Source: a virus
Lineage: Duplodnaviria; Caudoviricetes
Length of the DNA stretch: 64,000 bases
Strand: one strand, 5' to 3'
IMG/VR virus record: IMGVR_UViG_3300042542_003367
Location: 1,028-65,027 of that record
Shown here: positions 1 through 64,000 of the stretch, one piece after another
How the letters are laid out: each line of letters begins with the position of its first letter
How positions within the stretch are numbered: the stretch's first letter is position 1
Translations under genes and position numbers: made by a program
The notes under the pieces: model-generated
What the model was told of the DNA's origin: nothing
Databases searched by the model: none
The model's input: only the letters and a program-made list of their open reading frames with translations

Positions 1-953
1 TCTTCTTTGAGTCCTTTGACTTCTATTTCGTCAGCTTCCTTCGTCCCGTATGTATCACGCAGGTCGGTGAATGATTTGTACATGAATTTGATACCATCAG
101 CTAAACTCTGTGCGTGTACACCGACAATTTCCATTTCTGCCCATGCTTCTTTGTTTTGATGGTAGTGCGCTTTGAGCCATTCTATACCTTCAAGAATGTT
201 ATTATCCATTATACTGGTATCAGTTTTAAATCCTACTCTGGAAAGAGCGACGGCGCACTGAACGTTATTCTGCACATGCTTTATGCAGGTCTGTTCCAAG
301 TTGCTGATTTTATCCAGTGCTGTGTCGCCGCTGATAGCGATTCGTGCTAACGCGTATTCGATGTTGCTGAGTGTGTCGCGTTGCTTAACCAGATTTTTGA
401 TAATAGACATAATATCCGTGTTCACCGGATACGCTAAACCGTCGCTCATTATCATGTTTTTGATTTCGGCTTCCCGTTTCTGATAATACTCTATTTCGTT
501 TCTATAGCCGTACATCTCATTTCTCTGGTGCGTTATAGTTTGTTCTAATAGAATTATATCTTCCGCAGTGTAATGGCTATAATCCTTTTTAGGAATATAC
601 TCTTCACCTTGTGCGATTGCCGCTGACATTTCTTCTACATCTTCTGGCACGTCAACAGCAATTTCAATATCACTGCAATATTCCTTCATGATGTAAGTCG
701 CTTTCGCCTGATGTCCTTCAGAGACAACGTTGGAAATGCAAATATCTGTTTCTTTCACCTTGCTTAATGAATTGAGATAATCTTTTCCCTTCTCCAGACT
801 TTGAGGAGAAACGAACTCGTCGGAGAATATAGTGTCGCAGATATGCCAGTCGCCGTCTATTACAGTATCTTTGTAGGATACAATAGCACAGCCAGCCGCC
901 CGGGGAGTTGTGTGAATTGCGCCGCCCGGTGTTCTATAATAATTCTGTCCCAT
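1..953 (-). CDS. Hypothetical protein, truncated by the left window edge
   Basis: ATG at 953-951 (MGQNYYRTPGGAIH...) directly after the 959 stop; the frame reads open towards the edge; absent from the ORF track because no stop lies in the window. Confidence 0.7.
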   Translation of the reverse strand, partial: MGQNYYRTPGGAIHTTPRAAGCAIVSYKDTVIDGDWHICDTIFSDEFVSPQSLEKGKDYLNSLSKVKETDICISNVVSEGHQAKATYIMKEYCSDIEIAVDVPEDVEEMSAAIAQGEEYIPKKDYSHYTAEDIILLEQTITHQRNEMYGYRNEIEYYQKREAEIKNMIMSDGLAYPVNTDIMSIIKNLVKQRDTLSNIEYALARIAISGDTALDKISNLEQTCIKHVQNNVQCAVALSRVGFKTDTSIMDNNILEGIEWLKAHYHQNKEAWAEMEIVGVHAQSLADGIKFMYKSFTDLRDTYGTKEADEIEVKGLKE

Positions 954-958
954 AGTAA

Positions 959-1141
959 TTAACCTCTCTTCTTTTTATTCTTGTTCGATTGATGTATGCA
1001 CCCGTCATTCGGATGCACCTGCTGGCGATGATATAGTGACTTTTTGCAATGGCAGTACTTGATTTTCTTCGTTTGAGTATCGTTGATATTCGGTATCCAG
1101 TACGCGCAGTGCATACACTGTTGATTACGATTAAATGTCAT
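959..1141 (-). CDS. Small Cys/His-rich hypothetical protein
   Basis: CMHC and CHC motifs; packs between co-oriented neighbours. Confidence 0.55.
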   Translation of the reverse strand: MTFNRNQQCMHCAYWIPNINDTQTKKIKYCHCKKSLYHRQQVHPNDGCIHQSNKNKKKRG

Positions 1142-1150
1142 GTGGGTTCC

Positions 1151-1690
1151 TCAATACTCTTCCACTTCCTGCTGATTATCAGCGGGTTGCCAGTTGCGGC
1201 TCTCAGCTTCTTTTAACGCTGAATAAAAGTCCTTACCAGACGCACAGAGACAGTTATCCACCCAGTTATAGACGTATACGCCTTTTCCGTCTTTGCGTCT
1301 GGATACACCGTAGCCAGAGGGCATTAACGCCATGCGCTTGTAGGTTTCCACAGACATCTGCGCAATTATTTCGGCTATTTTTGTTAAGTCCAGCAAGTGG
1401 TAATAACATTTTTCAAAGCCTTCGGCGACATTACAGATACCCACAGCCGCTACTTGTCCAGCGCGGTTCTCCGGCAGTTGTGTGGCGCATATCTCCGCAA
1501 GGTGTGCCAGTATGAACTCCGCATTTTTCGACAGTTCGTTCAACTCTTCCGCTGTGGTGACACCGACGTTAGGTATAACAGCGAAGTCGTGCCACTGGTT
1601 GTCATCTTTATGCAGGTGCATAACTACCACGTCACCCACATTATAATCTGACGGGCGGACGGGTATCGGTGGTAATACGTTAATTGACAT
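1151..1690 (-). CDS. Hypothetical protein
   Basis: Start moved to MSINV, which gives a TAATG overlap with the upstream stop. Confidence 0.7.
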   Translation of the reverse strand: MSINVLPPIPVRPSDYNVGDVVVMHLHKDDNQWHDFAVIPNVGVTTAEELNELSKNAEFILAHLAEICATQLPENRAGQVAAVGICNVAEGFEKCYYHLLDLTKIAEIIAQMSVETYKRMALMPSGYGVSRRKDGKGVYVYNWVDNCLCASGKDFYSALKEAESRNWQPADNQQEVEEY

Positions 1691-2160
1691 TATTCTTCTC
1701 CCAGACACATGATGCTCATAACACAGTATGAAGCTAAGTCAAGCATAGTGTCAGCCATAGACTCAAAGTTCGGCGACTTGTTGGACTGACACAACGACTG
1801 ATAACGGTGATACTTGTCAGCGATGCGGCAGTAACATGCCGCGATGCCTACTTTCTCGAATGTACGAGCGAACGAGTTGCCGTAATCAGCGTTCTTCAAC
1901 TCGTACAATTCACTGATTTTCTTCGCCAGTTCATGCACAGTGCAAGGAATGAAGGGATACTTCCCTGTCATTGCCGCCAGTGTCTCCATGCTGGCAGAAG
2001 CAAGAGTAGATAATGCCCGCATACGCGTATAATCATCCTGCTCTGTGGTCAATGCTTCTTCCACTTCAACGAACGCGGCGGCGATGGTATAAATAGTGTT
2101 CATGTCAGCCGCCATAGTCGCGATGGCTTCAAAATTAGTTGGTACTTTCTTGCGCTTCAT
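1690..2160 (-). CDS. DUF1599 / nucleotide-modification-associated domain protein
   Basis: Family pattern KNADYGNSF...RIADKYHR...DTMLDLASY. Confidence 0.8.
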   Translation of the reverse strand: MKRKKVPTNFEAIATMAADMNTIYTIAAAFVEVEEALTTEQDDYTRMRALSTLASASMETLAAMTGKYPFIPCTVHELAKKISELYELKNADYGNSFARTFEKVGIAACYCRIADKYHRYQSLCQSNKSPNFESMADTMLDLASYCVMSIMCLGEE

Positions 2161-2917
2161 TGTGCGCTCCCCCCTCTTCTTCTTTCTTTTGTTCTTCTAC
2201 GTAACAGCCCGGACACAGCCCCAACTCGTCTTTAGTTATATCTGCACCGCAGACGACACAGGTGTATACTTCTTCTTTGTCCTGTTCCTCTTTTACTTTG
2301 CTCATAAAGCAAGAGACACACAAGCCCCAGTCTTTGTAGTATTCTTCGCATATCTCAATACCGCATTCTCCGCACTTGTGCGCTTCGGTCTCCAGTACCT
2401 CGCGCTCAGCGTTTAAGTCGCGCTGGATAGCATGACGTTCAGTGAACTTTTCTGGATACCGCGCACTCAGCTTGTTGATATTACGCGTCATCTCTTTCTC
2501 GAAAGTGGTGCTGAGGGTTTCACAGGCAATAGCCAGATACCACAGAATGTCGCCGATTTCTTCTTTTAAGTTAGTGGTATCCAGTTCCTTGCCGTAGAAC
2601 AGCCACTTCTTCAACGCGTCAGTGAACTCGCCAACCTCAGTAGTTAATCCCATCGCCGCGTGTTGCAGACGTATATAAACGGGACGACTCATGCGTTGTG
2701 CGATGATGTCGAAGTCCTGTGACTCTGTGCGCAGTGCGAGGTCGATATAGGTCGCCGCAGATGTCGATGACGCGACTTCTGATGTTCGCTTATAGAATAC
2801 CTTATGGCAGACAGGGCATTCTATTTTAACTTCATTGTGGGTATCTGTGTTCCCACTGATGTACTGTTCTGTCAGTTCGACAGTTGTATCGCATTCGATA
2901 CATTTGATGAGTTTCAT
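2135..2917 (-). CDS. MazG-like nucleotide pyrophosphohydrolase with flanking Zn-ribbon motifs
   Basis: HAAMGLTTEVGEFTDALKK...KEEIGDILWY MazG motif; CxxC pairs at both termini; start at MKLIK with ATGA overlap. Confidence 0.85.
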   Translation of the reverse strand: MKLIKCIECDTTVELTEQYISGNTDTHNEVKIECPVCHKVFYKRTSEVASSTSAATYIDLALRTESQDFDIIAQRMSRPVYIRLQHAAMGLTTEVGEFTDALKKWLFYGKELDTTNLKEEIGDILWYLAIACETLSTTFEKEMTRNINKLSARYPEKFTERHAIQRDLNAEREVLETEAHKCGECGIEICEEYYKDWGLCVSCFMSKVKEEQDKEEVYTCVVCGADITKDELGLCPGCYVEEQKKEEEGGAHNEAQESTN

Positions 2918-3159
2918 AGTGGCTTCTTCCACTCCTCGTTATATTCTATCACTGCAAGCATTATTGCCCCCAGAATGATGACGACAAAGACGGCAATATC
3001 AAGGACAACCATTGATAAGCATATTTTTGCTATTAGCCAAATATTTAAAGCTATAATAGCTTTACTTGCCATCCATGTTAATACCATAATCGAAGCGATG
3101 ATGTTGACGATTATGGATATTAAAAAGAACTTTTGCGTGAACGTCTTGATGTCTTTCAT
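2914..3159 (-). CDS. Small membrane protein
   Basis: Two hydrophobic segments; coupled to neighbouring genes. Confidence 0.6.
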   Translation of the reverse strand: MKDIKTFTQKFFLISIIVNIIASIMVLTWMASKAIIALNIWLIAKICLSMVVLDIAVFVVIILGAIMLAVIEYNEEWKKPL

Positions 3160-3160
3160 G

Positions 3161-4069
3161 CTACCCTTCCTCTTCTTCTTCGGATATTATTTTTCCAGCT
3201 AACGTGAGCAACATGCTTTTTGATTTATTCATTTTGCAAACATATTGCTGGTAAATTTTATCATCTCGCAACCGCCGGATATTTTTTGCCACTAATGATG
3301 CTAATACATCAGGGGATAACGCGTCTAATTCCCAACTGGAATATCCGAATTGTTCAATATATTTAGTTGCCCGACTGTCTGTGAGTTTCGCAGGATTTTC
3401 GGGTGGAGAATATTCTTCTACTTGTGACATGTTTAATGCAATACGATGAACATTAACATCACAACGAGAATACCTTTCTAATCGTGATTGCACATCGCGT
3501 GTCATATCCATACCGGACGGGTCATGGTCTCCAAGGTATATAACATGTAGTTCTTTACCATTGATACACTGTTTTCTCAACTGTGTGCCAATAGAATACA
3601 TGAGCGAGTCAGACGCATAACCTTTATTGGCTGTAAAAGAAACATCTTCTTGCAAACAAATTGGTTCCAATATTCCTTCCATTGCCTGTTTTTCTACCAT
3701 AACCATTACATAGTTAGGCTGATTCTCCCACAAATCTATTTTAAATTGGTCGGCGCAAGATTTTAATATTTCTCCTATAGAACTCCAATGTGAGTTACGT
3801 ACAGTTTCACGCCCCCTGTCAACAATATGCTCCCAGTCTATACATCCAGCATTTCTTGCTTCTGAGATGATGTTACCCAACATTTTGTAGTTAGATTCGC
3901 TATTGCTCCACTCAAAAGATAGCGGTTGACGTGCTACAAATTGATAGTATAATTGGCGCAAAGATAAATTATATCCCTGTAAATAATATTCGCGGCAGAT
4001 ATTGTTAGCCATATAGACTATTTCCTCTTTTTTAGGAGAAAATTGTATATCTATAAATTTCTCGTACAT
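3161..4069 (-). CDS. Topo VI-A/Spo11/JetD-like TOPRIM-domain protein
   Basis: LSLRQLYYQ winged-helix-like motif; VEK and YLGDHDPSG TOPRIM motifs; WELDAL. Confidence 0.75.
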   Translation of the reverse strand: MYEKFIDIQFSPKKEEIVYMANNICREYYLQGYNLSLRQLYYQFVARQPLSFEWSNSESNYKMLGNIISEARNAGCIDWEHIVDRGRETVRNSHWSSIGEILKSCADQFKIDLWENQPNYVMVMVEKQAMEGILEPICLQEDVSFTANKGYASDSLMYSIGTQLRKQCINGKELHVIYLGDHDPSGMDMTRDVQSRLERYSRCDVNVHRIALNMSQVEEYSPPENPAKLTDSRATKYIEQFGYSSWELDALSPDVLASLVAKNIRRLRDDKIYQQYVCKMNKSKSMLLTLAGKIISEEEEEG

Positions 4070-4070
4070 G

Positions 4071-4712
4071 CTATTCTCCTTTCTTTAGAATAAAGTCGTT
4101 GTTGTCCAGCCAGTGGATAGACGGCGAAAAGACATCGTACTTATTTGTCCAGACAAACCACGCGTACACCATCATACCTGTATGGACTTTACCATCTTCG
4201 CGCAGTGGCTCACCGAGCAACGGATACCGTGTAAACACGTACACTTCTGATAGCGGGAATTCTCTGTCACACCATATTTCATCATATCTCTGCTTACCGT
4301 GCAAGTATGACAACGGCAGAAGCATTGCTATTTCAGTTACACCGTTCGTCTCGCTCATTGACTTAGCGCGTTTGATAAACTCCATCGCCAGCGAATATGG
4401 CGGGTTGGTGATGATAGTATTGAACTCCTGCTTTCCAAAATCGTGCGTTAAGAAATCTATCCCCTGCGATAAATCAGTGGCGGTAATAACAGAACTCTCT
4501 CTATCCCCGTAACCATATTCTTTCAGGACTTTTACTATAGCACCATTACCACAAGCGGGTTCAAGAATATGACTACTGTAACCATTGCCATTAAAAAATC
4601 CTAACGTGTAAGTATCCAGAAATAATCTGGTCAAGCTATACGGAGTCTCATAGAAGTCCGACTCTTTGCGTTTATTGCTGACGTTGTTGGCAGAAAAATT
4701 CTTCCCGGTCAT
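4071..4712 (-). CDS. DNA N6-adenine methyltransferase
   Basis: DFYETP, LEPACGNG SAM-binding motif I, ITNPPY catalytic motif IV. Confidence 0.9.
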   Translation of the reverse strand: MTGKNFSANNVSNKRKESDFYETPYSLTRLFLDTYTLGFFNGNGYSSHILEPACGNGAIVKVLKEYGYGDRESSVITATDLSQGIDFLTHDFGKQEFNTIITNPPYSLAMEFIKRAKSMSETNGVTEIAMLLPLSYLHGKQRYDEIWCDREFPLSEVYVFTRYPLLGEPLREDGKVHTGMMVYAWFVWTNKYDVFSPSIHWLDNNDFILKKGE

Positions 4713-4930
4713 GCTATCACCATCGTCTCACCTTCGTGCAGTGCGTTATCCACTACTGCATCCGCGATGTTTTTCTGAGTGATTATCGGCACATCTACCA
4801 CATTGATAGTGTTGCAGTTCAGGCAAGTGATATTACACTTACCATTTTCTGTGATGCTGGTCTCCTGCTCAGGGTACAGCATACAGTTATCCTTTTTGCA
4901 GGATGAGCATTTGAAGTATTTAATTAACAT
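4709..4930 (-). CDS. Zn-ribbon protein
   Basis: CSSC...CLNC; start placed at MLIKY after a GAGAGG RBS. Confidence 0.6.
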   Translation of the reverse strand: MLIKYFKCSSCKKDNCMLYPEQETSITENGKCNITCLNCNTINVVDVPIITQKNIADAVVDNALHEGETMVIA

Positions 4931-5159
4931 AATCCTCTCTCTTTTATCGTTCACCTCTACCTGCCCGCGCACAGCAGGTTTCGGCTTACAGCGTCAACAT
5001 TATTCAGTTGTGAACTTTAGCGTTTTTTACTTTTTGTTAGATTTACTATTACCTTGTATCATGTGCGCGATACTCAGCGCGGAAGCATGCCCGCTTTTAC
5101 TCCCCGCACCATGTTGTGACAAAACGCCATTTTGTTGGGAGTAAAACTGTGTCGCATCA
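4931..5159 (-). ncRNA. Candidate structured RNA element B (intergenic)
   Basis: Helices read by eye on the minus strand: TTTTACTCCC/GGGAGTAAAA enclosing ACAAAAT/GTTTTGT and CAC/GTG; GCGG/CCGC; GTATCG/TGATAC; GTTCAC/GTGAAC enclosing CAAC/GTTG and ACCTGC/GCAGGT. Confidence 0.55.
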
Positions 5160-5411
5160 TCAGGTCAAACCGCGACGATGCCTGAAATGATTGCGGTACT
5201 GGCATCTCTTACATCTCCCCATGTGGGGATACTTTTTAACACGAATGAGATTATCACCCCATACCGCTATAGAAACATTCTCCGCCTTTTTACAGGCTGG
5301 ACATTCGACCTTGTATTGTACCATATTGTCTGACCCACAGGATAAACATACTTGTGAAGAATGCTCCTCGCCGCAATCAAGACACTTATGTACCGATATT
5401 TTATTAGCCAT
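5160..5411 (-). CDS. Multi-CxxC Zn-binding protein
   Basis: Four CxxC pairs; follows the promoter at 5431-5459 with an AAGGGG RBS. Confidence 0.7.
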   Translation of the reverse strand: MANKISVHKCLDCGEEHSSQVCLSCGSDNMVQYKVECPACKKAENVSIAVWGDNLIRVKKYPHMGRCKRCQYRNHFRHRRGLT

Positions 5412-5430
5412 ATTAACCCCTTACACATCT

Positions 5431-5459
5431 ATTATACCAAAATCAATACACTTTGTCAA
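5431..5459 (-). promoter_or_regulatory. Sigma70-type promoter with direct-repeat TCAATAC motif
   Basis: TTGACA-17bp-TATAAT. Confidence 0.85.
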
Positions 5460-5465
5460 TACATT

Positions 5466-5912
5466 TTACTCTGTTTCCGGCATTTTTTCTGCCGCGAAAA
5501 ACATGTCCCAATATTTGATATAATCTTCAACTTTCTTGAAGTATCCGTGTTTGAGGTATGCAGTTGTTTTGTGGCGATACACCACTTCATAGTTGTGGAT
5601 ATATGCCTGTGGGTCGGTAAATAGTGCAACGACATCTTCAATGCACCGGACGCAACACGCTTCTCCGCCCGCTTCCTGCCACTTGCGCATGAACGACAAC
5701 TGGTGTGCTGTGGGTCTACCCGCTATAACGAACGGGGACTTCACTTTGGCTTCGCAGAATACCACACGCCCTTTATAGATATTCAAGCGGTCGGGGATGC
5801 CAGCTTCCTGACCCATCGACGCGACGATTTTAACGCTCTTTGCGTCCTTTCCCCATGACTTGAACAGGTCTTTTATAGCCTGTGATAGCACTGTTTCGTT
5901 TTTATATGGCAT
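5466..5912 (-). CDS. VRR-NUC (PD-D/ExK) nuclease / resolvase-like
   Basis: E...GIPDR...FCEAK...Q...GG motifs; start at MPYKNE via TAATG overlap. Confidence 0.8.
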   Translation of the reverse strand: MPYKNETVLSQAIKDLFKSWGKDAKSVKIVASMGQEAGIPDRLNIYKGRVVFCEAKVKSPFVIAGRPTAHQLSFMRKWQEAGGEACCVRCIEDVVALFTDPQAYIHNYEVVYRHKTTAYLKHGYFKKVEDYIKYWDMFFAAEKMPETE

Positions 5913-6151
5913 TATTTTGACTCCGATTTTAGTTCGTCTATCCACATATATATAATCATAATTATTGATATACCACCTATGATTAATCCGCCTAACGGCA
6001 ATGACATAATCATTATTTTCAAGATTATATCCTCTGACTTGCTCAACAAAAGCTGAATACCCAAACATAAGCCATACTGCAAAGTTAAAATCATCAGAAT
6101 GATAATAAACGCAATCACAGATGCAATTATTTTGCGGATTATATTTTTCAT
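5912..6151 (-). CDS. Small membrane protein
   Basis: Two hydrophobic helices; ATGA overlap upstream and TAATG overlap downstream. Confidence 0.65.
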   Translation of the reverse strand: MKNIIRKIIASVIAFIIILMILTLQYGLCLGIQLLLSKSEDIILKIMIMSLPLGGLIIGGISIIMIIYMWIDELKSESK

Positions 6152-6570
6152 ACACACAACCTCGGATTATCCCAACTATTCCCGCGCACGAACATACGAT
6201 ATTCGTCGATAACGTCGTGCGTGAGCATTGTCATGTCGTTCCATTCCAACCCTTTCTCCAGCGACTTGATGATGAAACCACCCTCGCGGTAGAGTACATG
6301 GAATAACAGGACTTCGTGAAAACGATTGATGGCTTGCAGGACATCTCCTTCAAAGATGCCTTTACCATTTTTGTCCGTCACGCAAGTATACATGCTGATA
6401 GTATCAGCCAGCACTGGCTCTTCTGTCTGTATATAAGGGTCTTTGATGAAGTAGGTCTTAACCAGCATTTCTTCACCGTCTTCCCTTACTTCAATACGCA
6501 ACATGGTAACAAGGCTACCTATGACCCATCTACCCGTTGGTGTCTTTGCTCTACAGAATATGTCACGCAT
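6148..6570 (-). CDS. YopX family protein
   Basis: MRDIFCRAK...WVIGSL...YTCVTDKNGKGIFEGDV...GNSWDNP. Confidence 0.85.
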   Translation of the reverse strand: MRDIFCRAKTPTGRWVIGSLVTMLRIEVREDGEEMLVKTYFIKDPYIQTEEPVLADTISMYTCVTDKNGKGIFEGDVLQAINRFHEVLLFHVLYREGGFIIKSLEKGLEWNDMTMLTHDVIDEYRMFVRGNSWDNPRLCV

Positions 6571-6574
6571 TTAC

Positions 6575-6877
6575 TTATACTCCATATTTTACTTTAGCGT
6601 CGGCTATTAGGATATGGAAATAGTTTTTCATCTCTTGCTCACTCGCCCAAACATGAGATAGTTTAAAAGCTACCGTTCGAGGTTCCATACCTATTAAACC
6701 ATCTGGCTTCCTGATTTCTTTGACTATTATGTTATATCTATCCACTGATATAACATCTACGGCACGTACATCGTATGCTCGTATACCATCGTCGGTTAAC
6801 TGCGCACAATAAAGTGACACCCCTGTTAACTCTGAATCAAGGACGAGTTTTAAAACTCGCGCAAAGTGTTCGTTCAT
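6575..6877 (-). CDS. Hypothetical protein
   Basis: Coupled ORF with GGGAG RBS. Confidence 0.6.
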   Translation of the reverse strand: MNEHFARVLKLVLDSELTGVSLYCAQLTDDGIRAYDVRAVDVISVDRYNIIVKEIRKPDGLIGMEPRTVAFKLSHVWASEQEMKNYFHILIADAKVKYGV

Positions 6878-7350
6878 TTTTGTACTCCCTTTTTTAAAAT
6901 TTCAATAGCTTCTTGTAACAAAGCTACATCTTTCATCATTTGTGTTACTTGTTTTTTATAGAACTGTGCTTGATTGTCACTCAATAGCAGAACTCTTGAT
7001 GAGCGACATTTTCGTTGTTCTATATCTATATTTAATTCACCCTGTATCTCTTCTGCCTTTTTATGATAACGTTCAGATAATTCTTGAAGAGATTTTATTA
7101 GTGTAGGAGACACTACTACGCAAAACAATTGCGTATTACGATATTGCACGTTACTTTGTGACCCGGGCGGCGGATAAGAGTCGCGTTCTTTAATATTACA
7201 TTCATGGCACATGTTATCTGTAAACACCCTTCCGCGACGTAAATATACAGGGTCATCGCTATCTTTCCAAGGTCGGCTTACACCGCATCTTTGGCATACC
7301 CACATCTTAGGTTCTTTTTGACGTTTTTTAAACCAGTCTGACCAACTCAT
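6874..7350 (-). CDS. Hypothetical Zn-finger/coiled-coil protein
   Basis: CQRC and CHEC motifs; start at MSWSDW after AGGAG. Confidence 0.6.
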   Translation of the reverse strand: MSWSDWFKKRQKEPKMWVCQRCGVSRPWKDSDDPVYLRRGRVFTDNMCHECNIKERDSYPPPGSQSNVQYRNTQLFCVVVSPTLIKSLQELSERYHKKAEEIQGELNIDIEQRKCRSSRVLLLSDNQAQFYKKQVTQMMKDVALLQEAIEILKKGVQK

Positions 7351-7360
7351 GATTTTTCTC

Positions 7361-7615
7361 CTATAACTCAATAAAATAATACACACCATCTATATCACAA
7401 GCTAAACCAGTTTTCCCTTCTGTATTCGTGATATATCTGAGCGTATTTACAGGTACTTTGATTAAGGTATTCACAGTATTTATACGTACTGTATTATCAC
7501 AGTTTATGTTTATGACTTTATTACCCTCTCCTTCTTTGTACCAGCTTGAAGCTAACTCACTTACCTTGCTCCAGCGATGAAGAGAAAGATATAGTACTAA
7601 ATCAATGTCTGTCAT
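7361..7615 (-). CDS. Hypothetical protein
   Basis: Start at MTDID after AGGAG. Confidence 0.55.
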   Translation of the reverse strand: MTDIDLVLYLSLHRWSKVSELASSWYKEGEGNKVININCDNTVRINTVNTLIKVPVNTLRYITNTEGKTGLACDIDGVYYFIEL

Positions 7616-8045
7616 TATCTTTCTCCTGCAACAACGGAAGAACATCACCTATCAATTCGTTTATCTCCTGCTGTAAGATATGATAAGTACGCGATACCTC
7701 TTCTTTTGCCTGACGTAAACTCTTTAGCCTTTTATTGATACCCTGCATAGTGTCGGGTACTTCATTAATAGTTGTTTCTTCGCGCTCTGCCTTTTGCTTT
7801 TCAAATTCCTTTAATCTCTGGCTATTCATTTTTAGTGACGCTCGTGCTTTAGTTATATTCGCTTGGCATTCGTGGATAGCACCCTGAATAAAGCAGTCAG
7901 GACATAACCATCCACTGCAATCTTTTTCTTTTGCTGGTATATGTACCCATTTCCACCCAAACCCTCTGGCTTCCTCATAAATATGTTCTATTTCCACACG
8001 CAGTTCCATTCTGGTCTGGCATTCTCTGCATTCAATCGTAGACAT
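7602..8045 (-). CDS. Zn-ribbon plus coiled-coil protein
   Basis: CREC...GWKWVH...LCPDC. Confidence 0.65.
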   Translation of the reverse strand: MSTIECRECQTRMELRVEIEHIYEEARGFGWKWVHIPAKEKDCSGWLCPDCFIQGAIHECQANITKARASLKMNSQRLKEFEKQKAEREETTINEVPDTMQGINKRLKSLRQAKEEVSRTYHILQQEINELIGDVLPLLQEKDNDRH

Positions 8046-8047
8046 AA

Positions 8048-8326
8048 TTATAACCCTCTCTTCGCCATAAATATGGCAATAATAATTCTGCGCATATTTG
8101 CGCGTTTAATCTCGCGGCGGATTTTAGCTTCCCACTTGCGCAGTGCGTCTGGATTTCCTACTGTAGCATTAATACTACATCGAAAGTCTAAAGTCGGTGG
8201 AGTATTCCATGCACTTGCTATGTCTCCTATTTTATAATTAACAGACATATCTCTCATCCCCACTGGAGTATGTTCATCTCCGGCGAAAAACAAGAAGTTA
8301 TTTATATCGAAATCTTTCGGTTCCAT
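8048..8326 (-). CDS. Hypothetical protein
   Basis: First ORF after the promoter at 8348-8376; GAGAGGG RBS. Confidence 0.6.
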   Translation of the reverse strand: MEPKDFDINNFLFFAGDEHTPVGMRDMSVNYKIGDIASAWNTPPTLDFRCSINATVGNPDALRKWEAKIRREIKRANMRRIIIAIFMAKRGL

Positions 8327-8347
8327 AGTTCCCTCTCTTACTCATCT

Positions 8348-8376
8348 ATTATACCAAATTGTATTGAACTTGTCAA
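8348..8376 (-). promoter_or_regulatory. Sigma70-type promoter with inverted-repeat TGTATTGA-N5-TCAATACA
   Basis: TTGACA-17bp-TATAAT. Confidence 0.85.
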
Positions 8377-8390
8377 TACAGTTTAATACT

Positions 8391-8828
8391 TTATTTTGAT
8401 TGTTTCTCCTTCACCACAACGCGCACAGCCACAGAGACATCAAAATTAGCTTTCCCTTTCTGAACAGTAGCGTGTGGTTCCGCTATCAGATACATCTCCT
8501 GACCTTTGATAGCGTCGAACTCCTGCATAAGCTGATTGATTAAAGCCTGTATCCGGCTGGCGTGGATAATCTCTTCTTTCGACATTTTGTGCTGTACCAC
8601 GTCGTTATCAGCGGCTACTTCTGATACTAATAGTGTTATTGTATGTGCTTTAGGTTTACCACAAAGAGCCACAGCTTCTTTTAATTTATCAACAGACAGT
8701 ACAGCTTCATGTACAGCAGGAATAGCTGTGCCTTTGTGGTTGCCATACAAATCTTTTAACATATCGTCCTGACGCTGGCGCAAACCTTCTGACATTCTGC
8801 GGTTAATTTCATCGAACATGGTACTCAT
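8391..8828 (-). CDS. Hypothetical protein
   Basis: Start at MSTMF just after the helicase stop. Confidence 0.6.
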   Translation of the reverse strand: MSTMFDEINRRMSEGLRQRQDDMLKDLYGNHKGTAIPAVHEAVLSVDKLKEAVALCGKPKAHTITLLVSEVAADNDVVQHKMSKEEIIHASRIQALINQLMQEFDAIKGQEMYLIAEPHATVQKGKANFDVSVAVRVVVKEKQSK

Positions 8829-8830
8829 AT

Positions 8831-11362
8831 TTACATCTCCCAATCTATCGCCATAGCTGACGCTGGCGACGCAAGTATTAACGTTTCCGAAGCACGTGTG
8901 GCTCCCACGTAGAACACGCGGCGAATGCTGTCACGCTCTTCTTCTGTCCCGTTCCATTCGTTCATGCCTTTTTTAGATAAATCAGGCATCACAATAACTA
9001 CCTCAGCTTCTCCACCCTTAACACTATGTATAGTGCCAACGGTTAGTTTCGGCTTCGCATTTAGTGTGTCCTTGCCATAGAGTTGTGCTATGCGCAAGGG
9101 ATAGTTCGCACTTTCCTGATATTCATTTTTGAGTTGATTGTACCACCAGTCTATATCAGGCTCAGTTGTCACAAGACGAATGACTTCATCTTCTTCAAAT
9201 ATCTCCATCAGTGCTTCCGCAGATGATATACGATAAGCGAATTCTGACTGCCCCCACATCTCCAGCACTTTACTCGCGCCACGCTTAATCAGACCGTCTT
9301 TGATTTTCATCGCCGAAGCCCACAGCGCAATGTCCTGCGTATTCCACGGTGTGCTGTTAATCCCGTCTTTTAAAGAGTATTTCAGATACGCCATAATCCT
9401 TGCTATCATCTTCGCTTTTTTCTGCAAAGGGTTCCAGTCGCCGCGCTTCGGTCTGTACGTGTTGGAGAACGGCACACCGTTGTCCATTAATGACTTGATA
9501 GTAGGAGACAGCATATAACTGCATGATGCGAGTATCATGACTGTTTTACCATCGCGCAAAAACTTATCGGCTACCTCGCAGACATATTCAGGGTTTTTAT
9601 AATGGAACGCGGACGGCATATAACCTACCAGACCATCTTCGTCCTTACCTACAAATTCCTTCGGCTGGCGCACGTTGACACGTTCTATCCACTTCTTGGT
9701 GAACTTCAATATTTTGCGCGGCAGTCTGCGTGATAATGGCAGTACTTTTATGTGCTTTGGGTCTATGGCAGGGAATAAAAATGCTTCCGGTGACGCACCA
9801 GCGAAACGGTAAATGCAGTTGTGCGTCACTATTCCGTCTGCTATATATGAGTGGGTTTTCTCAACATTTAAACCCACAACATCTCCTTTATAGTATTCAC
9901 GGGAGACCTGTATCGGCTCCCATATAACCTTTCTATCTTGTGTAGGAATAGGTACACTCATAACTTCTGGCAATAAATTACAAGCAATCACTTTCATGTT
10001 TCTTGCGCCATAAACATTTAACGTACCCTTTTTAAAAATAGGGAACTCAGGGTATCTACCGCAAGCCGCCAAGCATTTATATGCCCGTGCTTTTTGTTCT
10101 ACTGGATTTAACCTTCCCCATAAATATTTTATAGATTCTGGATTAACATATCCAGCAATTCCTGCATTGGTAGGCTCAAAACATAAAGTAGGTATTCCGT
10201 ATTGTGCAGAATAGTAATTTTCTAACACAGAAGCATGTTGTCGGGTATCTGTTACTTCTAATACCCATGCTTCATCTGTATTTTCTTGTCTGCACCTCAC
10301 AGGTAAATGCAAACACCCATCTGCCCGCATTAATTTACACCACCCTATTTTCCATCTATCTGCCTGTCGCATCAGGTATACAACACACTGTTCACTATGA
10401 TGAGCATTGTTATTCATTCTTACTACCCACGGGTGATTATGAGTAGTAACTGTGGATAAATTTCCTACAGTTACTCTTACTGCGCTACCATCGTATGGAG
10501 TCCGTGCAATCTCTGTTACCACTTGATTACATTGTATTTTACTATGCGTAAAATTGTAACCTCTGATTTTATCTCCAATTTCTAAATCTTCGATATTTTT
10601 AACTGAATTATCCGACATTGTGATTTTTGTCCCCAAGACCCCTGCTTGGTCATCGTCCCCGGCTTTTAATACATACCGCATATTTTTCATCCATTTATTA
10701 ATTAAAGACAACTGCAAACGGCTACAATCCTGCACTTCGTCATATATCCCTATCTCCGGTCTATCAGGCGCATAGTCAACGTCGCGCAGACACCTGTAGA
10801 TTAAGTCGTTATAGTCAAGGCATCCGGTTTCATATTTCCATGTTTTCCATTCTTCCGCGAAGTCAGCCACATCATCAGGATAGCTTTCTTTCGGCTCCAT
10901 GCGTGAACGCAGGACGTTTAGCTGGCTTAATAACTTCGCACCTTCGAGGTCGTCAGAAGAAGGCATCTCGTCAAGGTCGTCCACACTGGCGGCAGAAGAG
11001 CCTGTTATCCGCCATTGTGGGTGACTGTCGTTCCAACTGCCGATAACCTTGTTAGTCTCAGCTATTTTAATGCCACCGCCTAACGCCTTATAACAGATAC
11101 TGTGGAGAGTACCGATATTCGGATACACAGTATCTTCGTAATCGTCCTCACCATACAGTGCCGCATTCTCTTTATCAATACGCGCTACCAGTTCCTTCGC
11201 CGCGCCCTTGGTAAAAGATGATATTAACACGTTCTGCAATATACCCTGCTGGATAAATTTTCGGATATATGTCATCAATGTATATGTCTTACCAGTACCC
11301 GGGCTACCGAAGAGTCTGTGTTCTGTGCCGTGTTGAACATTGTCATCTATGAAGTTGTCCAT
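8831..11362 (-). CDS. UvrD/Rep-like SF1 helicase containing an intein
   Basis: GSPGTGKT, SFT, TLHS, DEVQD, GDDDQ|intein|CIYRFAGA, TIHSVKGGE, RRVFYVGATRA. Confidence 0.92.
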   Translation of the reverse strand: MDNFIDDNVQHGTEHRLFGSPGTGKTYTLMTYIRKFIQQGILQNVLISSFTKGAAKELVARIDKENAALYGEDDYEDTVYPNIGTLHSICYKALGGGIKIAETNKVIGSWNDSHPQWRITGSSAASVDDLDEMPSSDDLEGAKLLSQLNVLRSRMEPKESYPDDVADFAEEWKTWKYETGCLDYNDLIYRCLRDVDYAPDRPEIGIYDEVQDCSRLQLSLINKWMKNMRYVLKAGDDDQAGVLGTKITMSDNSVKNIEDLEIGDKIRGYNFTHSKIQCNQVVTEIARTPYDGSAVRVTVGNLSTVTTHNHPWVVRMNNNAHHSEQCVVYLMRQADRWKIGWCKLMRADGCLHLPVRCRQENTDEAWVLEVTDTRQHASVLENYYSAQYGIPTLCFEPTNAGIAGYVNPESIKYLWGRLNPVEQKARAYKCLAACGRYPEFPIFKKGTLNVYGARNMKVIACNLLPEVMSVPIPTQDRKVIWEPIQVSREYYKGDVVGLNVEKTHSYIADGIVTHNCIYRFAGASPEAFLFPAIDPKHIKVLPLSRRLPRKILKFTKKWIERVNVRQPKEFVGKDEDGLVGYMPSAFHYKNPEYVCEVADKFLRDGKTVMILASCSYMLSPTIKSLMDNGVPFSNTYRPKRGDWNPLQKKAKMIARIMAYLKYSLKDGINSTPWNTQDIALWASAMKIKDGLIKRGASKVLEMWGQSEFAYRISSAEALMEIFEEDEVIRLVTTEPDIDWWYNQLKNEYQESANYPLRIAQLYGKDTLNAKPKLTVGTIHSVKGGEAEVVIVMPDLSKKGMNEWNGTEEERDSIRRVFYVGATRASETLILASPASAMAIDWEM
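9818..10645 (-). mobile_element. Intein (276 aa) starting with Ala, with a GIY-YIG-like internal domain
   Basis: Interrupts helicase motif GDDDQ/CIY; block A AGVLGTKITMSDNSVKNIEDL, block B TTHNHPW, C-terminus IVTHN followed by +1 Cys. Confidence 0.88.
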
Positions 11363-11371
11363 ACTACCCCT

Positions 11372-13075
11372 TTACGGAATATGAATTATATTCTCGTTAA
11401 TGCGCCAATAGCTTTTACGTCCCTTGCCGTTGCCATCGAATTGCCAATTTAACTCGTATGGTTCAGCACCCGCAGACCGCAAACCTATATATAATTTTCG
11501 TTCCGTGAATATCACGTCTTTCTGATGTTTTGCCCACATCTTATATTCGGAACTCATAAAGTAAACAAACCCGTCCTCTTTCGTAAACGGCTTCCGACTT
11601 CTAATGCTGGCATAATTATATTCGCCAATACGCTTCTCAGCGATATACTCACGCAATAAGACTGTGTGCATACCCGCTTCCGTTGCTTCCTTGCCCATCT
11701 CTACGTCCTGAGCAATATGAAGCATCGCCTGTGCCAGACCTTCCCATTTTTTACCCTGCTTCGGCGGCAATATACGAGTAGCTTCCGCTATCTGCAACCG
11801 GAATTTCTGCTCTGATGTCAAACAACTGATGTCGCCAATCGTGATGTCTTTCGGCAGATTAAGACACCGCACCGTGTAAATATATGGCTCTGCTTTCAGG
11901 CAGTAAATACCCTGTATAGGGAACTTCGATAATTGCAATGTCTCTGTCAGGTTGCGTAAAATATCTTTATCACTGAACTCGTCAGGGTCTCCCTCAGCAG
12001 TGGTCACATTGACCACGACGTTATCTATATAATCATGCGCCGATGCCGACACAAGGTTCTGATGAGCCTTCGATATGGTTGTCTGGTAATAACCCCTATG
12101 CTTAACGTCCTCGCCGTGGTCAGTGCGAAAACGCAGTAACAACAGGAATATTTCTTCGTCTGTCAGCCCTAACTTTACAGCATAGTTCGCAATAGTCATA
12201 TCCCATGCCGACATACTATTGTCAGGCTGTGTGCCGTCCGCCCTTAATGTTTTCGCTGGCATTGACCACGCGTTGCGGATACGAGGGTCAGCTTCAAAAA
12301 TAGCGTCTCTGCGCTCTGTGGTCATCTCTTCCATACTGTTCGGCAGATTAAGTTTCGCCAGCGTACCTGTGCCATTCGGCTTCTTCTTTTTGGACTCTGA
12401 AATATGATGATAGTCCAGAATACTGTTTATTTTCGATGCCTGATAACGTATTAACGGCGCGTCGTACTTCGTTATAGAAACTTCCCGCGCTGGCTGGTAC
12501 TTATGGTTTAAAGTCCCCGGGACTCTTAAAATCCTCGCGAGGTCAGCGGTAGAGTCAATCGTATATCCGCCATACTCGTGGAATATCTTGCGAATTAATG
12601 ACTGCCATCGGAACACCATGTTCTGTGCTTCAAAGTGCATATTCTCTTCTTCACATTTGAACATCTTGTCGAATAGCCAGTACGCATGGACACCACCACC
12701 CGTTTCCACCACCATTGTGGGATACAGCGGGAGTAATTTCAGCAAGTTATAAACCTGCTCCATTGTTTCAGGGTATCTCTTTTTAGAGTCATGCGCACCT
12801 GCGACGACATCTATATCAGCCCACACCCCCGGGATTGTTACTATTTCATCTATTTCAGCCCGCTTGTTAACGGAGCGTTTGTTTCCATTTTTATGATAAG
12901 GGGCTAAACCAAGCCCGAAATACATCTCCCGTCCTTTACTGCTACCGTGTAAAGCGGCATCTACAGCTTCTTGTTGCGACGCGCACCAGTGTGAAGTGCG
13001 CAAGTTATCCCATATCAGGATTGTGTTGTTGTTGATTTCTGGATAGAGCGCGTAGAAAAAGTCAAGAGTATTCAT
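11372..13075 (-). CDS. RepB-like (AEP superfamily) DNA primase
   Basis: WADID, ETGGGVHAYW, DLARILRVPGTLNHK. Confidence 0.85.
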   Translation of the reverse strand: MNTLDFFYALYPEINNNTILIWDNLRTSHWCASQQEAVDAALHGSSKGREMYFGLGLAPYHKNGNKRSVNKRAEIDEIVTIPGVWADIDVVAGAHDSKKRYPETMEQVYNLLKLLPLYPTMVVETGGGVHAYWLFDKMFKCEEENMHFEAQNMVFRWQSLIRKIFHEYGGYTIDSTADLARILRVPGTLNHKYQPAREVSITKYDAPLIRYQASKINSILDYHHISESKKKKPNGTGTLAKLNLPNSMEEMTTERRDAIFEADPRIRNAWSMPAKTLRADGTQPDNSMSAWDMTIANYAVKLGLTDEEIFLLLLRFRTDHGEDVKHRGYYQTTISKAHQNLVSASAHDYIDNVVVNVTTAEGDPDEFSDKDILRNLTETLQLSKFPIQGIYCLKAEPYIYTVRCLNLPKDITIGDISCLTSEQKFRLQIAEATRILPPKQGKKWEGLAQAMLHIAQDVEMGKEATEAGMHTVLLREYIAEKRIGEYNYASIRSRKPFTKEDGFVYFMSSEYKMWAKHQKDVIFTERKLYIGLRSAGAEPYELNWQFDGNGKGRKSYWRINENIIHIP

Positions 13076-13144
13076 AAGTCCCCCGTATCGTTTTGCGTGA
13101 CATTAACTGTAGCAGATACGTGCTAAAAAGTAAAGACAATAAAT

Positions 13145-13174
13145 GTAGTGTCTGCCTGTGCAGACAGACACTAC
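13145..13174 (-). terminator. Intrinsic terminator-like hairpin
   Basis: GTAGTGTCTG/CAGACACTAC stem followed by a T-rich tract on the minus strand. Confidence 0.6.
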
Positions 13175-13197
13175 TGATAGATTTAACCGGAATTAAC

Positions 13198-14118
13198 TTA
13201 CATGTTTAACACAGGAATGTCATCGTTGTCGATGTCATTCATGGCTTTATCCAGTTCCGCGTCGGAAGGTACGTTGTCATCTTTCGGTGCTGTGATTTCA
13301 GCTTCGATAACTTCATCTTCCACCGCCGGAGCCTTCGGTACTTCACCAACGAATGTGGGTTTATCTGACGACATATTTACTGATACTGTGTCAGCGGACA
13401 TGTCAATTTCAGTCGCTTTCAGGTGTGGCATCCACTCGTCGCCAATGGCGCGGAGCCGTTTAGCTTCTGTTGGCGGCAGGTCGGCAACCTTACTGAACTG
13501 GCACACAGCATACTTTACTTTTTTGGTGTTCTCTTCCTGACGCAGAGTGACAGCGGTAACTACGCCGGACAACCGCTTGCCAGCTTGCAACAGTAATTTT
13601 GCGTAATCCATGAACGGCTTTTCCGACATAGCGGATGCGAACATAACCATCGGCAAAATTCCCTGTTCAGTCATGAAGAAAATCAATTTGTGCGGACGGC
13701 ACTTGCGTGAACCATTGACACCGGAGCCGAACTGATTGAAAGCACAGGCATCGCATTTAAAACCACATGCCTTTGCGTACTTACCTTGCGGGTTTGGTGT
13801 TTTGCCGTCATCTGACCAGCAATCAGGACGATTGGTTTCTGCCTGACCGAACTCAACATCATAGCACTGCTTGATGTCGCGGTGGAAGATAACTACGCCT
13901 TCAAAGGACTTCGTTTCCACTTCACCCTCTGCCGCAGGGTATACCCACGTGGTGGAGCCAGCGGCTGGCATTTTAATAGCCGTCAGGTCGGATACACGAA
14001 GGACGTTATCACCAATGTTCTCATTGATAATCTCGCGGATTTCTTCGTCCGGCAGGGATAAAACCATCCAGTTTTCAGGATTGATTTTCGCGATTTGATT
14101 GTTGTTTGTGTTGCTCAT
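13198..14118 (-). CDS. Putative ssDNA-binding/recombination protein
   Basis: PDCWSDDG, CDAC..NQFGS..GSRKC pattern seen in phage replication modules; acidic tail ending DNDDIPVLNM. Confidence 0.55.
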   Translation of the reverse strand: MSNTNNNQIAKINPENWMVLSLPDEEIREIINENIGDNVLRVSDLTAIKMPAAGSTTWVYPAAEGEVETKSFEGVVIFHRDIKQCYDVEFGQAETNRPDCWSDDGKTPNPQGKYAKACGFKCDACAFNQFGSGVNGSRKCRPHKLIFFMTEQGILPMVMFASAMSEKPFMDYAKLLLQAGKRLSGVVTAVTLRQEENTKKVKYAVCQFSKVADLPPTEAKRLRAIGDEWMPHLKATEIDMSADTVSVNMSSDKPTFVGEVPKAPAVEDEVIEAEITAPKDDNVPSDAELDKAMNDIDNDDIPVLNM

Positions 14119-14149
14119 AGCAACCCCCTTTTATTTGTTTGCGGTATTT

Positions 14150-14178
14150 ATTATACCATATTCAATACAATTTGTCAA
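14150..14178 (-). promoter_or_regulatory. Sigma70-type promoter
   Basis: TTGACA-17bp-TATAAT with TCAATAC in the spacer. Confidence 0.85.
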
Positions 14179-15170
14179 CCCTTTCTGGCAGTAATTGTTG
14201 GTTTCAATAAAACTGTCAGATATGGTTTAAGATGTGCGGGCAACAGATTACGCATCTGTGCTTCTGAAATCATTTCTGGGTCAGATATTAAGGAGTTGTA
14301 CTCATGTTCTATCTGGTCAGTTAATAATCCTAATGATGCCACCTCGTCGAGATATTCATTAACGAATGGCGCGGGATTATTCTTAATAGTCGCTACCGTT
14401 TCTTTAATCCGGCTTTTCATGCTGGCTGGAAAGATATACTCGCGTATCTGTTCTTTCCATGCCCGGGCATCCTCACCTGTCAGGCGGTCAAGTTCAGTTA
14501 TTTCTTCACCTGCTTCCGCTTTTATAGCTTCTATCTCCGCCAGTCGCCGGATAGTGTCGAAGGCTTCAACCTGCTGTGCGACGAGGATGTTACCTACCCA
14601 TGTCTGTGTACGTGACATGGAGATGTTCGCGGGTATCTGGTCTTTCGGCATCAGGCGATTATCAGTGAGATAACCGTCAAGGAATATTTTCATTTCCGCG
14701 ATGTCCTGTGGAGTCACTTTGATAGTTATCTTTGCGATGTCCACATCATATCGTTCATCTGCCAGTAGTTCCTGCTCGTGTTCGTCTGCCAGCTTTTTAA
14801 GTTCTTCACCCTGCTTTACCCATGCCCGGACGTAGTAATCCATCACGGCGAAGAACTTCGCTTTTTTGATAATGCTATCTTCTTCCGGCTTTACTATAGG
14901 GAATACATCACTGTTTGGCGATAAAGGTGATACCCCGTATTGGTGCAATGGTTGCACTTCATTCGGGTCGCCGTTCATAATTACTTCGTGCTGTTCTCTT
15001 GTTATCTCTTCCATAGCCATAGCTATAGAGTCTAACCTGTCATTATCAGCCCCGCGCATAGAATTTAATGCCTGAGTTAATTCAACGCGAGATACCTCTA
15101 TAGGCTGTGGCATATCAGCCAGTACTGGCTGTACGTCATCATCATCAAAATCAGGTGCTTTAAGTGTCAT
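14175..15170 (-). CDS. Hypothetical acidic protein
   Basis: 331-aa ORF in the replication module. Confidence 0.7.
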   Translation of the reverse strand: MTLKAPDFDDDDVQPVLADMPQPIEVSRVELTQALNSMRGADNDRLDSIAMAMEEITREQHEVIMNGDPNEVQPLHQYGVSPLSPNSDVFPIVKPEEDSIIKKAKFFAVMDYYVRAWVKQGEELKKLADEHEQELLADERYDVDIAKITIKVTPQDIAEMKIFLDGYLTDNRLMPKDQIPANISMSRTQTWVGNILVAQQVEAFDTIRRLAEIEAIKAEAGEEITELDRLTGEDARAWKEQIREYIFPASMKSRIKETVATIKNNPAPFVNEYLDEVASLGLLTDQIEHEYNSLISDPEMISEAQMRNLLPAHLKPYLTVLLKPTITARKG

Positions 15171-15348
15171 GATTTCTTCTTCTCCTCTGGTTTAATTTCC
15201 GCTTCTCGCGGAAAGTGGTGTCAGTTTTCTTTTCTTGAAAACGTGCCTTCTCTGCATTTATATGGCAGATACGACATCTAAAATAACCGTTCGACCGTTG
15301 CTCCCAGTCGTCTTGCAAACAACGTTTGCACTGTTTATTGCGTATCAT
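15160..15348 (-). CDS. Small basic Zn-finger protein
   Basis: CKRC...CRIC and an Arg/Lys-rich tail. Confidence 0.5.
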   Translation of the reverse strand: MIRNKQCKRCLQDDWEQRSNGYFRCRICHINAEKARFQEKKTDTTFREKRKLNQRRRRNHDT

Positions 15349-15568
15349 CTTTCTCTGGCTCCCAACCATCAGAAGCTACTATGCCGATAGTGTTTTTATG
15401 ACGCTCTTTACACAATAAATTCTTGCGCACAAACATGTGTATCCAGCCGCTACCTGTACGATGAGTATGCGCATAATAGTAATTACTCTTGTCGATAACA
15501 GTATACGCTTTCACTACTTCTGGATGATTGTTTGGCAGTACTATAACTGCTACATCTGTATCACACAT
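15335..15568 (-). CDS. Hypothetical protein
   Basis: Start at MCDTD downstream of the 15592 promoter, GAGAGG RBS. Confidence 0.5.
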   Translation of the reverse strand: MCDTDVAVIVLPNNHPEVVKAYTVIDKSNYYYAHTHRTGSGWIHMFVRKNLLCKERHKNTIGIVASDGWEPEKDDTQ

Positions 15569-15591
15569 TACCATTCCTCTCTTACACATCT

Positions 15592-15620
15592 ATTATACCA
15601 AATTGTATTGAACTTGTCAA
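15592..15620 (-). promoter_or_regulatory. Sigma70-type promoter, near-identical to the 8348 copy
   Basis: TTGACA-17bp-TATAAT; catctattataccaaattgtattgaacttgtcaataca is shared with 8343-8380. Confidence 0.85.
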
Positions 15621-15639
15621 TACAATTTGGTAATTATTT

Positions 15640-17262
15640 TTAAGAACGTCGGCGCAACTCGTTAAGTACGTCCTCAGTGATATTATCCTTCTTCTGCAAT
15701 GCCTGAAAAATAATCTCGTCAATCGTGCCAGCGCACTGCAAATAGTAAAACGTCACGTCTCTGGTTTGACCGTGCCTGTGGCTCCGGCTGATTAACTGCT
15801 TATACGTTCCGCCCTCGTACCCCAGTGAGTAAATAATGTTATACCGCGCTCTGGTAAATTCAACGCCCTCAGCACCGCATTTCGGGTGTACTATCAGCAC
15901 GTTCGTTTTACCAGCTTGCCACTCTTCCAATTCCTTGCGCACACCGGATAATTCAGATACTGTCCTGCCCACATCTGATGAGAGACATATACCGCGTATC
16001 GTATCTATATCATGACGGAACCGCGCAAAGATAACGACAGGCTCGTCTCTGTCCATATCAGACAGCAGTTCTATCAGTGCTTTCTCTTTCGCGTGTGATA
16101 CTATCTCCATATCACCGTCGTCATTCGGCACACTGCCGGACACGAACTGCGACAGTCTCAGCGACTTAACCAGCGCATTCTGCACACTCAGTTCACCGCT
16201 ATTCAGTTGCACCCACATCTGCTCTTTCAGGAGTTTATACTTCTTCATAGCTTCCGGCTCTAAGTCTATCTTTAAGAACGTATGAGTCGCTTCCGGTATC
16301 TTAACCACATCACGACCGTAACGGATACCATGCTGATATAGCAAATAGTTCATCTCATCCTGATTAACGAAGTCCACTATCTGCTTCCCTTCAAATCCAC
16401 CTGTGATACAAAACCGCGTCTTAAATCGGTGAAAGGAAGCCCCGAACACCATCGGATTATAAAATCTGAATTGACTCCATAAGTCCACCGGACTGTGGGG
16501 CATGACCGTTCCTGTCAACATGAGAAACATCGCTTTGCCGCGATAATGGTCTCCGATTTTCCACATACCTTTCGCGGCTTCTCCATTCGTGCTTTTTATC
16601 CGGTGGCTCTCATCCAGCACGATGTGGGAAAATCCGGCGACTAAGAATAGTTTTAAGATAGCTTCGCGCCAGACACTGTCATAATTCATAATGACTACAG
16701 GGATTAACTGCACCGCCTTTGCGTACTCTATCTGCTGTGCGATATACTCTGCTGTCTTTGCGGAGTTCCACGACTGCTTATATTGATATATCAAGTGGAA
16801 ATTACTATCGCAGTCCACCGCGTGTTTATGGAACTCAGTATCCCACACCCGCATGATGTTTTTAGGACAGGCGATTAAAACACACTGACACTTCGGGTCG
16901 TTCTGCAATATGTCAATGGTTGTTTTCGTCTTACCTGTACCCATGCCAAGCAAAGCGAAGCCCCCGCCATTAGACCGCAGGAACGCGATAGTACGTTGCT
17001 GATGTTCCCACGGCTTAAATATATGCTTCGGCACATCCGGTATCTTTTCCAGAGGTCGCGCCTTAAAATTGTTCCCCGTCAAAGTATCCTGTGTGACGGA
17101 GATGCCGGATAACGGCAACCATGTTTTACCGTTCAGGCAAATAGCCAGTGCGGTCTTTGCCGTCACATACGCCTTAAACACTTTCGGCACACTGTGCTTT
17201 TCACAATACCATTCTTCTTTAACGGTGACGATGACGCGCTCACCGAGAATAATGTTTATCAT
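15640..17262 (-). CDS. SNF2-like SF2 helicase
   Basis: GMGTGKT, LDESHRIK, LTGT, SRSHRHGQ. Confidence 0.9.
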   Translation of the reverse strand: MINIILGERVIVTVKEEWYCEKHSVPKVFKAYVTAKTALAICLNGKTWLPLSGISVTQDTLTGNNFKARPLEKIPDVPKHIFKPWEHQQRTIAFLRSNGGGFALLGMGTGKTKTTIDILQNDPKCQCVLIACPKNIMRVWDTEFHKHAVDCDSNFHLIYQYKQSWNSAKTAEYIAQQIEYAKAVQLIPVVIMNYDSVWREAILKLFLVAGFSHIVLDESHRIKSTNGEAAKGMWKIGDHYRGKAMFLMLTGTVMPHSPVDLWSQFRFYNPMVFGASFHRFKTRFCITGGFEGKQIVDFVNQDEMNYLLYQHGIRYGRDVVKIPEATHTFLKIDLEPEAMKKYKLLKEQMWVQLNSGELSVQNALVKSLRLSQFVSGSVPNDDGDMEIVSHAKEKALIELLSDMDRDEPVVIFARFRHDIDTIRGICLSSDVGRTVSELSGVRKELEEWQAGKTNVLIVHPKCGAEGVEFTRARYNIIYSLGYEGGTYKQLISRSHRHGQTRDVTFYYLQCAGTIDEIIFQALQKKDNITEDVLNELRRRS

Positions 17263-18155
17263 TTACCACTCTCAATCGCTGACACCGCTCTACTGTCTAT
17301 CATGTCAGCCAGATGCAATATCCAGTCCTCTGTGGACTTCGGCTGTATGTCAACCCCACCGCCAGCGAATGTGCCATGATGACTGAGCAAGGTGTAAATC
17401 ATGGTCTGCTCTTCTTCATAAGACAGCACATTACCCATCTCTTCATTCGCTTTGTGCAACTCCATCAATATACCATATCTGTGGTCGCACAGCGTCTCGC
17501 TGTTATAGTCAATCGCCGTAGTCCACACGTAGTCCTTAATTTTCATAAGGTCGTGAAGCAAGGCGCAACAGATTAAACGGCTTTCATTGACGACTCCGAC
17601 CAGTGCCGGATAGTTTCTCAGGATACTTTTCACTGACTTCACTACACCGATTGTATGCAGTAAAAGCCCGCCCAGTTTGTTGCCATGATGCTTCTTCGCG
17701 GCGGGACAGACAACGAACTGCTTCCATGTTTCTTCATCCAGCATCAACTTACCGCATATTTCGCGATATGGCGACTCCAGCATATCTATCTCTTTCGCTA
17801 TAAAAGTGATGTCGTCGTCACTGATGATGTATGCTGGCATGAAATTCTTGTCCCCGACATAACCTGATGCGTCAGACGCTATTATCGTCGCGCTCTGCAT
17901 CTTTATCTGGTTGTTGCCGTTGTAAGGCTTATCCACTGCACCTGTGATGTTGAATATCTGCCCGGGCTTCATACCGTCGCGGAATGCTTCAAAACTATCC
18001 CACAGTTTTATGTCGATATTACCGGACATGTCCTGTACTGTGATAGACAAATAATCTTTCCCTGCCTTTGTCTGCTTCACATCCACTGACGCAATCATGA
18101 CATCCATGTCATACTTCGCGCCATAAGGTAATTGCTGTATATCTGCTATATTCAT
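17259..18155 (-). CDS. YhaM/Cbf1-like OB-fold + HD-domain 3'-5' exonuclease
   Basis: KQTKAGKDYLSITVQDMSG OB fold; PAAKKHH..GGLLLHT; LLHDLMK; SHHG; LADMID. Confidence 0.85.
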   Translation of the reverse strand: MNIADIQQLPYGAKYDMDVMIASVDVKQTKAGKDYLSITVQDMSGNIDIKLWDSFEAFRDGMKPGQIFNITGAVDKPYNGNNQIKMQSATIIASDASGYVGDKNFMPAYIISDDDITFIAKEIDMLESPYREICGKLMLDEETWKQFVVCPAAKKHHGNKLGGLLLHTIGVVKSVKSILRNYPALVGVVNESRLICCALLHDLMKIKDYVWTTAIDYNSETLCDHRYGILMELHKANEEMGNVLSYEEEQTMIYTLLSHHGTFAGGGVDIQPKSTEDWILHLADMIDSRAVSAIESGK

Positions 18156-18346
18156 TTCTGCTCCCGTCTTTTTAATGTCATTTCTACCACTTCGATTTTC
18201 CGGCATAAGTGCCAGTACACACTGTTGTTACCGCCAGCGAACGCCAGAAAATCGGCACACTGCTGTTTCATATATACTAAATCGTCAGCGGTAAAATCAT
18301 CACTGTCGGTATAATAAAACAGTTTAACACCTCGTTCAGATAGCAT
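18152..18346 (-). CDS. Small hypothetical protein
   Basis: Bridges the ATPase and HD genes; ATGA overlap downstream. Confidence 0.45.
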   Translation of the reverse strand: MLSERGVKLFYYTDSDDFTADDLVYMKQQCADFLAFAGGNNSVYWHLCRKIEVVEMTLKRREQK

Positions 18347-19673
18347 CCTGCTTCTCCATATATTCTTCCTTGCTTCCTTCGTATACCTTGCCATCTTCCA
18401 TAATAACTGTGGTAAATTTATCAACACCGACGCGCTCTTCAAAGACCTGTGCGTCGTACTGCTCTACGATGTCTTTAATCGCCAGCATACTCTTCTTATC
18501 AAGGAACGCACCGTCACGGATGAGAATAACGCGCAGTGCCGGATTCTGTGCGAAGCCGATAGCTACCGCTATTTTTAACTGCAATGCAGATGATAATTCG
18601 GTGAATGGTATACCACCGACTTCCAGACAATCGCCGGACTCTGAAAATGTTACACCATCGACAGGGAACTTCGCATTGGCTATCTGCTCTTTCTTTGTGC
18701 GGTCGATTTCTGCGAGTCGCTGTGTCATCTTTTCGTGTTCCGCGAACATCACCTTGTATTCCGCTATTTTTTCAGACCGGAACGCGTTCTCGCGCACCTT
18801 AACATTCAGTTCCGCTATATCCTGCATACGCTGGCGCAGTGCGGATGTGTCAAGGTCAACAAGAACATCAACGGTTGCCTGACGAGCCTGTATATCTTTA
18901 GCAATATCCTCGCGTTCCTGCATCTGCTGGCTCAACATATCTTCCGCATTCTTTAGCTGTTCTTTCAGTACTCTGATACGTTCTGCCGTGTTAGTAATGC
19001 TATTGTTTACATGTACATGCTTCTGCTGTACATTAGCTAACTGTGTGCGTTGCAGTTCGTTATCTCTGTTCACCGCATTCAGCTTCTCCATCTCATCCAT
19101 AATTTCATCTGTGGTCATCTCCGTTGCCGGAATGCCCTGATGTTTCGGCATCGCTTCAATCTGCGCTCTCAGCTTATTCGCGGATACTGTCAGCGGTGTC
19201 CGGTTATCGTACAGACGCTTATATTCAGTGTCCAGTGCTTCAAAGTCAAGACCTAATAAAGCACGGAATAACTCCACCTGCTCTTTCGGTTTCATGCGAA
19301 TGAACTTAACAGGGTCGAACGCGAGGTCGCCGATAATGGTCGGCAGGAATTCTGACGGCAATATAGGATTACCCATACCGTCATGGATTTTCAGTTCTGT
19401 CTTTACCGCGCCCTTTTTGTCTGTGCGGATAGTGCGGGTAATGACATGACCGGATGACAGCTTAACTGTTGTGGAGCCTTTCTCTGCTTTACCATGCAAT
19501 GGCTTAACTGGCAGGTTACGGGCATCAGACAGCGTACATTCAACGGCTTTTAAGAAACTGGATTTACCAGCACCGTTCTCACCGCCCAACACTACCACAC
19601 CATCATCGCCGACTTCAACGGTCGCTTCGGACACCCGCAAAAAGTTGCTGATGTCTACCTGTGTGATTTTCAT
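18336..19673 (-). CDS. SMC/SbcC/RecF-like ABC ATPase with coiled coil
   Basis: GENGAGKSS Walker A, long coiled coil, LSSA signature, ILIRDGAFLD Walker B-like. Confidence 0.85.
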   Translation of the reverse strand: MKITQVDISNFLRVSEATVEVGDDGVVVLGGENGAGKSSFLKAVECTLSDARNLPVKPLHGKAEKGSTTVKLSSGHVITRTIRTDKKGAVKTELKIHDGMGNPILPSEFLPTIIGDLAFDPVKFIRMKPKEQVELFRALLGLDFEALDTEYKRLYDNRTPLTVSANKLRAQIEAMPKHQGIPATEMTTDEIMDEMEKLNAVNRDNELQRTQLANVQQKHVHVNNSITNTAERIRVLKEQLKNAEDMLSQQMQEREDIAKDIQARQATVDVLVDLDTSALRQRMQDIAELNVKVRENAFRSEKIAEYKVMFAEHEKMTQRLAEIDRTKKEQIANAKFPVDGVTFSESGDCLEVGGIPFTELSSALQLKIAVAIGFAQNPALRVILIRDGAFLDKKSMLAIKDIVEQYDAQVFEERVGVDKFTTVIMEDGKVYEGSKEEYMEKQDAI

Positions 19674-20143
19674 AATTTCCTCTCTTTTTGTTCTCTGACA
19701 TATAAAACTTTCTCGTGGTCTGGTATTGTATAATCAGTAACGAGAACATTAAAAATCTTACCTCTCATCTGTTCTTTATCAGTGAAAAATCTGATTTCTG
19801 AACCATTCTGTAGCCGGATATAATTATACTTGCTTATCGACATTGTTATCGTATAAGGTATATGCCCTAATAACTCTTTAAAAGCACGTTCTTTGTGGAA
19901 TACGTCTGATATTAACCATCCAGCACAGATATTATCATGATACCTGATAGCCCTGTGTAACAGATACAAATCACTGGCTAACTTTCCTTCATAATAAAAG
20001 TCTTTAAATATACATAACTGTTTGGACATCTCTGCTTTTTCATGTTCTAATATTTCGTTATCAGCAGTCCGCAGATTATACAATTTCTGCCAATCTTTAC
20101 GTGGCTTCGCTAATTCTTCTTCATAACCACTGTCAATATTCAT
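19670..20143 (-). CDS. Hypothetical protein
   Basis: Coupled ORF. Confidence 0.6.
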   Translation of the reverse strand: MNIDSGYEEELAKPRKDWQKLYNLRTADNEILEHEKAEMSKQLCIFKDFYYEGKLASDLYLLHRAIRYHDNICAGWLISDVFHKERAFKELLGHIPYTITMSISKYNYIRLQNGSEIRFFTDKEQMRGKIFNVLVTDYTIPDHEKVLYVREQKERKL

Positions 20144-20602
20144 TTAAAATACCTCTCTTTCGATACGTCCCATTGCGTCCCTGCTTGTCCAGCTTCCTCT
20201 ATGGTCGCATAGTTCCCCTGCTTCGTTGCCATCGCGCAGTCCATAAGGATACACAACATCCTCGCCACCACAGTACGGGCAGTCGACTAACTTAAACACC
20301 GTCACTGTAGTATTATCGTTCTCCAGTTCACAAGGCAGTTCCACATCCCAGATACGGCTGTCGCCTTCTGGGTACCATTGTTCTGTTCCGTTGCCTATCT
20401 GGTATCCCCACAGTTCACCAGCACCTTCTGGAATAATTATGGAGACAGGGTCGTCTATATCGCATGGCTCATAACGGACAGTTATCGTCGCTTCGTCCTG
20501 TGAGTCCTGCGTCAGATACTCTTCGATATGCGACATTAAAGTTTCAATGTTTTCAGGGGAGTATACCTTCCCCAGAAATTCATAACCGTAGATTGTTTTC
20601 AT
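20144..20602 (-). CDS. Hypothetical acidic protein with a Zn-ribbon motif
   Basis: Start at MKTIY after AAGGTGG; CPYC motif. Confidence 0.6.
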   Translation of the reverse strand: MKTIYGYEFLGKVYSPENIETLMSHIEEYLTQDSQDEATITVRYEPCDIDDPVSIIIPEGAGELWGYQIGNGTEQWYPEGDSRIWDVELPCELENDNTTVTVFKLVDCPYCGGEDVVYPYGLRDGNEAGELCDHRGSWTSRDAMGRIEREVF

Positions 20603-20632
20603 CTTACCACCTTTCACCGTTTAGTGTTTAAT

Positions 20633-20707
20633 AAAGAGAGGGTTAAAGGAATCGAACCTTTCATAAAGGTCATGAGTCTTATATGGTCACCGCGACTTCC
20701 CTCTTTT
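20633..20707 (-). tRNA. Degenerate tRNA-like element with CAT at the anticodon position (pseudo-tRNA-Met/Ile2-like)
   Basis: Perfect T-arm AAAGG-TTCGATT-CCTTT; loop CTCATGA; AGAGGG/CCCTCT acceptor-like stem; truncated D-arm GTCG-CGG-TGAC; no CCA. Confidence 0.55.
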
Positions 20708-20996
20708 GGTACTTTATTCTACTATAGGCTGTACCCGCCCGTCAGGTTTACTGCTACGTTTCCTGTGCCGCTGACCTTAGAAATATTATGTATTACCCCT
20801 CATGTCGTGTAAGCAACAACGAGGTTACAGCTTTTTCTTATTCAGCGTTTTCACTGGGACAGCTAATCGCCCAGCAAGGAACTCGGTATACACATCCCAG
20901 TGTAAAATCTTTTAGTTAGCAACTACCTCACAACTTTAGATTTACCATGTGACGGATAGGTTATCACCGCGTTTCCTGCTTACTGTATCACTACAG
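20708..20996 (-). ncRNA. Candidate large structured ncRNA A
   Basis: Starts at the predicted +1 of the 21003 promoter; no minus-strand ORF; helices CTGTA-GTGA-TACAG, CACTGGGAT/GTCCCAGTG, GCTGG-GCGA-TTAGC, GTAAATCT/AGATTTTAC, GCTGTA/TACAGC, GTCAG/CTGAC. Confidence 0.7.
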
Positions 20997-21002
20997 GACT
21001 AT

Positions 21003-21031
21003 ATTATACTAAATTAAATACACTTTGTCAA
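21003..21031 (-). promoter_or_regulatory. Sigma70-type promoter driving the ncRNA
   Basis: TTGACA-17bp-TATAAT. Confidence 0.85.
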
Positions 21032-21050
21032 TACATTTTAAGGATTATTT

Positions 21051-21308
21051 TTAATTATCTGCTAAATCTTCACTCAACAACTCTCGCACATATTGCTTCT
21101 TTATCCATAAATAATAAAACAACTGCACAAGGCATACTGTGGCGTATGCACCAATGGCGATATATAAAATAGGTGGCAACCTCTCTTCCAATATAACGTG
21201 CGGGATATGCGACATAATGAGAATAGCCAACATAAATTTATACTCATTTATCAACGCTGTACGTGCATCCCAAAATTTCTTCTCTAACTTTTGCAATTTC
21301 TCGTTCAC
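21051..21308 (-). CDS. Small membrane protein
   Basis: Two hydrophobic segments; GTGA overlap. Confidence 0.6.
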   Translation of the reverse strand: MNEKLQKLEKKFWDARTALINEYKFMLAILIMSHIPHVILEERLPPILYIAIGAYATVCLVQLFYYLWIKKQYVRELLSEDLADN

Positions 21309-21937
21309 ACTTTCTCTCCCTTACATAAAATCTCGAAGCGGTCGCCCACTATTAAAACAGTCCCGTCCGTAAACATGAATGCCTGTTGAATGTTGCCACC
21401 TACTCTGCTAATCAACGAGCAATCCTCAGCACCAACGATAAAATCTGGATGTTCACCGCCGTAGCAATCTGCTGTCTTGTGGAAACGCGCATAGTCAATG
21501 TATAAGACATTATTCAAACACGCTACCCGCACCAGATTGTCCGTCCTTGTGTAGCGGTCAAAAGTGTACTCAGCTACTATATCCGAACATTGCTCATAAT
21601 CGCGCCAGCCCACATGTTGGGGAGTCCATTCACAGAATGGCATCTTACTCAGTGCCTGTGTCGGTGTGTACGCCTTAAATAGGGTATTGTCTTGCTCTAT
21701 ATGCAAGCTAACCGTACCGCACCCGACCAGACTTTTTAACCATCGGCGCAGGAACTTGACGTGCATATAAGTATGCAATAAAGCTAATCTCTCGCGCCCG
21801 TTGGACTTCAACATCGGCAGTTTGTACATGCGATTATCGTTGAATACTACGAGGTCATTGTCAATGACACCCATGTAAAAGTCATCATCTAAAAAGCATA
21901 CCGCCTGATAAAATTTCTTTTTATTAACTGTTATCAT
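21305..21937 (-). CDS. Hypothetical protein
   Basis: Coupled 210-aa ORF. Confidence 0.65.
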   Translation of the reverse strand: MITVNKKKFYQAVCFLDDDFYMGVIDNDLVVFNDNRMYKLPMLKSNGRERLALLHTYMHVKFLRRWLKSLVGCGTVSLHIEQDNTLFKAYTPTQALSKMPFCEWTPQHVGWRDYEQCSDIVAEYTFDRYTRTDNLVRVACLNNVLYIDYARFHKTADCYGGEHPDFIVGAEDCSLISRVGGNIQQAFMFTDGTVLIVGDRFEILCKGEKV

Positions 21938-22109
21938 TTTCTACCTTTCTTTGTTTGTATTTTGAAAAATATTTCGGATAGGTATTTTCCATGTGTTTTT
22001 TCTCTCGCAACATGAAACCGTCATCCGTAGGATTATTTTTAACATTATCATATTGCCTGAGTATATATTCATATTCTTCTTTCCATTGACGATATGTGTA
22101 TTTCATCAA
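21924..22109 (-). CDS. Small hypothetical protein
   Basis: GGAG RBS; packs with neighbours. Confidence 0.5.
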   Translation of the reverse strand: MMKYTYRQWKEEYEYILRQYDNVKNNPTDDGFMLREKKHMENTYPKYFSKYKQRKVENDNS

Positions 22110-22244
22110 TATTATCTCCCATTTCTTTCATTAAGCACCCATGCTACTAATAACACGCTGTCGCATAGAAACACGTACTCCAGACATATTCTTCCCATCA
22201 TGCCCCATGCGGACACCATAATATACATCAAAATTATTACCCAC

Positions 22245-22553
22245 TTAATTGACATCTTTCCGGCTCCTGTCACGCAGTATCTGTGCGTCGATTGATTTCT
22301 TATCTGACCATTCATGCTCACACACTTCACACGGCAGTCCATCCACCGGACGACATCGCACTATATATAACCTGCCTATTTTCTCTCTCACAGCGTGACG
22401 CTTCGCCTTCCATAAGCATACCGGACACATATACCCTGCCCCGTGAACATACCAGCGCATGGATTTAATGACACCGATAACTACGAACACGGCGATAATA
22501 ACCAGTATAATGATGATGTCTCTGTTACTTAAAATAGCGTTATCTGGATTCAT
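22245..22553 (-). CDS. Membrane-anchored Zn-ribbon protein
   Basis: N-terminal hydrophobic helix, then CPVC...CEVC..W; GAGGAG RBS. Confidence 0.55.
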   Translation of the reverse strand: MNPDNAILSNRDIIIILVIIAVFVVIGVIKSMRWYVHGAGYMCPVCLWKAKRHAVREKIGRLYIVRCRPVDGLPCEVCEHEWSDKKSIDAQILRDRSRKDVN

Positions 22554-22554
22554 A

Positions 22555-22848
22555 TTAAATCTCCTCTCTGGTAGCACTGGCGAAAAATTCGTTCCACATA
22601 TCACGCAACTTGAATATCTCTACTTGCGTTCTCAACTTCTCTTCAACATACGCATAACAACCATTCTGTTGCATGTTTAATAAATCGGCGAAGTCAACCT
22701 CTCTGAAACACAAATAGTTAATAATCGTACCTACCTGTGCGCTCTCTGACCATATCATTTCTTTTTGAATAGTCGAAGTAACAAGTTTAATCAGTCTATT
22801 CTTAAAATCGGAAGAAGTATTAACTCGTCTGACCACTTTAGGCATCAC
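22555..22848 (-). CDS. Hypothetical protein
   Basis: AAGGAG RBS downstream of the 22923 promoter. Confidence 0.6.
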   Translation of the reverse strand: MMPKVVRRVNTSSDFKNRLIKLVTSTIQKEMIWSESAQVGTIINYLCFREVDFADLLNMQQNGCYAYVEEKLRTQVEIFKLRDMWNEFFASATREEI

Positions 22849-22922
22849 CTTTCTCCTTCAAGAGTAAATTAGCGGGGGATTTTCGGAATTATTGCACCGT
22901 GGACTCCCCCTTTGACCTATAT

Positions 22923-22951
22923 ATTATACCATATTGTATTTAATCTGTCAA
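22923..22951 (-). promoter_or_regulatory. Sigma70-type promoter
   Basis: TTGACA-17bp-TATAAT. Confidence 0.8.
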
Positions 22952-23842
22952 GTGTACCTGCGTTCCCAAACTGAACCCGTACACCATCGTCATGGCATAA
23001 CTCATCGCCGTCTCACCCTTTAGCAGTAACGGATAATTATTCACCTGCGCAGGGTCTCCATTATAATAAATATCAATTTTCTCGTTCCCGTTTCTCCATA
23101 AAAACGTCAGCACCCGACACATCAACTCCGGCGACATCGCCACAAACGCAAAATCGTCCAGATACGTGGTTACACTGCACTTACAGGTAATCCGCTCAGA
23201 AACCTGACGCGCTCCCTCATATATTTTCAACATCTCCACTGTGTCAATACCTTTCACGCACTTGTCACCCTTCCGGTTTAAGTGCTTCGATATATCTATA
23301 TAATCCCCCATATCCGCGCCGTCCTGACGATATACGTGTCCTGCCTTATCTTTCATGCTGTCATCCAGTACTATCGACATCTGGATACCGTCTGTGGCTA
23401 TCAGCTTGTCACCATCAGGGTGAACGTACACGCCCTTCAATGATTGACGACCTGCATAGTCCTTGTCCGCCGTCATATCCCATAACGTCTGGACTCTGTT
23501 CGGCTCACCGCGCTTGACCTTTACTGTGGATACTGGCTGGAAATAAAGATTATGCGCGTATGGCATGGTCAACGGCAACTCCAGAGATGTACCAAGTCCG
23601 ATTATCGCATTGAGAAATTCCTCTTTCAACTCCAGAGTACAATTCTCTCCGGTCAAATCGCGGATGAAATAATCGAAAGATACTAACTCTTCTTTCAACC
23701 CCTGCCCCTTCGTCCGCAGGAAGTGATGATACAACTGCACTAACCTGCCCGCATAAATCACCGGATTATAGTACTGTGTACCCATGTGCCGATTAAGGTC
23801 AACTAACTCGTTATACGTTGCATTGATAGCGTCAACTCGCAT
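22940..23842 (-). CDS. Protein with a beta-clamp-like segment
   Basis: RQSLKGVYV...LIATDG resembles the DnaN central-domain motif. Confidence 0.55.
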   Translation of the reverse strand: MRVDAINATYNELVDLNRHMGTQYYNPVIYAGRLVQLYHHFLRTKGQGLKEELVSFDYFIRDLTGENCTLELKEEFLNAIIGLGTSLELPLTMPYAHNLYFQPVSTVKVKRGEPNRVQTLWDMTADKDYAGRQSLKGVYVHPDGDKLIATDGIQMSIVLDDSMKDKAGHVYRQDGADMGDYIDISKHLNRKGDKCVKGIDTVEMLKIYEGARQVSERITCKCSVTTYLDDFAFVAMSPELMCRVLTFLWRNGNEKIDIYYNGDPAQVNNYPLLLKGETAMSYAMTMVYGFSLGTQVHLTD

Positions 23843-24035
23843 CGCCGTTCTCCTTTTTAATGCAGTCAGGACACAACTGTGTCTTTACGTAATTTTTCTG
23901 CTTCTCGCGCCAGCCCTTAGACTTGAACCACCATGACGGTATAAACGCGCCACCATTGCGGAAGTTGACTACAGCCTGAACGTCAGCAAGGCACTTGCAC
24001 CCGTCACACTGGATGACATACATCTGTCTTAACAT
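23832..24035 (-). CDS. Zn-ribbon protein
   Basis: CDGC...GW...LCPDC. Confidence 0.55.
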   Translation of the reverse strand: MLRQMYVIQCDGCKCLADVQAVVNFRNGGAFIPSWWFKSKGWREKQKNYVKTQLCPDCIKKENGDAS

Positions 24036-24379
24036 ATTATCACCTTCACATCGTCCGGCGACCATGCCCGGGCTTCGGCACGGGTAATGTTACCCAGAAA
24101 AAGATACCGCTCACCATAAGGGGCAAACCCGTAATATCGGTAATCAGCGTTCACTTTCGTATCTTTGATAGTATCCTCTTCATCCACCGTAGCGTAGTTA
24201 ATGAAGGACTGTGCGCCTGTGTCTATCCGGTCAAACTCTGTGGCGTAGTGATTGTAAATATCCTCATCAATCTCAAACGCCCGACCCTGCGTATAGTCCA
24301 TGTCGCCCACATGCTTCTTTATCTGGATAGCGTCGTTTAAGCACAACGCGCTGGCTTTCCAATCGTGCATCGTGAACAT
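24029..24379 (-). CDS. Hypothetical protein
   Basis: GAGG RBS; coupled. Confidence 0.6.
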   Translation of the reverse strand: MFTMHDWKASALCLNDAIQIKKHVGDMDYTQGRAFEIDEDIYNHYATEFDRIDTGAQSFINYATVDEEDTIKDTKVNADYRYYGFAPYGERYLFLGNITRAEARAWSPDDVKVIIC

Positions 24380-24380
24380 A

Positions 24381-24605
24381 TCAACCTCGCTTCGCGGGAA
24401 TATTCATTGGCTTAATTTCAGCTATCGAACACTCCATACACCGGATGAACATACCATCGTCAGTCTCGTCCAAACGCTGGTCAAATTCAAGACACTTTTC
24501 AGAGTCGCTACTCAATCCGGGGCAGTTCGGTGCGCATAAACCACCTATCACTCTGGCTTTCTTCTTTATTTGTAGTGTTACTTCTGGCATAATATTAATC
24601 CTCAC
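24381..24605 (-). CDS. Small Cys-rich protein
   Basis: C..NC, C, RCMEC. Confidence 0.5.
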   Translation of the reverse strand: MRINIMPEVTLQIKKKARVIGGLCAPNCPGLSSDSEKCLEFDQRLDETDDGMFIRCMECSIAEIKPMNIPAKRG

Positions 24606-24810
24606 TCATCAGACAATAATCTTTGTCCACATACAGCTTGCGGAACGGCACTACCGATACCCGCTTCCAACCGTCTTTGCCGCGAACCTCGTGGCGCAGG
24701 GATGATGTATTAAACGCGTACCGTGATTTCTGGTCAACGGAATACCACCTGCCCCGCTTTAAAAAATATCCATTGTCTTTCAACCACTTCTCAATCTCTA
24801 ACAAAGTCAT
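24595..24810 (-). CDS. Small basic hypothetical protein
   Basis: Start at MTLLE after GGAAGG. Confidence 0.5.
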   Translation of the reverse strand: MTLLEIEKWLKDNGYFLKRGRWYSVDQKSRYAFNTSSLRHEVRGKDGWKRVSVVPFRKLYVDKDYCLMSED

Positions 24811-24869
24811 CGGACACACACCTTCCGCCGGAGAGCCGTAACTCTCCGGCAAACATAATATCCCGCAGA

Positions 24870-26195
24870 TTAAATCTGCATCGGCATGATTACATGCTTC
24901 TCATCTCCATCCTCAATTAAGATAGGATTCAGACCATCGCAGTCCGCAAACCGGAGTATAACTTTCTCACTGTCAACCATGCTCAACGCGTCCAATAAGA
25001 ACGTATTGTTAATGCCATACCGGAACGGCACTATCTCGTTGTTTTCCAGTTCCGGCACTCTGCTCATGTGTGCCTTCCCTGTTTCAGTGTTAATATTGCG
25101 ATACCACGCAAAATCAAACTGGAAAAATTCAGGTGACATTTTCATCTTAACTGAGCCGTCCGCAGTGCCGATATACTGCTCTTCATCATTCGCGAACATC
25201 ACCATTTTAGAGATGTCAGTGATTTTCAGCACCTTGGTCAACCGCGTCACCATGTCAATGAATATACCACGGTCAGCCTTCATCATATTGTCCCTTTCTG
25301 TGGGGATAACACGGCGGAATGGCGGGTAGTTCGCATCAATCTGCTTCATGGAGATAACAATGTTATCGTAAGCAAACATCACATCGTTCCGGTCGTTTTT
25401 AAACACGCGCACCATGCTTTTACCAAGTTTTAACCGCTTGATAACAATCGCGGGGATAAGCAGATTTTCGGTAACATTCACGTCCTCGAATTGCTCTTCT
25501 TCACGCAGGACAATTTCCCTTCCATTGCCATCACACATTATCTCATCCAACTCGTTCCGCTGGAATATCTTTTTCATGCCCACTTTCTTACTTACTGCAT
25601 TAACTCGCGGGGGCAACTGCTCCCACTGTATCGGCACGGCTATGAGTCTGTGCGTGTCGGTTGCAACGGCGGTTAACGTTCCGGCGGTCTGGTCGGCTTC
25701 AAAGAATACGCCTGTCAGCGCAATGCGTCCTTCATCACTGGATACGTATTTCAGCAGTTTTTTAAACGCACGAGTCAAGCAACAGGCACTCACATTGCCA
25801 AGGTCTTGCGCAGTGGTGTCACGTTCCGGCACGGTAGGAAAGTCAAACGCATCGTTCACCATATCCTTGTTAAGTGTCAGTCTGGTTTCTGCGTCGAACA
25901 TAACAACGCTATCCACACCTTGCTCAAGAGTAATAGTATCACTCTTAAATATTCCCAGAATGGACTCCAGATACGCGACATTAATCGCTGTGAATACTGT
26001 GCCATCGGAGAAGCCGGACAGGTGAGCAGTGACTGCCATTTCAAGGTCTGTACAGACCATTTTGAAGGTGCTGTCATCGGTTGTCTCGATTTTCACTGCT
26101 GATAATATCGGCAGTTTAGTCTGTTTGCTGATAGCGGTCTTTACGACGGCTAAGTTAGTCAGCATGTTTGTTTTTCCGAAAATTAACTTGTTCAT
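24870..26195 (-). CDS. dnaN: DNA polymerase III beta sliding clamp homologue
   Basis: LPILSAVKI, CTDLE, DFP, RIALTGV, VATDTHRL, YPPFRRVIP, FLLDAL, VIMPMQI. Confidence 0.85.
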   Translation of the reverse strand: MNKLIFGKTNMLTNLAVVKTAISKQTKLPILSAVKIETTDDSTFKMVCTDLEMAVTAHLSGFSDGTVFTAINVAYLESILGIFKSDTITLEQGVDSVVMFDAETRLTLNKDMVNDAFDFPTVPERDTTAQDLGNVSACCLTRAFKKLLKYVSSDEGRIALTGVFFEADQTAGTLTAVATDTHRLIAVPIQWEQLPPRVNAVSKKVGMKKIFQRNELDEIMCDGNGREIVLREEEQFEDVNVTENLLIPAIVIKRLKLGKSMVRVFKNDRNDVMFAYDNIVISMKQIDANYPPFRRVIPTERDNMMKADRGIFIDMVTRLTKVLKITDISKMVMFANDEEQYIGTADGSVKMKMSPEFFQFDFAWYRNINTETGKAHMSRVPELENNEIVPFRYGINNTFLLDALSMVDSEKVILRFADCDGLNPILIEDGDEKHVIMPMQI

Positions 26196-26216
26196 GGTTT
26201 CCTCTCTCTTTATTTA

Positions 26217-26525
26217 TTATCGCGCCTGTGCGATAAAGCGGTCAGTCCCGGGGATTTCTATAACAGTGGTATAATCTTTTACATCGTCCAGACTATCCCA
26301 TTCGCGGAACGAGTGCTGGTCGGCAAATTGCTCGAAACTTTCCCATTCGTAAAAGTCACAGGCAATAGCCACAACGTCCAGTTCGGACTCAATATCGCAT
26401 CCTGCGTCACACTCTTCAAGGAACGCAAACAACGCTTGCAGACCTTCGTAAGAAAAATGTTCGCGGTATGACTCTGACCTTCTGAACGAGTCAATAAAAA
26501 GATTCTCTGTGACTGTTATTTTCAT
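26217..26525 (-). CDS. Acidic early phage protein
   Basis: FSYEGLQALFAFLEE...ELDVVAIACDF; many Asp/Glu. Confidence 0.75.
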   Translation of the reverse strand: MKITVTENLFIDSFRRSESYREHFSYEGLQALFAFLEECDAGCDIESELDVVAIACDFYEWESFEQFADQHSFREWDSLDDVKDYTTVIEIPGTDRFIAQAR

Positions 26526-26575
26526 TCTGTACCCCTTCCTGCTATAAGCAGTGTCTCTCTCTTGATTACGTATAT

Positions 26576-26604
26576 ATTATACCATAATCAATACAGTTTG
26601 TCAA
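26576..26604 (-). promoter_or_regulatory. Sigma70-type promoter with leader hairpin
   Basis: TTGACA-17bp-TATAAT; hairpin at 26539-26551. Confidence 0.85.
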
Positions 26605-26610
26605 TACAAT

Positions 26611-27186
26611 TTAAAGATTTTCTAAATCTTTTTCTAAATTAATTATAGTTGCATTAGAGTCCTCGACACGGCGCAAGTAAGTGCGTATCCGGTCTTGGTG
26701 CATTTTTATAGTGGCTTTTATGGCGCACCTTTTGCACAGAAAATTATTCCCGTGAACGTATCGCCATCCCATGCTCTCCAGTGTACCCTGTATCTGCTCG
26801 AATTCCAGACAGCTTTGATTATCCGGCACTGGTATAGACACTTCGGCGTAGCACTCATCTCCGGCGCATTTAATGGTCTCACTGGTCTTGCGTGTGCCGA
26901 GATTCATAAACGTCTCCACATACAGGTAAAAGTCATTGTTCGGCATCACAACATGATATACACGCCCGTCAATCGGCAGTCCTGACTTGCGGATGATACT
27001 TGCATTTTCCACCGGAGTTATTACTGCCTTTTCAGCTTCTGACAGATAGTACTGTTGTAAAAAATCGGGAATATGGTCAAATTCTCCAATCTCCTCGATA
27101 ACTGAATATCTGGTATCGTCATCAACGAAATCTGTCACCACGTCATTTATGCGCACACCGATAGCACGAAATTTATTGTCTGCCAT
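26611..27186 (-). CDS. Hypothetical protein with C-terminal Zn-ribbon
   Basis: C...C...GWRYVH...LCKRC, similar to 7602-8045. Confidence 0.65.
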   Translation of the reverse strand: MADNKFRAIGVRINDVVTDFVDDDTRYSVIEEIGEFDHIPDFLQQYYLSEAEKAVITPVENASIIRKSGLPIDGRVYHVVMPNNDFYLYVETFMNLGTRKTSETIKCAGDECYAEVSIPVPDNQSCLEFEQIQGTLESMGWRYVHGNNFLCKRCAIKATIKMHQDRIRTYLRRVEDSNATIINLEKDLENL

Positions 27187-27190
27187 AATA

Positions 27191-27394
27191 TTACCCGCCT
27201 TTTTGTTCGTTCACAATCTGGTCTAATTGACCTGATAACTCAACCACTGAGTCCACACAATTCCCTAATTCGGAACTTGTACAATGGTCAAATTGACCAT
27301 CCACATTCTCCACTTTTATGTCAATTAGCGCGTGACGTAATATGTTTACCGCTAATTTCAATTCATCAATAATTTTACCCTGCTTTACTGTCAT
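27191..27394 (-). CDS. Small hypothetical protein
   Basis: GGGGG RBS; packs with neighbours. Confidence 0.55.
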   Translation of the reverse strand: MTVKQGKIIDELKLAVNILRHALIDIKVENVDGQFDHCTSSELGNCVDSVVELSGQLDQIVNEQKGG

Positions 27395-27404
27395 GGTTGC
27401 CCCC

Positions 27405-28361
27405 TTACTTTAAAGTAATATACATCCGGTTGTTATCGAACTTTGACCACATGCACTTCACATCGCGGTAACTGTTAGATACCGACATCGTTGATTGTTT
27501 CTGAGCGTGTGCAACTTTCTTAACGGTAAATTCTTGCCCGCCGTAACTCTTAATCACTGTGCCACGCTTTTTCAGGTCGTCCACGGTTGCAAGGCGATAA
27601 CCTTCCGGCATTGCACTCGCTATCTGCTGTATCCATGCTTCTTTTTCAGCTTGCTTAATACGCTTTTTCGCATTCTCTTCTTCTGCGCGTTGCGCCCAGT
27701 ATGCTTTGCTCTCTTCATCCTTAACGCGCTCTGCTTCCGCTTGTACCGCTTGTGCTTCCACAATCTGGTCAGCAGTCAGTCCGGTCAAAGTCTGAATAAA
27801 CTGGTCAACATCACACTCCATGATATAAGACAGGTCAATGATAATATACCATGTGGGTAATCCCCACATCTTTAGCGGTTGACCAACGGCAATGTTACCA
27901 TGACAGAATTCCATCGCGGGCTTACCAAAGTTGAAATAAATTTCCTCAGCGTCCTTCATATCCTTACAACTGGTGAATACGTGGAAGCCGTTGCTATCCA
28001 TTTGTGTGCGCCAGATATTATCGAATGAGCGGAGACTGTGTGCTATTGCCCGCTTTTTACCTATGTCAATAGCGTTATACTTCACGCCCAGACTCTTATT
28101 ACCATTCTGAATGAGATTTTTATACACAACTCCACTACCTGTGTAATTCCACACGCCGTGAACGGTAATTTGTGTCTTATAAGTTAATATCGAAAAGCCC
28201 TGATTTTCCAGTGCCAACATTGCTTCAATAGACAGTCCACCTTCCAGACTGTCAACTATATCCTGTGGAATAACCTTGCCCGGACATAAATTATTGCCCT
28301 TGCGGGTGTTGGTGAACGTGTCACTGGTATGCAGTACTTTGTCTATTTTCTGGTAATTCAT
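27405..28361 (-). CDS. Hypothetical early protein
   Basis: 318-aa ORF behind its own promoter and AAAGGGG RBS. Confidence 0.75.
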   Translation of the reverse strand: MNYQKIDKVLHTSDTFTNTRKGNNLCPGKVIPQDIVDSLEGGLSIEAMLALENQGFSILTYKTQITVHGVWNYTGSGVVYKNLIQNGNKSLGVKYNAIDIGKKRAIAHSLRSFDNIWRTQMDSNGFHVFTSCKDMKDAEEIYFNFGKPAMEFCHGNIAVGQPLKMWGLPTWYIIIDLSYIMECDVDQFIQTLTGLTADQIVEAQAVQAEAERVKDEESKAYWAQRAEEENAKKRIKQAEKEAWIQQIASAMPEGYRLATVDDLKKRGTVIKSYGGQEFTVKKVAHAQKQSTMSVSNSYRDVKCMWSKFDNNRMYITLK

Positions 28362-28411
28362 GGTTTGCGCCCCTTTCTGCCGTCGGCAGTACGTTTCTTA
28401 ATTACGAGTAT

Positions 28412-28440
28412 ATTATAGCATATTGTATTGATGTTGTCAA
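28412..28440 (-). promoter_or_regulatory. Sigma70-type promoter with leader hairpin
   Basis: TTGACA-17bp-TATAAT; hairpin at 28377-28389. Confidence 0.85.
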
Positions 28441-28573
28441 TACCCCTGAGCAACTATTTGAAAAATTGATTTAAAAGCCCGTCACGGCACAGAATGACTA
28501 CCAGACAGGGAAATGGTCAAATATGTGCCAGATACGCGAAATTCGGCGGTCTGGCACGAAAAACGGCGGGTAA

Positions 28574-28885
28574 TTACAGGTTGTGTAATTGCTTTAGTCT
28601 GTGGTACTCTGCGTCTGCGTCCAGACAAGGCAATTTACGGAATAATTCACTCAGGCGGTAAACTTCCTGCTCTACCGTTGCATTGAGTCGCATAGGTTCA
28701 TCAGTCACTAACCAATAATCAGGATTACACGGCGGTTTACTGACAATTATGATACCTGTATCGCGCCCTTCCTTAAATGGCAGGTAATATACATAATACC
28801 GGATACTCGTATCTTGACACTGAATGTTAAACCAATGTTTAACTTCCAACTCTATCCGGTTGCACACATCTGACCATGTTTTCAT
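28574..28885 (-). CDS. Hypothetical early protein
   Basis: ATGA coupling, GGGGAG RBS. Confidence 0.65.
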   Translation of the reverse strand: MKTWSDVCNRIELEVKHWFNIQCQDTSIRYYVYYLPFKEGRDTGIIIVSKPPCNPDYWLVTDEPMRLNATVEQEVYRLSELFRKLPCLDADAEYHRLKQLHNL

Positions 28886-29301
28886 ATTCTCCCCCTTGCT
28901 TCCATTTGTTCGCGTATAATCTGCTTTAAGTGAAGCACGATTGACGCATATTTCCAGTCATGCACACCGCCAATTAAAGGTAATACACACCCCAGACAGG
29001 CTTCACGGCATTTATCCCATGAAATGTTAACCAACTCACTTTTCATAAATTCATCAATAATGTCGTCCTGAGCGGATGATGAATAAGCCCCCCACACCTT
29101 TTGCGCATATTGACGCGCACCCTCAGCAGGTAATAACGGCACAGACTCCGGCGAATTGCCTAACAGTTCCTGCGCCTGTTTCAACGCAACGGCATAATCC
29201 TGCAAGGTTAATAAAGCCCGCGCCCGGGTAACATTATCGGCAGAATATAAAGCCGGATTTATAACCGCTAAAAGTTCGTTTGCTAAATTGGTAATATACA
29301 T
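28882..29301 (-). CDS. Hypothetical early protein
   Basis: GGGGA RBS preceded by a CACCCTG/CAGGGTG hairpin. Confidence 0.65.
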   Translation of the reverse strand: MYITNLANELLAVINPALYSADNVTRARALLTLQDYAVALKQAQELLGNSPESVPLLPAEGARQYAQKVWGAYSSSAQDDIIDEFMKSELVNISWDKCREACLGCVLPLIGGVHDWKYASIVLHLKQIIREQMEARGRI

Positions 29302-29361
29302 AATATCCCCACACCCTGTATTATTATTGACCGCAGGGTGACGGCAGAAAGAAAGATAATA

Positions 29362-29592
29362 TTAGTTAACGCTGATATACTTTAAACGCTTGAAATTTCT
29401 GTAGTCACCTTTGCAGATGTAAAAGCCCACAACGTATTTGCCCCGCATTATCTGAGATACGCGCTGTCTGGCAATATCTACCATATTAGAAAATCGTAAC
29501 CGCCCGTCCAGTGGCATACAACCGTCACTACCGCACATCGGCGCAGGTTCACCACTTAAACCGTTTACGTAATACTCAGCGAAATACTTCAT
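29362..29592 (-). CDS. Small early protein (GSDG...LDGR motif)
   Basis: Own promoter and AAAGGGG RBS. Confidence 0.7.
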   Translation of the reverse strand: MKYFAEYYVNGLSGEPAPMCGSDGCMPLDGRLRFSNMVDIARQRVSQIMRGKYVVGFYICKGDYRNFKRLKYISVN

Positions 29593-29640
29593 AATTTACC
29601 CCTTTCTGCCGTCGGCAGTTCGTTTCTTATTTACAAGCAT

Positions 29641-29669
29641 ATTATACCATAATATCAGGTTATTGTCAA
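29641..29669 (-). promoter_or_regulatory. Sigma70-type promoter with leader hairpin
   Basis: TTGACA-17bp-TATAAT; hairpin at 29606-29618. Confidence 0.85.
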
Positions 29670-29992
29670 TACAGTTTGCGCCAATTTAAGGATAATCTCC
29701 GATAAATATCACGGCGCAGTTTATCCAGTTCCGTGTGCAATTCAATGGTAATATTCGGATTAGATATATATATCTGTGCTTCTGCGTCTAATCTCAGCAA
29801 CTCAAGCCCCAGACTCCGCTGATTTTCCACACACTCCAGACTATAGCAGTCATTTTTCGCTTCCTCTGGTGTAATATTCATTGTTTCCATACATAATTGC
29901 AGGTTGATATTGGTATTATATTCAACCGCTAAATTATCCCATGACTCTATAGCGTTTTGACCACACCCTAACAATTCGGTTACTGTTAACAT
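29666..29992 (-). CDS. Hypothetical early protein
   Basis: GGGGG RBS. Confidence 0.6.
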   Translation of the reverse strand: MLTVTELLGCGQNAIESWDNLAVEYNTNINLQLCMETMNITPEEAKNDCYSLECVENQRSLGLELLRLDAEAQIYISNPNITIELHTELDKLRRDIYRRLSLNWRKLY

Positions 29993-30007
29993 AATATACC
30001 CCCTGAT

Positions 30008-30349
30008 TTAATAAACTTGCGCGGTACTGAGCATTGTATCAATGCGTTGCATTATCCGGCGGTTGTCTGCGTGTTTTAATTCAGCATGACAAGAGACACA
30101 CCGTTTCTCATTCAACGCATTAGCACACCCCGCGCAGATATTGCCCGCTATCCGCAAATTCTCTTCACCAATTAATTGATACAAATACCGCAAACGGTTG
30201 GTAATATCAGTTAATTGCTTCACACAGTACCCGTGAAATTCTTTATCTTCACCGCGCAATTTATTTTGTTCAACCTGCGACGTTTGGTACTGAAAATCAT
30301 TCATCAAACTTTCTATTTCACTCTTGATATTTTGTAATTCGGTTTGCAT
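30008..30349 (-). CDS. Hypothetical early protein with CxxC pairs
   Basis: GGGGG RBS; CAGC and CVSC. Confidence 0.6.
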   Translation of the reverse strand: MQTELQNIKSEIESLMNDFQYQTSQVEQNKLRGEDKEFHGYCVKQLTDITNRLRYLYQLIGEENLRIAGNICAGCANALNEKRCVSCHAELKHADNRRIMQRIDTMLSTAQVY

Positions 30350-30363
30350 AATATACCCCCGCT

Positions 30364-30585
30364 TTATTGCATTAACAATATTTTCTCAACTAAGTACCGC
30401 GCCCCGTGAGTCTGTGTGCGCAGGTATTTCAATTCACGCTGATTAACAAAATCAGTATCCATGAGAGCAACCGGATTTTTTAAGCCGGATTTTACTTTGT
30501 TCATGCCGTGAGATTTACGGCGCAGATTATTTGCAACCTGCTTTTTATCACTTTTTAAACTGTCTTTATATATTCTTAATGCCAT
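30364..30585 (-). CDS. Small basic protein
   Basis: Start at MALRI after AGGGG. Confidence 0.55.
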   Translation of the reverse strand: MALRIYKDSLKSDKKQVANNLRRKSHGMNKVKSGLKNPVALMDTDFVNQRELKYLRTQTHGARYLVEKILLMQ

Positions 30586-30636
30586 AATATATACACCCCT
30601 TAAACTTAATATACCCACACGTTCGATTATTCGGTA

Positions 30637-30855
30637 TTAATACCCCGCGTCACCAAGCCCGCAATTATCCGCAAACATTTGCCCGCGTAAATCCTTTGCG
30701 GTCTGTGACGTTTCACAATACGCCTTTTTATCCGCAGGGTAATATGCTATAGACTCGCCTTTTTTAATCGGTTTGCCCGTTTCTGCGCACACACTGTCAA
30801 ATTTCGCAGTGGTAAAATATGGTACTGAATTATAATATCGTTTGTAATATCCCAT
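30637..30855 (-). CDS. Small early protein
   Basis: AKFDSVCAETGKPIKKGE...YC pattern; AAGGGG RBS. Confidence 0.7.
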   Translation of the reverse strand: MGYYKRYYNSVPYFTTAKFDSVCAETGKPIKKGESIAYYPADKKAYCETSQTAKDLRGQMFADNCGLGDAGY

Positions 30856-30876
30856 GATACACCCCTTTACTGGTGA

Positions 30877-31017
30877 TTAATATACCCGGCGCAATGGTTT
30901 AATTTCCACTGCATAACCATTATTTACAAATATGACGTGAATTTGATATTTATGCTTATTCGCGTTTATCCATTCGTCACGCTCTATATAAGAGTCGAAA
31001 AATTTTGTTTCCCACAT
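30877..31017 (-). CDS. 46-aa ORF missed by the track (MWETKFFDSY...RRVY)
   Basis: GAGGGGG RBS; fills the gap between co-oriented genes. Confidence 0.6.
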   Translation of the reverse strand: MWETKFFDSYIERDEWINANKHKYQIHVIFVNNGYAVEIKPLRRVY

Positions 31018-31019
31018 GA

Positions 31020-31220
31020 TTACGCGCCCCCCTCTATTTTATATTGTACATAGTGTAAAACAGGGTATCCGCAACGCTTGCCCTCATTAAACCATTTCAT
31101 AATTTCTGCGCAACGTTCCTTATCAGTGATTTTAATAGTTCCGCCTTGTACCCATAATTCCAGTGTGCCGTCTGTATTGACTGCTATATTTTTTAAAACA
31201 TAACCTTTTAAAATACCCAT
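31020..31220 (-). CDS. Small early protein
   Basis: Start at MGILK after GGGGG. Confidence 0.6.
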   Translation of the reverse strand: MGILKGYVLKNIAVNTDGTLELWVQGGTIKITDKERCAEIMKWFNEGKRCGYPVLHYVQYKIEGGA

Positions 31221-31287
31221 AATGAATACCCCCGCTTGATTAGTCACCCGCGGGGATTTTACACCCCGCAGAATTAATATCCGGCTT

Positions 31288-31533
31288 TTAGTTCGCTGAG
31301 TTAATCAACTTCACTAAATCATCCTGTGAAACTTTCTGTGCGTCACCATACCCGGCTAAATTAATATGTTGACTGGTAGTGCGGGAAAATTTCTCACTGG
31401 TTTGATACTTGTGGATACCGTCACGTAAAATCGTCACCGCTACAGGTGTGGAATAAGAGAATAAAATTCTCGCATTGCCCACAGTTACGATATTGCAGTT
31501 GGTTGCAATGTTGTCTAATTGAACGTTTGGCAT
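31288..31533 (-). CDS. Small early protein (SYxTPVA...SxTTxxH pattern)
   Basis: Pattern recurrent in phage early regions; own promoter. Confidence 0.7.
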   Translation of the reverse strand: MPNVQLDNIATNCNIVTVGNARILFSYSTPVAVTILRDGIHKYQTSEKFSRTTSQHINLAGYGDAQKVSQDDLVKLINSAN

Positions 31534-31585
31534 TCTTTGTACCCCTTTCTACCCGCAGGTAGTAACCTTTCTTTATTACGCATAT

Positions 31586-31614
31586 ATTATATCATATTGT
31601 ATTGACCTTGTCAA
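31586..31614 (-). promoter_or_regulatory. Sigma70-type promoter with leader hairpin
   Basis: TTGACA-17bp-TATAAT; hairpin at 31549-31562. Confidence 0.85.
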
Positions 31615-31639
31615 TACCTTTTACAAACTATTTTTAAAA

Positions 31640-31882
31640 CTAAATCACCACTGCGAAACTATCACCTTGATACTGCACTATTTTACAGGATTGAAACCAA
31701 CGCCCAGAATCTGGATATAAAATACCAATTATATCACTCACGTCATTATCACCAATTAAACCAGATATAAGAGTATCAACATCACAGTCAACTGTATCCG
31801 GTATAAAATCCTGTATTTTACGCGGTATTACTAAATACTCATCATTGCAACTGTTAATCAATAATAAATTGCGGTCATTCAT
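31640..31882 (-). CDS. Small acidic early protein, first gene of the left arm
   Basis: AAAGGGGGGG RBS; Asp-rich. Confidence 0.6.
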   Translation of the reverse strand: MNDRNLLLINSCNDEYLVIPRKIQDFIPDTVDCDVDTLISGLIGDNDVSDIIGILYPDSGRWFQSCKIVQYQGDSFAVVI

Positions 31883-31951
31883 TATACCCCCCCTTTCAGT
31901 CTGTGCAGACTGTAAAAACCATTTAAAATGTGTAAACCTTATTACCCCTAT

Positions 31952-31980
31952 ATAATACCATAATCAATACAGTTTGTCAA
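31952..31980 (-). promoter_or_regulatory. Sigma70-type promoter
   Basis: TTGACA-17bp-TATTAT; hairpin at 31897-31912. Confidence 0.75.
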
Positions 31981-32481
31981 TAGCACAATATACCCACACG
32001 GCAGAAGTATTATATATAAGATTAAAAGAATACTATACTAAACTGCTAAAAATTAGTTAAACCAGATTAATACATATTTAATTAATACTTAACGTTTAGT
32101 TTAATTAATGAAATGATGAAAAATTAACTAAATTTTAACTAATTTTATTAATCGTTTAGTTTTTTAATGGTAAAAAAAATCATGCCGATTTTTAGAGAGT
32201 CTACCCTAAACATTAGAATTGACGATTTATAGATACCAGATACAACCAAAATACGCCGGATTTTAACCGAAATTGACCAAAAACACACAGACACACCAAT
32301 ACCCACACACAAACAAATAACAGACAACGGGGCATGAGTTACAATACACCCCAGAAATACACCAAAAACCGCGATTTTTTATCGATATAGTTTTATCGAT
32401 TAAAATAGTTTTGTGATACAAACGTTGCAATATTGATACTGTGGGCTGTGGGGCTGTGATTCTACTCTCAATGGCGTATAG

Positions 32482-33050
32482 TAAAAACAGTATTAAGTTG
32501 TTAAAAGTTTCTACCTGTCTAATATAAACATTATTGAAAAAGGGTGAAAAGCAGGGAAAATGGTGACGATTAGGGGCTATTTTATTAGAATTTTGAGTAC
32601 AACAATTTACAATACATTGCAACTGTGGGGCTTTGGTTACTATATATTACTTTGAAATACTGGAATTTACTGTCTAACGTTCACCTCTTCTACATTTGAG
32701 CTTAAAAAGATTTTTTTTTTGAATATTTTTTTATATTTTGATGATTCCATGATTCACTGATACTACCCAAATAATAATAATCATAATATTTTATTAGAAT
32801 CGTCTTTTTTTTCAAAATAAAAGTTTTTTAATCTCAAATGTAGACGATATGAATCTCCCGCTTTATTTTCCAGTAAATCCACATGCAATGTGGCACAGTA
32901 TTGTAAATAGTTGTAAATTTGTCCTATATAACCAGACTAAAACATGTGGAAATTTCCGCTTAAATTGACACATATTCAATTCTCCAACAATAGTGCAAAT
33001 ATTAGACACACTATAAATTCTCAATTTTGCCTAAAGTTCTATTGTTTTTA
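32482..33050. repeat. Long imperfect inverted repeat centred near 32760
   Basis: tacaacaatttacaatac/gtattgtaaatagttgta; tctacatttgagcttaaaaa/tttttaatctcaaatgtaga; tactggaa/ttccagta; tgtctaatat/atattagaca. Confidence 0.75.
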
Positions 33051-33394
33051 TTAGACACTTTATAATAAAATGGGTAGACGACCAAAATGGCACAATAATA
33101 CTATAAAACAGGCTATTTTTAGCACATTTAGCCACATTTTGGCAGTAATATGCTATTAATGTATATATAAGTAATATTGTTACACAATGCAATTTTGCTA
33201 TTTTTCGCTCAGACCCACAGATTTTACGTTTTTTGTATCGTTCCAACAGTAATAAAAAATGACTGTTTTGAAGGGTATTTTACGATTTTATCGTAATATT
33301 CAGTGCTTTTTTATAGTAATATTGCCGTTTTTCATAGTTTTATAGTTTATTTATTAGATAGTGAAATTGGGCTTTTAGTCTGTGTGATAGTGTA

Positions 33395-33424
33395 TTGACA
33401 GATATTGGTGATATGTTGTATAAT
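33395..33424 (+). promoter_or_regulatory. Sigma70-type promoter, rightward
   Basis: GTATTGACA-18bp-TATAAT; leader hairpin CGGC-ATAA-GCCG before GAAGGGG. Confidence 0.8.
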
Positions 33425-33465
33425 GGATGCAGAAATTAAACGGCATAAGCCGGAAGGGGTACACT

Positions 33466-34032
33466 ATGAACGAATTACAATTTACCATCAAGCGCGGAGA
33501 TGTTGAGAAGCGTATCAACGCAAAGTCAGTAAGTGGTAGTTATAATCCGGGCGAACTCTTTATTGAGTTATCACCCGCACAAGTGAACAATATCAACAAA
33601 CATTTTAAAATTGACAGTGACACACTGGTGATTACCTGCCACAATGATATATGTTTTATAAAGGAAATATCTACCCGTCGAAATGGTAATTTAAGTATGG
33701 TAATACAGGTTAAACCTGCAACCGCGCACGAAAGATGGCAAGCACAACAAAAGGCAAAAGAATTAAGATTAAAGAGAGCAGAAGCAAGCATACAGGCGCG
33801 CGCAGAAGCTGAAGCACAGACACAGAGAGACACAGAAGCACAGGCGCAGGAAATTACACTGCAATTCCAAGCCGTAACTAAAATGGGTAGTATGGTCAAT
33901 GCGTCTTTTAAAATTGATATTAATTGCAGTATGGCACAAGTGGAAAATCTGCTGAGAGACTCGGGATACATCCAATATCGCGTAATAGGTATGGATAAAA
34001 TGATTAAATTAACAGGTAACATAGACAAGTAA
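33466..34032 (+). CDS. Hypothetical protein
   Basis: Start at MNELQ after GAAGGGG. Confidence 0.7.
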   Translation: MNELQFTIKRGDVEKRINAKSVSGSYNPGELFIELSPAQVNNINKHFKIDSDTLVITCHNDICFIKEISTRRNGNLSMVIQVKPATAHERWQAQQKAKELRLKRAEASIQARAEAEAQTQRDTEAQAQEITLQFQAVTKMGSMVNASFKIDINCSMAQVENLLRDSGYIQYRVIGMDKMIKLTGNIDK

Positions 34033-34171
34033 TATATACGCCGTGACGCACAGACTACCCGCAAACAAGCGCAGGGCGCATGGCAGGGCGCGGGGTCTGT
34101 GCGGTTGGTGATATAGGCGAGTTGTGATATAATGATGACACGGGAAAATACCCGAAAGGAGAAAAAAGACA

Positions 34172-34687
34172 ATGAAACACTTACACACCCAACGCGCAAT
34201 AGCTTCACAGGCTATAGCTAATCAAATGATGATGGATACTGCGCGCACAGGCGGAAGCAGTCGACATGGAGACGGAACCACACCGCAGACCGGATACGCT
34301 ATAGCAGTAGAAACCTGCAAGGCAATCACAGACACGGCAGACCTGCAAGCTGTTATATTATCCGGTTATGACAGACCCGGCATCCAATCAAAGCAGGAAT
34401 TTTTCGGTGTATGGATTGACCCCGTAACCGGTGAAACGTTGGCGGAAATATCCGAAGCTATCCCCGAAGCCGTAACCGCTTTACGCACTGCGCGCGCCCG
34501 CTCACAGTATAGCGTTTGGTCATTCGCCGACAACCGCGAGTATACACTTGCTCAGCTTGCAGAAATCGTTATCAAAGAAGCACAGACCCGCGAGGAAGAA
34601 AACACGCGCGCCGGATTAATGACAGACGCGCCACACCTGCGCGCGCCGTTGGATATTTGGGATAGATTAAGAAGCGAATTAAACTAA
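34172..34687 (+). CDS. Hypothetical protein, possibly SAM-lyase-like fold
   Basis: AAGGAG RBS; GG...P.TGYA...GVWID..TG....E.S...A....Q..VW pattern. Confidence 0.65.
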   Translation: MKHLHTQRAIASQAIANQMMMDTARTGGSSRHGDGTTPQTGYAIAVETCKAITDTADLQAVILSGYDRPGIQSKQEFFGVWIDPVTGETLAEISEAIPEAVTALRTARARSQYSVWSFADNREYTLAQLAEIVIKEAQTREEENTRAGLMTDAPHLRAPLDIWDRLRSELN

Positions 34688-34702
34688 ACGCACAGACGCA
34701 CA

Positions 34703-34726
34703 GACCCGGCAGACCTTTGCCGGGTC
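34703..34726 (+). terminator. Terminator-like hairpin
   Basis: GACCCGGCA/TGCCGGGTC right after the stop. Confidence 0.55.
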
Positions 34727-35173
34727 AATTCTGCTTTACCAGTAATCCCGAAACTTTATGCCATTTTCTGAATTTCTGGCGGCTTTTGCTGGCGCAAAAG
34801 ATTTATTAGGGATAGCGGAATACCTGCCGATTTATACTTTTACTTATTCTGCGGAAACCACTGCCAACGCGCTGGACAGCCAGAATACCCACAGCCACAC
34901 AGCGTCATTGTTTATCCCAAACTACAAACCAAAGTCTCCTTTTTATCACATCGCCGCACAGTTTTCTTGTTTGTATACAATTTGCGTATTTTCCCCACAG
35001 TATATAGAAGTGGCAAAGCCCCACAGCCTCAAGGTAAGAGAGGTAACCTTTAGTTGTGGGACTTTGTTGGTATAGATTGTATCATTTTTGTGTAGTGTGT
35101 TGCAATTTGCGGTATATGTATTGTAATTTTCGTTATAAAGGTGTATATTGTTTTTAGCAGGTGGTGTTTTTAC

Positions 35174-35821
35174 ATGTCGATAGAATTTGATGAGAGGGGC
35201 AATATAATCCGTAAGATAGGCGGCGATGTTGAGTCGAGCGATGGTGTTCGTATCAATCGTTTTGGCTTGCCTGATGATGTTTTGGATTTATTTGACAGCT
35301 TGCCTTTCGATTTAGAGATACCTCGTGACTTTTTGTTTGGTAGTAAGTTAAAGAAAGTTATTACTAAGGTGGACATAGAGAAGATTTATAGAAGGTTGAG
35401 GATTGGTGGTCACTTGTCTATTATATTGAAGTTATTAAGGATACCGGAAGATGTATTTGTGGAGTTGCTGGCTTATGGTCGTGTAAAGGATTGTGTGTGG
35501 ACGGTTGTGGATTTGATAGTGACGTATGGTTTTGACGAGCCTATTACGAGTTGTTTGGAAGTTATCCACGAGAGTATACGGGACGGCAGGAACTTGAACA
35601 GTGTGGCGTGGATGTTGCGGGACTATTATGGTGTTGCTAATGGTGGAGACCGTGCGCCGGAGAATGTGACGGTGGTGAAGAAGGACAAGGACGAGAGTGG
35701 TTATATGGACGATTTGACACGTCGTGCGTTGAATATTAAGACATCTGGCGGCAACAAAGCGTTAGAAAGTCGTGTTGATGCGATTGTGGATGAGAAGATG
35801 AACAGCGGGGGTATTCAGTGA
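35174..35821 (+). CDS. Terminase small subunit (putative)
   Basis: Directly upstream of and overlapping TerL; helical protein with an AWML segment. Confidence 0.6.
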   Translation: MSIEFDERGNIIRKIGGDVESSDGVRINRFGLPDDVLDLFDSLPFDLEIPRDFLFGSKLKKVITKVDIEKIYRRLRIGGHLSIILKLLRIPEDVFVELLAYGRVKDCVWTVVDLIVTYGFDEPITSCLEVIHESIRDGRNLNSVAWMLRDYYGVANGGDRAPENVTVVKKDKDESGYMDDLTRRALNIKTSGGNKALESRVDAIVDEKMNSGGIQ

Positions 35822-37191
35822 TGGTATCTGGTGCTGTATTAGATAGTCGTGGTGTTGGCGGTGGGTCTGGCGGTCAGATGCTGGAGTTGCGTGATATATA
35901 CCGTGGTATGACTGAGGATGAGCGTAAGTTATTTTTGAGTACTATGAGCAGTATTGAGTTGGAGACGTTTGTATATAACTGGGACGTGTGGGCGCGTGTG
36001 GGTCAGCGTTGGTGCGATATATTTCCTGATGACAGTAAGCCGATGACGTTGGTTTTGGCTGGCAGAGGGTGGGGCAAGAGTAGAGTTGGCGCAGAGATGG
36101 TCAAGGAAGCGGTTAAAAGGGGTGCGAAGCGGTTGTTATTTTTGGGTGCGACGAATATGGACGTGGTGAATACGATGATAGAGGGTGAGAGTGGTTTATT
36201 GAGTGTTTATCCGCATGGGAAGCAACCTGTTTATAAGGCTAACAAGAATCTTGTGGAGTTTCCGAATGGTGCGGTGGCTACGACAGCGAGTAGTGAGAGT
36301 CCTGAGCGCGTCCGTGGTGGTAACAACCATTTTATATGGGGTGACGAGTTGTGTGCGTGGAAGAATAACACAGCGGAAGAGATGTACAATCAGGCGATGT
36401 TGAGTTTGCGCAAGGGTATGACGCGGGGGATAATGACTACGACACCGAAGCCCACAGACTTATTGAAAGAGTTGTTGCGCGACCCGTTGTACCATGTGGT
36501 GCGTGGTAGGACTTATGATAACTTGGAGAACTTATCTGATATATTCATACAGCAGACCATTAAGAAGTACGAGGGGACTCGGCTTGGATTGCAGGAGTTG
36601 GAAGCGCAGGTGTTGGACGATGAGACGGGTGCGTTGTTTAAAACAGAGCATATTGGTTACAGTGGTGCGAGTATTTACGACATGATGGACTTGGTGGTGG
36701 CTGTAGACCCTGCTTGTGGTGAAGGTGTTAATAATGATGACACTGGTATTATAGTGGCGGGTCGTTGCAAGGAGAATATGTTCCACGTGTTTGCTGATAA
36801 GACGGGGAAGTACAGTCCTGCTGGTTGGGCGGCGGCTGTGGGTGATGCTTATAACAGATATGAGTGCAATGGTGTTGCCGCTGAGGTTAATCAGGGTGGT
36901 GACATGGTTGTTTATACGTTAAAGGTGCATAATATAGCGTTGCCAGTGCGTGTAGTGAGGGCGATGCGGGCGAAAGAGTTGCGCGCACAGCCTGTTATGT
37001 TGTATTATGAGCAGGGCAAAGGATTACATAAACCGGGGTTAGTTGAGTTAGAGAAAGAGATGACGACATGGATACCGGGGAGTAAGAAAAGCCCGAATAG
37101 ACTTGATGCGCTCGTGTGGGCGTTCTACGCGTTGTTCGAGAAGCCGTCATTGGGTCTGACGGTTGGGAGAGTAAACGATTATGGGAATTAA
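35818..37191 (+). CDS. terL: Terminase large subunit
   Basis: LAGRGWGKS Walker A, WGDE Walker B, TTTP, VAVDPA and NRLDALVWA nuclease motifs. Confidence 0.93.
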   Translation: MMVSGAVLDSRGVGGGSGGQMLELRDIYRGMTEDERKLFLSTMSSIELETFVYNWDVWARVGQRWCDIFPDDSKPMTLVLAGRGWGKSRVGAEMVKEAVKRGAKRLLFLGATNMDVVNTMIEGESGLLSVYPHGKQPVYKANKNLVEFPNGAVATTASSESPERVRGGNNHFIWGDELCAWKNNTAEEMYNQAMLSLRKGMTRGIMTTTPKPTDLLKELLRDPLYHVVRGRTYDNLENLSDIFIQQTIKKYEGTRLGLQELEAQVLDDETGALFKTEHIGYSGASIYDMMDLVVAVDPACGEGVNNDDTGIIVAGRCKENMFHVFADKTGKYSPAGWAAAVGDAYNRYECNGVAAEVNQGGDMVVYTLKVHNIALPVRVVRAMRAKELRAQPVMLYYEQGKGLHKPGLVELEKEMTTWIPGSKKSPNRLDALVWAFYALFEKPSLGLTVGRVNDYGN

Positions 37192-38557
37192 ATCCATGTT
37201 TAGCAGTGTATTATCTGCTTTAACGAACACAAACGGTCAGGTAAGCGACATTCCTATATCAAGTGATATGGGTATGAACGCTACTCGTGAATTTTCAATG
37301 AGCGGTCATCAGGTTGCGCCGAAGAATTGGAGTATTACGAACGCAATATTAGAGGGTTTTTCTGCCAGTGACGTAGTATATTCGTGCTGTCGGGTGTGGG
37401 GAGACTCTTTGGCACAGGTTCCTTTAATCGTTGAAGAGTTCGATGAGAAAGAGAAGCATTGGGCTTATAATCCGGTGCATCCTCTAAATGACATATTGCA
37501 ACGACCGAATCCATATATAGGTAGTTCAGAGTTGTTGGAAACGGGTTCTCACCACATTAATCTGGGTGGGAATCTTTTAACATGGGTTAACCGGACATTG
37601 TCTGGTGAGCCGGGTGAGTTATGGGCGTTAAATCCTTCTGAAATATTCGTGCTTCCTGACGCAAAGGGATACATTAAGGGATATGAGTATCGTCCGAATG
37701 GTGGTATGACACCGCCGATATTCTTATCTCCGAACAGCGTCATTCACGTGCGATTAGTAGACCCTGCTAATCCGTGGTGGGGCATGGCTCCATTGAAAGC
37801 GGCATCTATGACTGCTGATACAGACCGTGCGGCGATACAGTGGAATTATGAAGCGATGAAGAATCGTGCAGTGCCTGATTTCTTAGTATCTCCTGACGAG
37901 AACATGACGATGGAACAGCACGAGCAGTTCGTTACCGCAATGCGGAGAAGTTTGCAGGGCGCAATGAACGCTCGTAATCCGATGGTGTTGAGTGGTAAAG
38001 CCGCAGTACATAAATTAGGGTTTAACAGCGCAGAAATGGACTTTTTAGACACGCGGCGATTTAACCGCGAGAGTATTTGTGCTGTATTCAGGACTCCGGT
38101 TCCGTTGATTATCTTCGACCAGCAGGGTGGCTCGTTGAGTAACAACGTCAGCCCTGTTTATCGTTTCTTCTGGGAGCAGAATATGGTTCCAATGGTCAAT
38201 AAGATACTGGAGAGTTATAATCAGGTACTTATCCCTTATTATGACAAGACAAAAGGTAAAAAGCTGAGGATTGTGGCTGATTATGAGCAGATACCTGCGA
38301 TGGCGACGACATTATTGGACAAAGCAAAGACCGCATTAGTGCTGAGTCAAATAGGCATTCCGTTTAAACATATCAATAAAAGGCTTAAAATGGGGTTCCC
38401 GTTGGATATGGAGATGGAGCAAATTAATGTAAATCGCGGCACAGCTATTGACAGAACTCATTTAGATGAGGATAATACTCCCAGTGGTACTACAAACGGT
38501 AGTAGCGGGAGTTTACCACAGGCGGCTACAAGGGGTAAGAAAGATGGGCAAAGATAA
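37181..38557 (+). CDS. HK97-family portal protein
   Basis: VYSC, HPL..IL.RPNPY, G.APL, EMDFL..R......IC.VFR.P. Confidence 0.92.
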   Translation: MGIKSMFSSVLSALTNTNGQVSDIPISSDMGMNATREFSMSGHQVAPKNWSITNAILEGFSASDVVYSCCRVWGDSLAQVPLIVEEFDEKEKHWAYNPVHPLNDILQRPNPYIGSSELLETGSHHINLGGNLLTWVNRTLSGEPGELWALNPSEIFVLPDAKGYIKGYEYRPNGGMTPPIFLSPNSVIHVRLVDPANPWWGMAPLKAASMTADTDRAAIQWNYEAMKNRAVPDFLVSPDENMTMEQHEQFVTAMRRSLQGAMNARNPMVLSGKAAVHKLGFNSAEMDFLDTRRFNRESICAVFRTPVPLIIFDQQGGSLSNNVSPVYRFFWEQNMVPMVNKILESYNQVLIPYYDKTKGKKLRIVADYEQIPAMATTLLDKAKTALVLSQIGIPFKHINKRLKMGFPLDMEMEQINVNRGTAIDRTHLDEDNTPSGTTNGSSGSLPQAATRGKKDGQR

Positions 38558-39386
38558 ATTGGAATTTAAAAGTTTTCGATGTAACTTTGAACTCAAAGCA
38601 GTTGGTGACGATGAAAACGTCTTTGAGGGTTACGCGTCCGTGTTCGGCAACGTAGACAGTTACGGTGACGTGGTCTTGCCCGGGGCTTTCAAACGCACAC
38701 TCCAGAATCGCAAGAGCGCGAGGAATAAGTCCTTCCCTGTCTTGTGGCAACACAGTTCTTACGAGCCGTTTGGCTACACATTGGATATTGAAGAGGACAG
38801 CCACGGTTTAAAAGTTCGTGGTAAATTGATAGCTGAGTCCGGCGAAGCGAAACAGCGTCTTGCATTAGTTAAGGCAGGAGTTGTGGATGGCATGTCGTTT
38901 GGATACAGTGTAGTTGATGCTGAAAAAACAGATAACGAAGATGGATTTGCTGATATGAAAGGATGTCGCAGGAAGTTGAAGGAACTGAAATTGTATGAAG
39001 TAACTTTGACTAACATTCCCGCGAATGAGGAAGCTGGCGTATTAAGCGTAAAGAGTGCGGAAGAAATTATGGATGTGGTATCGCGATTATCTGCATTAGT
39101 GGAAGGCATGGCGAAGAAAGTAGATGAATTACAGGAAAAGCTGGATGGCGACGAGGATGATAACAACGGCAACAATGGTAATCCAGAAGATTTAGAAGGT
39201 AAGGCTGATGGCGATACTGGCGGCAACCCACCAGATGCTCCCCCTGTTGAAAGCAACGGAGAAGGTGGTTCTGTTAACAGTGATGAAGAAGCCTTGCTTG
39301 CGGCGTTATTGGAAAAGACGACTTCCATTAATGACGAGTTGGACGCTCTGGAATTACTAAATGCAATAAACAATGGGGGGCTATAA
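38544..39386 (+). CDS. HK97-family prohead protease
   Basis: FEGYASVFGNVDSYGD...GAF, LWQH, GMSFGY, LYEVT...PAN. Confidence 0.92.
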   Translation: MGKDKLEFKSFRCNFELKAVGDDENVFEGYASVFGNVDSYGDVVLPGAFKRTLQNRKSARNKSFPVLWQHSSYEPFGYTLDIEEDSHGLKVRGKLIAESGEAKQRLALVKAGVVDGMSFGYSVVDAEKTDNEDGFADMKGCRRKLKELKLYEVTLTNIPANEEAGVLSVKSAEEIMDVVSRLSALVEGMAKKVDELQEKLDGDEDDNNGNNGNPEDLEGKADGDTGGNPPDAPPVESNGEGGSVNSDEEALLAALLEKTTSINDELDALELLNAINNGGL

Positions 39387-40624
39387 TGTCAGAAGTATTG
39401 AAACAATTAGAAGCCGCTTTGCTGGCTAACAAGGAAAAGACTGATAAAGTTCTCACCGAAAGTGCTAATCGCGCTGAAAAGAGCGATGCTGAAATGGCTG
39501 AAATCAAAGCCGAGATTAAGGCACTACAGGAAGAGAACTCCAAGCTGACGGCGAAACTCGGTGAAACAGATACTGCTCGTAAAGAGTATGAACTGAAAAT
39601 GAACCGGATTGAAGCCAGTTCTGCGAAACGGGAAGAAATGCAGACCAAGTCACTCGGTGAAAAGTGGGTTGAGTCCGATATGTGGGCAGAAGTTAAGGCC
39701 AAGGGCGGCACAGTCGTTCGCACAGACGACCTCATGTTAGGCGACCTGTACGAATTGAAAACACTGTCCAATCCGGCGACTCCAGACCCGACAATTCCTT
39801 TCTACAACCCGTACAATCGCGGCTTCATCATGCCGCAGATGCGCGACCTTATCATGCGCGACCTGTTGAATGTAGTTCCGACCACATCCAACAACATCGA
39901 ATATGAAGAAGAGTCCGTGTTCACCAACAACGCGGCTGTAGTTGCGGAATCCGGTTTGAAACCGCAGAGCAACATTTCATTCACCAGCAAGAATGCGACC
40001 ATTCGCACTATTGCGCACTGGATACCTTTCACCAACCAGTTCTTGGATGACAATCCTCGTATGATGAGTTATGTAAATAACCGCATGATGCGCGGACTGC
40101 AAGAAAAAGAAGAATACGAGATGATGTACGGTACTGATACCGACACTTCACTTCGTGGTATCTTCGGCGCACCGGGTGTTCAGACCTACGCATGGTCGGA
40201 AGGCGATGCTGGCGACACACGTATGGACGCAGTTTTGATGGCGATGTTGAAAGTAACCAACGCTCTGTATAAAGCAGATGGTTTGGTTATCAACCCGAAC
40301 GACTACGCCAAAATCAAAAAGGCGAAAAACGACAACGGCGATTACCTGTATCCTTCATTGGTTACTGGCGAAAATCCGCGCATCTGGGGTCTTACTCCGG
40401 TTGAGTCTCTGTCAATTAACGAAGGCGAGTTCCTTGTGGGCAACTTCGGTATGGCGGCTGAACTATATAATAGAATGAGTGCCAGTATGCGTATAACGGA
40501 TGGTTACATGGACTTCGTAGTTCGCAACAAGAAACTGCTTCTGGTTGAAAACAGAATACAACTAGTATTACTGCGACCGAGTGCATTCGTTACCGCTGAA
40601 TGGGATGAAGCACCGGGTTCGTAA
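39386..40624 (+). CDS. HK97-fold major capsid protein
   Basis: Coiled-coil delta domain, VAESGLKP, TIAHWIP, IWGLTPV, LRPSAFV. Confidence 0.93.
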   Translation: MSEVLKQLEAALLANKEKTDKVLTESANRAEKSDAEMAEIKAEIKALQEENSKLTAKLGETDTARKEYELKMNRIEASSAKREEMQTKSLGEKWVESDMWAEVKAKGGTVVRTDDLMLGDLYELKTLSNPATPDPTIPFYNPYNRGFIMPQMRDLIMRDLLNVVPTTSNNIEYEEESVFTNNAAVVAESGLKPQSNISFTSKNATIRTIAHWIPFTNQFLDDNPRMMSYVNNRMMRGLQEKEEYEMMYGTDTDTSLRGIFGAPGVQTYAWSEGDAGDTRMDAVLMAMLKVTNALYKADGLVINPNDYAKIKKAKNDNGDYLYPSLVTGENPRIWGLTPVESLSINEGEFLVGNFGMAAELYNRMSASMRITDGYMDFVVRNKKLLLVENRIQLVLLRPSAFVTAEWDEAPGS

Positions 40625-40649
40625 CCTGAATTGAGAGTAAAATCTCTAT

Positions 40650-40687
40650 AATCCCCGTAGGTTGAAGTTCTACGGGGATTTTTTTTT
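40650..40687 (+). terminator. Intrinsic terminator
   Basis: AATCCCCGTAG/CTACGGGGATT stem plus T-run. Confidence 0.9.
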
Positions 40688-40808
40688 GTAACAATTTTAC
40701 AATATTGTTGAAATATATGTCACAGATGTTGACTTTGTCAATAAAAAAAAAGTGAAATATTTTCCACTTAATATTGTATTTATAGGTTAAAAACTATATA
40801 ATATATTC

Positions 40809-42908
40809 ATGAGCAAGATTTCCTTTTGTATACCTTGGTATGATGGTGGATGTGCCAGACGCACAGAAATATTCAACTTATTAGTAGATTATTATACTAA
40901 TATAGTATCTCCTGTGTTTGATGGCGAAGTGGTAGTGGCTGGAGAGGATTGTGTTAACAATCGTTCTGCCGCAAGGAATGCTTGTTGTAAAAAAGCAACA
41001 GGTGATATTTTATTTTTTGTAGATGCTGATTGTCACCTATCAATAGATAGTATACGTGTCGCAATAGAAATGATTGCTGATAAGAGTGTAGGGATGGTAC
41101 AATATCAGCGTGTTAATTGGATAAGAGAAATATTAACACAAGAAATATTACGAGATAAAGATTTGTCTAAAATATGTTTGCAACCTGACCACGGTGATGT
41201 ATTATGGGGATTAGTATATGTTGTCAGGCGTGATGACTATCTAAATATTAATGGTTTTAATGAGCAATTCTATATGTGGGCGGAAGAAGACCCCGCGTTT
41301 CAGATAGCTATAGAAACATTAGTCGGTCGCATAGCCAGAGTTCCTAATAAATTTTATGCTTCACATTTAGAACACCCTCGTGGTCAGGAACACAGTATTC
41401 ATTCGGAATCATTTAAGCGTAACAGGTCTTTATGTAATAGGTACAGGGCTAATAAAGGCAACGTGCAAGCTATTCGCCAGCTACAGGGTCTCCCCGTAGA
41501 AATAATCTTAGATGGTTTGGTAGATGTGTATGCCACAGAGGAGCATTTCGCCGAACACATGGCTCCAGTGTTTTGCGAGTTGCACCGTCGCGGGTTCGCA
41601 GGTCATTTCTATTTAACATCCGAAGCGTTAAAGGGAGTGCAGGGAGTATTAAAACAGAATAGCTTTCCCATGCACAGCATTCATATAGTCGATACACTTG
41701 CTTCCGCCGTATATGAGATGTCTCGCCGTCGGGGGGCTATTTTATGTTCAGGCGCGGGGGACATGCGCGATATAGAGAAGTGTGGTCGTCCTGTTATATT
41801 AATGGAACATGGCGCGGGGCAGAGTTACTCCACAGACCATGCGAGTTATATCGGTGGGAAGTGGCGCGAGAAATGCGCTTTGATTATCGTTCCGCGTGAC
41901 GAGTGCAAAGAGAAGTCATTGCAGAAATACCCATATATCAACACAGTTGCCGCAGGTTGCCCGAAATTGGACTGGTATACAGGTAAAGAGGGCAAAGGTA
42001 AAGTTTGTATCTCTTTCCACTGGGACAGTAAATTCGCTCCAGAGTCCGTGTGGGCTTTCCCTGAATATAAAAATGTGCTTGGTAAGTTGAAGAAGTTTTT
42101 AACAGAGCGCGGAGTTGAATTGATAGGACACTGTCATCCCCGGGCGCGTCAGCAGGTTTATCCTGTGTACCGGAACTTGGGAATACGGATAGTAGAGAAA
42201 TTTTACGACGTGTGCGATGAAGCAGACGTTTATATCTGCGACAATAGTTCCACCATATTCGAGAGCGCGGCGATAGGGAAGAAAGTTATATTGCTGAACA
42301 GCAAGAAATATAGGAAGGACGTAGAGCATGGTTTGCGTTTCTGGTCTAAAGCAGGTGTGGGCGTTCAGGTAGACACTGCCGATACACTTATTGACATAGT
42401 CGGTCAAGTGTTGGATAATAAGGTGGCAATAGACAGTAGTATCATAACCACAGTCTATAATAATATAGGCAACGCGAGTAAAGTAGTCGTTGACGCGATA
42501 CTATCTACGCCAGCCTGTTGGGGGGTATCTGAGGTGAATGATGGTAAAATAACAGTAGTGGCTAACGTGCAGTTCTGCCACACAGGAGTCTTACTCAACG
42601 TCGGCGATGAGATACGTGTCACTGAAAAAGAAGCCATGCGTTTGGGAAGGACTTATAAGAGAGGTGTTCCGATGGCATCTGTTAAACCACAGAAACAGGC
42701 GGTAGTAATAGCGGGTAATCTGGAGATGACCGCTCCGGTGGAAGCGTCTGCCGAAATTATCGTTTCATCTGCTCCTGCCGAAGCAGATGATGCACCTACC
42801 GAAGCTGTAGAGGAGAAAGTTGACGATGTTGATAACATTGATAGCGATAATGCTGGAGATGATGCTCCTGCCGCGCCGAAGAAAAGTTCTCCGAGGAAAA
42901 AGAAATGA
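40809..42908 (+). CDS. Bifunctional glycosyltransferase (GT-A plus GT-B-like) with a C-terminal head-protein-like domain
   Basis: RSAARN, FVDAD, GFNEQF..W..ED GT2 motifs; MEHG, GCPKLD, HP, ADVYICDNSSTIFE..GKKV GT-B/TagF-like motifs. Confidence 0.85.
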   Translation: MSKISFCIPWYDGGCARRTEIFNLLVDYYTNIVSPVFDGEVVVAGEDCVNNRSAARNACCKKATGDILFFVDADCHLSIDSIRVAIEMIADKSVGMVQYQRVNWIREILTQEILRDKDLSKICLQPDHGDVLWGLVYVVRRDDYLNINGFNEQFYMWAEEDPAFQIAIETLVGRIARVPNKFYASHLEHPRGQEHSIHSESFKRNRSLCNRYRANKGNVQAIRQLQGLPVEIILDGLVDVYATEEHFAEHMAPVFCELHRRGFAGHFYLTSEALKGVQGVLKQNSFPMHSIHIVDTLASAVYEMSRRRGAILCSGAGDMRDIEKCGRPVILMEHGAGQSYSTDHASYIGGKWREKCALIIVPRDECKEKSLQKYPYINTVAAGCPKLDWYTGKEGKGKVCISFHWDSKFAPESVWAFPEYKNVLGKLKKFLTERGVELIGHCHPRARQQVYPVYRNLGIRIVEKFYDVCDEADVYICDNSSTIFESAAIGKKVILLNSKKYRKDVEHGLRFWSKAGVGVQVDTADTLIDIVGQVLDNKVAIDSSIITTVYNNIGNASKVVVDAILSTPACWGVSEVNDGKITVVANVQFCHTGVLLNVGDEIRVTEKEAMRLGRTYKRGVPMASVKPQKQAVVIAGNLEMTAPVEASAEIIVSSAPAEADDAPTEAVEEKVDDVDNIDSDNAGDDAPAAPKKSSPRKKK

Positions 42909-43306
42909 GTAACTATGTGCAGTACTACAGTACAGTAACAGTTGATGATGCTAAATCAGCCATACGCATTGACCCTGATGACGAGAGCCATGATACTATT
43001 ATCGGGTTTTATTTGTCAGCGGCGAAGAGCATGGCTGATAATTACTGTCAACAGCCGTCCTTCGCTCCGGCGGAGTCTGGAGATACTGTCACGATACCTG
43101 CTCCCGTGGAAGCGTGGGTTATTCAGACGACCGTGAGATTGTTTGAACAGCGTCAAACCGGAGTTAAGTCAGTAGATACGAAAGAGACTGAAAAGGTTGA
43201 ATGGAACGCTATTGACTTCGGGTTACTGCAACCATATCGCAACTTCTGGGCTGTAGCGGGTATTCCGCCAGCACCGGATGTTGATAACAACATATTGAGG
43301 GTATAG
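42905..43306 (+). CDS. Head-tail connector (gp6-like)
   Basis: AK..IRID...D...Y..AA....NY...LLQPYR. Confidence 0.8.
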   Translation: MSNYVQYYSTVTVDDAKSAIRIDPDDESHDTIIGFYLSAAKSMADNYCQQPSFAPAESGDTVTIPAPVEAWVIQTTVRLFEQRQTGVKSVDTKETEKVEWNAIDFGLLQPYRNFWAVAGIPPAPDVDNNILRV

Positions 43307-43307
43307 T

Positions 43308-43493
43308 ATGAAAGTAAAAATTTTGAAACCAGTGCTTGGTTTTTCTACTGCCAAAGTCGGGGACGTTATAGAGATGCCTGATTATATGGCGCATAAGTAT
43401 TTGCAGTTAGGTCTGATACAAGACCCGAATGCTCCTGCGAAAAAGAAAAGCAAGCGCGGTAAAAATGGTAAATTTGTAAAGGCGACAGAATGA
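43308..43493 (+). CDS. Small head-associated protein (ribosomal L9-N-like pattern)
   Basis: MKVKILK...KVGDVIEM...A..YL..GL and a Lys-rich tail. Confidence 0.65.
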   Translation: MKVKILKPVLGFSTAKVGDVIEMPDYMAHKYLQLGLIQDPNAPAKKKSKRGKNGKFVKATE

Positions 43494-43813
43494 AATTACC
43501 ACATTCCGTAAAGATACAATATAATAACGGTGGTGATGATGGTCAGGGCGGCGTAAGTGTAGAGTGGGAAGATTTAAGCGAGAACTCGCTCCCCGCTCAC
43601 GTTATACCGCTGGCAGGTCGTCGCCGTTTTTTTGCTCAGGCTATTCAGTCCGTCATAACGCATAAAGTAGTGATGCGATTTCGCTCAGACGTTAAGCCGG
43701 AGATGAGTGTTGTATATAAAGGGAAGAGATATATCATTTACAGCATTGTGGATGTTTCTACAGGTGCGAGTGACCAGCAGTATATGTCATTGGATTGCGA
43801 AGAGGTGGTATAA
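43490..43813 (+). CDS. Head closure protein (SPP1 gp16-like)
   Basis: DDGQGG...W...A.V.PL.GR...THKV.MRFR.D...M.V.Y.G..Y.I. Confidence 0.88.
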   Translation: MKLPHSVKIQYNNGGDDGQGGVSVEWEDLSENSLPAHVIPLAGRRRFFAQAIQSVITHKVVMRFRSDVKPEMSVVYKGKRYIIYSIVDVSTGASDQQYMSLDCEEVV

Positions 43814-45219
43814 TGCCGCCGATAAATCCAGCAGACTTAATAGTATTAGAATTTCTTAAATATGATTTAAGTCCTCTCACAGAGCGTGAGATTTCTGCCA
43901 TGATTAAAACGGGTAGTAAACCCACGCGGGTGCAGAGGTCAGAAAGATTTTTAGAGAAAGTAGACTGGAAATTTAAGGGTGCTGTATTATTATCTCCGCA
44001 GGGTAAAAAGTTCGTCGATTTGCAGAAGCAGGTCATGCGCATAGAAGAGAACGGTATTAAGTATAGAAACGCTCCGGCGAAATACGTTTTTAATAAAAGG
44101 GGCGACGTGTTCCTAAAAATTAACTTGCCGTCAGTAGATGACAAGCAGTTAGAAAGCTGGATTAAGACAGGTCTGGTTAATATAGGTAAATACCCTTCTG
44201 CAATCAGTAAATCTATAGATATAGCTTCTTTAAAGAGTCATCCACAGCACGATGAGATGCAGGACTATGTGCGTAAGTTAGATATACGTATCAGGGACGC
44301 TAAAAAGCATTTAACGCGTGAACAGACGCGCAAGACCTTCTCCCGCGCCACTAATTACTCAACCTTCGCACAGTCCATAATAGCGTTGCGCAAATATGCG
44401 CGAGAGGAATTAGGTCTGCCGTTAAAATATGTCAAGGATTATATAGAGCCGATATTCATGGAAGAGTTAGAACGGGCGGGTGTGCGTATGCTGGCGGAAG
44501 CGCGTCGATTAGTTCCGGCTCCGGCAACAGTACCTCGTGTAACCGTTCCGTCGCTGGCAGGTCGTGACTTCTCATATAAATATAACAGAGAAAATAAAGT
44601 CTGGGAGCCGACTCGTCCGGTGCAGATGCGCAAGAAAGCGTCGCGGTATTTAACAGCCGCCTTAGGATTTGAACGTGTGGAGAGACTGTCGAAATATGGA
44701 TTTATAGACGTGTCGTTGCCTACAGAGCGTCAAATTAAACGTGCTGGCGGTAAACGTGCATTCGCCGCACAGGGACGGCAGGAAGCGAAGCGTACAACAT
44801 CTTTACACATGTCAGGAAAACGTCTACATGAGAGTCATAAAACAGATATGGATGGCAGGTCTACAGGTAAGCTGAGAAGCAGTTTATTTTTCAGAGTTAC
44901 GAAAGAATATGACATTGTCATGGGTGCGAACAATACAGAGTACTGGACAGACGTTGAATTCGGTACAGGCAAGCGGGGGAAAGATTATAATCATCCGCCA
45001 AAGATAGGTCGCGGAAAGTATTGTTATGTGGGTAAAGGTGTGACACGAGAAAGCACTGCTCGTGATGGTTATAATATGAGAAAGCCCGGGATGCGGGCGC
45101 AACCATATATCTATCCATCTTATATGAAAGAAGTTAAGCCTTTTTTTAGTAGAGTGCGTCGTATTATTGACAAAATGGCAGAAACTTATCATAATGGTGG
45201 TCAAGGGAAGTTGTTATGA
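43813..45219 (+). CDS. Greatly enlarged HK97 gp10-like tail completion protein
   Basis: TGKLRSS, EY...VEFGTG, GMRAQPYIYPS at the C-terminus; TAATG overlap start. Confidence 0.7.
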   Translation: MPPINPADLIVLEFLKYDLSPLTEREISAMIKTGSKPTRVQRSERFLEKVDWKFKGAVLLSPQGKKFVDLQKQVMRIEENGIKYRNAPAKYVFNKRGDVFLKINLPSVDDKQLESWIKTGLVNIGKYPSAISKSIDIASLKSHPQHDEMQDYVRKLDIRIRDAKKHLTREQTRKTFSRATNYSTFAQSIIALRKYAREELGLPLKYVKDYIEPIFMEELERAGVRMLAEARRLVPAPATVPRVTVPSLAGRDFSYKYNRENKVWEPTRPVQMRKKASRYLTAALGFERVERLSKYGFIDVSLPTERQIKRAGGKRAFAAQGRQEAKRTTSLHMSGKRLHESHKTDMDGRSTGKLRSSLFFRVTKEYDIVMGANNTEYWTDVEFGTGKRGKDYNHPPKIGRGKYCYVGKGVTRESTARDGYNMRKPGMRAQPYIYPSYMKEVKPFFSRVRRIIDKMAETYHNGGQGKLL

Positions 45220-45611
45220 GTATTCCGCAATCCCTGCCGCTCAATGAGTTGCAGGTGTATGTGTACAATACTATAAAGTCTATCACTGGAGCGTCGGTTT
45301 ACGACCATGTTCCTGACGATGCCGCTTATCCGTATTATGCCATCGGCGATTGTACTGTCGATGATAAGTCGTCAAAAACGCATAAAGCGGTTGAGGTGAC
45401 TCATCAGATAATGATGTTTTCATCCTCGTTAGGACAGAAAGAAGTGTTTACAATGGCTAACAACGTTTTAGAGAAGTTCGTTGACTCTCTTCGTATAGAA
45501 CTTAACGGGTTTCAAATAATAGACGTTCAGTTGGCTCCTTGTACTTTTTCAAAGACCGATGAAATCAGAATAGGCGAAATCAACTTGCGGTTCCATATAG
45601 TTCAATACTAA
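45216..45611 (+). CDS. Tail terminator (DUF3168-like)
   Basis: VYDHVP..A.YPY..IG; gene position. Confidence 0.85.
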   Translation: MSIPQSLPLNELQVYVYNTIKSITGASVYDHVPDDAAYPYYAIGDCTVDDKSSKTHKAVEVTHQIMMFSSSLGQKEVFTMANNVLEKFVDSLRIELNGFQIIDVQLAPCTFSKTDEIRIGEINLRFHIVQY

Positions 45612-45629
45612 TGGAAAGGAGAAATTTCA

Positions 45630-46313
45630 ATGGGTGCTTTAATAGGTAAAGACTTACTCGTAACCATCGGTGGTGTTCCCATTGCTGGTCAGCGTGAATG
45701 CTCACTGTCTTTTGACCGTGACAATATCGACATCACCTGCAAAACTGACTGGGCGGCTGACGCTGGCGAAGTAGGATTAGGTCTGCGACGTTCAGTAACA
45801 GGCTTCGGCAACTGGCGTGTAACCGCTGGCGGTGTTATCTTTGCGGGAGACAGTGCAATCGGTCAGTTGCAGACAGCCATGCTGAATGCCGCGACCGTAA
45901 CTGTGCAGTTTAACCTCGGCGCAGGGCAGACTTATTCCGGTGAAGTTCATATTACCCGTTTAGAACAGTCCGGTTCATTGGGTGATGTTGCGACTTACTC
46001 CTGCGATTTTCAGGGTGCAGGTTCACTTAATGAAGATGAGCCAGCGGTCTATCAGCCCGCAACTTTTGTTACTGAAAACTTCGTGTATGTTTCCGGCACT
46101 GCTGGTGCTGGTGAATATACCGATGACGGTGCAATCGCTCTGGCTGACACTCCGATTGCTGGTTCAGTTACTGTTCTGGCAGACAACTACACCATTAACG
46201 CTGGTTCCGGCGATGATGAATACACCATTCTTGGTGATGCCATCACCCTCGGCGCGACCATCGTTGCGGCTCACGCATGGGTACGTGTATCCTACAGCGT
46301 AGAACCTGCTTAA
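45630..46313 (+). CDS. Major tail tube protein (TP901-1-like) with C-terminal extension
   Basis: IAGQR..SL....IDIT.K, W, YSG...IT.LE, ATYS..FQGAG.L. Confidence 0.88.
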   Translation: MGALIGKDLLVTIGGVPIAGQRECSLSFDRDNIDITCKTDWAADAGEVGLGLRRSVTGFGNWRVTAGGVIFAGDSAIGQLQTAMLNAATVTVQFNLGAGQTYSGEVHITRLEQSGSLGDVATYSCDFQGAGSLNEDEPAVYQPATFVTENFVYVSGTAGAGEYTDDGAIALADTPIAGSVTVLADNYTINAGSGDDEYTILGDAITLGATIVAAHAWVRVSYSVEPA

Positions 46314-46331
46314 TCTGGTAGCGTTGCATCC

Positions 46332-46362
46332 GCCCCCTGCTCCGGCGGGGGGCATCGTTTTT
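46332..46362 (+). terminator. Intrinsic terminator
   Basis: GCCCCCTGC-TCCG-GCGGGGGGC stem followed by T-run. Confidence 0.7.
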
Positions 46363-46382
46363 AAAGAGAGAGGACATGTTTT

Positions 46383-46889
46383 ATGGCGACTATTTATCCG
46401 AATGCTATTGTAGCGATTGAATTAAATTTTATTAAATTAAATGAGAACGACGACCCCGTTTTTATCCCTCGCAAGTTACAGTTAAGATTTACTGATGGCG
46501 CGTGGTATATGCACCAGATGAAAATGCAGGAGATATTGAAAGAACTCAATCCTGAACTGGACTTAGCCAGCGAGGATGCGAAAGACCGCATGATAATGCC
46601 AGCCATTGAGGAGACTCTGGCTATAGGTATATGGGCGGGTATTCAGTGGATAGAGAAACAGCGTGATATTACCATTGAAGATATTATTAACTGCTTTGAC
46701 AGCGAGATGTTTGAGAATGGTGAAATCAGTGAGTATATGGATGCGGTGACGAAAGCTATGGGATTATCTAATGAGGATGGTACTCCATTATCGCCGGAAG
46801 AAGCGCAAAAAAAAATAGCGAAAATTCTAATGCGGGTAATGATGCAACGTGGAATGACGCAGAAAACTTACTTATCGCTGATGACTTAG
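46383..46889 (+). CDS. Tail assembly chaperone (G-like)
   Basis: Position between tail tube and tape measure; slippery A9 at 46807-46815. Confidence 0.75.
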   Translation: MATIYPNAIVAIELNFIKLNENDDPVFIPRKLQLRFTDGAWYMHQMKMQEILKELNPELDLASEDAKDRMIMPAIEETLAIGIWAGIQWIEKQRDITIEDIINCFDSEMFENGEISEYMDAVTKAMGLSNEDGTPLSPEEAQKKIAKILMRVMMQRGMTQKTYLSLMT

Positions 46890-47185
46890 GTATATCCGAA
46901 GAAGAATATTGGTGGGGTCTTACTCCGGCGCAATTTTTGCGGCGGATTAAGTCTTTTTACAGGGTTCGTAAGAATAGGATGAAGGACATGGCTTGGTTTG
47001 TAGCGGCGATTATGAATAGTAACGGCAGTGATGTTAAGACACTGGATGAGATATTGCCCCCGGGACTGCGGGAGACGGATATGAAGGACGATATTAACAA
47101 GATAAAAGAAGAGGTAGAGTACACTCAAAATTTATTAAAAAATGCGAAAATAGCGAAACCTATTGCAAACAAGGTCGTAAAGTAA
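46383..47185 (+). CDS. Tail assembly chaperone GT-like product via -1 frameshift
   Basis: The -1 frame after A AAA AAA is open to 47185: NSENS...LGISEEEYWWGLTPAQF...DMAWFVAAIMN. Confidence 0.8.
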
Positions 47186-47211
47186 GATAATAAGGTCAGC
47201 GAGGGTATAAG

Positions 47212-50200
47212 ATGAATAATAACGAAGATAGAACTGCGGCAGATGTCACGGCTGGCTTTAATGCTATGGCTGGTGGTTTTGCGATAGCATCGAATATTCG
47301 TGACCAAGAGATGGTTGCAAAACAGGGATATGTTTCGTTTCAAAAGTCTATATCTGCTAACGCTTTTAAGAAGAAACACCCTGATTGGAAAGAAGTTAAA
47401 ACAGGGAATGAATTTCGATTTTATCCGCCTAATTCTGCGCCAACTCAGCGTCCCCCTTACTCTCATCAATGGCAGGGCAAGGATGTTGACAAACAGCAAC
47501 TGGATATAATTAATCGCCGTTCGTTGCAGTTGCATGCAGGGAAGTCTAATGTTGACCCATCTGACACGAATACTCATGCAAGATATGACAGTTTATTAAA
47601 TCGTTTAGACATGCGTGGTGCGGCTATTGAGGTGCGTAGTGGAAATGTAATAGAGCGTCCTGAATTTGAGGGTTCTACTTTATCAGGTTTTACCGAAAGT
47701 AATCGCCAGCAGTTCCCGAAGCCAGCAATTAACGAAAATCTAAAAGGTTTTTTTAGTCCTATTAAATCATCTTTTGATAGACGTAAGAAATTGCCCTTGC
47801 CGAAGGTGCTTGACCCTTCTCGTATATCATGGCAAACGGGTGTGACGCAGAATGATTCAAATAATGTCGATAGGAGTGTTTTAAGAAACACAGATAGTGA
47901 ACATAATCAAAAACGCCGCAGAAATCTTCAAGAACGACGAGAACGTGTACAGGCGCGTTGGAATGAACGTAAAGAAAGAATAAAAAATACACCATCTGTT
48001 GATAATGATACTCCGACACCTGTAACAAAAGTACCAAAGCAACGCACACCCAAAAAGCCGAAAAATGACGATACTGTCCACATGCGCGTAAAAGAAGGTG
48101 GCGGATTATCACTGGCAGTTCAGGGAGTCGTCTTGTGTGGTGCGCCTAATAAACCTCGTTCGGTGAAATATGGTTATATAGAGAATGTTACTTGTCCGAA
48201 GTGCAAGAGTATTTACGAAAAGGAAAATGCTCCTGCTAATAACTTATTTACGAGTAGTACTCCTGCGCTGGAAAATCCGAATGAGAACGTTCCGGTATTA
48301 AATAATCAGACACCTGTTATACCACCAACCAGCAGTAATGTGGGTGGTTCAGGTTCCAGCGGCGGCTCCGGTGGTAGCACTGGTGGTTCAGGCGGTTCTA
48401 CAGGTTCCAGCGGCGGCTCCGGCGGTGGTAGCAGAAAATCTAAAAAGCCGAAAATTATCCATTGTATTAATGACGAACGCGGTGTGCGGTGGTGCGGTCA
48501 GCCTATAGGTGCTGATGATGTGACAGAGATAGCGAAAGCCACCTGTTTGAATTGTCAACGCGCATACGCTAAACACGCGTCGCCATCTCCACGCAAGAGT
48601 AGTTCAGGTGCGCCAGAGGGCGAAGAGCGGATGTCTTATGAAGAAGCCGTATCATACCTGCACAATTCTGCGGCGGATGTCACGTTAAGCAATAAGGGTG
48701 TCAACCCACCTAACGTGGCTAACGTAGGCAAAAATAAGAAGTATGCAGGTCATCGTGGTCTGCCTGACGCACTGACAGCCGAAGCGTCGTTGACATCGTT
48801 CGTTGAAGGTGATTTAGAAAAGATAACAAGGCGCACATATACTGCTGATAAGACAGATATGAAAAAGACTCGTGCGTCAGCGTTGAACGTCGCCCGCGAC
48901 CTGCCAGCGTTAAAGGCGCAAGCCGCTAAGGGCAAAGTTCTCATTGGCAATCTTAAAAAAGAAATGCTGTCTGCTGATGATGAAACAAAGCGGGCGTTAG
49001 AAGCCGTTGTCACTAAGAAGCAGGAAGAACTGGAGTTAGTAAACAACGAAATTATACGTTTAACTGCGGCAGAGAAGGATATAAAAAACGTTTACAAGTC
49101 TGTGGGTACTTCACAGTATCAGAAGCGTATTAATCAAATATCGAATGCAAAGTATGCGGCAGACCCACAGAAGAAGATGGACGCGCTCGTTAAAGAACGC
49201 GATGCGTTGCAGAAAAAGATGCGCACAATGGACGTGTCCGACCCTGCATATCAGTCTGTCCAGAAAGGTGTGGGCTTATATAACACGCAAATAAAAGAAG
49301 CTGAACGTCAGGTGATGATAAAGAAGGCATCTACCGATGTGTCTGCTTTGCATAAAGATATTTCTTACTCTGCTATAACACAAGATAGCAAGTTAGATTT
49401 GACACAAAAACGTATCAAAGAATTTCAGGATTTAAAAGATACAGCACCGAAGGGTGATAAGATGATTGCTTATTACACGAAGGTGTTGCAACTGCTGAAA
49501 GAAGAAGAAAAGCAGTTACAGAAAAATATTAAGTTGGATGAGCAACAGGCGCGAGTTACTATAAAGCAAGTGGCAACTCAAACTCGTCAGGAGACTATCC
49601 CTGAATTAATGCGCAAAGCTAAAGGGGATGCGTTAAAAGAAATCAGTTTGTTGCAAATGGAAATAGCTAAAGAACAAGCTATCGTTGATAATAAAGATTC
49701 TACCTCACGGATGAAGGCTATCGCGGAAGCGAAGGTAAAAGAGTATAAAAACGCTCTTGCCAAGTTAGGCGACCAGACGGTATTACGGGAAGTCAGTAGA
49801 CTACAGGGTATAGCGTCCGGCGATGGCAAACAACATCGCTTAGGTAGTTTGGAAGCTAACCAACAGGCGCAGGCGACATATTTAGCTTTAATATCTGAGT
49901 CAGCGAAATTAAAAGATAGAACAGATTTAGACCCGAAACAGAAAGCGTCTATATCTCACGCTTTGCGAGGATTAGAAGTAGGTGCGTTCTCCGTTATGCG
50001 CGGTACATCTGCTGAATATCTTAATCAGGCGAAGATTAATATGGAGACAGCTAAGGCGAGTAGCCTTGGCGAGATGAAAAAGTTCTTAATGACCTTACGA
50101 CAGGATATGTCTGTTACCCGTGGTCAAATACAGAGTATGCTCGGCAAGCCGGGGGAAAATTTATTACGGTCTCAATTAGCGCAACAGCGTCAGATGGAAC

Positions 50201-53200
50201 GCGAAGCGCGGGATTCAATACGTGAAAATATTTATCGTAGAGTATCCGGCAGAGATAAGGCAGATTTTGATGTTCCGTCTATGGGACGTGCAAAAGCTAA
50301 TCTTTATGCTGAGAATATATCTGAATTCGCTAAAATAGCGGGTCAGGATATACAGGATAGATTCGGCAAGACGTTAGGTATCGTTAATGGTATATCGAAT
50401 GGACTGCTGATGGCGGCGGGCGCGACAGCAATGCTTGCAAGTGAAGCTGTTAAAGCGTCGGCAAAGTTTGAAGCTACCAGAGTAACAATGGGTGCGATAT
50501 TGAAAGATACTGGCGCGGCTAACCAATTAGTCAGCGACATTATGGCGTACTCATTGGAAACCCCCTTCCAGTTTGACCAGTTAGCGGACATGTCGCGGCA
50601 GTTATTAGCATTCGGTTATACAGCGAAAGAAACCATGCCGATGTTAAAGTCTATCGTAGATGCGGTTACTGCTGTCGGTGGAGACCAAGGGAAGCTGAGC
50701 CGTATTATACAGGACTTCGGTAAAATGCGTTCGTCCGGCGTTATTAATGCAAGAGAAATGCTCCAGTTAACGCAAGCAGGTCTGCCAGCGTGGGAGATTC
50801 TGGCGAATAATGAAGAAATGGGATATGGCGGAAATCAGAAGAAGTTGCGCGATGATATGCGTAACCGAAAGGTAGATTCTCGTCAGGCTATCCCTGCTTT
50901 AATTCAGGGATTTCAAGAGCGTTATGGCGGTGTAGCGGAAGAGAGAATGCAGACTACACAGGGTAAGATGGAGAACTTCCAAGAGCGCATAACGTTTGCG
51001 TTTGTAAAATTAGGTGAAGCCTTATTACCGTTCGCTAATGGTTTATTAGAAATTGGCACATGGTTGCTTAATCTTTCTAATTCCCCGGGATTGCGGGCGA
51101 TAGCAACGATAACAGCTAACTTCCTCTTCTGGGGTGGTGCTGTAGGCGGTATTATAGGTAAATTAACGGCGATTGTCCCTGCTTTAGCGGCTATGACTAA
51201 AGGTATCAGTGCTGGTATTATAGCAACGGCTGAAATGGCTGGAATGACCATGACTGAGACAGCGGTAATGCAAGCCAGTATAGCAACTAAAACAGAAGCG
51301 GCATTGATAGAGCAGGGCATACGAAATCAAAAAACGTTGTCTATTATTACTAATCAGGCGTTAACCGCTACTCAGATGGAAGCGGCACTGGTAGAAGCTG
51401 GTCTGACAGCAGAAACAGCGAAAGAGACAGTGGCGACAGCGTTAAATACTCGTGCCACGATAGCAAACACATTGGCGGAAGAGCAGTCTAATATAGCTAA
51501 AGAAAAAGCCATATTGATGCAAAAGAGATTGGCGGCGGCTAACGTGTGGATATTAGCTTTGACTGTTATTGTTACTGCGCTTGTGCTGGTTTGGGATAAA
51601 TGGTTAAAGCAGGATACCAGTGCTGAAAAATCACAGAAGATGCAAAAGAACGCGGAAGAAACAGCGAAGTCTTTTGAGAAACTTAATAATGCTATAGGTA
51701 AAACTATTCGTGATATAGATAATTTAGAAAAGGCACAAACGAAAAATGCTGATTCCACAGCGTTGCTTGCCAGCAGATATAATGATTTGCGGGCGATGTT
51801 ACGCAGTGCCGGAGCAGAAGCTGATAAATTAGCAGATGCCAAAACACCAGAAGCACTCATTAAATTCGCTCGTGAATTTATGTCTTTAAATATTGAAAAA
51901 CAAATAAAGGCATTAGCAGATGCTAAAATGTACGCTGACAGGTCTAAATTAGAAACATCTCTTACTGAGTATAAAGATAATCCTTCTGATATAGGTCGTA
52001 AGATAGTTCAAATATCTAATCGGTCGCTACAACCGTGGTGGACTCGTAAACAGCGTATGGAAGCGGCATCCAATGATATAATGGATACACCATTATTTAA
52101 GAAAATAGTACAAGACAATATGAAGCAGGGTTTAAGTCGTAAGGAAGCCACGAATGAAGCATTTAAGCCATTCGCTAAATATATGGCAGAGTATGAAAGT
52201 GCCACGGGTACTTATGACGAGGTATTGCAGAAGCGGGCTTTGTTACAAGCAGAAATGTATCGCCAGCAGTTAGAAGCGGCAAAAGAAATGGGCATGTCTG
52301 CCGCTGATATGAGTAGTTTATCTACAGCGCAGTCTACTCTGTGGTCTAACGCTGTCGCTTTTGCACAAACCAGTGCTGATGCTTCACAAACTAAACCTAC
52401 GCCATACGAAGCAGGTGCAGTTAAAGACGAGTACATGTCTACACAAGGCACAAAGAGCAACTTCCAAGATATTCTTGGGAAGGCACAAGAGACGAATAAT
52501 AAGTTAAAGACCCTGTATGATATTCGTCGTCAGATGAAAGAAGGTACTTATACTCCGCCGAAGCGATTTGACAAAGATACTGTCGAAGGTCAGATGTGGT
52601 CTAACATCGGTGAAGGTGCGGAAGAAGGTACATTCCAGAAAGCTATCGAAACTGAAATATCTAATTTAGAAACGAAGAAATCTAATATTGACAAAGCATT
52701 AACGGATGCCGCAAACAATATGAATGCCGCATTAGAACGGGATGTAAACGCACAGGTCTCTAATGTTCAGTTAGTGAATATACCGGAGATAGTGCGCAAG
52801 GCAACCACCGAACTGGCGAAGCAGAAACAGGAACTGGTGGCGTTGCAGGGTCAATATAAATTCGATGCACAGGGTAATAAAATAGTGGACATCGGTTTGG
52901 ACGCACAGGTCAAAGTAGTCGAAGCGCAGATAAAGAATAATGAACTGCTGATTAATAAAATGAACGAAGCCCGAAATGCGAAGTTAATGTCGGTCAGCGC
53001 GGATAAAGCAGTAGCGTTCTTTATTAACGAGACGGCTCGTGAGACCGAATTCGGCACGAAAGAATTCGATAAATACGCTTCTGTAGCTGAAAAGATTAAG
53101 TCCCACATGGACGCATTAAAGAATGCAGGGAAGGGAGCGACCGGAGAAATAGCGAAGTTGCGGGAAGAATTCACGAAGTACACTCGCTTATCCGAAGCGT

Positions 53201-54795
53201 TTCAGGCTGATAAAAATGTTAAGAAAGTCGAGCGCGAAACGACTGCGGCAGTTAAGGCGCAGGGGTATATGTCTGTTGATAATGCAACAGGTATTTACAA
53301 CGCGAAGATAGACAAAGTGCAGAAAGACCTGCTGGCGGGGAATATCACTGCTGACGTAGCCAGAGAGCAGATAAAGGTCTTGAATACTGCCCGCGCAAGA
53401 GTAGCGGAAGCTGGTAAACTACAGGAAGATATAATCGCCATGTGGAGAGCCAATGACGACGCTCTTCGTTCTTACGCCGCAGAAGATGCCACTGGTATCC
53501 ATACATCGGCTGTGGATAAAGCACGTGCGCAAGTAGAAGCGTTCAATAAGATACTGCAAAATATGGCGATGCAGGGCAAGGCTAACACCGCAGAATTTAA
53601 ACGCATTCGTGCTGAGCGCGATAAAGCACTGGCTACCGTAGTCGGCAGAACGACTGAAAAAGAAAAGATAGACTTGCAGTTTGAAGAAAACAAACAGCGT
53701 ATGACTGACACAGAAAAAGTTGCATCCGCTCAGTTAAGTGTGTGGACAGCTAATCAGTCACCGACCAATACTATTGATGACCGTCTGGCGAAAAAGAAAG
53801 CGCAGAAAGACTTGGAACTGGCAATGGCAGAAATGTCTAACAACCAGAAAATAATGCAGAAGCGCAAAGAAATGCAGAAGCAGATAGAGGACTTACGCAA
53901 GGGCGGAGCGGCAGAGGACGATATTAATAGAGTTAAGGAAGCGTTTGATATATGGAAAGCTAAGGAAGATGAGAAGCTGGCGTATCTGCGTATGACTAAA
54001 GAGCGACAGTTCATGGTAGAAGAAGCGTATGCCAATCGCATGAAACGACTGCGCGAGCAGGATTCTATCGACGCACTGGCGCGTATATTCGGTATGTCAG
54101 CGGAACAGACGAAGTGGATGAAACGCGGGCGCGAGTTGGGCGACGTTACTCCACAGGATAGACAGATGGCTCGTATCTTTGGTAAGAAACCAGAGGGCGA
54201 AGGCATGGAGACGTTATTTGGGAAACGACTACCGAACTTGATGCCGATAGCGCAAGCTACGCAGGTGCAGGGCATGATGAGTAATTATAGCTTTAAAGGT
54301 TATCAACCAGAAGGCTATGACCGCTATAACAGCAATGTGGATGTGTCCGGAGTGTTCAATGGTAAGCAGGTTAATAATCCACAAGTTAGTGTACTGATTA
54401 AGTCTATAGATTCGCTTACTGATGCGATTACAGGCTCAGTTTCACTTTCACTTCCGGGATTACCGAATAATTTCGGTGCGCCTGTTACTGAGTTAGTGCC
54501 AACTCCGGGTTTGCCACACCCTGATTCTTTAATGGGTCAGGCAGTTAAGATGGCATCCAGTGGTCAGCAGTTGAACTCTATGTCATCTGTGATTAATGAA
54601 GTAATTAGTGGTTCGCCTACCGCTTTAGGAAATAAACAGTCTACCATTGTACGCGGGTTGCCAGCTTCTCCATTAACAGGTAAGTCCGGCACACGCGGTG
54701 GTCACGATATTAAGTTAGTGTTGTCTGGATTGGGTGAGCGTCTGTTTAAGGTGCTGGAGTCAATCGACAACCCGGGCGGCACAGGTAGATACTAA
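47212..54795 (+). CDS. Tape measure protein (2527 aa) with atypical N-terminal region
   Basis: Tape-measure domain FEATRV...ETPFQFDQL..RQLLAFG...QT.QG...NFQE near 50460-51030; hydrophobic segments; long helical repeats. Confidence 0.88.
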   Translation: MNNNEDRTAADVTAGFNAMAGGFAIASNIRDQEMVAKQGYVSFQKSISANAFKKKHPDWKEVKTGNEFRFYPPNSAPTQRPPYSHQWQGKDVDKQQLDIINRRSLQLHAGKSNVDPSDTNTHARYDSLLNRLDMRGAAIEVRSGNVIERPEFEGSTLSGFTESNRQQFPKPAINENLKGFFSPIKSSFDRRKKLPLPKVLDPSRISWQTGVTQNDSNNVDRSVLRNTDSEHNQKRRRNLQERRERVQARWNERKERIKNTPSVDNDTPTPVTKVPKQRTPKKPKNDDTVHMRVKEGGGLSLAVQGVVLCGAPNKPRSVKYGYIENVTCPKCKSIYEKENAPANNLFTSSTPALENPNENVPVLNNQTPVIPPTSSNVGGSGSSGGSGGSTGGSGGSTGSSGGSGGGSRKSKKPKIIHCINDERGVRWCGQPIGADDVTEIAKATCLNCQRAYAKHASPSPRKSSSGAPEGEERMSYEEAVSYLHNSAADVTLSNKGVNPPNVANVGKNKKYAGHRGLPDALTAEASLTSFVEGDLEKITRRTYTADKTDMKKTRASALNVARDLPALKAQAAKGKVLIGNLKKEMLSADDETKRALEAVVTKKQEELELVNNEIIRLTAAEKDIKNVYKSVGTSQYQKRINQISNAKYAADPQKKMDALVKERDALQKKMRTMDVSDPAYQSVQKGVGLYNTQIKEAERQVMIKKASTDVSALHKDISYSAITQDSKLDLTQKRIKEFQDLKDTAPKGDKMIAYYTKVLQLLKEEEKQLQKNIKLDEQQARVTIKQVATQTRQETIPELMRKAKGDALKEISLLQMEIAKEQAIVDNKDSTSRMKAIAEAKVKEYKNALAKLGDQTVLREVSRLQGIASGDGKQHRLGSLEANQQAQATYLALISESAKLKDRTDLDPKQKASISHALRGLEVGAFSVMRGTSAEYLNQAKINMETAKASSLGEMKKFLMTLRQDMSVTRGQIQSMLGKPGENLLRSQLAQQRQMEREARDSIRENIYRRVSGRDKADFDVPSMGRAKANLYAENISEFAKIAGQDIQDRFGKTLGIVNGISNGLLMAAGATAMLASEAVKASAKFEATRVTMGAILKDTGAANQLVSDIMAYSLETPFQFDQLADMSRQLLAFGYTAKETMPMLKSIVDAVTAVGGDQGKLSRIIQDFGKMRSSGVINAREMLQLTQAGLPAWEILANNEEMGYGGNQKKLRDDMRNRKVDSRQAIPALIQGFQERYGGVAEERMQTTQGKMENFQERITFAFVKLGEALLPFANGLLEIGTWLLNLSNSPGLRAIATITANFLFWGGAVGGIIGKLTAIVPALAAMTKGISAGIIATAEMAGMTMTETAVMQASIATKTEAALIEQGIRNQKTLSIITNQALTATQMEAALVEAGLTAETAKETVATALNTRATIANTLAEEQSNIAKEKAILMQKRLAAANVWILALTVIVTALVLVWDKWLKQDTSAEKSQKMQKNAEETAKSFEKLNNAIGKTIRDIDNLEKAQTKNADSTALLASRYNDLRAMLRSAGAEADKLADAKTPEALIKFAREFMSLNIEKQIKALADAKMYADRSKLETSLTEYKDNPSDIGRKIVQISNRSLQPWWTRKQRMEAASNDIMDTPLFKKIVQDNMKQGLSRKEATNEAFKPFAKYMAEYESATGTYDEVLQKRALLQAEMYRQQLEAAKEMGMSAADMSSLSTAQSTLWSNAVAFAQTSADASQTKPTPYEAGAVKDEYMSTQGTKSNFQDILGKAQETNNKLKTLYDIRRQMKEGTYTPPKRFDKDTVEGQMWSNIGEGAEEGTFQKAIETEISNLETKKSNIDKALTDAANNMNAALERDVNAQVSNVQLVNIPEIVRKATTELAKQKQELVALQGQYKFDAQGNKIVDIGLDAQVKVVEAQIKNNELLINKMNEARNAKLMSVSADKAVAFFINETARETEFGTKEFDKYASVAEKIKSHMDALKNAGKGATGEIAKLREEFTKYTRLSEAFQADKNVKKVERETTAAVKAQGYMSVDNATGIYNAKIDKVQKDLLAGNITADVAREQIKVLNTARARVAEAGKLQEDIIAMWRANDDALRSYAAEDATGIHTSAVDKARAQVEAFNKILQNMAMQGKANTAEFKRIRAERDKALATVVGRTTEKEKIDLQFEENKQRMTDTEKVASAQLSVWTANQSPTNTIDDRLAKKKAQKDLELAMAEMSNNQKIMQKRKEMQKQIEDLRKGGAAEDDINRVKEAFDIWKAKEDEKLAYLRMTKERQFMVEEAYANRMKRLREQDSIDALARIFGMSAEQTKWMKRGRELGDVTPQDRQMARIFGKKPEGEGMETLFGKRLPNLMPIAQATQVQGMMSNYSFKGYQPEGYDRYNSNVDVSGVFNGKQVNNPQVSVLIKSIDSLTDAITGSVSLSLPGLPNNFGAPVTELVPTPGLPHPDSLMGQAVKMASSGQQLNSMSSVINEVISGSPTALGNKQSTIVRGLPASPLTGKSGTRGGHDIKLVLSGLGERLFKVLESIDNPGGTGRY

Positions 54796-54848
54796 ACTGT
54801 ATTTACAAGACATAGAGAATATGGTATGGTATAATCAGAGGTGAAGAT

Positions 54849-56174
54849 ATGCGTACCATATTTCTCTTGTTATTTTTAATCTTAAATGGGGTAATGGCAA
54901 TGGCTTTGACACCAGCGATGATATATTATTTTGGCACAGATTTAAAATTTATTGATTATGATGGTAACATTGTAAAATCAATAACTTTACCTGCATCTGC
55001 TGGTACTCCTGAGTATGCTACTCCTAATCGTATAGCATATAATAATACAGTAAAAGAATTGTACATGGCAAAAGATACCACAGGTATATACGTTATAGAT
55101 TCTAAAGGGGTGATAAAATCTACTTTAGTATCTACTACTAAAATTAACTGTTTGTCTTATGATGATAAAAATAATTATATATGGGCTATTGTGGATAATT
55201 ATGGTGGCACTAATACAGGGAGATATTTAAGTAAAATAAGTACTACTGGTACTATTATCGGTACGTATGATTTAGGTAATGAGGGGTATAACGATATTAT
55301 AGCAGGGCAACAGGGCGGTATTTGGGTCTCAGGATATGTGAATGGTAATTATGAACGTATTTTAAAGATTTCACAAAGCGGTACTATTACAGGTCAGAGC
55401 GATTTATTAGTAACGGCGAATAAAAATGTAAAATATTTTCGGCGCGGGGCATTAAATGATTTAATTACATTATATGGCATTTCTACTTATGCTAATAATA
55501 AATTTAGTATTGTGTATTGGGACGACACTAATTCTGGAAATAGCTTGTCTGCATGGGAACTTGATTATGTATCTCAGGGAATTCTTTTTTCAGATAGATA
55601 CACTTTAGACAATACTGAAACTATATTTGTCCCCGGTGGTGCTACTGGCGGTGACGTTTTTTTATACCGTATAGATATTAATAATGATGCAGTAACATCT
55701 CTAAATCTTACCGACCTATATGGCGATAATATAACTCCTCGCGGCATGGCGACAGATAAGGATAATAATATATGGTGGACTACATCAGAAGATGGATTAA
55801 TTAATTACTCTAATGATATTGTGACACAGTTGCATATTATTCCCGATATAGGTTATGGTTTTTTAGTCGATGGTTACGTAGATATATCATTAACTGTCAT
55901 GGGTAAATTGACCAATATTTTTAAAACAGAATTTTACGTCAAACACGCTGGCGCAGGTCTATATGAGTGCTACGAATATCAGCCAGTATTCCCGCGTAGT
56001 GCTGATGGCACGTTAGCAACTGCGGCGGTGAAGGTCGGTGAGTTCACTATAGCAGGTATTACTGCTCCATCGTCTATAATGTTGCAGAATGATGCGAAGG
56101 GGTTCATGACCTGTATTATAGATGAGACCACGAAAAGGTACAGCAAAAACTTCGGAAGGACGTGGACAGCATGA
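54849..56174 (+). CDS. Beta-propeller-like protein with possible signal peptide
   Basis: Repeated D..G.I / D..NNIW blades; Asp-box-like SKNFGRTW; MRTIFLLLFLILNGVMAMA N-terminus; TGGTATAAT upstream. Confidence 0.65.
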   Translation: MRTIFLLLFLILNGVMAMALTPAMIYYFGTDLKFIDYDGNIVKSITLPASAGTPEYATPNRIAYNNTVKELYMAKDTTGIYVIDSKGVIKSTLVSTTKINCLSYDDKNNYIWAIVDNYGGTNTGRYLSKISTTGTIIGTYDLGNEGYNDIIAGQQGGIWVSGYVNGNYERILKISQSGTITGQSDLLVTANKNVKYFRRGALNDLITLYGISTYANNKFSIVYWDDTNSGNSLSAWELDYVSQGILFSDRYTLDNTETIFVPGGATGGDVFLYRIDINNDAVTSLNLTDLYGDNITPRGMATDKDNNIWWTTSEDGLINYSNDIVTQLHIIPDIGYGFLVDGYVDISLTVMGKLTNIFKTEFYVKHAGAGLYECYEYQPVFPRSADGTLATAAVKVGEFTIAGITAPSSIMLQNDAKGFMTCIIDETTKRYSKNFGRTWTA

Positions 56175-58798
56175 GTATAACGACACCAAAGAACGCGTTC
56201 GTAAAATTAACATTATCAACTCTTAACGCTCTATATCAGTTGCGTCACGCTGGCGTAGGTATTTATCAGAGTGCCGATAAATCAGTGAAGTCTTTCCAGT
56301 ATTTAAAGAATAGTGTTCTTACCAATGGGATGTATCAGTTGCATTATCATTCCACAGACAAGAGTATTATTCTTGACCCTGACTACCTGAATAAATCAAA
56401 GCGCAAAGACATGTACGGCAGATGGGACTCTACTTATGGTTTATATGACGTTTCCTCTCCTAATCCTGAATGGTGCGGCTCTTGCTTGTGTAACGGCTTC
56501 ACAGAGAAAACAGACGGGCTGGAGTGGTACACAGCCACATCGGTAGAAGTTATCGACGCTGACAGTTCGTTCATCTACACACAGTTCGTATCCGACGAGT
56601 CCTACATCCATTTCAACAATTTAACCGACGGCGACTTCGACCACATCTTTCAACTGACTGTGGGCAAAAACGTAGACGTTGAGGGCAGTGGATACATGCT
56701 GGAATTTTCCGCCGTTGGCAAGCCTACTTTCTATGGTGAATATGACGCTCTGCTTGGCAAACGTCCGGTGTTGGGATACTATAAAATAACTGAGGAAGAA
56801 CTGTCGGAGTACCGCAAGGGCGGCGCAAGCCAGTGGGCTATTTACAGTGTGAACGGTGAAGTGGTCATCTTTTCAACCATACTCAATGAGCGATGGGTAA
56901 TACCGGGCGTTCGCACTATCCCGCAGGGTAAGATGGAAGTGAGTATCGGCGGTATTAATACAGCTTTTAATATGCAGAACATCACGTTCGCCACATCAGG
57001 TTATTTCATATCTGACTGGATAAACGTGCTGGACTGTGACTACGAGATACAGACAACAGACCCTGAGCAAACAGAGAGCGATACCCGCTTCGTTTATTAC
57101 CCGCAACTTAACCCGAATGGTGAATTTAAATTTAGCGTGTACGACTCAGAATTTCAGGTTGATTCTGACGGGAATACATTAAAAAACAGAATAAAGATAC
57201 GTGTGGATATGACAGGGGACGGTGTAACTACACCATTCCTGCGCGGGTGGCAATTCCTGCAACAGCCAGTATTCAGAGTCGTTAATGACCCACCGATAAC
57301 TATACAGGACTATATCGGCTCCGTTGTGCTGGATGATTATGTCGATGGTGCGAATATATCCATGAATAACGACATAGCTACTGACACGGTATCTATATCA
57401 TTGCAGAATGATAGCAAGCAAGTCACACACGCATTGTACAACGTGTTGTATGAAAAGCAGGAAGGCGATGACCCTGATTTGCCTGATTTCACGCCTGTAT
57501 TGTTGCATGGCAACCTGCTGGCAGTATTAACTTATGGATACGAGCAGTATACAGATGATGTGCGGGAAGTATTGCAGGAGAACGCGTTCATAGGGTACAT
57601 ACCCGCGTCACAAATATCCAGTAACTTAAACAGTGAGAAAATGACGTTCAATATCCGGTCGCTGGCATATCCATGTATGCAGAGTAGTTTGTATACTGCT
57701 CCATGTTTAACAGGCTTCGCCGTAATAGACGCTATAGCACTGATAGCAGTATGGGGCGGCATACATCCTGACTTCATACATCTGCATGAGATTAAGCCTA
57801 CCTACCCTGTGGATAATTTCAGTTATATAATGGACAGTATCGTCGGTATTGAATATACTGCGGGGAACGACACACGGACGCTATTTATCGCGGGTGACGA
57901 GTTTAATTTAGACAGCCCGATGTGGTTGTGTAATAACCAGAAAGCATGGGAAGTTATCTCGCGTATATGCGACAGATACGGATATTCAGTATGGGTAGAT
58001 GGCTCCGGCATATTTAATGTTCAGAAAATATCTGAACGTAAGCCGCTGGCGGGGCATGATAACTATTATAATTACGACTTGAAATGGGAAGATTATGAGG
58101 TAGAGTCCAAGGGTGCTTTACGTTCGCTGGAGATAACTCCTGTTGACAACGATATAACTAACGTCGTCGTCGGTGAGGGTAAAGACCAGAACGGCAAGAC
58201 ATTGCTGGCTATTTGTGCTTACAAAGATTCCGTAGAGCAAGTCAACTCCCGTCGGTATGTGGGTTACAAAATATCGTATCGTTTGCAGGATGATGAGATA
58301 ATTACTATGGACGATTTAAAGCGGGCGATACGTAATTACGCTGTCATTCATCAGCCCGGTCGTGTTACCATATCTGTAGAGGGTTTCTACGGCAATCTAT
58401 TCGGCTTAGTGCCGGGGGATATTATACAGGTCGCCGCTGATTACCCACAGATAATAGCATGGGATGAAAACGGTCAGCCTGTGGGAGACCCACAGTACTT
58501 CCATTTCTTTAGAATACGGACGATTACATACGACAGCCCGCAGGGAGTACCGCACTGGACATGCAAAGCCGAAGCTGAATTTGTAGACATAGCTAACCCG
58601 TGGGCTTTTAATATGATAGGCGCGAAGGCGGCACTGGGCGGTGTCCGCGCTATAGTTAATGCAATGCGACCGCTTAAAGCAGGTTTGCAGGATGACTTCG
58701 ATGGTCAGGTTGAAATAGTTCACCCTGACTGGCAATATTTTACAATCGGGCTATCTTTGTCCGGCGGTGCTGACAAAATAAAGCCTGATGGTGTATAA
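56162..58798 (+). CDS. Minor tail / baseplate hub-like protein
   Basis: 878 aa; WEVI..IC..YG...WVD.SG and L.PGDII hub-like patterns; position. Confidence 0.6.
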   Translation: MDSMSITTPKNAFVKLTLSTLNALYQLRHAGVGIYQSADKSVKSFQYLKNSVLTNGMYQLHYHSTDKSIILDPDYLNKSKRKDMYGRWDSTYGLYDVSSPNPEWCGSCLCNGFTEKTDGLEWYTATSVEVIDADSSFIYTQFVSDESYIHFNNLTDGDFDHIFQLTVGKNVDVEGSGYMLEFSAVGKPTFYGEYDALLGKRPVLGYYKITEEELSEYRKGGASQWAIYSVNGEVVIFSTILNERWVIPGVRTIPQGKMEVSIGGINTAFNMQNITFATSGYFISDWINVLDCDYEIQTTDPEQTESDTRFVYYPQLNPNGEFKFSVYDSEFQVDSDGNTLKNRIKIRVDMTGDGVTTPFLRGWQFLQQPVFRVVNDPPITIQDYIGSVVLDDYVDGANISMNNDIATDTVSISLQNDSKQVTHALYNVLYEKQEGDDPDLPDFTPVLLHGNLLAVLTYGYEQYTDDVREVLQENAFIGYIPASQISSNLNSEKMTFNIRSLAYPCMQSSLYTAPCLTGFAVIDAIALIAVWGGIHPDFIHLHEIKPTYPVDNFSYIMDSIVGIEYTAGNDTRTLFIAGDEFNLDSPMWLCNNQKAWEVISRICDRYGYSVWVDGSGIFNVQKISERKPLAGHDNYYNYDLKWEDYEVESKGALRSLEITPVDNDITNVVVGEGKDQNGKTLLAICAYKDSVEQVNSRRYVGYKISYRLQDDEIITMDDLKRAIRNYAVIHQPGRVTISVEGFYGNLFGLVPGDIIQVAADYPQIIAWDENGQPVGDPQYFHFFRIRTITYDSPQGVPHWTCKAEAEFVDIANPWAFNMIGAKAALGGVRAIVNAMRPLKAGLQDDFDGQVEIVHPDWQYFTIGLSLSGGADKIKPDGV

Positions 58799-58816
58799 TG
58801 CAAGTGGAGATATAAT

Positions 58817-59458
58817 ATGGGTACAGTATTAAGTTTATGGGACGGGAATAGCGGGTCATTTTCTAATGCGAAATTGACCGATTTACAAGTGCCGTCCACC
58901 GGAGAATGGAACGCTAAAATGTTTGATTCTCACCAGAACTTCTGGGAGAGATTCAATATTAACTTCTGTATATCGGTATCGGCTCCGACGCTGACGGCTA
59001 ACGGGTACGACATTCCTGCATATGAAGTTATCGCTGGCGGTTTTCGCGTTAAAGCTACCGTTACAGAGAGTCTGGCTGTGCCGTTTGCCAGTTTAGAAAC
59101 GGGTAAGAAATATCTCGCATACGTATCTCCGTCCGGTACTTTAGGTTACGCTGAATTGAGTACCTTACCTAACCTGAGCAGTAATCCTGCGCCGCTATTT
59201 GTTTTCAATATTGATAACACTGACATAGTGTATGTTAAGTTATTCGTAAAAGAGAACGCTATCGTCAACGGTAATCTGGTGACTGCTGGCGGCGGTGCTA
59301 CATATACAGCGGGAGATGCGATAGACTTAACTGATGATGTAGTCGATGTGTTATATGATAACAGTACGCTTAAACTTGATGAGTCTAATACGTTGTATGT
59401 TGACTTAGATGTTATATCTGCCGGAATAACTACTTTAGACGGGGGAGCGATAGAATAA
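58817..59458 (+). CDS. Minor tail protein
   Basis: YTAGDAIDL and terminal LDGG motifs. Confidence 0.6.
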   Translation: MGTVLSLWDGNSGSFSNAKLTDLQVPSTGEWNAKMFDSHQNFWERFNINFCISVSAPTLTANGYDIPAYEVIAGGFRVKATVTESLAVPFASLETGKKYLAYVSPSGTLGYAELSTLPNLSSNPAPLFVFNIDNTDIVYVKLFVKENAIVNGNLVTAGGGATYTAGDAIDLTDDVVDVLYDNSTLKLDESNTLYVDLDVISAGITTLDGGAIE

Positions 59459-59931
59459 TGGCAACTATACAAATAAAGCGCGGCACGACCGCTCAGATAG
59501 CCGGAATAACTCTCGCCTTGGGTGAGATGGCGATGGCGACAGATACTACTCCCCCTCGGTTATGGATTGGGACGGCGGGGGGTAACCAGATAGTTGGTGA
59601 AGTTTTAAAAGGCGCGGTATCGTCTAATATTCTGCTTAATTCTACTAACAACACCAGTGTCGTTACTTTTACACCGGGGGTTCAGGGTAACTATATGGTG
59701 GGGATATATTTCCGAGTAGTTACGGCGCAGACTAATTTAATTCTGAGTATAACATATACAGATGATGGTGGGGCGCAGACAAACATTGTGCTTAACAATC
59801 AGGCGTGTCCGGTGGGGCAATATTCTTGTATTCCGGTTTTTATTAATGCCAAGACAAATGCGATAACTGTGGTGGCTACTGCGGCGACGGCTAATCAGGT
59901 ATATGTATCTGCTTCAATCAGGGAGATGTAA
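59458..59931 (+). CDS. Tail fibre-related protein (Mtd-N/hyaluronidase-N-like start)
   Basis: MATIQIKRGT...LALGE.A.ATDT..LWIG. Confidence 0.7.
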   Translation: MATIQIKRGTTAQIAGITLALGEMAMATDTTPPRLWIGTAGGNQIVGEVLKGAVSSNILLNSTNNTSVVTFTPGVQGNYMVGIYFRVVTAQTNLILSITYTDDGGAQTNIVLNNQACPVGQYSCIPVFINAKTNAITVVATAATANQVYVSASIREM

Positions 59932-59933
59932 TT

Positions 59934-62399
59934 ATGGCGAAGTTAATAGTAGCGGGCGATGCGGTCGCTGGTGAGGTTATATCGGGTAAAAGATTCTCGG
60001 CGGGTATTAATTATGACGCTGAGGGTAATGTTATACTTCCGGCAGAAGATGATGTAAAAGACGGTGTGGGTTACGGCGCGGAAGGCACGGAATTTGAGGG
60101 GACTTATGGTGGCGGCACAGCAGATTATCCTGCCGTCGGTAAAGTCGTTGATGGGACTTTATTTGACAATGGTAATTTAGAAGGTACATTCGTTGTGCCG
60201 GACGAGTCCAAGGTTGAGAATGGTGTAAGTTACGGCGCGGATGGTACGGAATTTACAGGTACTTTCAGTGGTATACCTGCTAACGTAATCACACAGTTGG
60301 ACGATATTAATGGCGAAGTTATAGGCACAACTGTTTATGATAAAATGGACGCTATAGAAGCAGAGAAAGCGAATATATTAGCGGCTATGAATAGCGCGGG
60401 ATTTACCGCACATACAGATGATGACCTTGACACATACGCTCCATATATTGCGGTTGATGTTATTGATGCAACTCGCGGGGCGTTGGATACTATCGCTGGC
60501 GGCACTGCTCCTGACCCTGACGATTTACAACACTCAATATGGAATGTAAGCGACAAGATGGACGATGTACGCAATGAAGTAGCTAATATGTATGAAGTAG
60601 TATCTGTGCCAGATAACTTGACAGGTATAGCTTCTGAAATTGCAACAAGTAACACATCTTTGCTTACAGATTTAAATAGTAATCTCGGAAGTGTTCAGAC
60701 TGACATTAATGATGCTATGTCGCAATTAGACGCGGACAGGACGGCTATTCATGACGCTATAGAAGCAAAAGGGGTGACGGTAGACGCGGAGTTCGACGAT
60801 TACGCGGCGGCTATAGCGAACATATCCGGCGGTGGCGGTGCAACACCTACTCGCTCCACAGCAATCATACGTCCAGATAGCGACATGGTTCTCGGCGGTT
60901 TATCGCAATCCCCGGGGACGGGTAATCATTATGAGAAAGTCAATGAAGTAAATCCAGACGATAATACTGTGGTATATAAATATTATCTGAATAACGATTA
61001 TTATGATGTATTTGGTTTAGCGAATACAACTATACCGAGCGACAGTCTTATAGAGTCAATCATAGTAACAGTTCGCGTTGCTCAGGCAACGGGCGGCGAT
61101 ACTCACCGCGCTATTTTAAAGATTGGCGATACACTTTACAATGGTAACGCTGTCGGATTCGCAGGTGATACTACTTACCGCTCCTCGTCTTTCAAATGGG
61201 CTTTAAATCCGGCGACAGGTGCTTCGTGGACAGTATCAGATATTAATGCACTCGGCGCGGGTATACAATTTATTGGCAGTGGCGGCATCCAGTGGTGTTC
61301 ACAATTATACGTGACTATTACCTATACCGATATAGCCGTGGACGGCGCGAATACCACACAGACCGGAGCGCAAGCAGTTGTAGCGTATGACGATGGAAGT
61401 CTGGCGAAGGGTAACAGCTTCTTCGTTAAGGACAACGGCGATGGCACATTATCCATGCCGAATATCAACCGGATGATTGCGAAACCGATGAATATGATTG
61501 ATGGCGCAGATGCGGCAGTAAATGCGAGTAACACCGTGGTGTCGGCTTTCACATCTAACTATGGTACATTCGCTTTAGGCACTCTGTTCACCGTTGGTCA
61601 GATGGTCGGCGTTGACCCTGAGTTCGGTTCTTATGTCGGAGACTGGGACTATGGTAATACGCCATACTCACAGGGGGCTTACGCTAAAGACCCGTCAACC
61701 GGAGCGGTGTTTATATCTCTTATCGGCAGTAATTATGATACTCCGGCAGTTACGCCGCATGTAGACCCTGCATATCAGTCATGGCAGTTAGTGAAATCAC
61801 ATGCAAATATATACGTTTGCAAGACAGAGCATACATCTGCCGCTGAGCCGACCGCATGGGAATGGACACCGGGTATAAACTATTCAGTCGGTGACAAACG
61901 TACCTATAACGACGGCATGGGCGGGTTATATTGGGAATGTAACACGGCTTACCAGACACCTAACGGGGCATTTTACGAAGATACTGCATACTGGACAGAT
62001 ATTACTGCCGCGACCATAGCGGCGGCGTTCATCTCTGCTAATTGGCACGAAGTGACGAATATGGCGTGTCCGATGGCACTGGGTATACCAATAGCGCGAA
62101 AAGTTACTGACCATTGTACTTATGCCGACGGATTATCTTACGCCGGATACTCAGACTGGCGCATGGCGAATATACGCGAACTGATGGAAATGATGCACTT
62201 CGGCAATCCGGCAAGCGCGTCGCCGCTATACGGTATACCTGCTCTCGGTACAGGCAGTAAATCTATTCATAGTTCTACACCTGCGCCGGACGGTATAACA
62301 ACCAGAAACATGATTACTGATTTCGGTAGCATGTATCCGCTGTATCAGGGATACCGTGAAAACTGGGGATACACTATATTTGTGAGGGATATAGAATGA
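59934..62399 (+). CDS. Tail fibre/receptor-binding protein with DUF1566 (CLec-like) tip and CBM-like inserts
   Basis: DNGDGT...C....YAGYSDWRMANIREL...FVR; W.PG..Y.VGD...Y repeats. Confidence 0.7.
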   Translation: MAKLIVAGDAVAGEVISGKRFSAGINYDAEGNVILPAEDDVKDGVGYGAEGTEFEGTYGGGTADYPAVGKVVDGTLFDNGNLEGTFVVPDESKVENGVSYGADGTEFTGTFSGIPANVITQLDDINGEVIGTTVYDKMDAIEAEKANILAAMNSAGFTAHTDDDLDTYAPYIAVDVIDATRGALDTIAGGTAPDPDDLQHSIWNVSDKMDDVRNEVANMYEVVSVPDNLTGIASEIATSNTSLLTDLNSNLGSVQTDINDAMSQLDADRTAIHDAIEAKGVTVDAEFDDYAAAIANISGGGGATPTRSTAIIRPDSDMVLGGLSQSPGTGNHYEKVNEVNPDDNTVVYKYYLNNDYYDVFGLANTTIPSDSLIESIIVTVRVAQATGGDTHRAILKIGDTLYNGNAVGFAGDTTYRSSSFKWALNPATGASWTVSDINALGAGIQFIGSGGIQWCSQLYVTITYTDIAVDGANTTQTGAQAVVAYDDGSLAKGNSFFVKDNGDGTLSMPNINRMIAKPMNMIDGADAAVNASNTVVSAFTSNYGTFALGTLFTVGQMVGVDPEFGSYVGDWDYGNTPYSQGAYAKDPSTGAVFISLIGSNYDTPAVTPHVDPAYQSWQLVKSHANIYVCKTEHTSAAEPTAWEWTPGINYSVGDKRTYNDGMGGLYWECNTAYQTPNGAFYEDTAYWTDITAATIAAAFISANWHEVTNMACPMALGIPIARKVTDHCTYADGLSYAGYSDWRMANIRELMEMMHFGNPASASPLYGIPALGTGSKSIHSSTPAPDGITTRNMITDFGSMYPLYQGYRENWGYTIFVRDIE

Positions 62400-62528
62400 C
62401 AGACCGTGGTATAATAGAAGGCAGAGAAACGCCGGAAGATGATATTTATATACTCACCCCCCAAGGCGGGGTGGTATGGGCTGATAACGCAACAGATGCC
62501 GAAAAGGCAGAAGAGGAGATACGTCGAA

Positions 62529-62807
62529 ATGGCAATAAACAAAGCAATGACACTGACTGACCCGTTAGGTCACGAGATGCCTGTCAATTATCATGTGATA
62601 TTAAATATCAATAATGACATGCTGAACGAGAAGTCCACAGTTTATATCGGTTCGTATCATAGCAAAGAGCAGTATGAACTTAATCACCACTCGTTCGTAA
62701 AGCCGCCGATGCACTATACCTTCGACGGCGGTGACATGAATATCGCCGCCGCGCAAGATACTATAATAGATTTGCCTAATTGGGTGGATTCTACTATTGT
62801 AGATTAA
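62529..62807 (+). CDS. Small tail-fibre-associated protein
   Basis: Start at MAINK after GAGGAG. Confidence 0.55.
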   Translation: MAINKAMTLTDPLGHEMPVNYHVILNINNDMLNEKSTVYIGSYHSKEQYELNHHSFVKPPMHYTFDGGDMNIAAAQDTIIDLPNWVDSTIVD

Positions 62808-62852
62808 TGTGTTTTTGTTGTATAATCGTCACTGTAAAGGGGATACGCCATT

Positions 62853-63149
62853 ATGACACAGCAAAATCATGTAAGACGCAGGAGTTCTGATTTAGAAAGT
62901 CCAGAACATATTACCGCCGAATGGGTTTTACTGGCTATTAAAAACGCATTCGGAGAGCGTTCCTGTAGTGACGAGTGCAAAGAGGTCGCAGTATTAAAAC
63001 AGGAAGTTAAAGACAATAAGGAAATATTGTTAGAAATCAGAAGCGATGTCAAAGCGCAATCAAAAGCCAGCACCACTACCATGTGGGCTGTCATATTCGC
63101 AATGGCTGGATTTATAGGAACGTTAATTACCTTGTTATTAGGTAAGTAA
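62853..63149 (+). CDS. Holin/XhlA-like membrane protein
   Basis: Coiled coil plus a single C-terminal hydrophobic helix, upstream of the amidase. Confidence 0.6.
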   Translation: MTQQNHVRRRSSDLESPEHITAEWVLLAIKNAFGERSCSDECKEVAVLKQEVKDNKEILLEIRSDVKAQSKASTTTMWAVIFAMAGFIGTLITLLLGK

Positions 63150-63161
63150 GAGAGGTATTCA

Positions 63162-63671
63162 ATGGTTAAAGTAAACGGAACAGATATTATCATGGTTCCA
63201 TCAGAAAATCAGCGTCCACGCAAGGCAGGGCGCAAACCTCAGTACATAGTACTCCACGGCACAGAGGGTTCTTTCAACGGTGCAGTCAACTGGCTCTCCG
63301 GCAAGGGTGCTAACAAAGAGTCATCCGCACACTTCGTTGTATCGCGCAAAGGCGACATTGTTTCAATGGTAGACACATCACAATGCGCGTTTCACGCGGG
63401 CAAAGCAGAGTGGGAAGGTCATATTGATATTAACGACCGCTCCATCGGTATTGAAATGGAGAACATCTCCGCCAGACACCAGAATTATCCAGACGCACAG
63501 CTACAGGCTGTCGTTGCGCTGTGTGCGTTGTTATGCAGGAAGTGGAAGATACCAGCGGACTCACAGCATATCGTTACTCATAAAATGGTCTCCCCCGGGC
63601 GAAAATCCGACCCTGTGGGTTTCCCTTATGATATATTTCTTCAACATTTGAAGAAAGAAATGGGAGTATAA
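63162..63671 (+). CDS. N-acetylmuramoyl-L-alanine amidase (Amidase_2) endolysin
   Basis: IVLHGT, SAHF, AFHAG, NDRSIGIE, HKMVSPGRKSDP. Confidence 0.93.
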   Translation: MVKVNGTDIIMVPSENQRPRKAGRKPQYIVLHGTEGSFNGAVNWLSGKGANKESSAHFVVSRKGDIVSMVDTSQCAFHAGKAEWEGHIDINDRSIGIEMENISARHQNYPDAQLQAVVALCALLCRKWKIPADSQHIVTHKMVSPGRKSDPVGFPYDIFLQHLKKEMGV

Positions 63672-63673
63672 CA

Positions 63674-63955
63674 ATGAAAATACGTGACTTGTTTATTATA
63701 GTTAAGGAAGAATTTAAGCGGGTGAAATGCGTCAAGTGGACAGCAGAGCAGGTGCAGTTTCGTTATCCTATGATAATCAACTGGCTGATTACTCTGGACG
63801 CGGAAAAGATTTTAGGCAAAGGGAAGAAGTTCCCCACATCTCCTATCGGCGGGATACCTGACCGGATAGAGTTCGATATACATATCCTCTTCCGGCGAGT
63901 ACATGTGACCATTCTGGGCAAAGACATATACGAGTTTTTGCGCAAGGAGTTATAA
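63674..63955 (+). CDS. Hypothetical protein
   Basis: GGAG RBS; follows the amidase. Confidence 0.55.
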   Translation: MKIRDLFIIVKEEFKRVKCVKWTAEQVQFRYPMIINWLITLDAEKILGKGKKFPTSPIGGIPDRIEFDIHILFRRVHVTILGKDIYEFLRKEL

Positions 63956-64000
63956 TATGTCAGCAATCAAAAGAACTACATGCGGCGATACCACCACCGT

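Follow-up and report, generated by a model that had tools for sequence, protein, structure and literature searches.

The 229-nt gap that separates two minus-strand genes in the early arm of this phage (B hereafter) is tentatively read here as a putatively transcribed, non-coding spacer between cistrons, forming a long 5′ leader for the gene following it (g4930). B carries no coding signal, its folding is unexceptional, and it belongs to no known RNA family; its anatomy is listed below. Its resemblance to a second and longer leader of the same arm (A hereafter) is a borderline signal of short linear words, without evidence for a common fold. An earlier note on this DNA had described a structured intergenic element of about 230 nt related to A. 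The gap itself, the shared words and a 10-bp stem were recovered as that note described them; the three-way junction was not, and the region did not fold better than shuffled sequence.

4931..5159, minus strand: B, the 229-nt non-coding intercistronic gap, from the stop codon of g5160-5411 to the start of g4709-4930
5431..5459, minus strand: promoter of B's operon, a perfect sigma-70 site (TTGACA-17-TATAAT, TG-extended)
5160..5411, minus strand: upstream gene (g5411), encoding the 83-aa protein P0001 with four CxxC motifs
4709..4930, minus strand: downstream gene (g4930), encoding the orphan 73-aa CxxC protein P0002
4933..4940, minus strand: Shine-Dalgarno sequence AGAGAGGA of the downstream gene, read from the sequence, strong and directly before ATG 4930

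Genome setting

The window, meaning the whole 64,000-nt stretch that was analysed, is nearly the entire 65,027-base IMG/VR virus record, which has direct terminal repeats, and near-identical DNA is present in lake-water metagenomes. The source is an orphan siphophage-like genome of an uncultured freshwater lineage, and searches of viral and metagenome collections gave no close relatives for it. Terminase, portal, protease, major head protein and tape-measure protein (2527 aa) are encoded on the plus strand from about 33.4 kb, while the minus strand from 33.3 kb down to position 1 forms the replication and early arm. The tape-measure protein (gene at 47212-54795, plus strand) is very long, and its Pfam TMP_3 match is limited to residues 1078-1264. 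On the early arm, a UvrD-type helicase gene (8831-11362, minus strand) is interrupted by an intein (Pfam Intein_splicing, residues 247-515) and is similar, at ~29% identity, to helicases with inteins from SPO1-like Bacillus phages. The early-arm genes are tightly packed on the minus strand and, in a simple gene map, non-coding gaps of more than 200 nt are few, B and A being among them.

Eleven perfect sigma-70 promoters (TTGACA-N16-18-TATAAT, mostly N17) were found in the window between 5431 and 33424, against 0.05 expected; ten lie on the early arm and the remaining one drives the late arm. Their spacers are near-identical or strongly conserved, and the copies at 8348-8376 and 15592-15620 are identical over 29 nt. 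A promoter-module profile recovered all of the minus-strand promoters (10/10), together with a near-consensus 11th site at 31936-31983. As far as the cited descriptions go, this organisation recalls the PeSL regulatory cassettes of T4-type phages (PMC2839356, PMC4122927) in that 11 near-identical promoters are present, early-promoter cassettes are repeated in the early region, and in a close relative a module-sized segment immediately behind one promoter has been replaced. B differs from such cassettes, as there described, in having neither a promoter copy nor a terminator stem-loop, so that the cassette idea fits the neighbourhood and not B. A PeSL-type identity for B was accordingly discarded, the promoter-module profile finding no copy in 4931-5159.

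Borders and neighbouring genes

The upstream gene starts 20 nt past the promoter at 5459-5431 and ends in two stop codons. Its product P0001 has one homologue (67% identical, 88 aa, on a 543-nt contig), and since that protein ends within four residues of the same place, B is not the decayed C-terminus of the upstream gene. P0002 has no database entry other than its own, in which an internal Met is taken as the start and the protein is given as 57 aa. This public call starts at 4882 and would extend the gap to 277 nt; ATG 4930, used here, has the stronger Shine-Dalgarno sequence.

Consensus scans found no promoter on the minus strand of B and no minus-strand terminator-like site in 3000-8000. 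Having no promoter or terminator of its own, B would most simply be part of the transcript that starts at 5459-5431.

Several known classes of element were considered for B. Rfam 15 gave no match at the gathering score for the whole window and none at E ≤ 10 for 4880-5220. No intron-free tRNA was detected in B even at the 70% threshold, and a plus-strand 'tRNA-Phe' with a 193-nt intron that was called at this threshold was judged spurious. A group I intron was rejected, with no Intron_gpI match in B at E ≤ 10; such a reading also fails because the downstream gene has its own Shine-Dalgarno sequence and the upstream gene stops where its homologue does. The idea that A and B arose by segmental duplication together with paralogous flanking genes was dropped, as no paralogy was found between those genes.

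Coding potential

The ALTERNATIVES checked were small ORFs, a lost C-terminal extension of P0001, membership of HP4 (see below) in a leader family of the phage, and plus-strand sites. The longest minus-strand ORFs in B are of 43 aa (28 aa when counted from an ATG overlapping the stop of the gene before it) and 31 aa. Their codon log-odds of 0.00-0.07, compared with 0.22 ± 0.11 for real genes, fall between real genes (5th percentile 0.02) and off-frame reading (95th percentile −0.04) and are uninformative. Positions 5208-5027 are tiled by two open stretches, each 44-45 codons long and of borderline codon score; one of them is opened by a TGATG stop-start overlap, a type of junction also present at real gene pairs here. 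A conserved small ORF, which the earlier note had named as a possible alternative account of the region, was looked for in B, and neither a conserved nor a convincing one was found.

That B encodes a 28-aa protein (ORF 5160-5074) translationally coupled to g5411 through the TGATG overlap is the least probable of the readings considered, and we give it very little credence. The ORF does exist, with its ATG overlapping the upstream stop codon, and its codon log-odds of 0.00 exceeds the off-frame 95th percentile of −0.04. The same value is, however, below the real-gene 5th percentile of 0.02, no Shine-Dalgarno sequence precedes the ORF, it would account for only 87 of the 229 nt of B, and it is without homologues.

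Folding of B

Three parts of B are referred to below.

5095..5146, minus strand: HP1, a hairpin of 52 nt, imperfect, standing on a basal stem of 10 bp (5146-5137 with 5104-5095)
4982..5061, minus strand: A-rich tract of 80 nt, 45% A, unstructured, holding five of the words shared with A
4959..4979, minus strand: HP4, a 7-bp hairpin (ACCUGCU/GGCAGGU) with a 7-nt loop, ~18 nt upstream of the Shine-Dalgarno sequence

A structured RNA in B is not supported, and only HP1 stands out. The minus-strand fold of the whole gap has a z-score of −0.90, its stability being equalled or exceeded by 37 of 200 shuffles, and its minimum free energy (MFE) structure makes up 0.27% of the ensemble. A folds equally unremarkably (z −0.79), and the description of the two regions as structured elements is not supported by these folds. 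The plus strand of B gave a z of −1.40.

The 10-bp stem that had been proposed to close a three-way junction exists, at 5146-5137 with 5104-5095; in the MFE structure it closes one long imperfect hairpin instead. This hairpin, HP1, has a ΔG of −19.9 kcal/mol and a z of −1.88 (11/200 shuffles as good), and, once corrected for G+C, ranks 23rd among the early arm's 3324 windows of 60 nt. Its arms of 19 nt are 79% complementary, and above the continuous 10-bp stem there are only fragments of 2, 3 and 2 bp. The G+C-rich segment 5100-5060 has competing small stems and a z of +0.41. Further 3′, the tract holding the shared words is among the least structured of the early arm: windows in 4991-5070 fold at −2.2 to −3.1 kcal/mol per 60 nt, ranking 2780-3134 of 3324, and the 3′ 140 nt of B have a fold z of 0.04. 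HP4 is the last hairpin before the downstream gene (ΔG −10.8 kcal/mol, z −1.10, 31/200 shuffles as good). A perfect 8-nt inverted repeat (5062-5069 / 4966-4973) brackets the shared words; it was given no weight, with ~0.7 such pairs expected by chance per 300 nt on a rough estimate.

An intrinsic terminator or attenuator in B was rejected, as there is no minus-strand site and both HP1 and HP4 are without trailing U-runs. The most stable intergenic hairpins of the early arm lie elsewhere, at 13140-13176 and 24826-24860, both on the minus strand. The former has a perfect stem followed by a U-rich run and is likely an intrinsic terminator after g13198, while the latter is G+C-rich, lies directly before a ribosome-binding site and has no U-run.

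The early mRNA of T7 carries intercistronic hairpins at which RNase III processes the transcript. HP1 resembles these in being imperfect, in having an internal loop and in lying between cistrons of what is predicted to be an early transcript of the host polymerase. It differs from them in that its continuous stem is of 10 bp only, and no clear equivalent of it is present at the corresponding place in A.

The phage also has a leader family of its own, represented by four short leaders.

26523-26575, 28359-28411, 29590-29640 and 31531-31585, minus strand: phage leader family, after promoters 26576, 28412, 29641 and 31586, respectively

The four share one design, with ATA-N3-GTAAT, AAGAAA, a 5-bp hairpin, GAAAGGGG and the ATG. 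A covariance model built from them (R1) scored its four training leaders at 58-65 bits and the leader of the late promoter (33427-33468, plus strand) weakly, at 15.3 bits. By eye, HP4 followed by the purine-rich AGAGGUG has the same hairpin-plus-Shine-Dalgarno layout as the hairpin-GAAAGGGG leaders. Membership of HP4 in this family was rejected: the E-values from a profile HMM were 42 for B and 20 for A, and R1 found nothing in either at E ≤ 10.

Words shared with a second early leader

The region with which B had been compared is the leader A, and the words found in both are listed with their start in B and then in A.

20603..21002, minus strand: A, a leader of ~390 nt after promoter 21031-21003
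5046 / 20945, minus strand: GTAAATCTAA
5026 / 20851, minus strand: AAAACGCT
5007 / 20845, minus strand: CTGAATAA
4992 / 20831, minus strand: GCTGTAA
4981 / 20749, minus strand: AAACCTG
4966 / 20740, minus strand: GGGCRGGTA
5061 / 20990, minus strand: TGATACA, a seventh word beyond those of the earlier note

All the words listed in that note are present on the minus strand of both regions and in the same order. They occupy 56 of 104 nt in B (4958-5061) and are spread across 259 nt in A. Of the composite CTGAATAA-N5-8-GCTGTAA the window contains two copies, where 0.01 would be expected. The pairing of ACCTG with C(A/G)GGT that had been pointed out is possible in both regions, and at the RNA level ACCUG/CRGGU is kept through a U-A to U-G difference; the hairpin is weak in A (−5.7 kcal/mol, z −0.39).

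No alignment method recovered the relation. Comparison with shuffled controls placed the pair inside the shuffled distribution, an outcome that the earlier note had named as speaking against its inference, with a Smith-Waterman score of 21 against 19.6 ± 2.6 (299/1000 shuffles as good) and 145/500 shuffles as good in a permissive local alignment. With nhmmer --max there was no match at E ≤ 50 in either direction, and MAFFT on A and B aligned just two of the words.

Chains of collinear exact words gave a more mixed result. Chains as good were obtained from dinucleotide shuffles in 13/500 cases at k = 5, 34/500 at k = 6 and 0/500 at k = 7. Natural control windows, taken on both strands from the rest of the window and from 180 kb of unrelated phage loci (240 kb in total), reached the chain score of 52 in 1 of 4124 cases with A as the query and 1 of 2362 with B. 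When all pairs of the 12 non-coding gaps of the window were compared in both orientations (132 comparisons), A and B came first with a z of 4.21, followed by pairs at 3.59 and 3.05. After correction for the 132 comparisons P is ~0.03-0.06, for a word length k that was chosen post hoc. The exception among the natural windows, a control at 47601-47770 on the minus strand, antisense to the tape-measure gene, shares eight collinear 7-8-mers with A and scores 56, which demonstrates that chance can yield such a picture. The collinearity that had been called striking is thus the best among the gap pairs and rare in natural windows, and is nonetheless exceeded by this control. The similarity of A and B may be real, with chances somewhat short of even; it is statistically borderline and not established. 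The words lie in the least structured part of B and would, if functional, be linear motifs rather than helices.

Region A itself lies in a gap of 448 nt including the promoter (20603-21050). Its extra segments hold self-contained hairpins, such as that at 20851-20910, which ranks 7th of 3324 windows. Just downstream of its shared words, at 20636-20706 on the minus strand, is a degenerate tRNA-Met-like element. Its T-arm is perfect and its anticodon loop carries CAU, but the acceptor stem contains mismatches and the D-arm is poor; it scored 17.1 bits (E = 1.1) as Rfam tRNA-Sec and was called tRNA-Met by ARAGORN at the 70% threshold only.

Relatives and homologue searches

A contig from run X3 spans 4677-5602 at >99% identity with seven differences; among the six that are listed, one lies in B (4985). 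The counts of one change in the 229 nt of B and six in the 697 flanking nt of the same contig indicate that B is neither more nor less conserved than its flanks. Runs X4 and X5 had no depth at the listed variant positions of B, and no conclusion was drawn from them there.

For A, a contig from run X4 matches 20407-20627 and 20910-21058 with flanks ~95% identical, and has 219 other letters (joint side 149) instead of the 282-nt segment 20628-20909. The segment replaced is the core of A, which contains the tRNA-like element and five of the seven words. A core that is exchangeable among strains argues against A as an indispensable conserved RNA and fits a plastic, cassette-like early region.

More distant relatives were sought by several routes. 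Neither A nor B had a blastn match among 50,697 phage records. In scans of IMG/VR and JGI metagenomes anchored on proteins, the methyltransferase-like protein of g4071 led to 30 loci (≤57% identity over the full length), g3161 to one and three loci (44-46% identity) and the major capsid protein to one partial match, while the gene after A, used as an anchor in the same collections, gave no loci. All of these matches were distant and non-syntenic, tblastn of the neighbouring genes detecting no synteny at the anchored loci, and blastn of A and B against these loci produced matches only of ≤21 nt with E ≥ 0.099. A 21-base motif-chain pattern had one match in IMG/VR, on the opposite strand inside a gene, with about one expected on a rough estimate; a DNA pattern scan for the promoter pattern common to both loci had 0 matches. 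As homologous DNA was not found in these searches, no covarying homologues were obtained, a second outcome that the earlier note had named as speaking against its inference.

Alternative explanations

The earlier proposal was that B and A are two diverged members of one RNA family, and in its stronger form they would be a new family of cis-acting structured leader RNAs controlling the downstream early genes, with conserved joining motifs and variable inserted helices. The words on which this proposal was built stand; alignment, folding and the retention of the A core do not bear it out, and we consider the family improbable. In its favour are the chain score of 52, reached in only 1/4124 and 1/2362 natural windows and placing the pair at the top of 132 gap comparisons, the composite CTGAATAA-N5-8-GCTGTAA found twice where 0.01 is expected, the survival of the ACCUG/CRGGU hairpin through a U-A to U-G change, and the self-contained hairpins in the extra segments of A (20851-20910, 7th of 3324). 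It is opposed by the alignment-based tests (Smith-Waterman, permissive local, nhmmer and MAFFT), all negative, by fold z-scores of −0.90 (B) and −0.79 (A), by the location of the words in unstructured sequence, by the chance control that scores 56 against A, by the close relative in which the A core with five of the seven words is replaced, and by the absence of any matching Rfam family. Equally improbable, or marginally more so, is that B and A are two copies of an undescribed phage leader RNA, in which single-stranded GUAAAUCUAA, AAAACGCU and CUGAAUAA-N6-7-GCUGUAA together with the ACCUG/CRGGU hairpin would be recognised by a factor of the phage or its host; the words would be set apart by inserted helices that vary, and the element would set the expression of the downstream early genes.

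The similarity could also be chance, and B the functionless debris of small-gene gain and loss in a plastic early region. We hold this to be unlikely, though well above the improbable readings just described. In its favour, the corrected P is just ~0.03-0.06, a control region is no worse a match to A than B is, the two 44-45-codon stretches tile 5208-5027 with borderline scores and one has a TGATG overlap, and a close relative replaces the A core. Against it, a stretch of 229 nt of inert DNA is rarely retained where phage genes are packed this tightly, and no protein homologue identifies a lost gene, P0002 being an orphan and the homologue of P0001 ending alike; the single change per 229 nt in the X3 relative also speaks against debris, though the flanks are equally conserved. 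Finally, the functional unit may lie on the other strand or in the DNA itself, which we regard as very improbable. On the plus strand an antisense RNA would run from a promoter-like site (5034-5062, 9/12 matches) to a terminator-like hairpin (5213-5240), both on that strand, whose fold z is −1.40; but the numbers of promoter-like sites (18 vs 14.9 ± 3.7) and terminator-like sites (4 vs 3.2 ± 1.9) are at chance level. As DNA, B would hold a protein-binding or invertible segment bounded by a 9-nt inverted repeat (5039-5047 / 5140-5148). In run X2, a single contig of low depth has the reverse complement of 5147-5158 fused to 5042, exactly at this repeat, and B contains four copies of AGTAAA, where ~0.18 would be expected from the density of this hexamer across the window. 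That junction is a single 12-letter loose end, either of inversion type or a fold-back artefact, no invertase gene was present among the 40 proteins scanned, and the AGTAAA enrichment was picked post hoc.

Proposed role of the leader

On the preferred reading of B as an intercistronic spacer and 5′ leader, polymerase from the sigma-70 promoter at 5459-5431 would read through the 83-aa gene into B. HP1, in the 5′ part, might act as a processing structure or a 3′-stabilising structure for the upstream message. The A-rich single-stranded tract, the small hairpin and the strong Shine-Dalgarno sequence would uncouple translation of g4930 from that of g5411, the tract perhaps giving ribosomes an open loading region. 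The words shared with A, unless they are chance, would be linear motifs, or remnants of one leader cassette common to both in a region prone to recombination, rather than helical parts of a discrete structured RNA. Selection on motifs would leave exact 7-10-mers of this kind, with intervening spacers that differ in length and do not align, so that the words may have a specific function at the RNA or DNA level.

The value of the check is mainly negative, in that a collinearity noticed by eye was matched by an unrelated control and was gone in alignment tests, and the predicted helices did not outdo shuffled sequence. Were the minority reading true, B and A would represent a new class of cis-regulatory RNA in a lineage of freshwater phages that is uncultured; the class would be moderately interesting, and with no host to work in it would be difficult to pursue. 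As it stands, B is best described as an ordinary feature of its genome, a long non-coding leader inside a phage early operon.

What the first reader, a model, noticed from the sequence alone, without database searches (positions are those of the whole stretch)
20708..20996. Promoter-driven ~290-nt GNRA-rich structured RNA: best candidate for an undescribed system
Seen: a perfect promoter (21003-21031) fires into ~390 nt with no sense ORF in an otherwise densely packed arm. The predicted transcript opens with CUGUA-GUGA-UACAG. It contains a 9-bp helix CACUGGGAU/GUCCCAGUG enclosing a GCGA-capped hairpin, GUAAAUCU/AGAUUUUAC enclosing UAGUU/AACUA, and a 3' domain closed by GCUGUA/UACAGC with CCUC/GAGG and GUCAG/CUGAC. 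A mini-motif occurs twice with a compensatory change: GC-A-G-GAAA-C-GC and AC-A-G-GAAA-C-GU. Four GNRA loops and three AGUA segments suggest tertiary packing. Known: GOLLD and ROOL are large phage-associated RNAs often near tRNAs. I cannot assign this RNA to those, to raiA, or to a ribozyme or riboswitch class from memory.
Basis: partly seen in the sequence, partly recalled or inferred. Interest (0 to 1): 0.85.

Follow-up and report, generated by a model that had tools for sequence, protein, structure and literature searches.

The report
Long untranslated phage leader, tRNA-like end
A strong phage promoter does fire into about 400 bases without a gene, but most of that stretch is swapped for other sequence in a near-identical phage and folds no better than ordinary coding sequence, so it looks like a variable leader carrying a tRNA-derived relic rather than a proven new structured RNA.

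Summary
The window is a 65-kb lake-water phage with terminal repeats. A 12-of-12 sigma-70 promoter (21031-21003, minus strand) is one of seven near-identical promoter boxes. Six of them reach a ribosome site and start codon 20-53 nt after the -10; this one needs 401 nt. No sense ORF lies in between.

The 289 nt give z = -1.63, and 8 of 28 other windows of the same strand do as well. Rfam gives nothing, and no homologue was found, so covariation could not be tested.

Two results change the picture:
- In a roughly 95%-identical relative, window 20628-20909 (282 nt, two thirds of the proposed RNA) is replaced by 219 other bases.
It has a canonical T arm and an acceptor-like stem, and it fails every tRNA test.

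Best reading (0.45): a transcribed leader made of a conserved 5' part and a strain-variable cassette ending in a tRNA-derived relic. A free-standing accessory RNA released at the tRNA-like module remains possible (0.3).

The parts
21000..21040 (-). Promoter box: -35 TTGACA 21031-21026, 17-nt spacer, -10 TATAAT 21008-21003. One of 7 similar boxes on this strand.
20983..20996 (-). Hairpin CUGUA-GUGA-UACAG at the predicted 5' end of the transcript. The start site is inferred from the -10 and is not measured.
   Evidence: tetraloop present in the MFE
20910..20996 (-). 5' part of the leader that is kept in the relative in run X5 (4 differences over 20910-21058). It holds mini-motif 1 (GCAGGAAACGC, 20979-20969) and a 14-codon GTG...TAG reading frame (20967-20923) behind an AGGAAA ribosome-site-like stretch.
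   Evidence: (record 13)
20628..20909 (-). Strain-variable cassette of 282 nt, replaced by 219 other letters in a contig of run X5. A contig of run X3 also turns unlike beyond 20627. G+C is 0.433, the same as the genome (0.436).
   Evidence: (tables 5, 7, 8)
20852..20902 (-). Hairpin with the 9-bp stem CACUGGGAU/GUCCCAGUG. It is the only sub-region with a notable z-score (20850-20950: -2.42).
20728..20831 (-).
20637..20704 (-). tRNA-like element. It has an acceptor-like stem AGAGGG/CCCUCU, a T arm AAAGG-UUCGAUU-CCUUU (20661-20645) and a CUCAUGA loop with CAU (20676-20670). There is no proper D arm, the anticodon stem is imperfect and no CCA is encoded. The stem is extended by AAUAAAG (20718-20712) with CUUUAUU (20636-20630).
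   Evidence: rejected by ARAGORN
20144..20614 (-). First gene after the leader: ribosome site AAAGGUGG 20614-20607, ATG 20602, 152 aa. It is an orphan protein with a CPYC motif. Differences in the relatives fall mostly every third base, so it is a real gene.

Best explanation
The stretch is the transcribed, non-coding leader of the next operon of the phage's replication arm, not a single conserved structured RNA. A host-type sigma-70 promoter, one of seven copies, starts transcription near 20996. No terminator lies before the next gene, so the RNA runs on into the 152-aa orphan gene (ATG 20602), the next gene and the SbcC-like ATPase gene.

The leader has two parts of different history. The first is an 87-nt 5' part (20996-20910) that is kept in relatives; it begins with a GUGA-capped hairpin that may protect the 5' end. 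The second is a 282-nt cassette (20909-20628) that is exchanged for unrelated sequence in a near-identical phage, so it is an accessory segment in a recombination-prone spot.

The cassette ends in a tRNA-derived element. Its T arm and acceptor-like stem are intact, but its D arm and anticodon arm are degenerate. It is either a relic of a phage tRNA gene or, at most, a handle for the enzymes that process tRNA ends.

Shown: the promoter match and its repeats, the lack of an ORF, the ordinary folding energy, the replacement in relatives, and the tRNA-like features. Inferred: transcription, read-through, and any processing or stabilising role.
For: Promoter and its six sister boxes with short leaders. 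No terminator-like site on the minus strand between 19500 and 22500. No sense ORF. No family and no homologue for the antisense ORF. Folding no better than other windows of the same strand: z -1.63 against a background of -1.24 +/- 1.0, with 8 of 28 as low.

Replacement of 20628-20909 by 219 other letters in one 592-nt contig of run X5. Its flanks match at 10 differences in 221 and 4 in 149. A contig of run X3 breaks at the same place, 20627, and a contig of run X4 carries the window's allele unchanged over 20700-20947.

tRNA-like element: global alignment to the tRNA-Sec model at 17.1 bits, and a T arm matched by the tRNA model RF00005. Its 21-nt T-arm-plus-acceptor string recurs exactly in a real tRNA-His (L087), which also shares ATATAAGA at the anticodon-stem position.
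Against: The T arm is canonical at every position and the acceptor-like stem is lengthened by 7 further pairs, while the rest of the cloverleaf is degenerate. That uneven decay is what selection on a T-arm/acceptor minihelix would give, not neutral decay (inference). GNRA-capped hairpins are mildly enriched, with 10 of 294 background windows reaching the same count, and one hairpin domain has z -2.42. Among seven promoters only this one carries a long leader, so the stretch may be kept for a reason. The 219 letters of the other allele could not be read, so a very diverged version of the same RNA is not excluded. The tRNA-likeness itself is weak by score: 11.9 and 17.1 bits against cut-offs of 29 and 47, and a coding stretch elsewhere in the genome scores 13.9 bits.
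Confidence: 0.45

Rival explanations
1. It is a free-standing, strain-specific accessory RNA. The promoter makes a precursor, and RNase P and/or the tRNA 3'-end enzymes cut at the tRNA-like module. That releases a stable RNA of about 290-360 nt, and perhaps a small tRNA-like RNA, from the downstream mRNA. The product acts in trans, for example as a decoy for a host factor or defence nuclease that recognises tRNA.
For: Its own perfect promoter with a uniquely long untranslated stretch. A preserved T arm and an extended acceptor-like stem next to degenerate D and anticodon arms. Mild excess of GNRA-capped hairpins and one hairpin domain at z -2.42. Presence or absence between near-identical phages is typical of accessory functions. 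Precedent from passages I read: bacterial and phage YrlA RNAs carry a tRNA-like module, and the M. smegmatis YrlA is cut by RNase P and receives CCA (PMC4201824). From search listings and abstract starts only: phage tRNAs can neutralise tRNA-cutting defences (PMC11464382, PMC11555353).
Against: The overall fold is not more stable than coding windows. No homologue, so no covariation. The tRNA models score far below their cut-offs and ARAGORN rejects the element even at lowered thresholds. Two A-A mismatches sit where the acceptor stem should stack on the T stem (read from the sequence). The helices of the predicted fold join the conserved and the replaceable parts, which does not fit a modular RNA.
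Confidence: 0.3
2. It is a cis-acting regulatory or stabilising leader, such as a ligand- or protein-responsive 5' UTR or a decay barrier, for the orphan genes downstream.
For: The position directly between a promoter and an operon with no terminator. A hairpin at the predicted 5' end. A 14-codon reading frame with a ribosome-site-like stretch at 20967-20923 that could act as a leader peptide.
Against: No Rfam riboswitch or leader family at E up to 10. No terminator or anti-terminator pair, and I saw no sequence complementary to the ribosome site AAAGGUGG in the leader (reading). Two thirds of the leader is dispensable in relatives that keep the same downstream gene.
Confidence: 0.1
3. It is the wreck of a small protein gene. 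The 5' part keeps the start of a gene (GTG at 20967), and its body was lost or overwritten when the cassette came in. The other allele may still encode it.
For: The six sister promoters all drive a gene within 20-53 nt. Here an AGGAAA-N6-GTG lies about 30 nt from the predicted start but the frame stops after 14 codons. The other allele has a different 219 nt at this place.
Against: The letters of the other allele were not available, so no ORF is shown there. No protein-like frame remains in the cassette. The antisense ORF has no family and no homologue.
Confidence: 0.1

Closest known systems
Phage tRNA genes and tRNA pseudogenes (Rfam tRNA, RF00005)
   Same: A canonical T arm (G53, UUCGAUU loop, C61, by the standard tRNA numbering as I recall it), an acceptor-like stem, and a 7-nt CUCAUGA loop in the anticodon position. 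The 21-nt 3' part is identical to that of a real tRNA-His.
   Different: No D arm, an imperfect anticodon stem, two A-A mismatches in the acceptor stem, and no CCA. It scores 11.9 bits (local) against a 29-bit cut-off and is rejected by ARAGORN.
YrlA / bacterial Y RNAs with a tRNA-like module (PMC4201824, passages read)
   Same: A non-coding RNA, also found in phages, that combines a tRNA-like T arm with other stems. One member is cut by RNase P and receives CCA.
   Different: According to the passages read, YrlA lies next to a Ro60 (TROVE) gene and its tRNA-like 'acceptor' is an internal stem-loop. This phage has no TROVE match at E up to 1, the acceptor-like stem here is formed by the two ends of the element, and no Rfam family matched.
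   Same: A phage or lake-water setting and an ORF-free stretch (search listing; abstract starts only).
   Different: I recall these families being in Rfam but did not check it here; on that basis they would have been among the 4227 families scanned. Nothing matched at the gathering thresholds in the whole window, nor at E up to 10 in the region. This stretch is smaller and not unusually stable.
Hyperplastic regions of T4-type phages, where repeated promoter/stem-loop cassettes (PeSLs) mediate replacement of small segments (PMC2839356, PMC4122927; search listing and abstract starts only)
   Same: Repeated near-identical early-type promoters along one arm, and replacement of a short segment just downstream of one of them between phages that are otherwise about 95% identical.
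   Different: This is not a T4-type phage. The break points lie 87 nt downstream of the start site and 25 nt before the next start codon, not at the promoter box. No terminator stem-loop is paired with the promoter.

Membership tests
Any Rfam 15 family (includes known riboswitches, ribozymes and large ornate RNAs) | Score at or above the family's gathering threshold | tested here: not met
   0 matches in the whole window at gathering thresholds. In 20550-21060 at E up to 10 there were only tRNA-Sec at 17.1 bits (cut-off 47) and snoRNA ACA59 at 14.6 bits (cut-off 43).
tRNA (RF00005) | Covariance-model score of 29 bits or more over the whole cloverleaf | tested here: not met
   11.9 bits, model positions 47-63 only (the T arm), E 0.73 for the genome. 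A coding stretch elsewhere scores 13.9 bits.
tRNA (RF00005) | Accepted by a tRNA gene finder | tested here: not met
   ARAGORN found 0 genes in the window and 0 in the region with lowered thresholds, intron mode and the mitochondrial mode.
tRNA (RF00005) | Canonical T arm: 5-bp stem and a UUCRANN loop closed by G-C | tested here: met
   AAAGG-UUCGAUU-CCUUU at 20661-20645. The consensus itself is recalled.
tRNA (RF00005) | 7-bp acceptor stem, D arm and 5-bp anticodon stem | tested here: not met
   Acceptor: 5-6 pairs followed by two A-A mismatches. D region: at most a 3-bp stem. Anticodon stem: 3-4 of 5 pairs (reading).
tmRNA | Detected by ARAGORN with a tag peptide | tested here: not met
   (option -m): none.
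YrlA / bacterial Y RNA | Encoded next to a Ro60 (TROVE) gene | tested here: not met
   PF05731 has no match at E up to 1 in the 65-kb record; the control rings in 2 of 14 genomes.
Structured non-coding RNA in general | Fold more stable than shuffles and than the genomic background | tested here: not met
   z -1.63 (13 of 200 shuffles as good), and 8 of 28 background windows are as low or lower.
Structured non-coding RNA in general | Covariation in homologues | not testable with these tools
   No homologue was found.
Structured non-coding RNA in general | A discrete transcript | not testable with these tools
   No RNA run was listed as a holder. This says nothing about expression.

The most novel reading that the evidence does not exclude
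This would be a strain-specific phage accessory RNA of a kind not yet described. A structured RNA of about 300 nt would be fused to a minimal tRNA mimic (T arm plus acceptor helix, with a CAU loop that may be 8 nt long). It would have its own early promoter, be released by the host's tRNA-processing enzymes, and serve as a decoy or inhibitor against a tRNA-directed host defence or toxin. Its presence or absence between near-identical lake phages would reflect an arms race.
Probability: 0.1. Interest if true: 0.65.

Novelty: new member of a known kind. Interest (0 to 1): 0.3.

Why it matters
If the best reading holds, this is an ordinary feature of phage genome plasticity: a replaceable accessory segment behind a repeated promoter, carrying a tRNA-derived relic. 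It is worth a line in an annotation, and it shows that a list of hand-found helices and GNRA loops can look convincing while the fold is no more stable than coding sequence. If the rival holds, it would add a tRNA-mimic-tagged RNA to the few known phage non-coding RNAs, and it would connect to current work on phage tRNAs that counter tRNA-cutting defences. The element is small, has a defined promoter and a natural 'minus' allele, so it would be easy to test once the phage or its host is in culture.

Tried and rejected
Homologue searches that found nothing:
- blastn (distant mode) of 20600-21050 against 50,697 phage records.
- Relatives of the downstream 152/157-aa gene in viral contigs, in metagenome contigs and in the 5.8-billion-protein collection, which returned only itself.
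- Relatives of the SbcC-like ATPase, the 843-aa helicase-like protein and the upstream 210-aa gene in viral contigs by single protein.
- The ATPase alignment A1 gave 80 loci, all at 37% identity or less. nhmmer gave no hit against them, and blastn gave only two 17-19-nt chance matches at E 3.5. I scanned 40 of the 80 loci for tRNAs: 2 loci had tRNA genes, and only L029 had them upstream of the ATPase. The other 40 were not scanned.
- Exact patterns from the ribosome-site region and from the 5' part of the leader in viral contigs: 0 and 0.
- The pattern for the two arms of the hairpin gave 85 loci, of which 38 carry one unrelated 58-nt sequence. None resembles the leader beyond 15 nt.
- The T-arm-plus-acceptor pattern gave 0 in genome contigs, with and without two free positions, so no host tRNA or attachment-site origin could be named.

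Sequencing runs:
- No RNA holder was listed. This is no evidence on expression.
X1, possibly the source sample, was left out on purpose.
- Parts of the stretch without cover in X2-X5 say nothing.

Ideas rejected:
- tmRNA and permuted tmRNA.
- YrlA.
- Riboswitch, ribozyme or intron.
- A coding gene on either strand.
- Foreign composition of the cassette (G+C 0.433 against 0.436).
- The downstream orphan protein gave no lead to an RNA-related function: Pfam and PHROGs gave 0 families, and the atlas scores were at most 0.85 with TM below 0.5.

Not done:
- No covariance model was built, because a model from a single sequence would add little over nhmmer.
- Supplementary files of papers were not consulted.

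Full report
WHAT THE WINDOW IS. The window is bases 1028-65027 of a 65,027-base virus record with direct terminal repeats. Near-identical DNA is held by lake-water metagenome runs from several studies. Genes run on the minus strand up to about 32 kb and on the plus strand after that. The minus-strand arm carries replication genes, and many of its genes are orphans:
- helicases, a primase/polymerase, a topoisomerase-like protein, a MazG-like protein, a methyltransferase, and an SbcC-like ATPase at 18336-19673;
- the genes around the finding have no Pfam or PHROG family.

No integrase was seen among the 26 different proteins scanned; the plus-strand arm was not scanned. The nearest deposited phage has 31% identity in the ATPase. 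The nearest protein anywhere has 47%.

THE OBSERVATION. On the minus strand, TTGACA (21031-21026), a 17-nt spacer and TATAAT (21008-21003) match the sigma-70 consensus 12 of 12. The promoter is one of seven copies of a ~41-nt box, all on the minus strand of this arm. They start at 31623, 26613, 21040, 15629, 14187, 8385 and 5468, with 4-10 mismatches to this copy (three of them also appear). For the other six, the first start codon preceded by a ribosome site, on an ORF of at least 25 aa, lies 20-53 nt after the -10. For this one it lies 401 nt after, at ATG 20602. All three sense frames in between are closed. This is the largest true gap in the window when ORFs of 40 aa or more on the main strand are laid out. 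So the anatomy is real: a good promoter firing into about 395 nt without a gene, which is exceptional for this phage.

IS IT A STRUCTURED RNA?
- The 289 nt of the finding fold to -79.6 kcal/mol, z = -1.63, and 13 of 200 dinucleotide shuffles do as well.
- The 381 nt reaching to the gene give z = -1.27.
- Native sequence of this phage generally folds a little better than its shuffles, so I ran a control. In 28 other 289-nt windows of the same strand, spaced 1 kb apart and mostly coding, the mean z is -1.24 (sd 1.0). Eight of the 28 are at or below -1.63; my script gave -1.85 for the target.
- Of seven sub-regions only 20850-20950 stands out, the two neighbouring hairpins, with z = -2.42 (5 of 200). 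This is uncorrected for seven tries. The tRNA-like part, the 5' part and the '3' domain' are unremarkable.
- The region has 3 GNRA loops closed by at least 3 pairs against a background mean of 0.62. Ten of 294 windows reach 3, which is a mild excess.
- CAGGAAACG occurs twice here and nowhere else in the window. By my arithmetic, some 9-mer repeating within 400 nt is expected about 0.3 times.
- Rfam gives nothing at curated thresholds in the whole window. At E up to 10 in the region it gives only two noise-level hits.

Thermodynamics therefore gives no support, and motif counts give weak support.

HOMOLOGUES. None could be found, so covariation, the test that would decide, could not be run. The searches are listed under Tried and rejected. 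This phage is isolated in the collections that can be read here.

WHAT NEAR-IDENTICAL PHAGES SHOW. Contigs of four lake-water runs were laid on 20100-21900 at 80% likeness or more.
- Run X4 has the window's allele unchanged over 20700-20947.
- Run X5 has one 592-nt contig that matches 20407-20627 (10 differences) and 20910-21058 (4 differences). Between these it carries 219 letters that do not match the 282 nt of the window.
- A contig of run X3 matches up to the same base, 20627, and then runs on unlike.

Counted by run, two (X3, X5) show another allele with the same 3' break point, one (X4) shows this allele, and X2 does not cover the place.

In the flanking genes the differences of X5 fall mostly at every third base (for example 20237, 20246, 20255, 20264, 20270, 20279, 20285). 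These are true relatives with genes under selection.

The replaced segment (20628-20909) is two thirds of the proposed RNA. It contains the 3' strand of GUAAAUCU/AGAUUUUAC, the 9-bp hairpin, the whole '3' domain', the second mini-motif and the tRNA-like element. The long-range pairs of the MFE that tie the 5' part to the rest span the break too. X5 also has two adjacent changes (20940, 20941) in the retained strand of that helix. Its partner strand is gone from 20909 on, so these cannot be read as compensatory. The letters of the other allele were not shown, so I cannot say what it encodes.

THE tRNA-LIKE ELEMENT. It has these features:
- an acceptor-like stem AGAGGG/CCCUCU;
- a T arm AAAGG-UUCGAUU-CCUUU that fits the tRNA consensus at every position (the consensus is recalled);
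- a CUCAUGA loop in the place of the anticodon loop;
- a further 7-bp extension, AAUAAAG/CUUUAUU.

The tRNA-Sec model aligns it end to end at 17.1 bits (cut-off 47). The general tRNA model matches only the T arm, at 11.9 bits (cut-off 29), and a coding stretch elsewhere in the phage reaches 13.9 bits. ARAGORN rejects it in every mode tried.

Its 21-nt T-arm-plus-acceptor string has no exact match in one genome for each of 185,579 species. It has one match in the metagenome collection, L087: a real tRNA-His in a very A+T-rich 1,445-nt contig. That tRNA also shares ATATAAGA at the 5' side of the anticodon stem.

I read the element as derived from a tRNA gene. It is not a working tRNA by any test here. 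The decay is uneven, with the T arm and outer stem intact and the D and anticodon arms degenerate. That is the main point in favour of a retained role as a handle for tRNA-end enzymes.

MECHANISM, COMMITTED. The most likely reading (0.45) is that the promoter drives the mRNA of the next operon. No terminator-like site lies on this strand between 19500 and 22500. The 395 nt are its leader, composed of a conserved 5' part with a terminal hairpin and a replaceable accessory cassette that ends in a tRNA relic.

The chief rival (0.3) is that the cassette is itself the point: an accessory RNA cut free at the tRNA-like module, in the manner of tRNA-like modules in YrlA RNAs, one of which is cut by RNase P and gets CCA (PMC4201824, passages read). 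That family is excluded as such, because this phage has no Ro60 gene, no Rfam family matched and the topology differs. A cis-regulatory leader (0.1) and the wreck of a small gene (0.1) follow.

COMPARISON AND NOVELTY.
- It is not a member of any Rfam family.
- It resembles phage tRNA genes or pseudogenes in one 68-nt part.
- It resembles the replaceable segments behind repeated promoters described for T4-type phages (PMC2839356 and PMC4122927; only the search listing and abstract starts were seen).

I file it as a new member of a known kind, with low to moderate interest. The bold reading, a tRNA-mimic-tagged accessory RNA, stays open at about 0.1.

Only contigs, not reads, were available for the runs. 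No RNA data were available.

Noticed in passing
window minus strand, boxes starting at 31623, 26613, 21040, 15629, 14187, 8385, 5468: Seven copies of a ~41-nt promoter box (TTGACA, 17 nt, TATAAT, with conserved flanks and spacer) are spread along the replication arm. They probably define the early or middle transcription units. Contigs in runs X2 and X3 that match only 21002-21040 are other copies of this box.
   Followed up: partly
window 40651-40688 (+): A strong terminator-like hairpin (CCCCGUAG...CUACGGGG followed by a run of 9 T) lies right after the 412-aa ORF, ahead of an A+T-rich 120-nt spacer and the 699-aa ORF. A 13.9-bit partial tRNA-model hit at 40595-40647 lies in coding sequence and is noise.
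   Followed up: partly
window 31883-33426: The switch region between the two divergent arms is low in G+C (0.32 over 32001-34000) and has several ORF-poor gaps of 180-380 nt. This may be the origin or early control region.
   Followed up: no
L087:358-430 (-): This 1,445-nt, extremely A+T-rich metagenome contig carries a tRNA-His whose T arm and 3' acceptor strand are identical over 24 nt to the phage's tRNA-like element. By its composition it may be organellar.
   Followed up: partly
window 20144-20602 (-): The first gene after the leader is a 152-aa orphan with a CPYC motif followed by CDH, a possible zinc ribbon. It has no family and no homologue beyond its own cluster, but the third-base pattern of differences in relatives shows it is under selection.
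   Followed up: partly
L089, L093, L095, L101 and others (38 of the 85 loci): One conserved 58-nt sequence bounded by CACTGGGA...TCCCAGTG recurs in many virus contigs. It is unrelated to the finding.
   Followed up: no
window 47212-54795 (+): A single ORF of 2,527 aa lies in the structural arm. It was not examined.
   Followed up: no
L029:2900-3275 (+): One distant relative (32% identity in the ATPase) has tRNA-Met and tRNA-Trp genes about 3 kb upstream of its ATPase, roughly where this phage has the tRNA-like element. It was the only such case among the 40 loci scanned.
   Followed up: no
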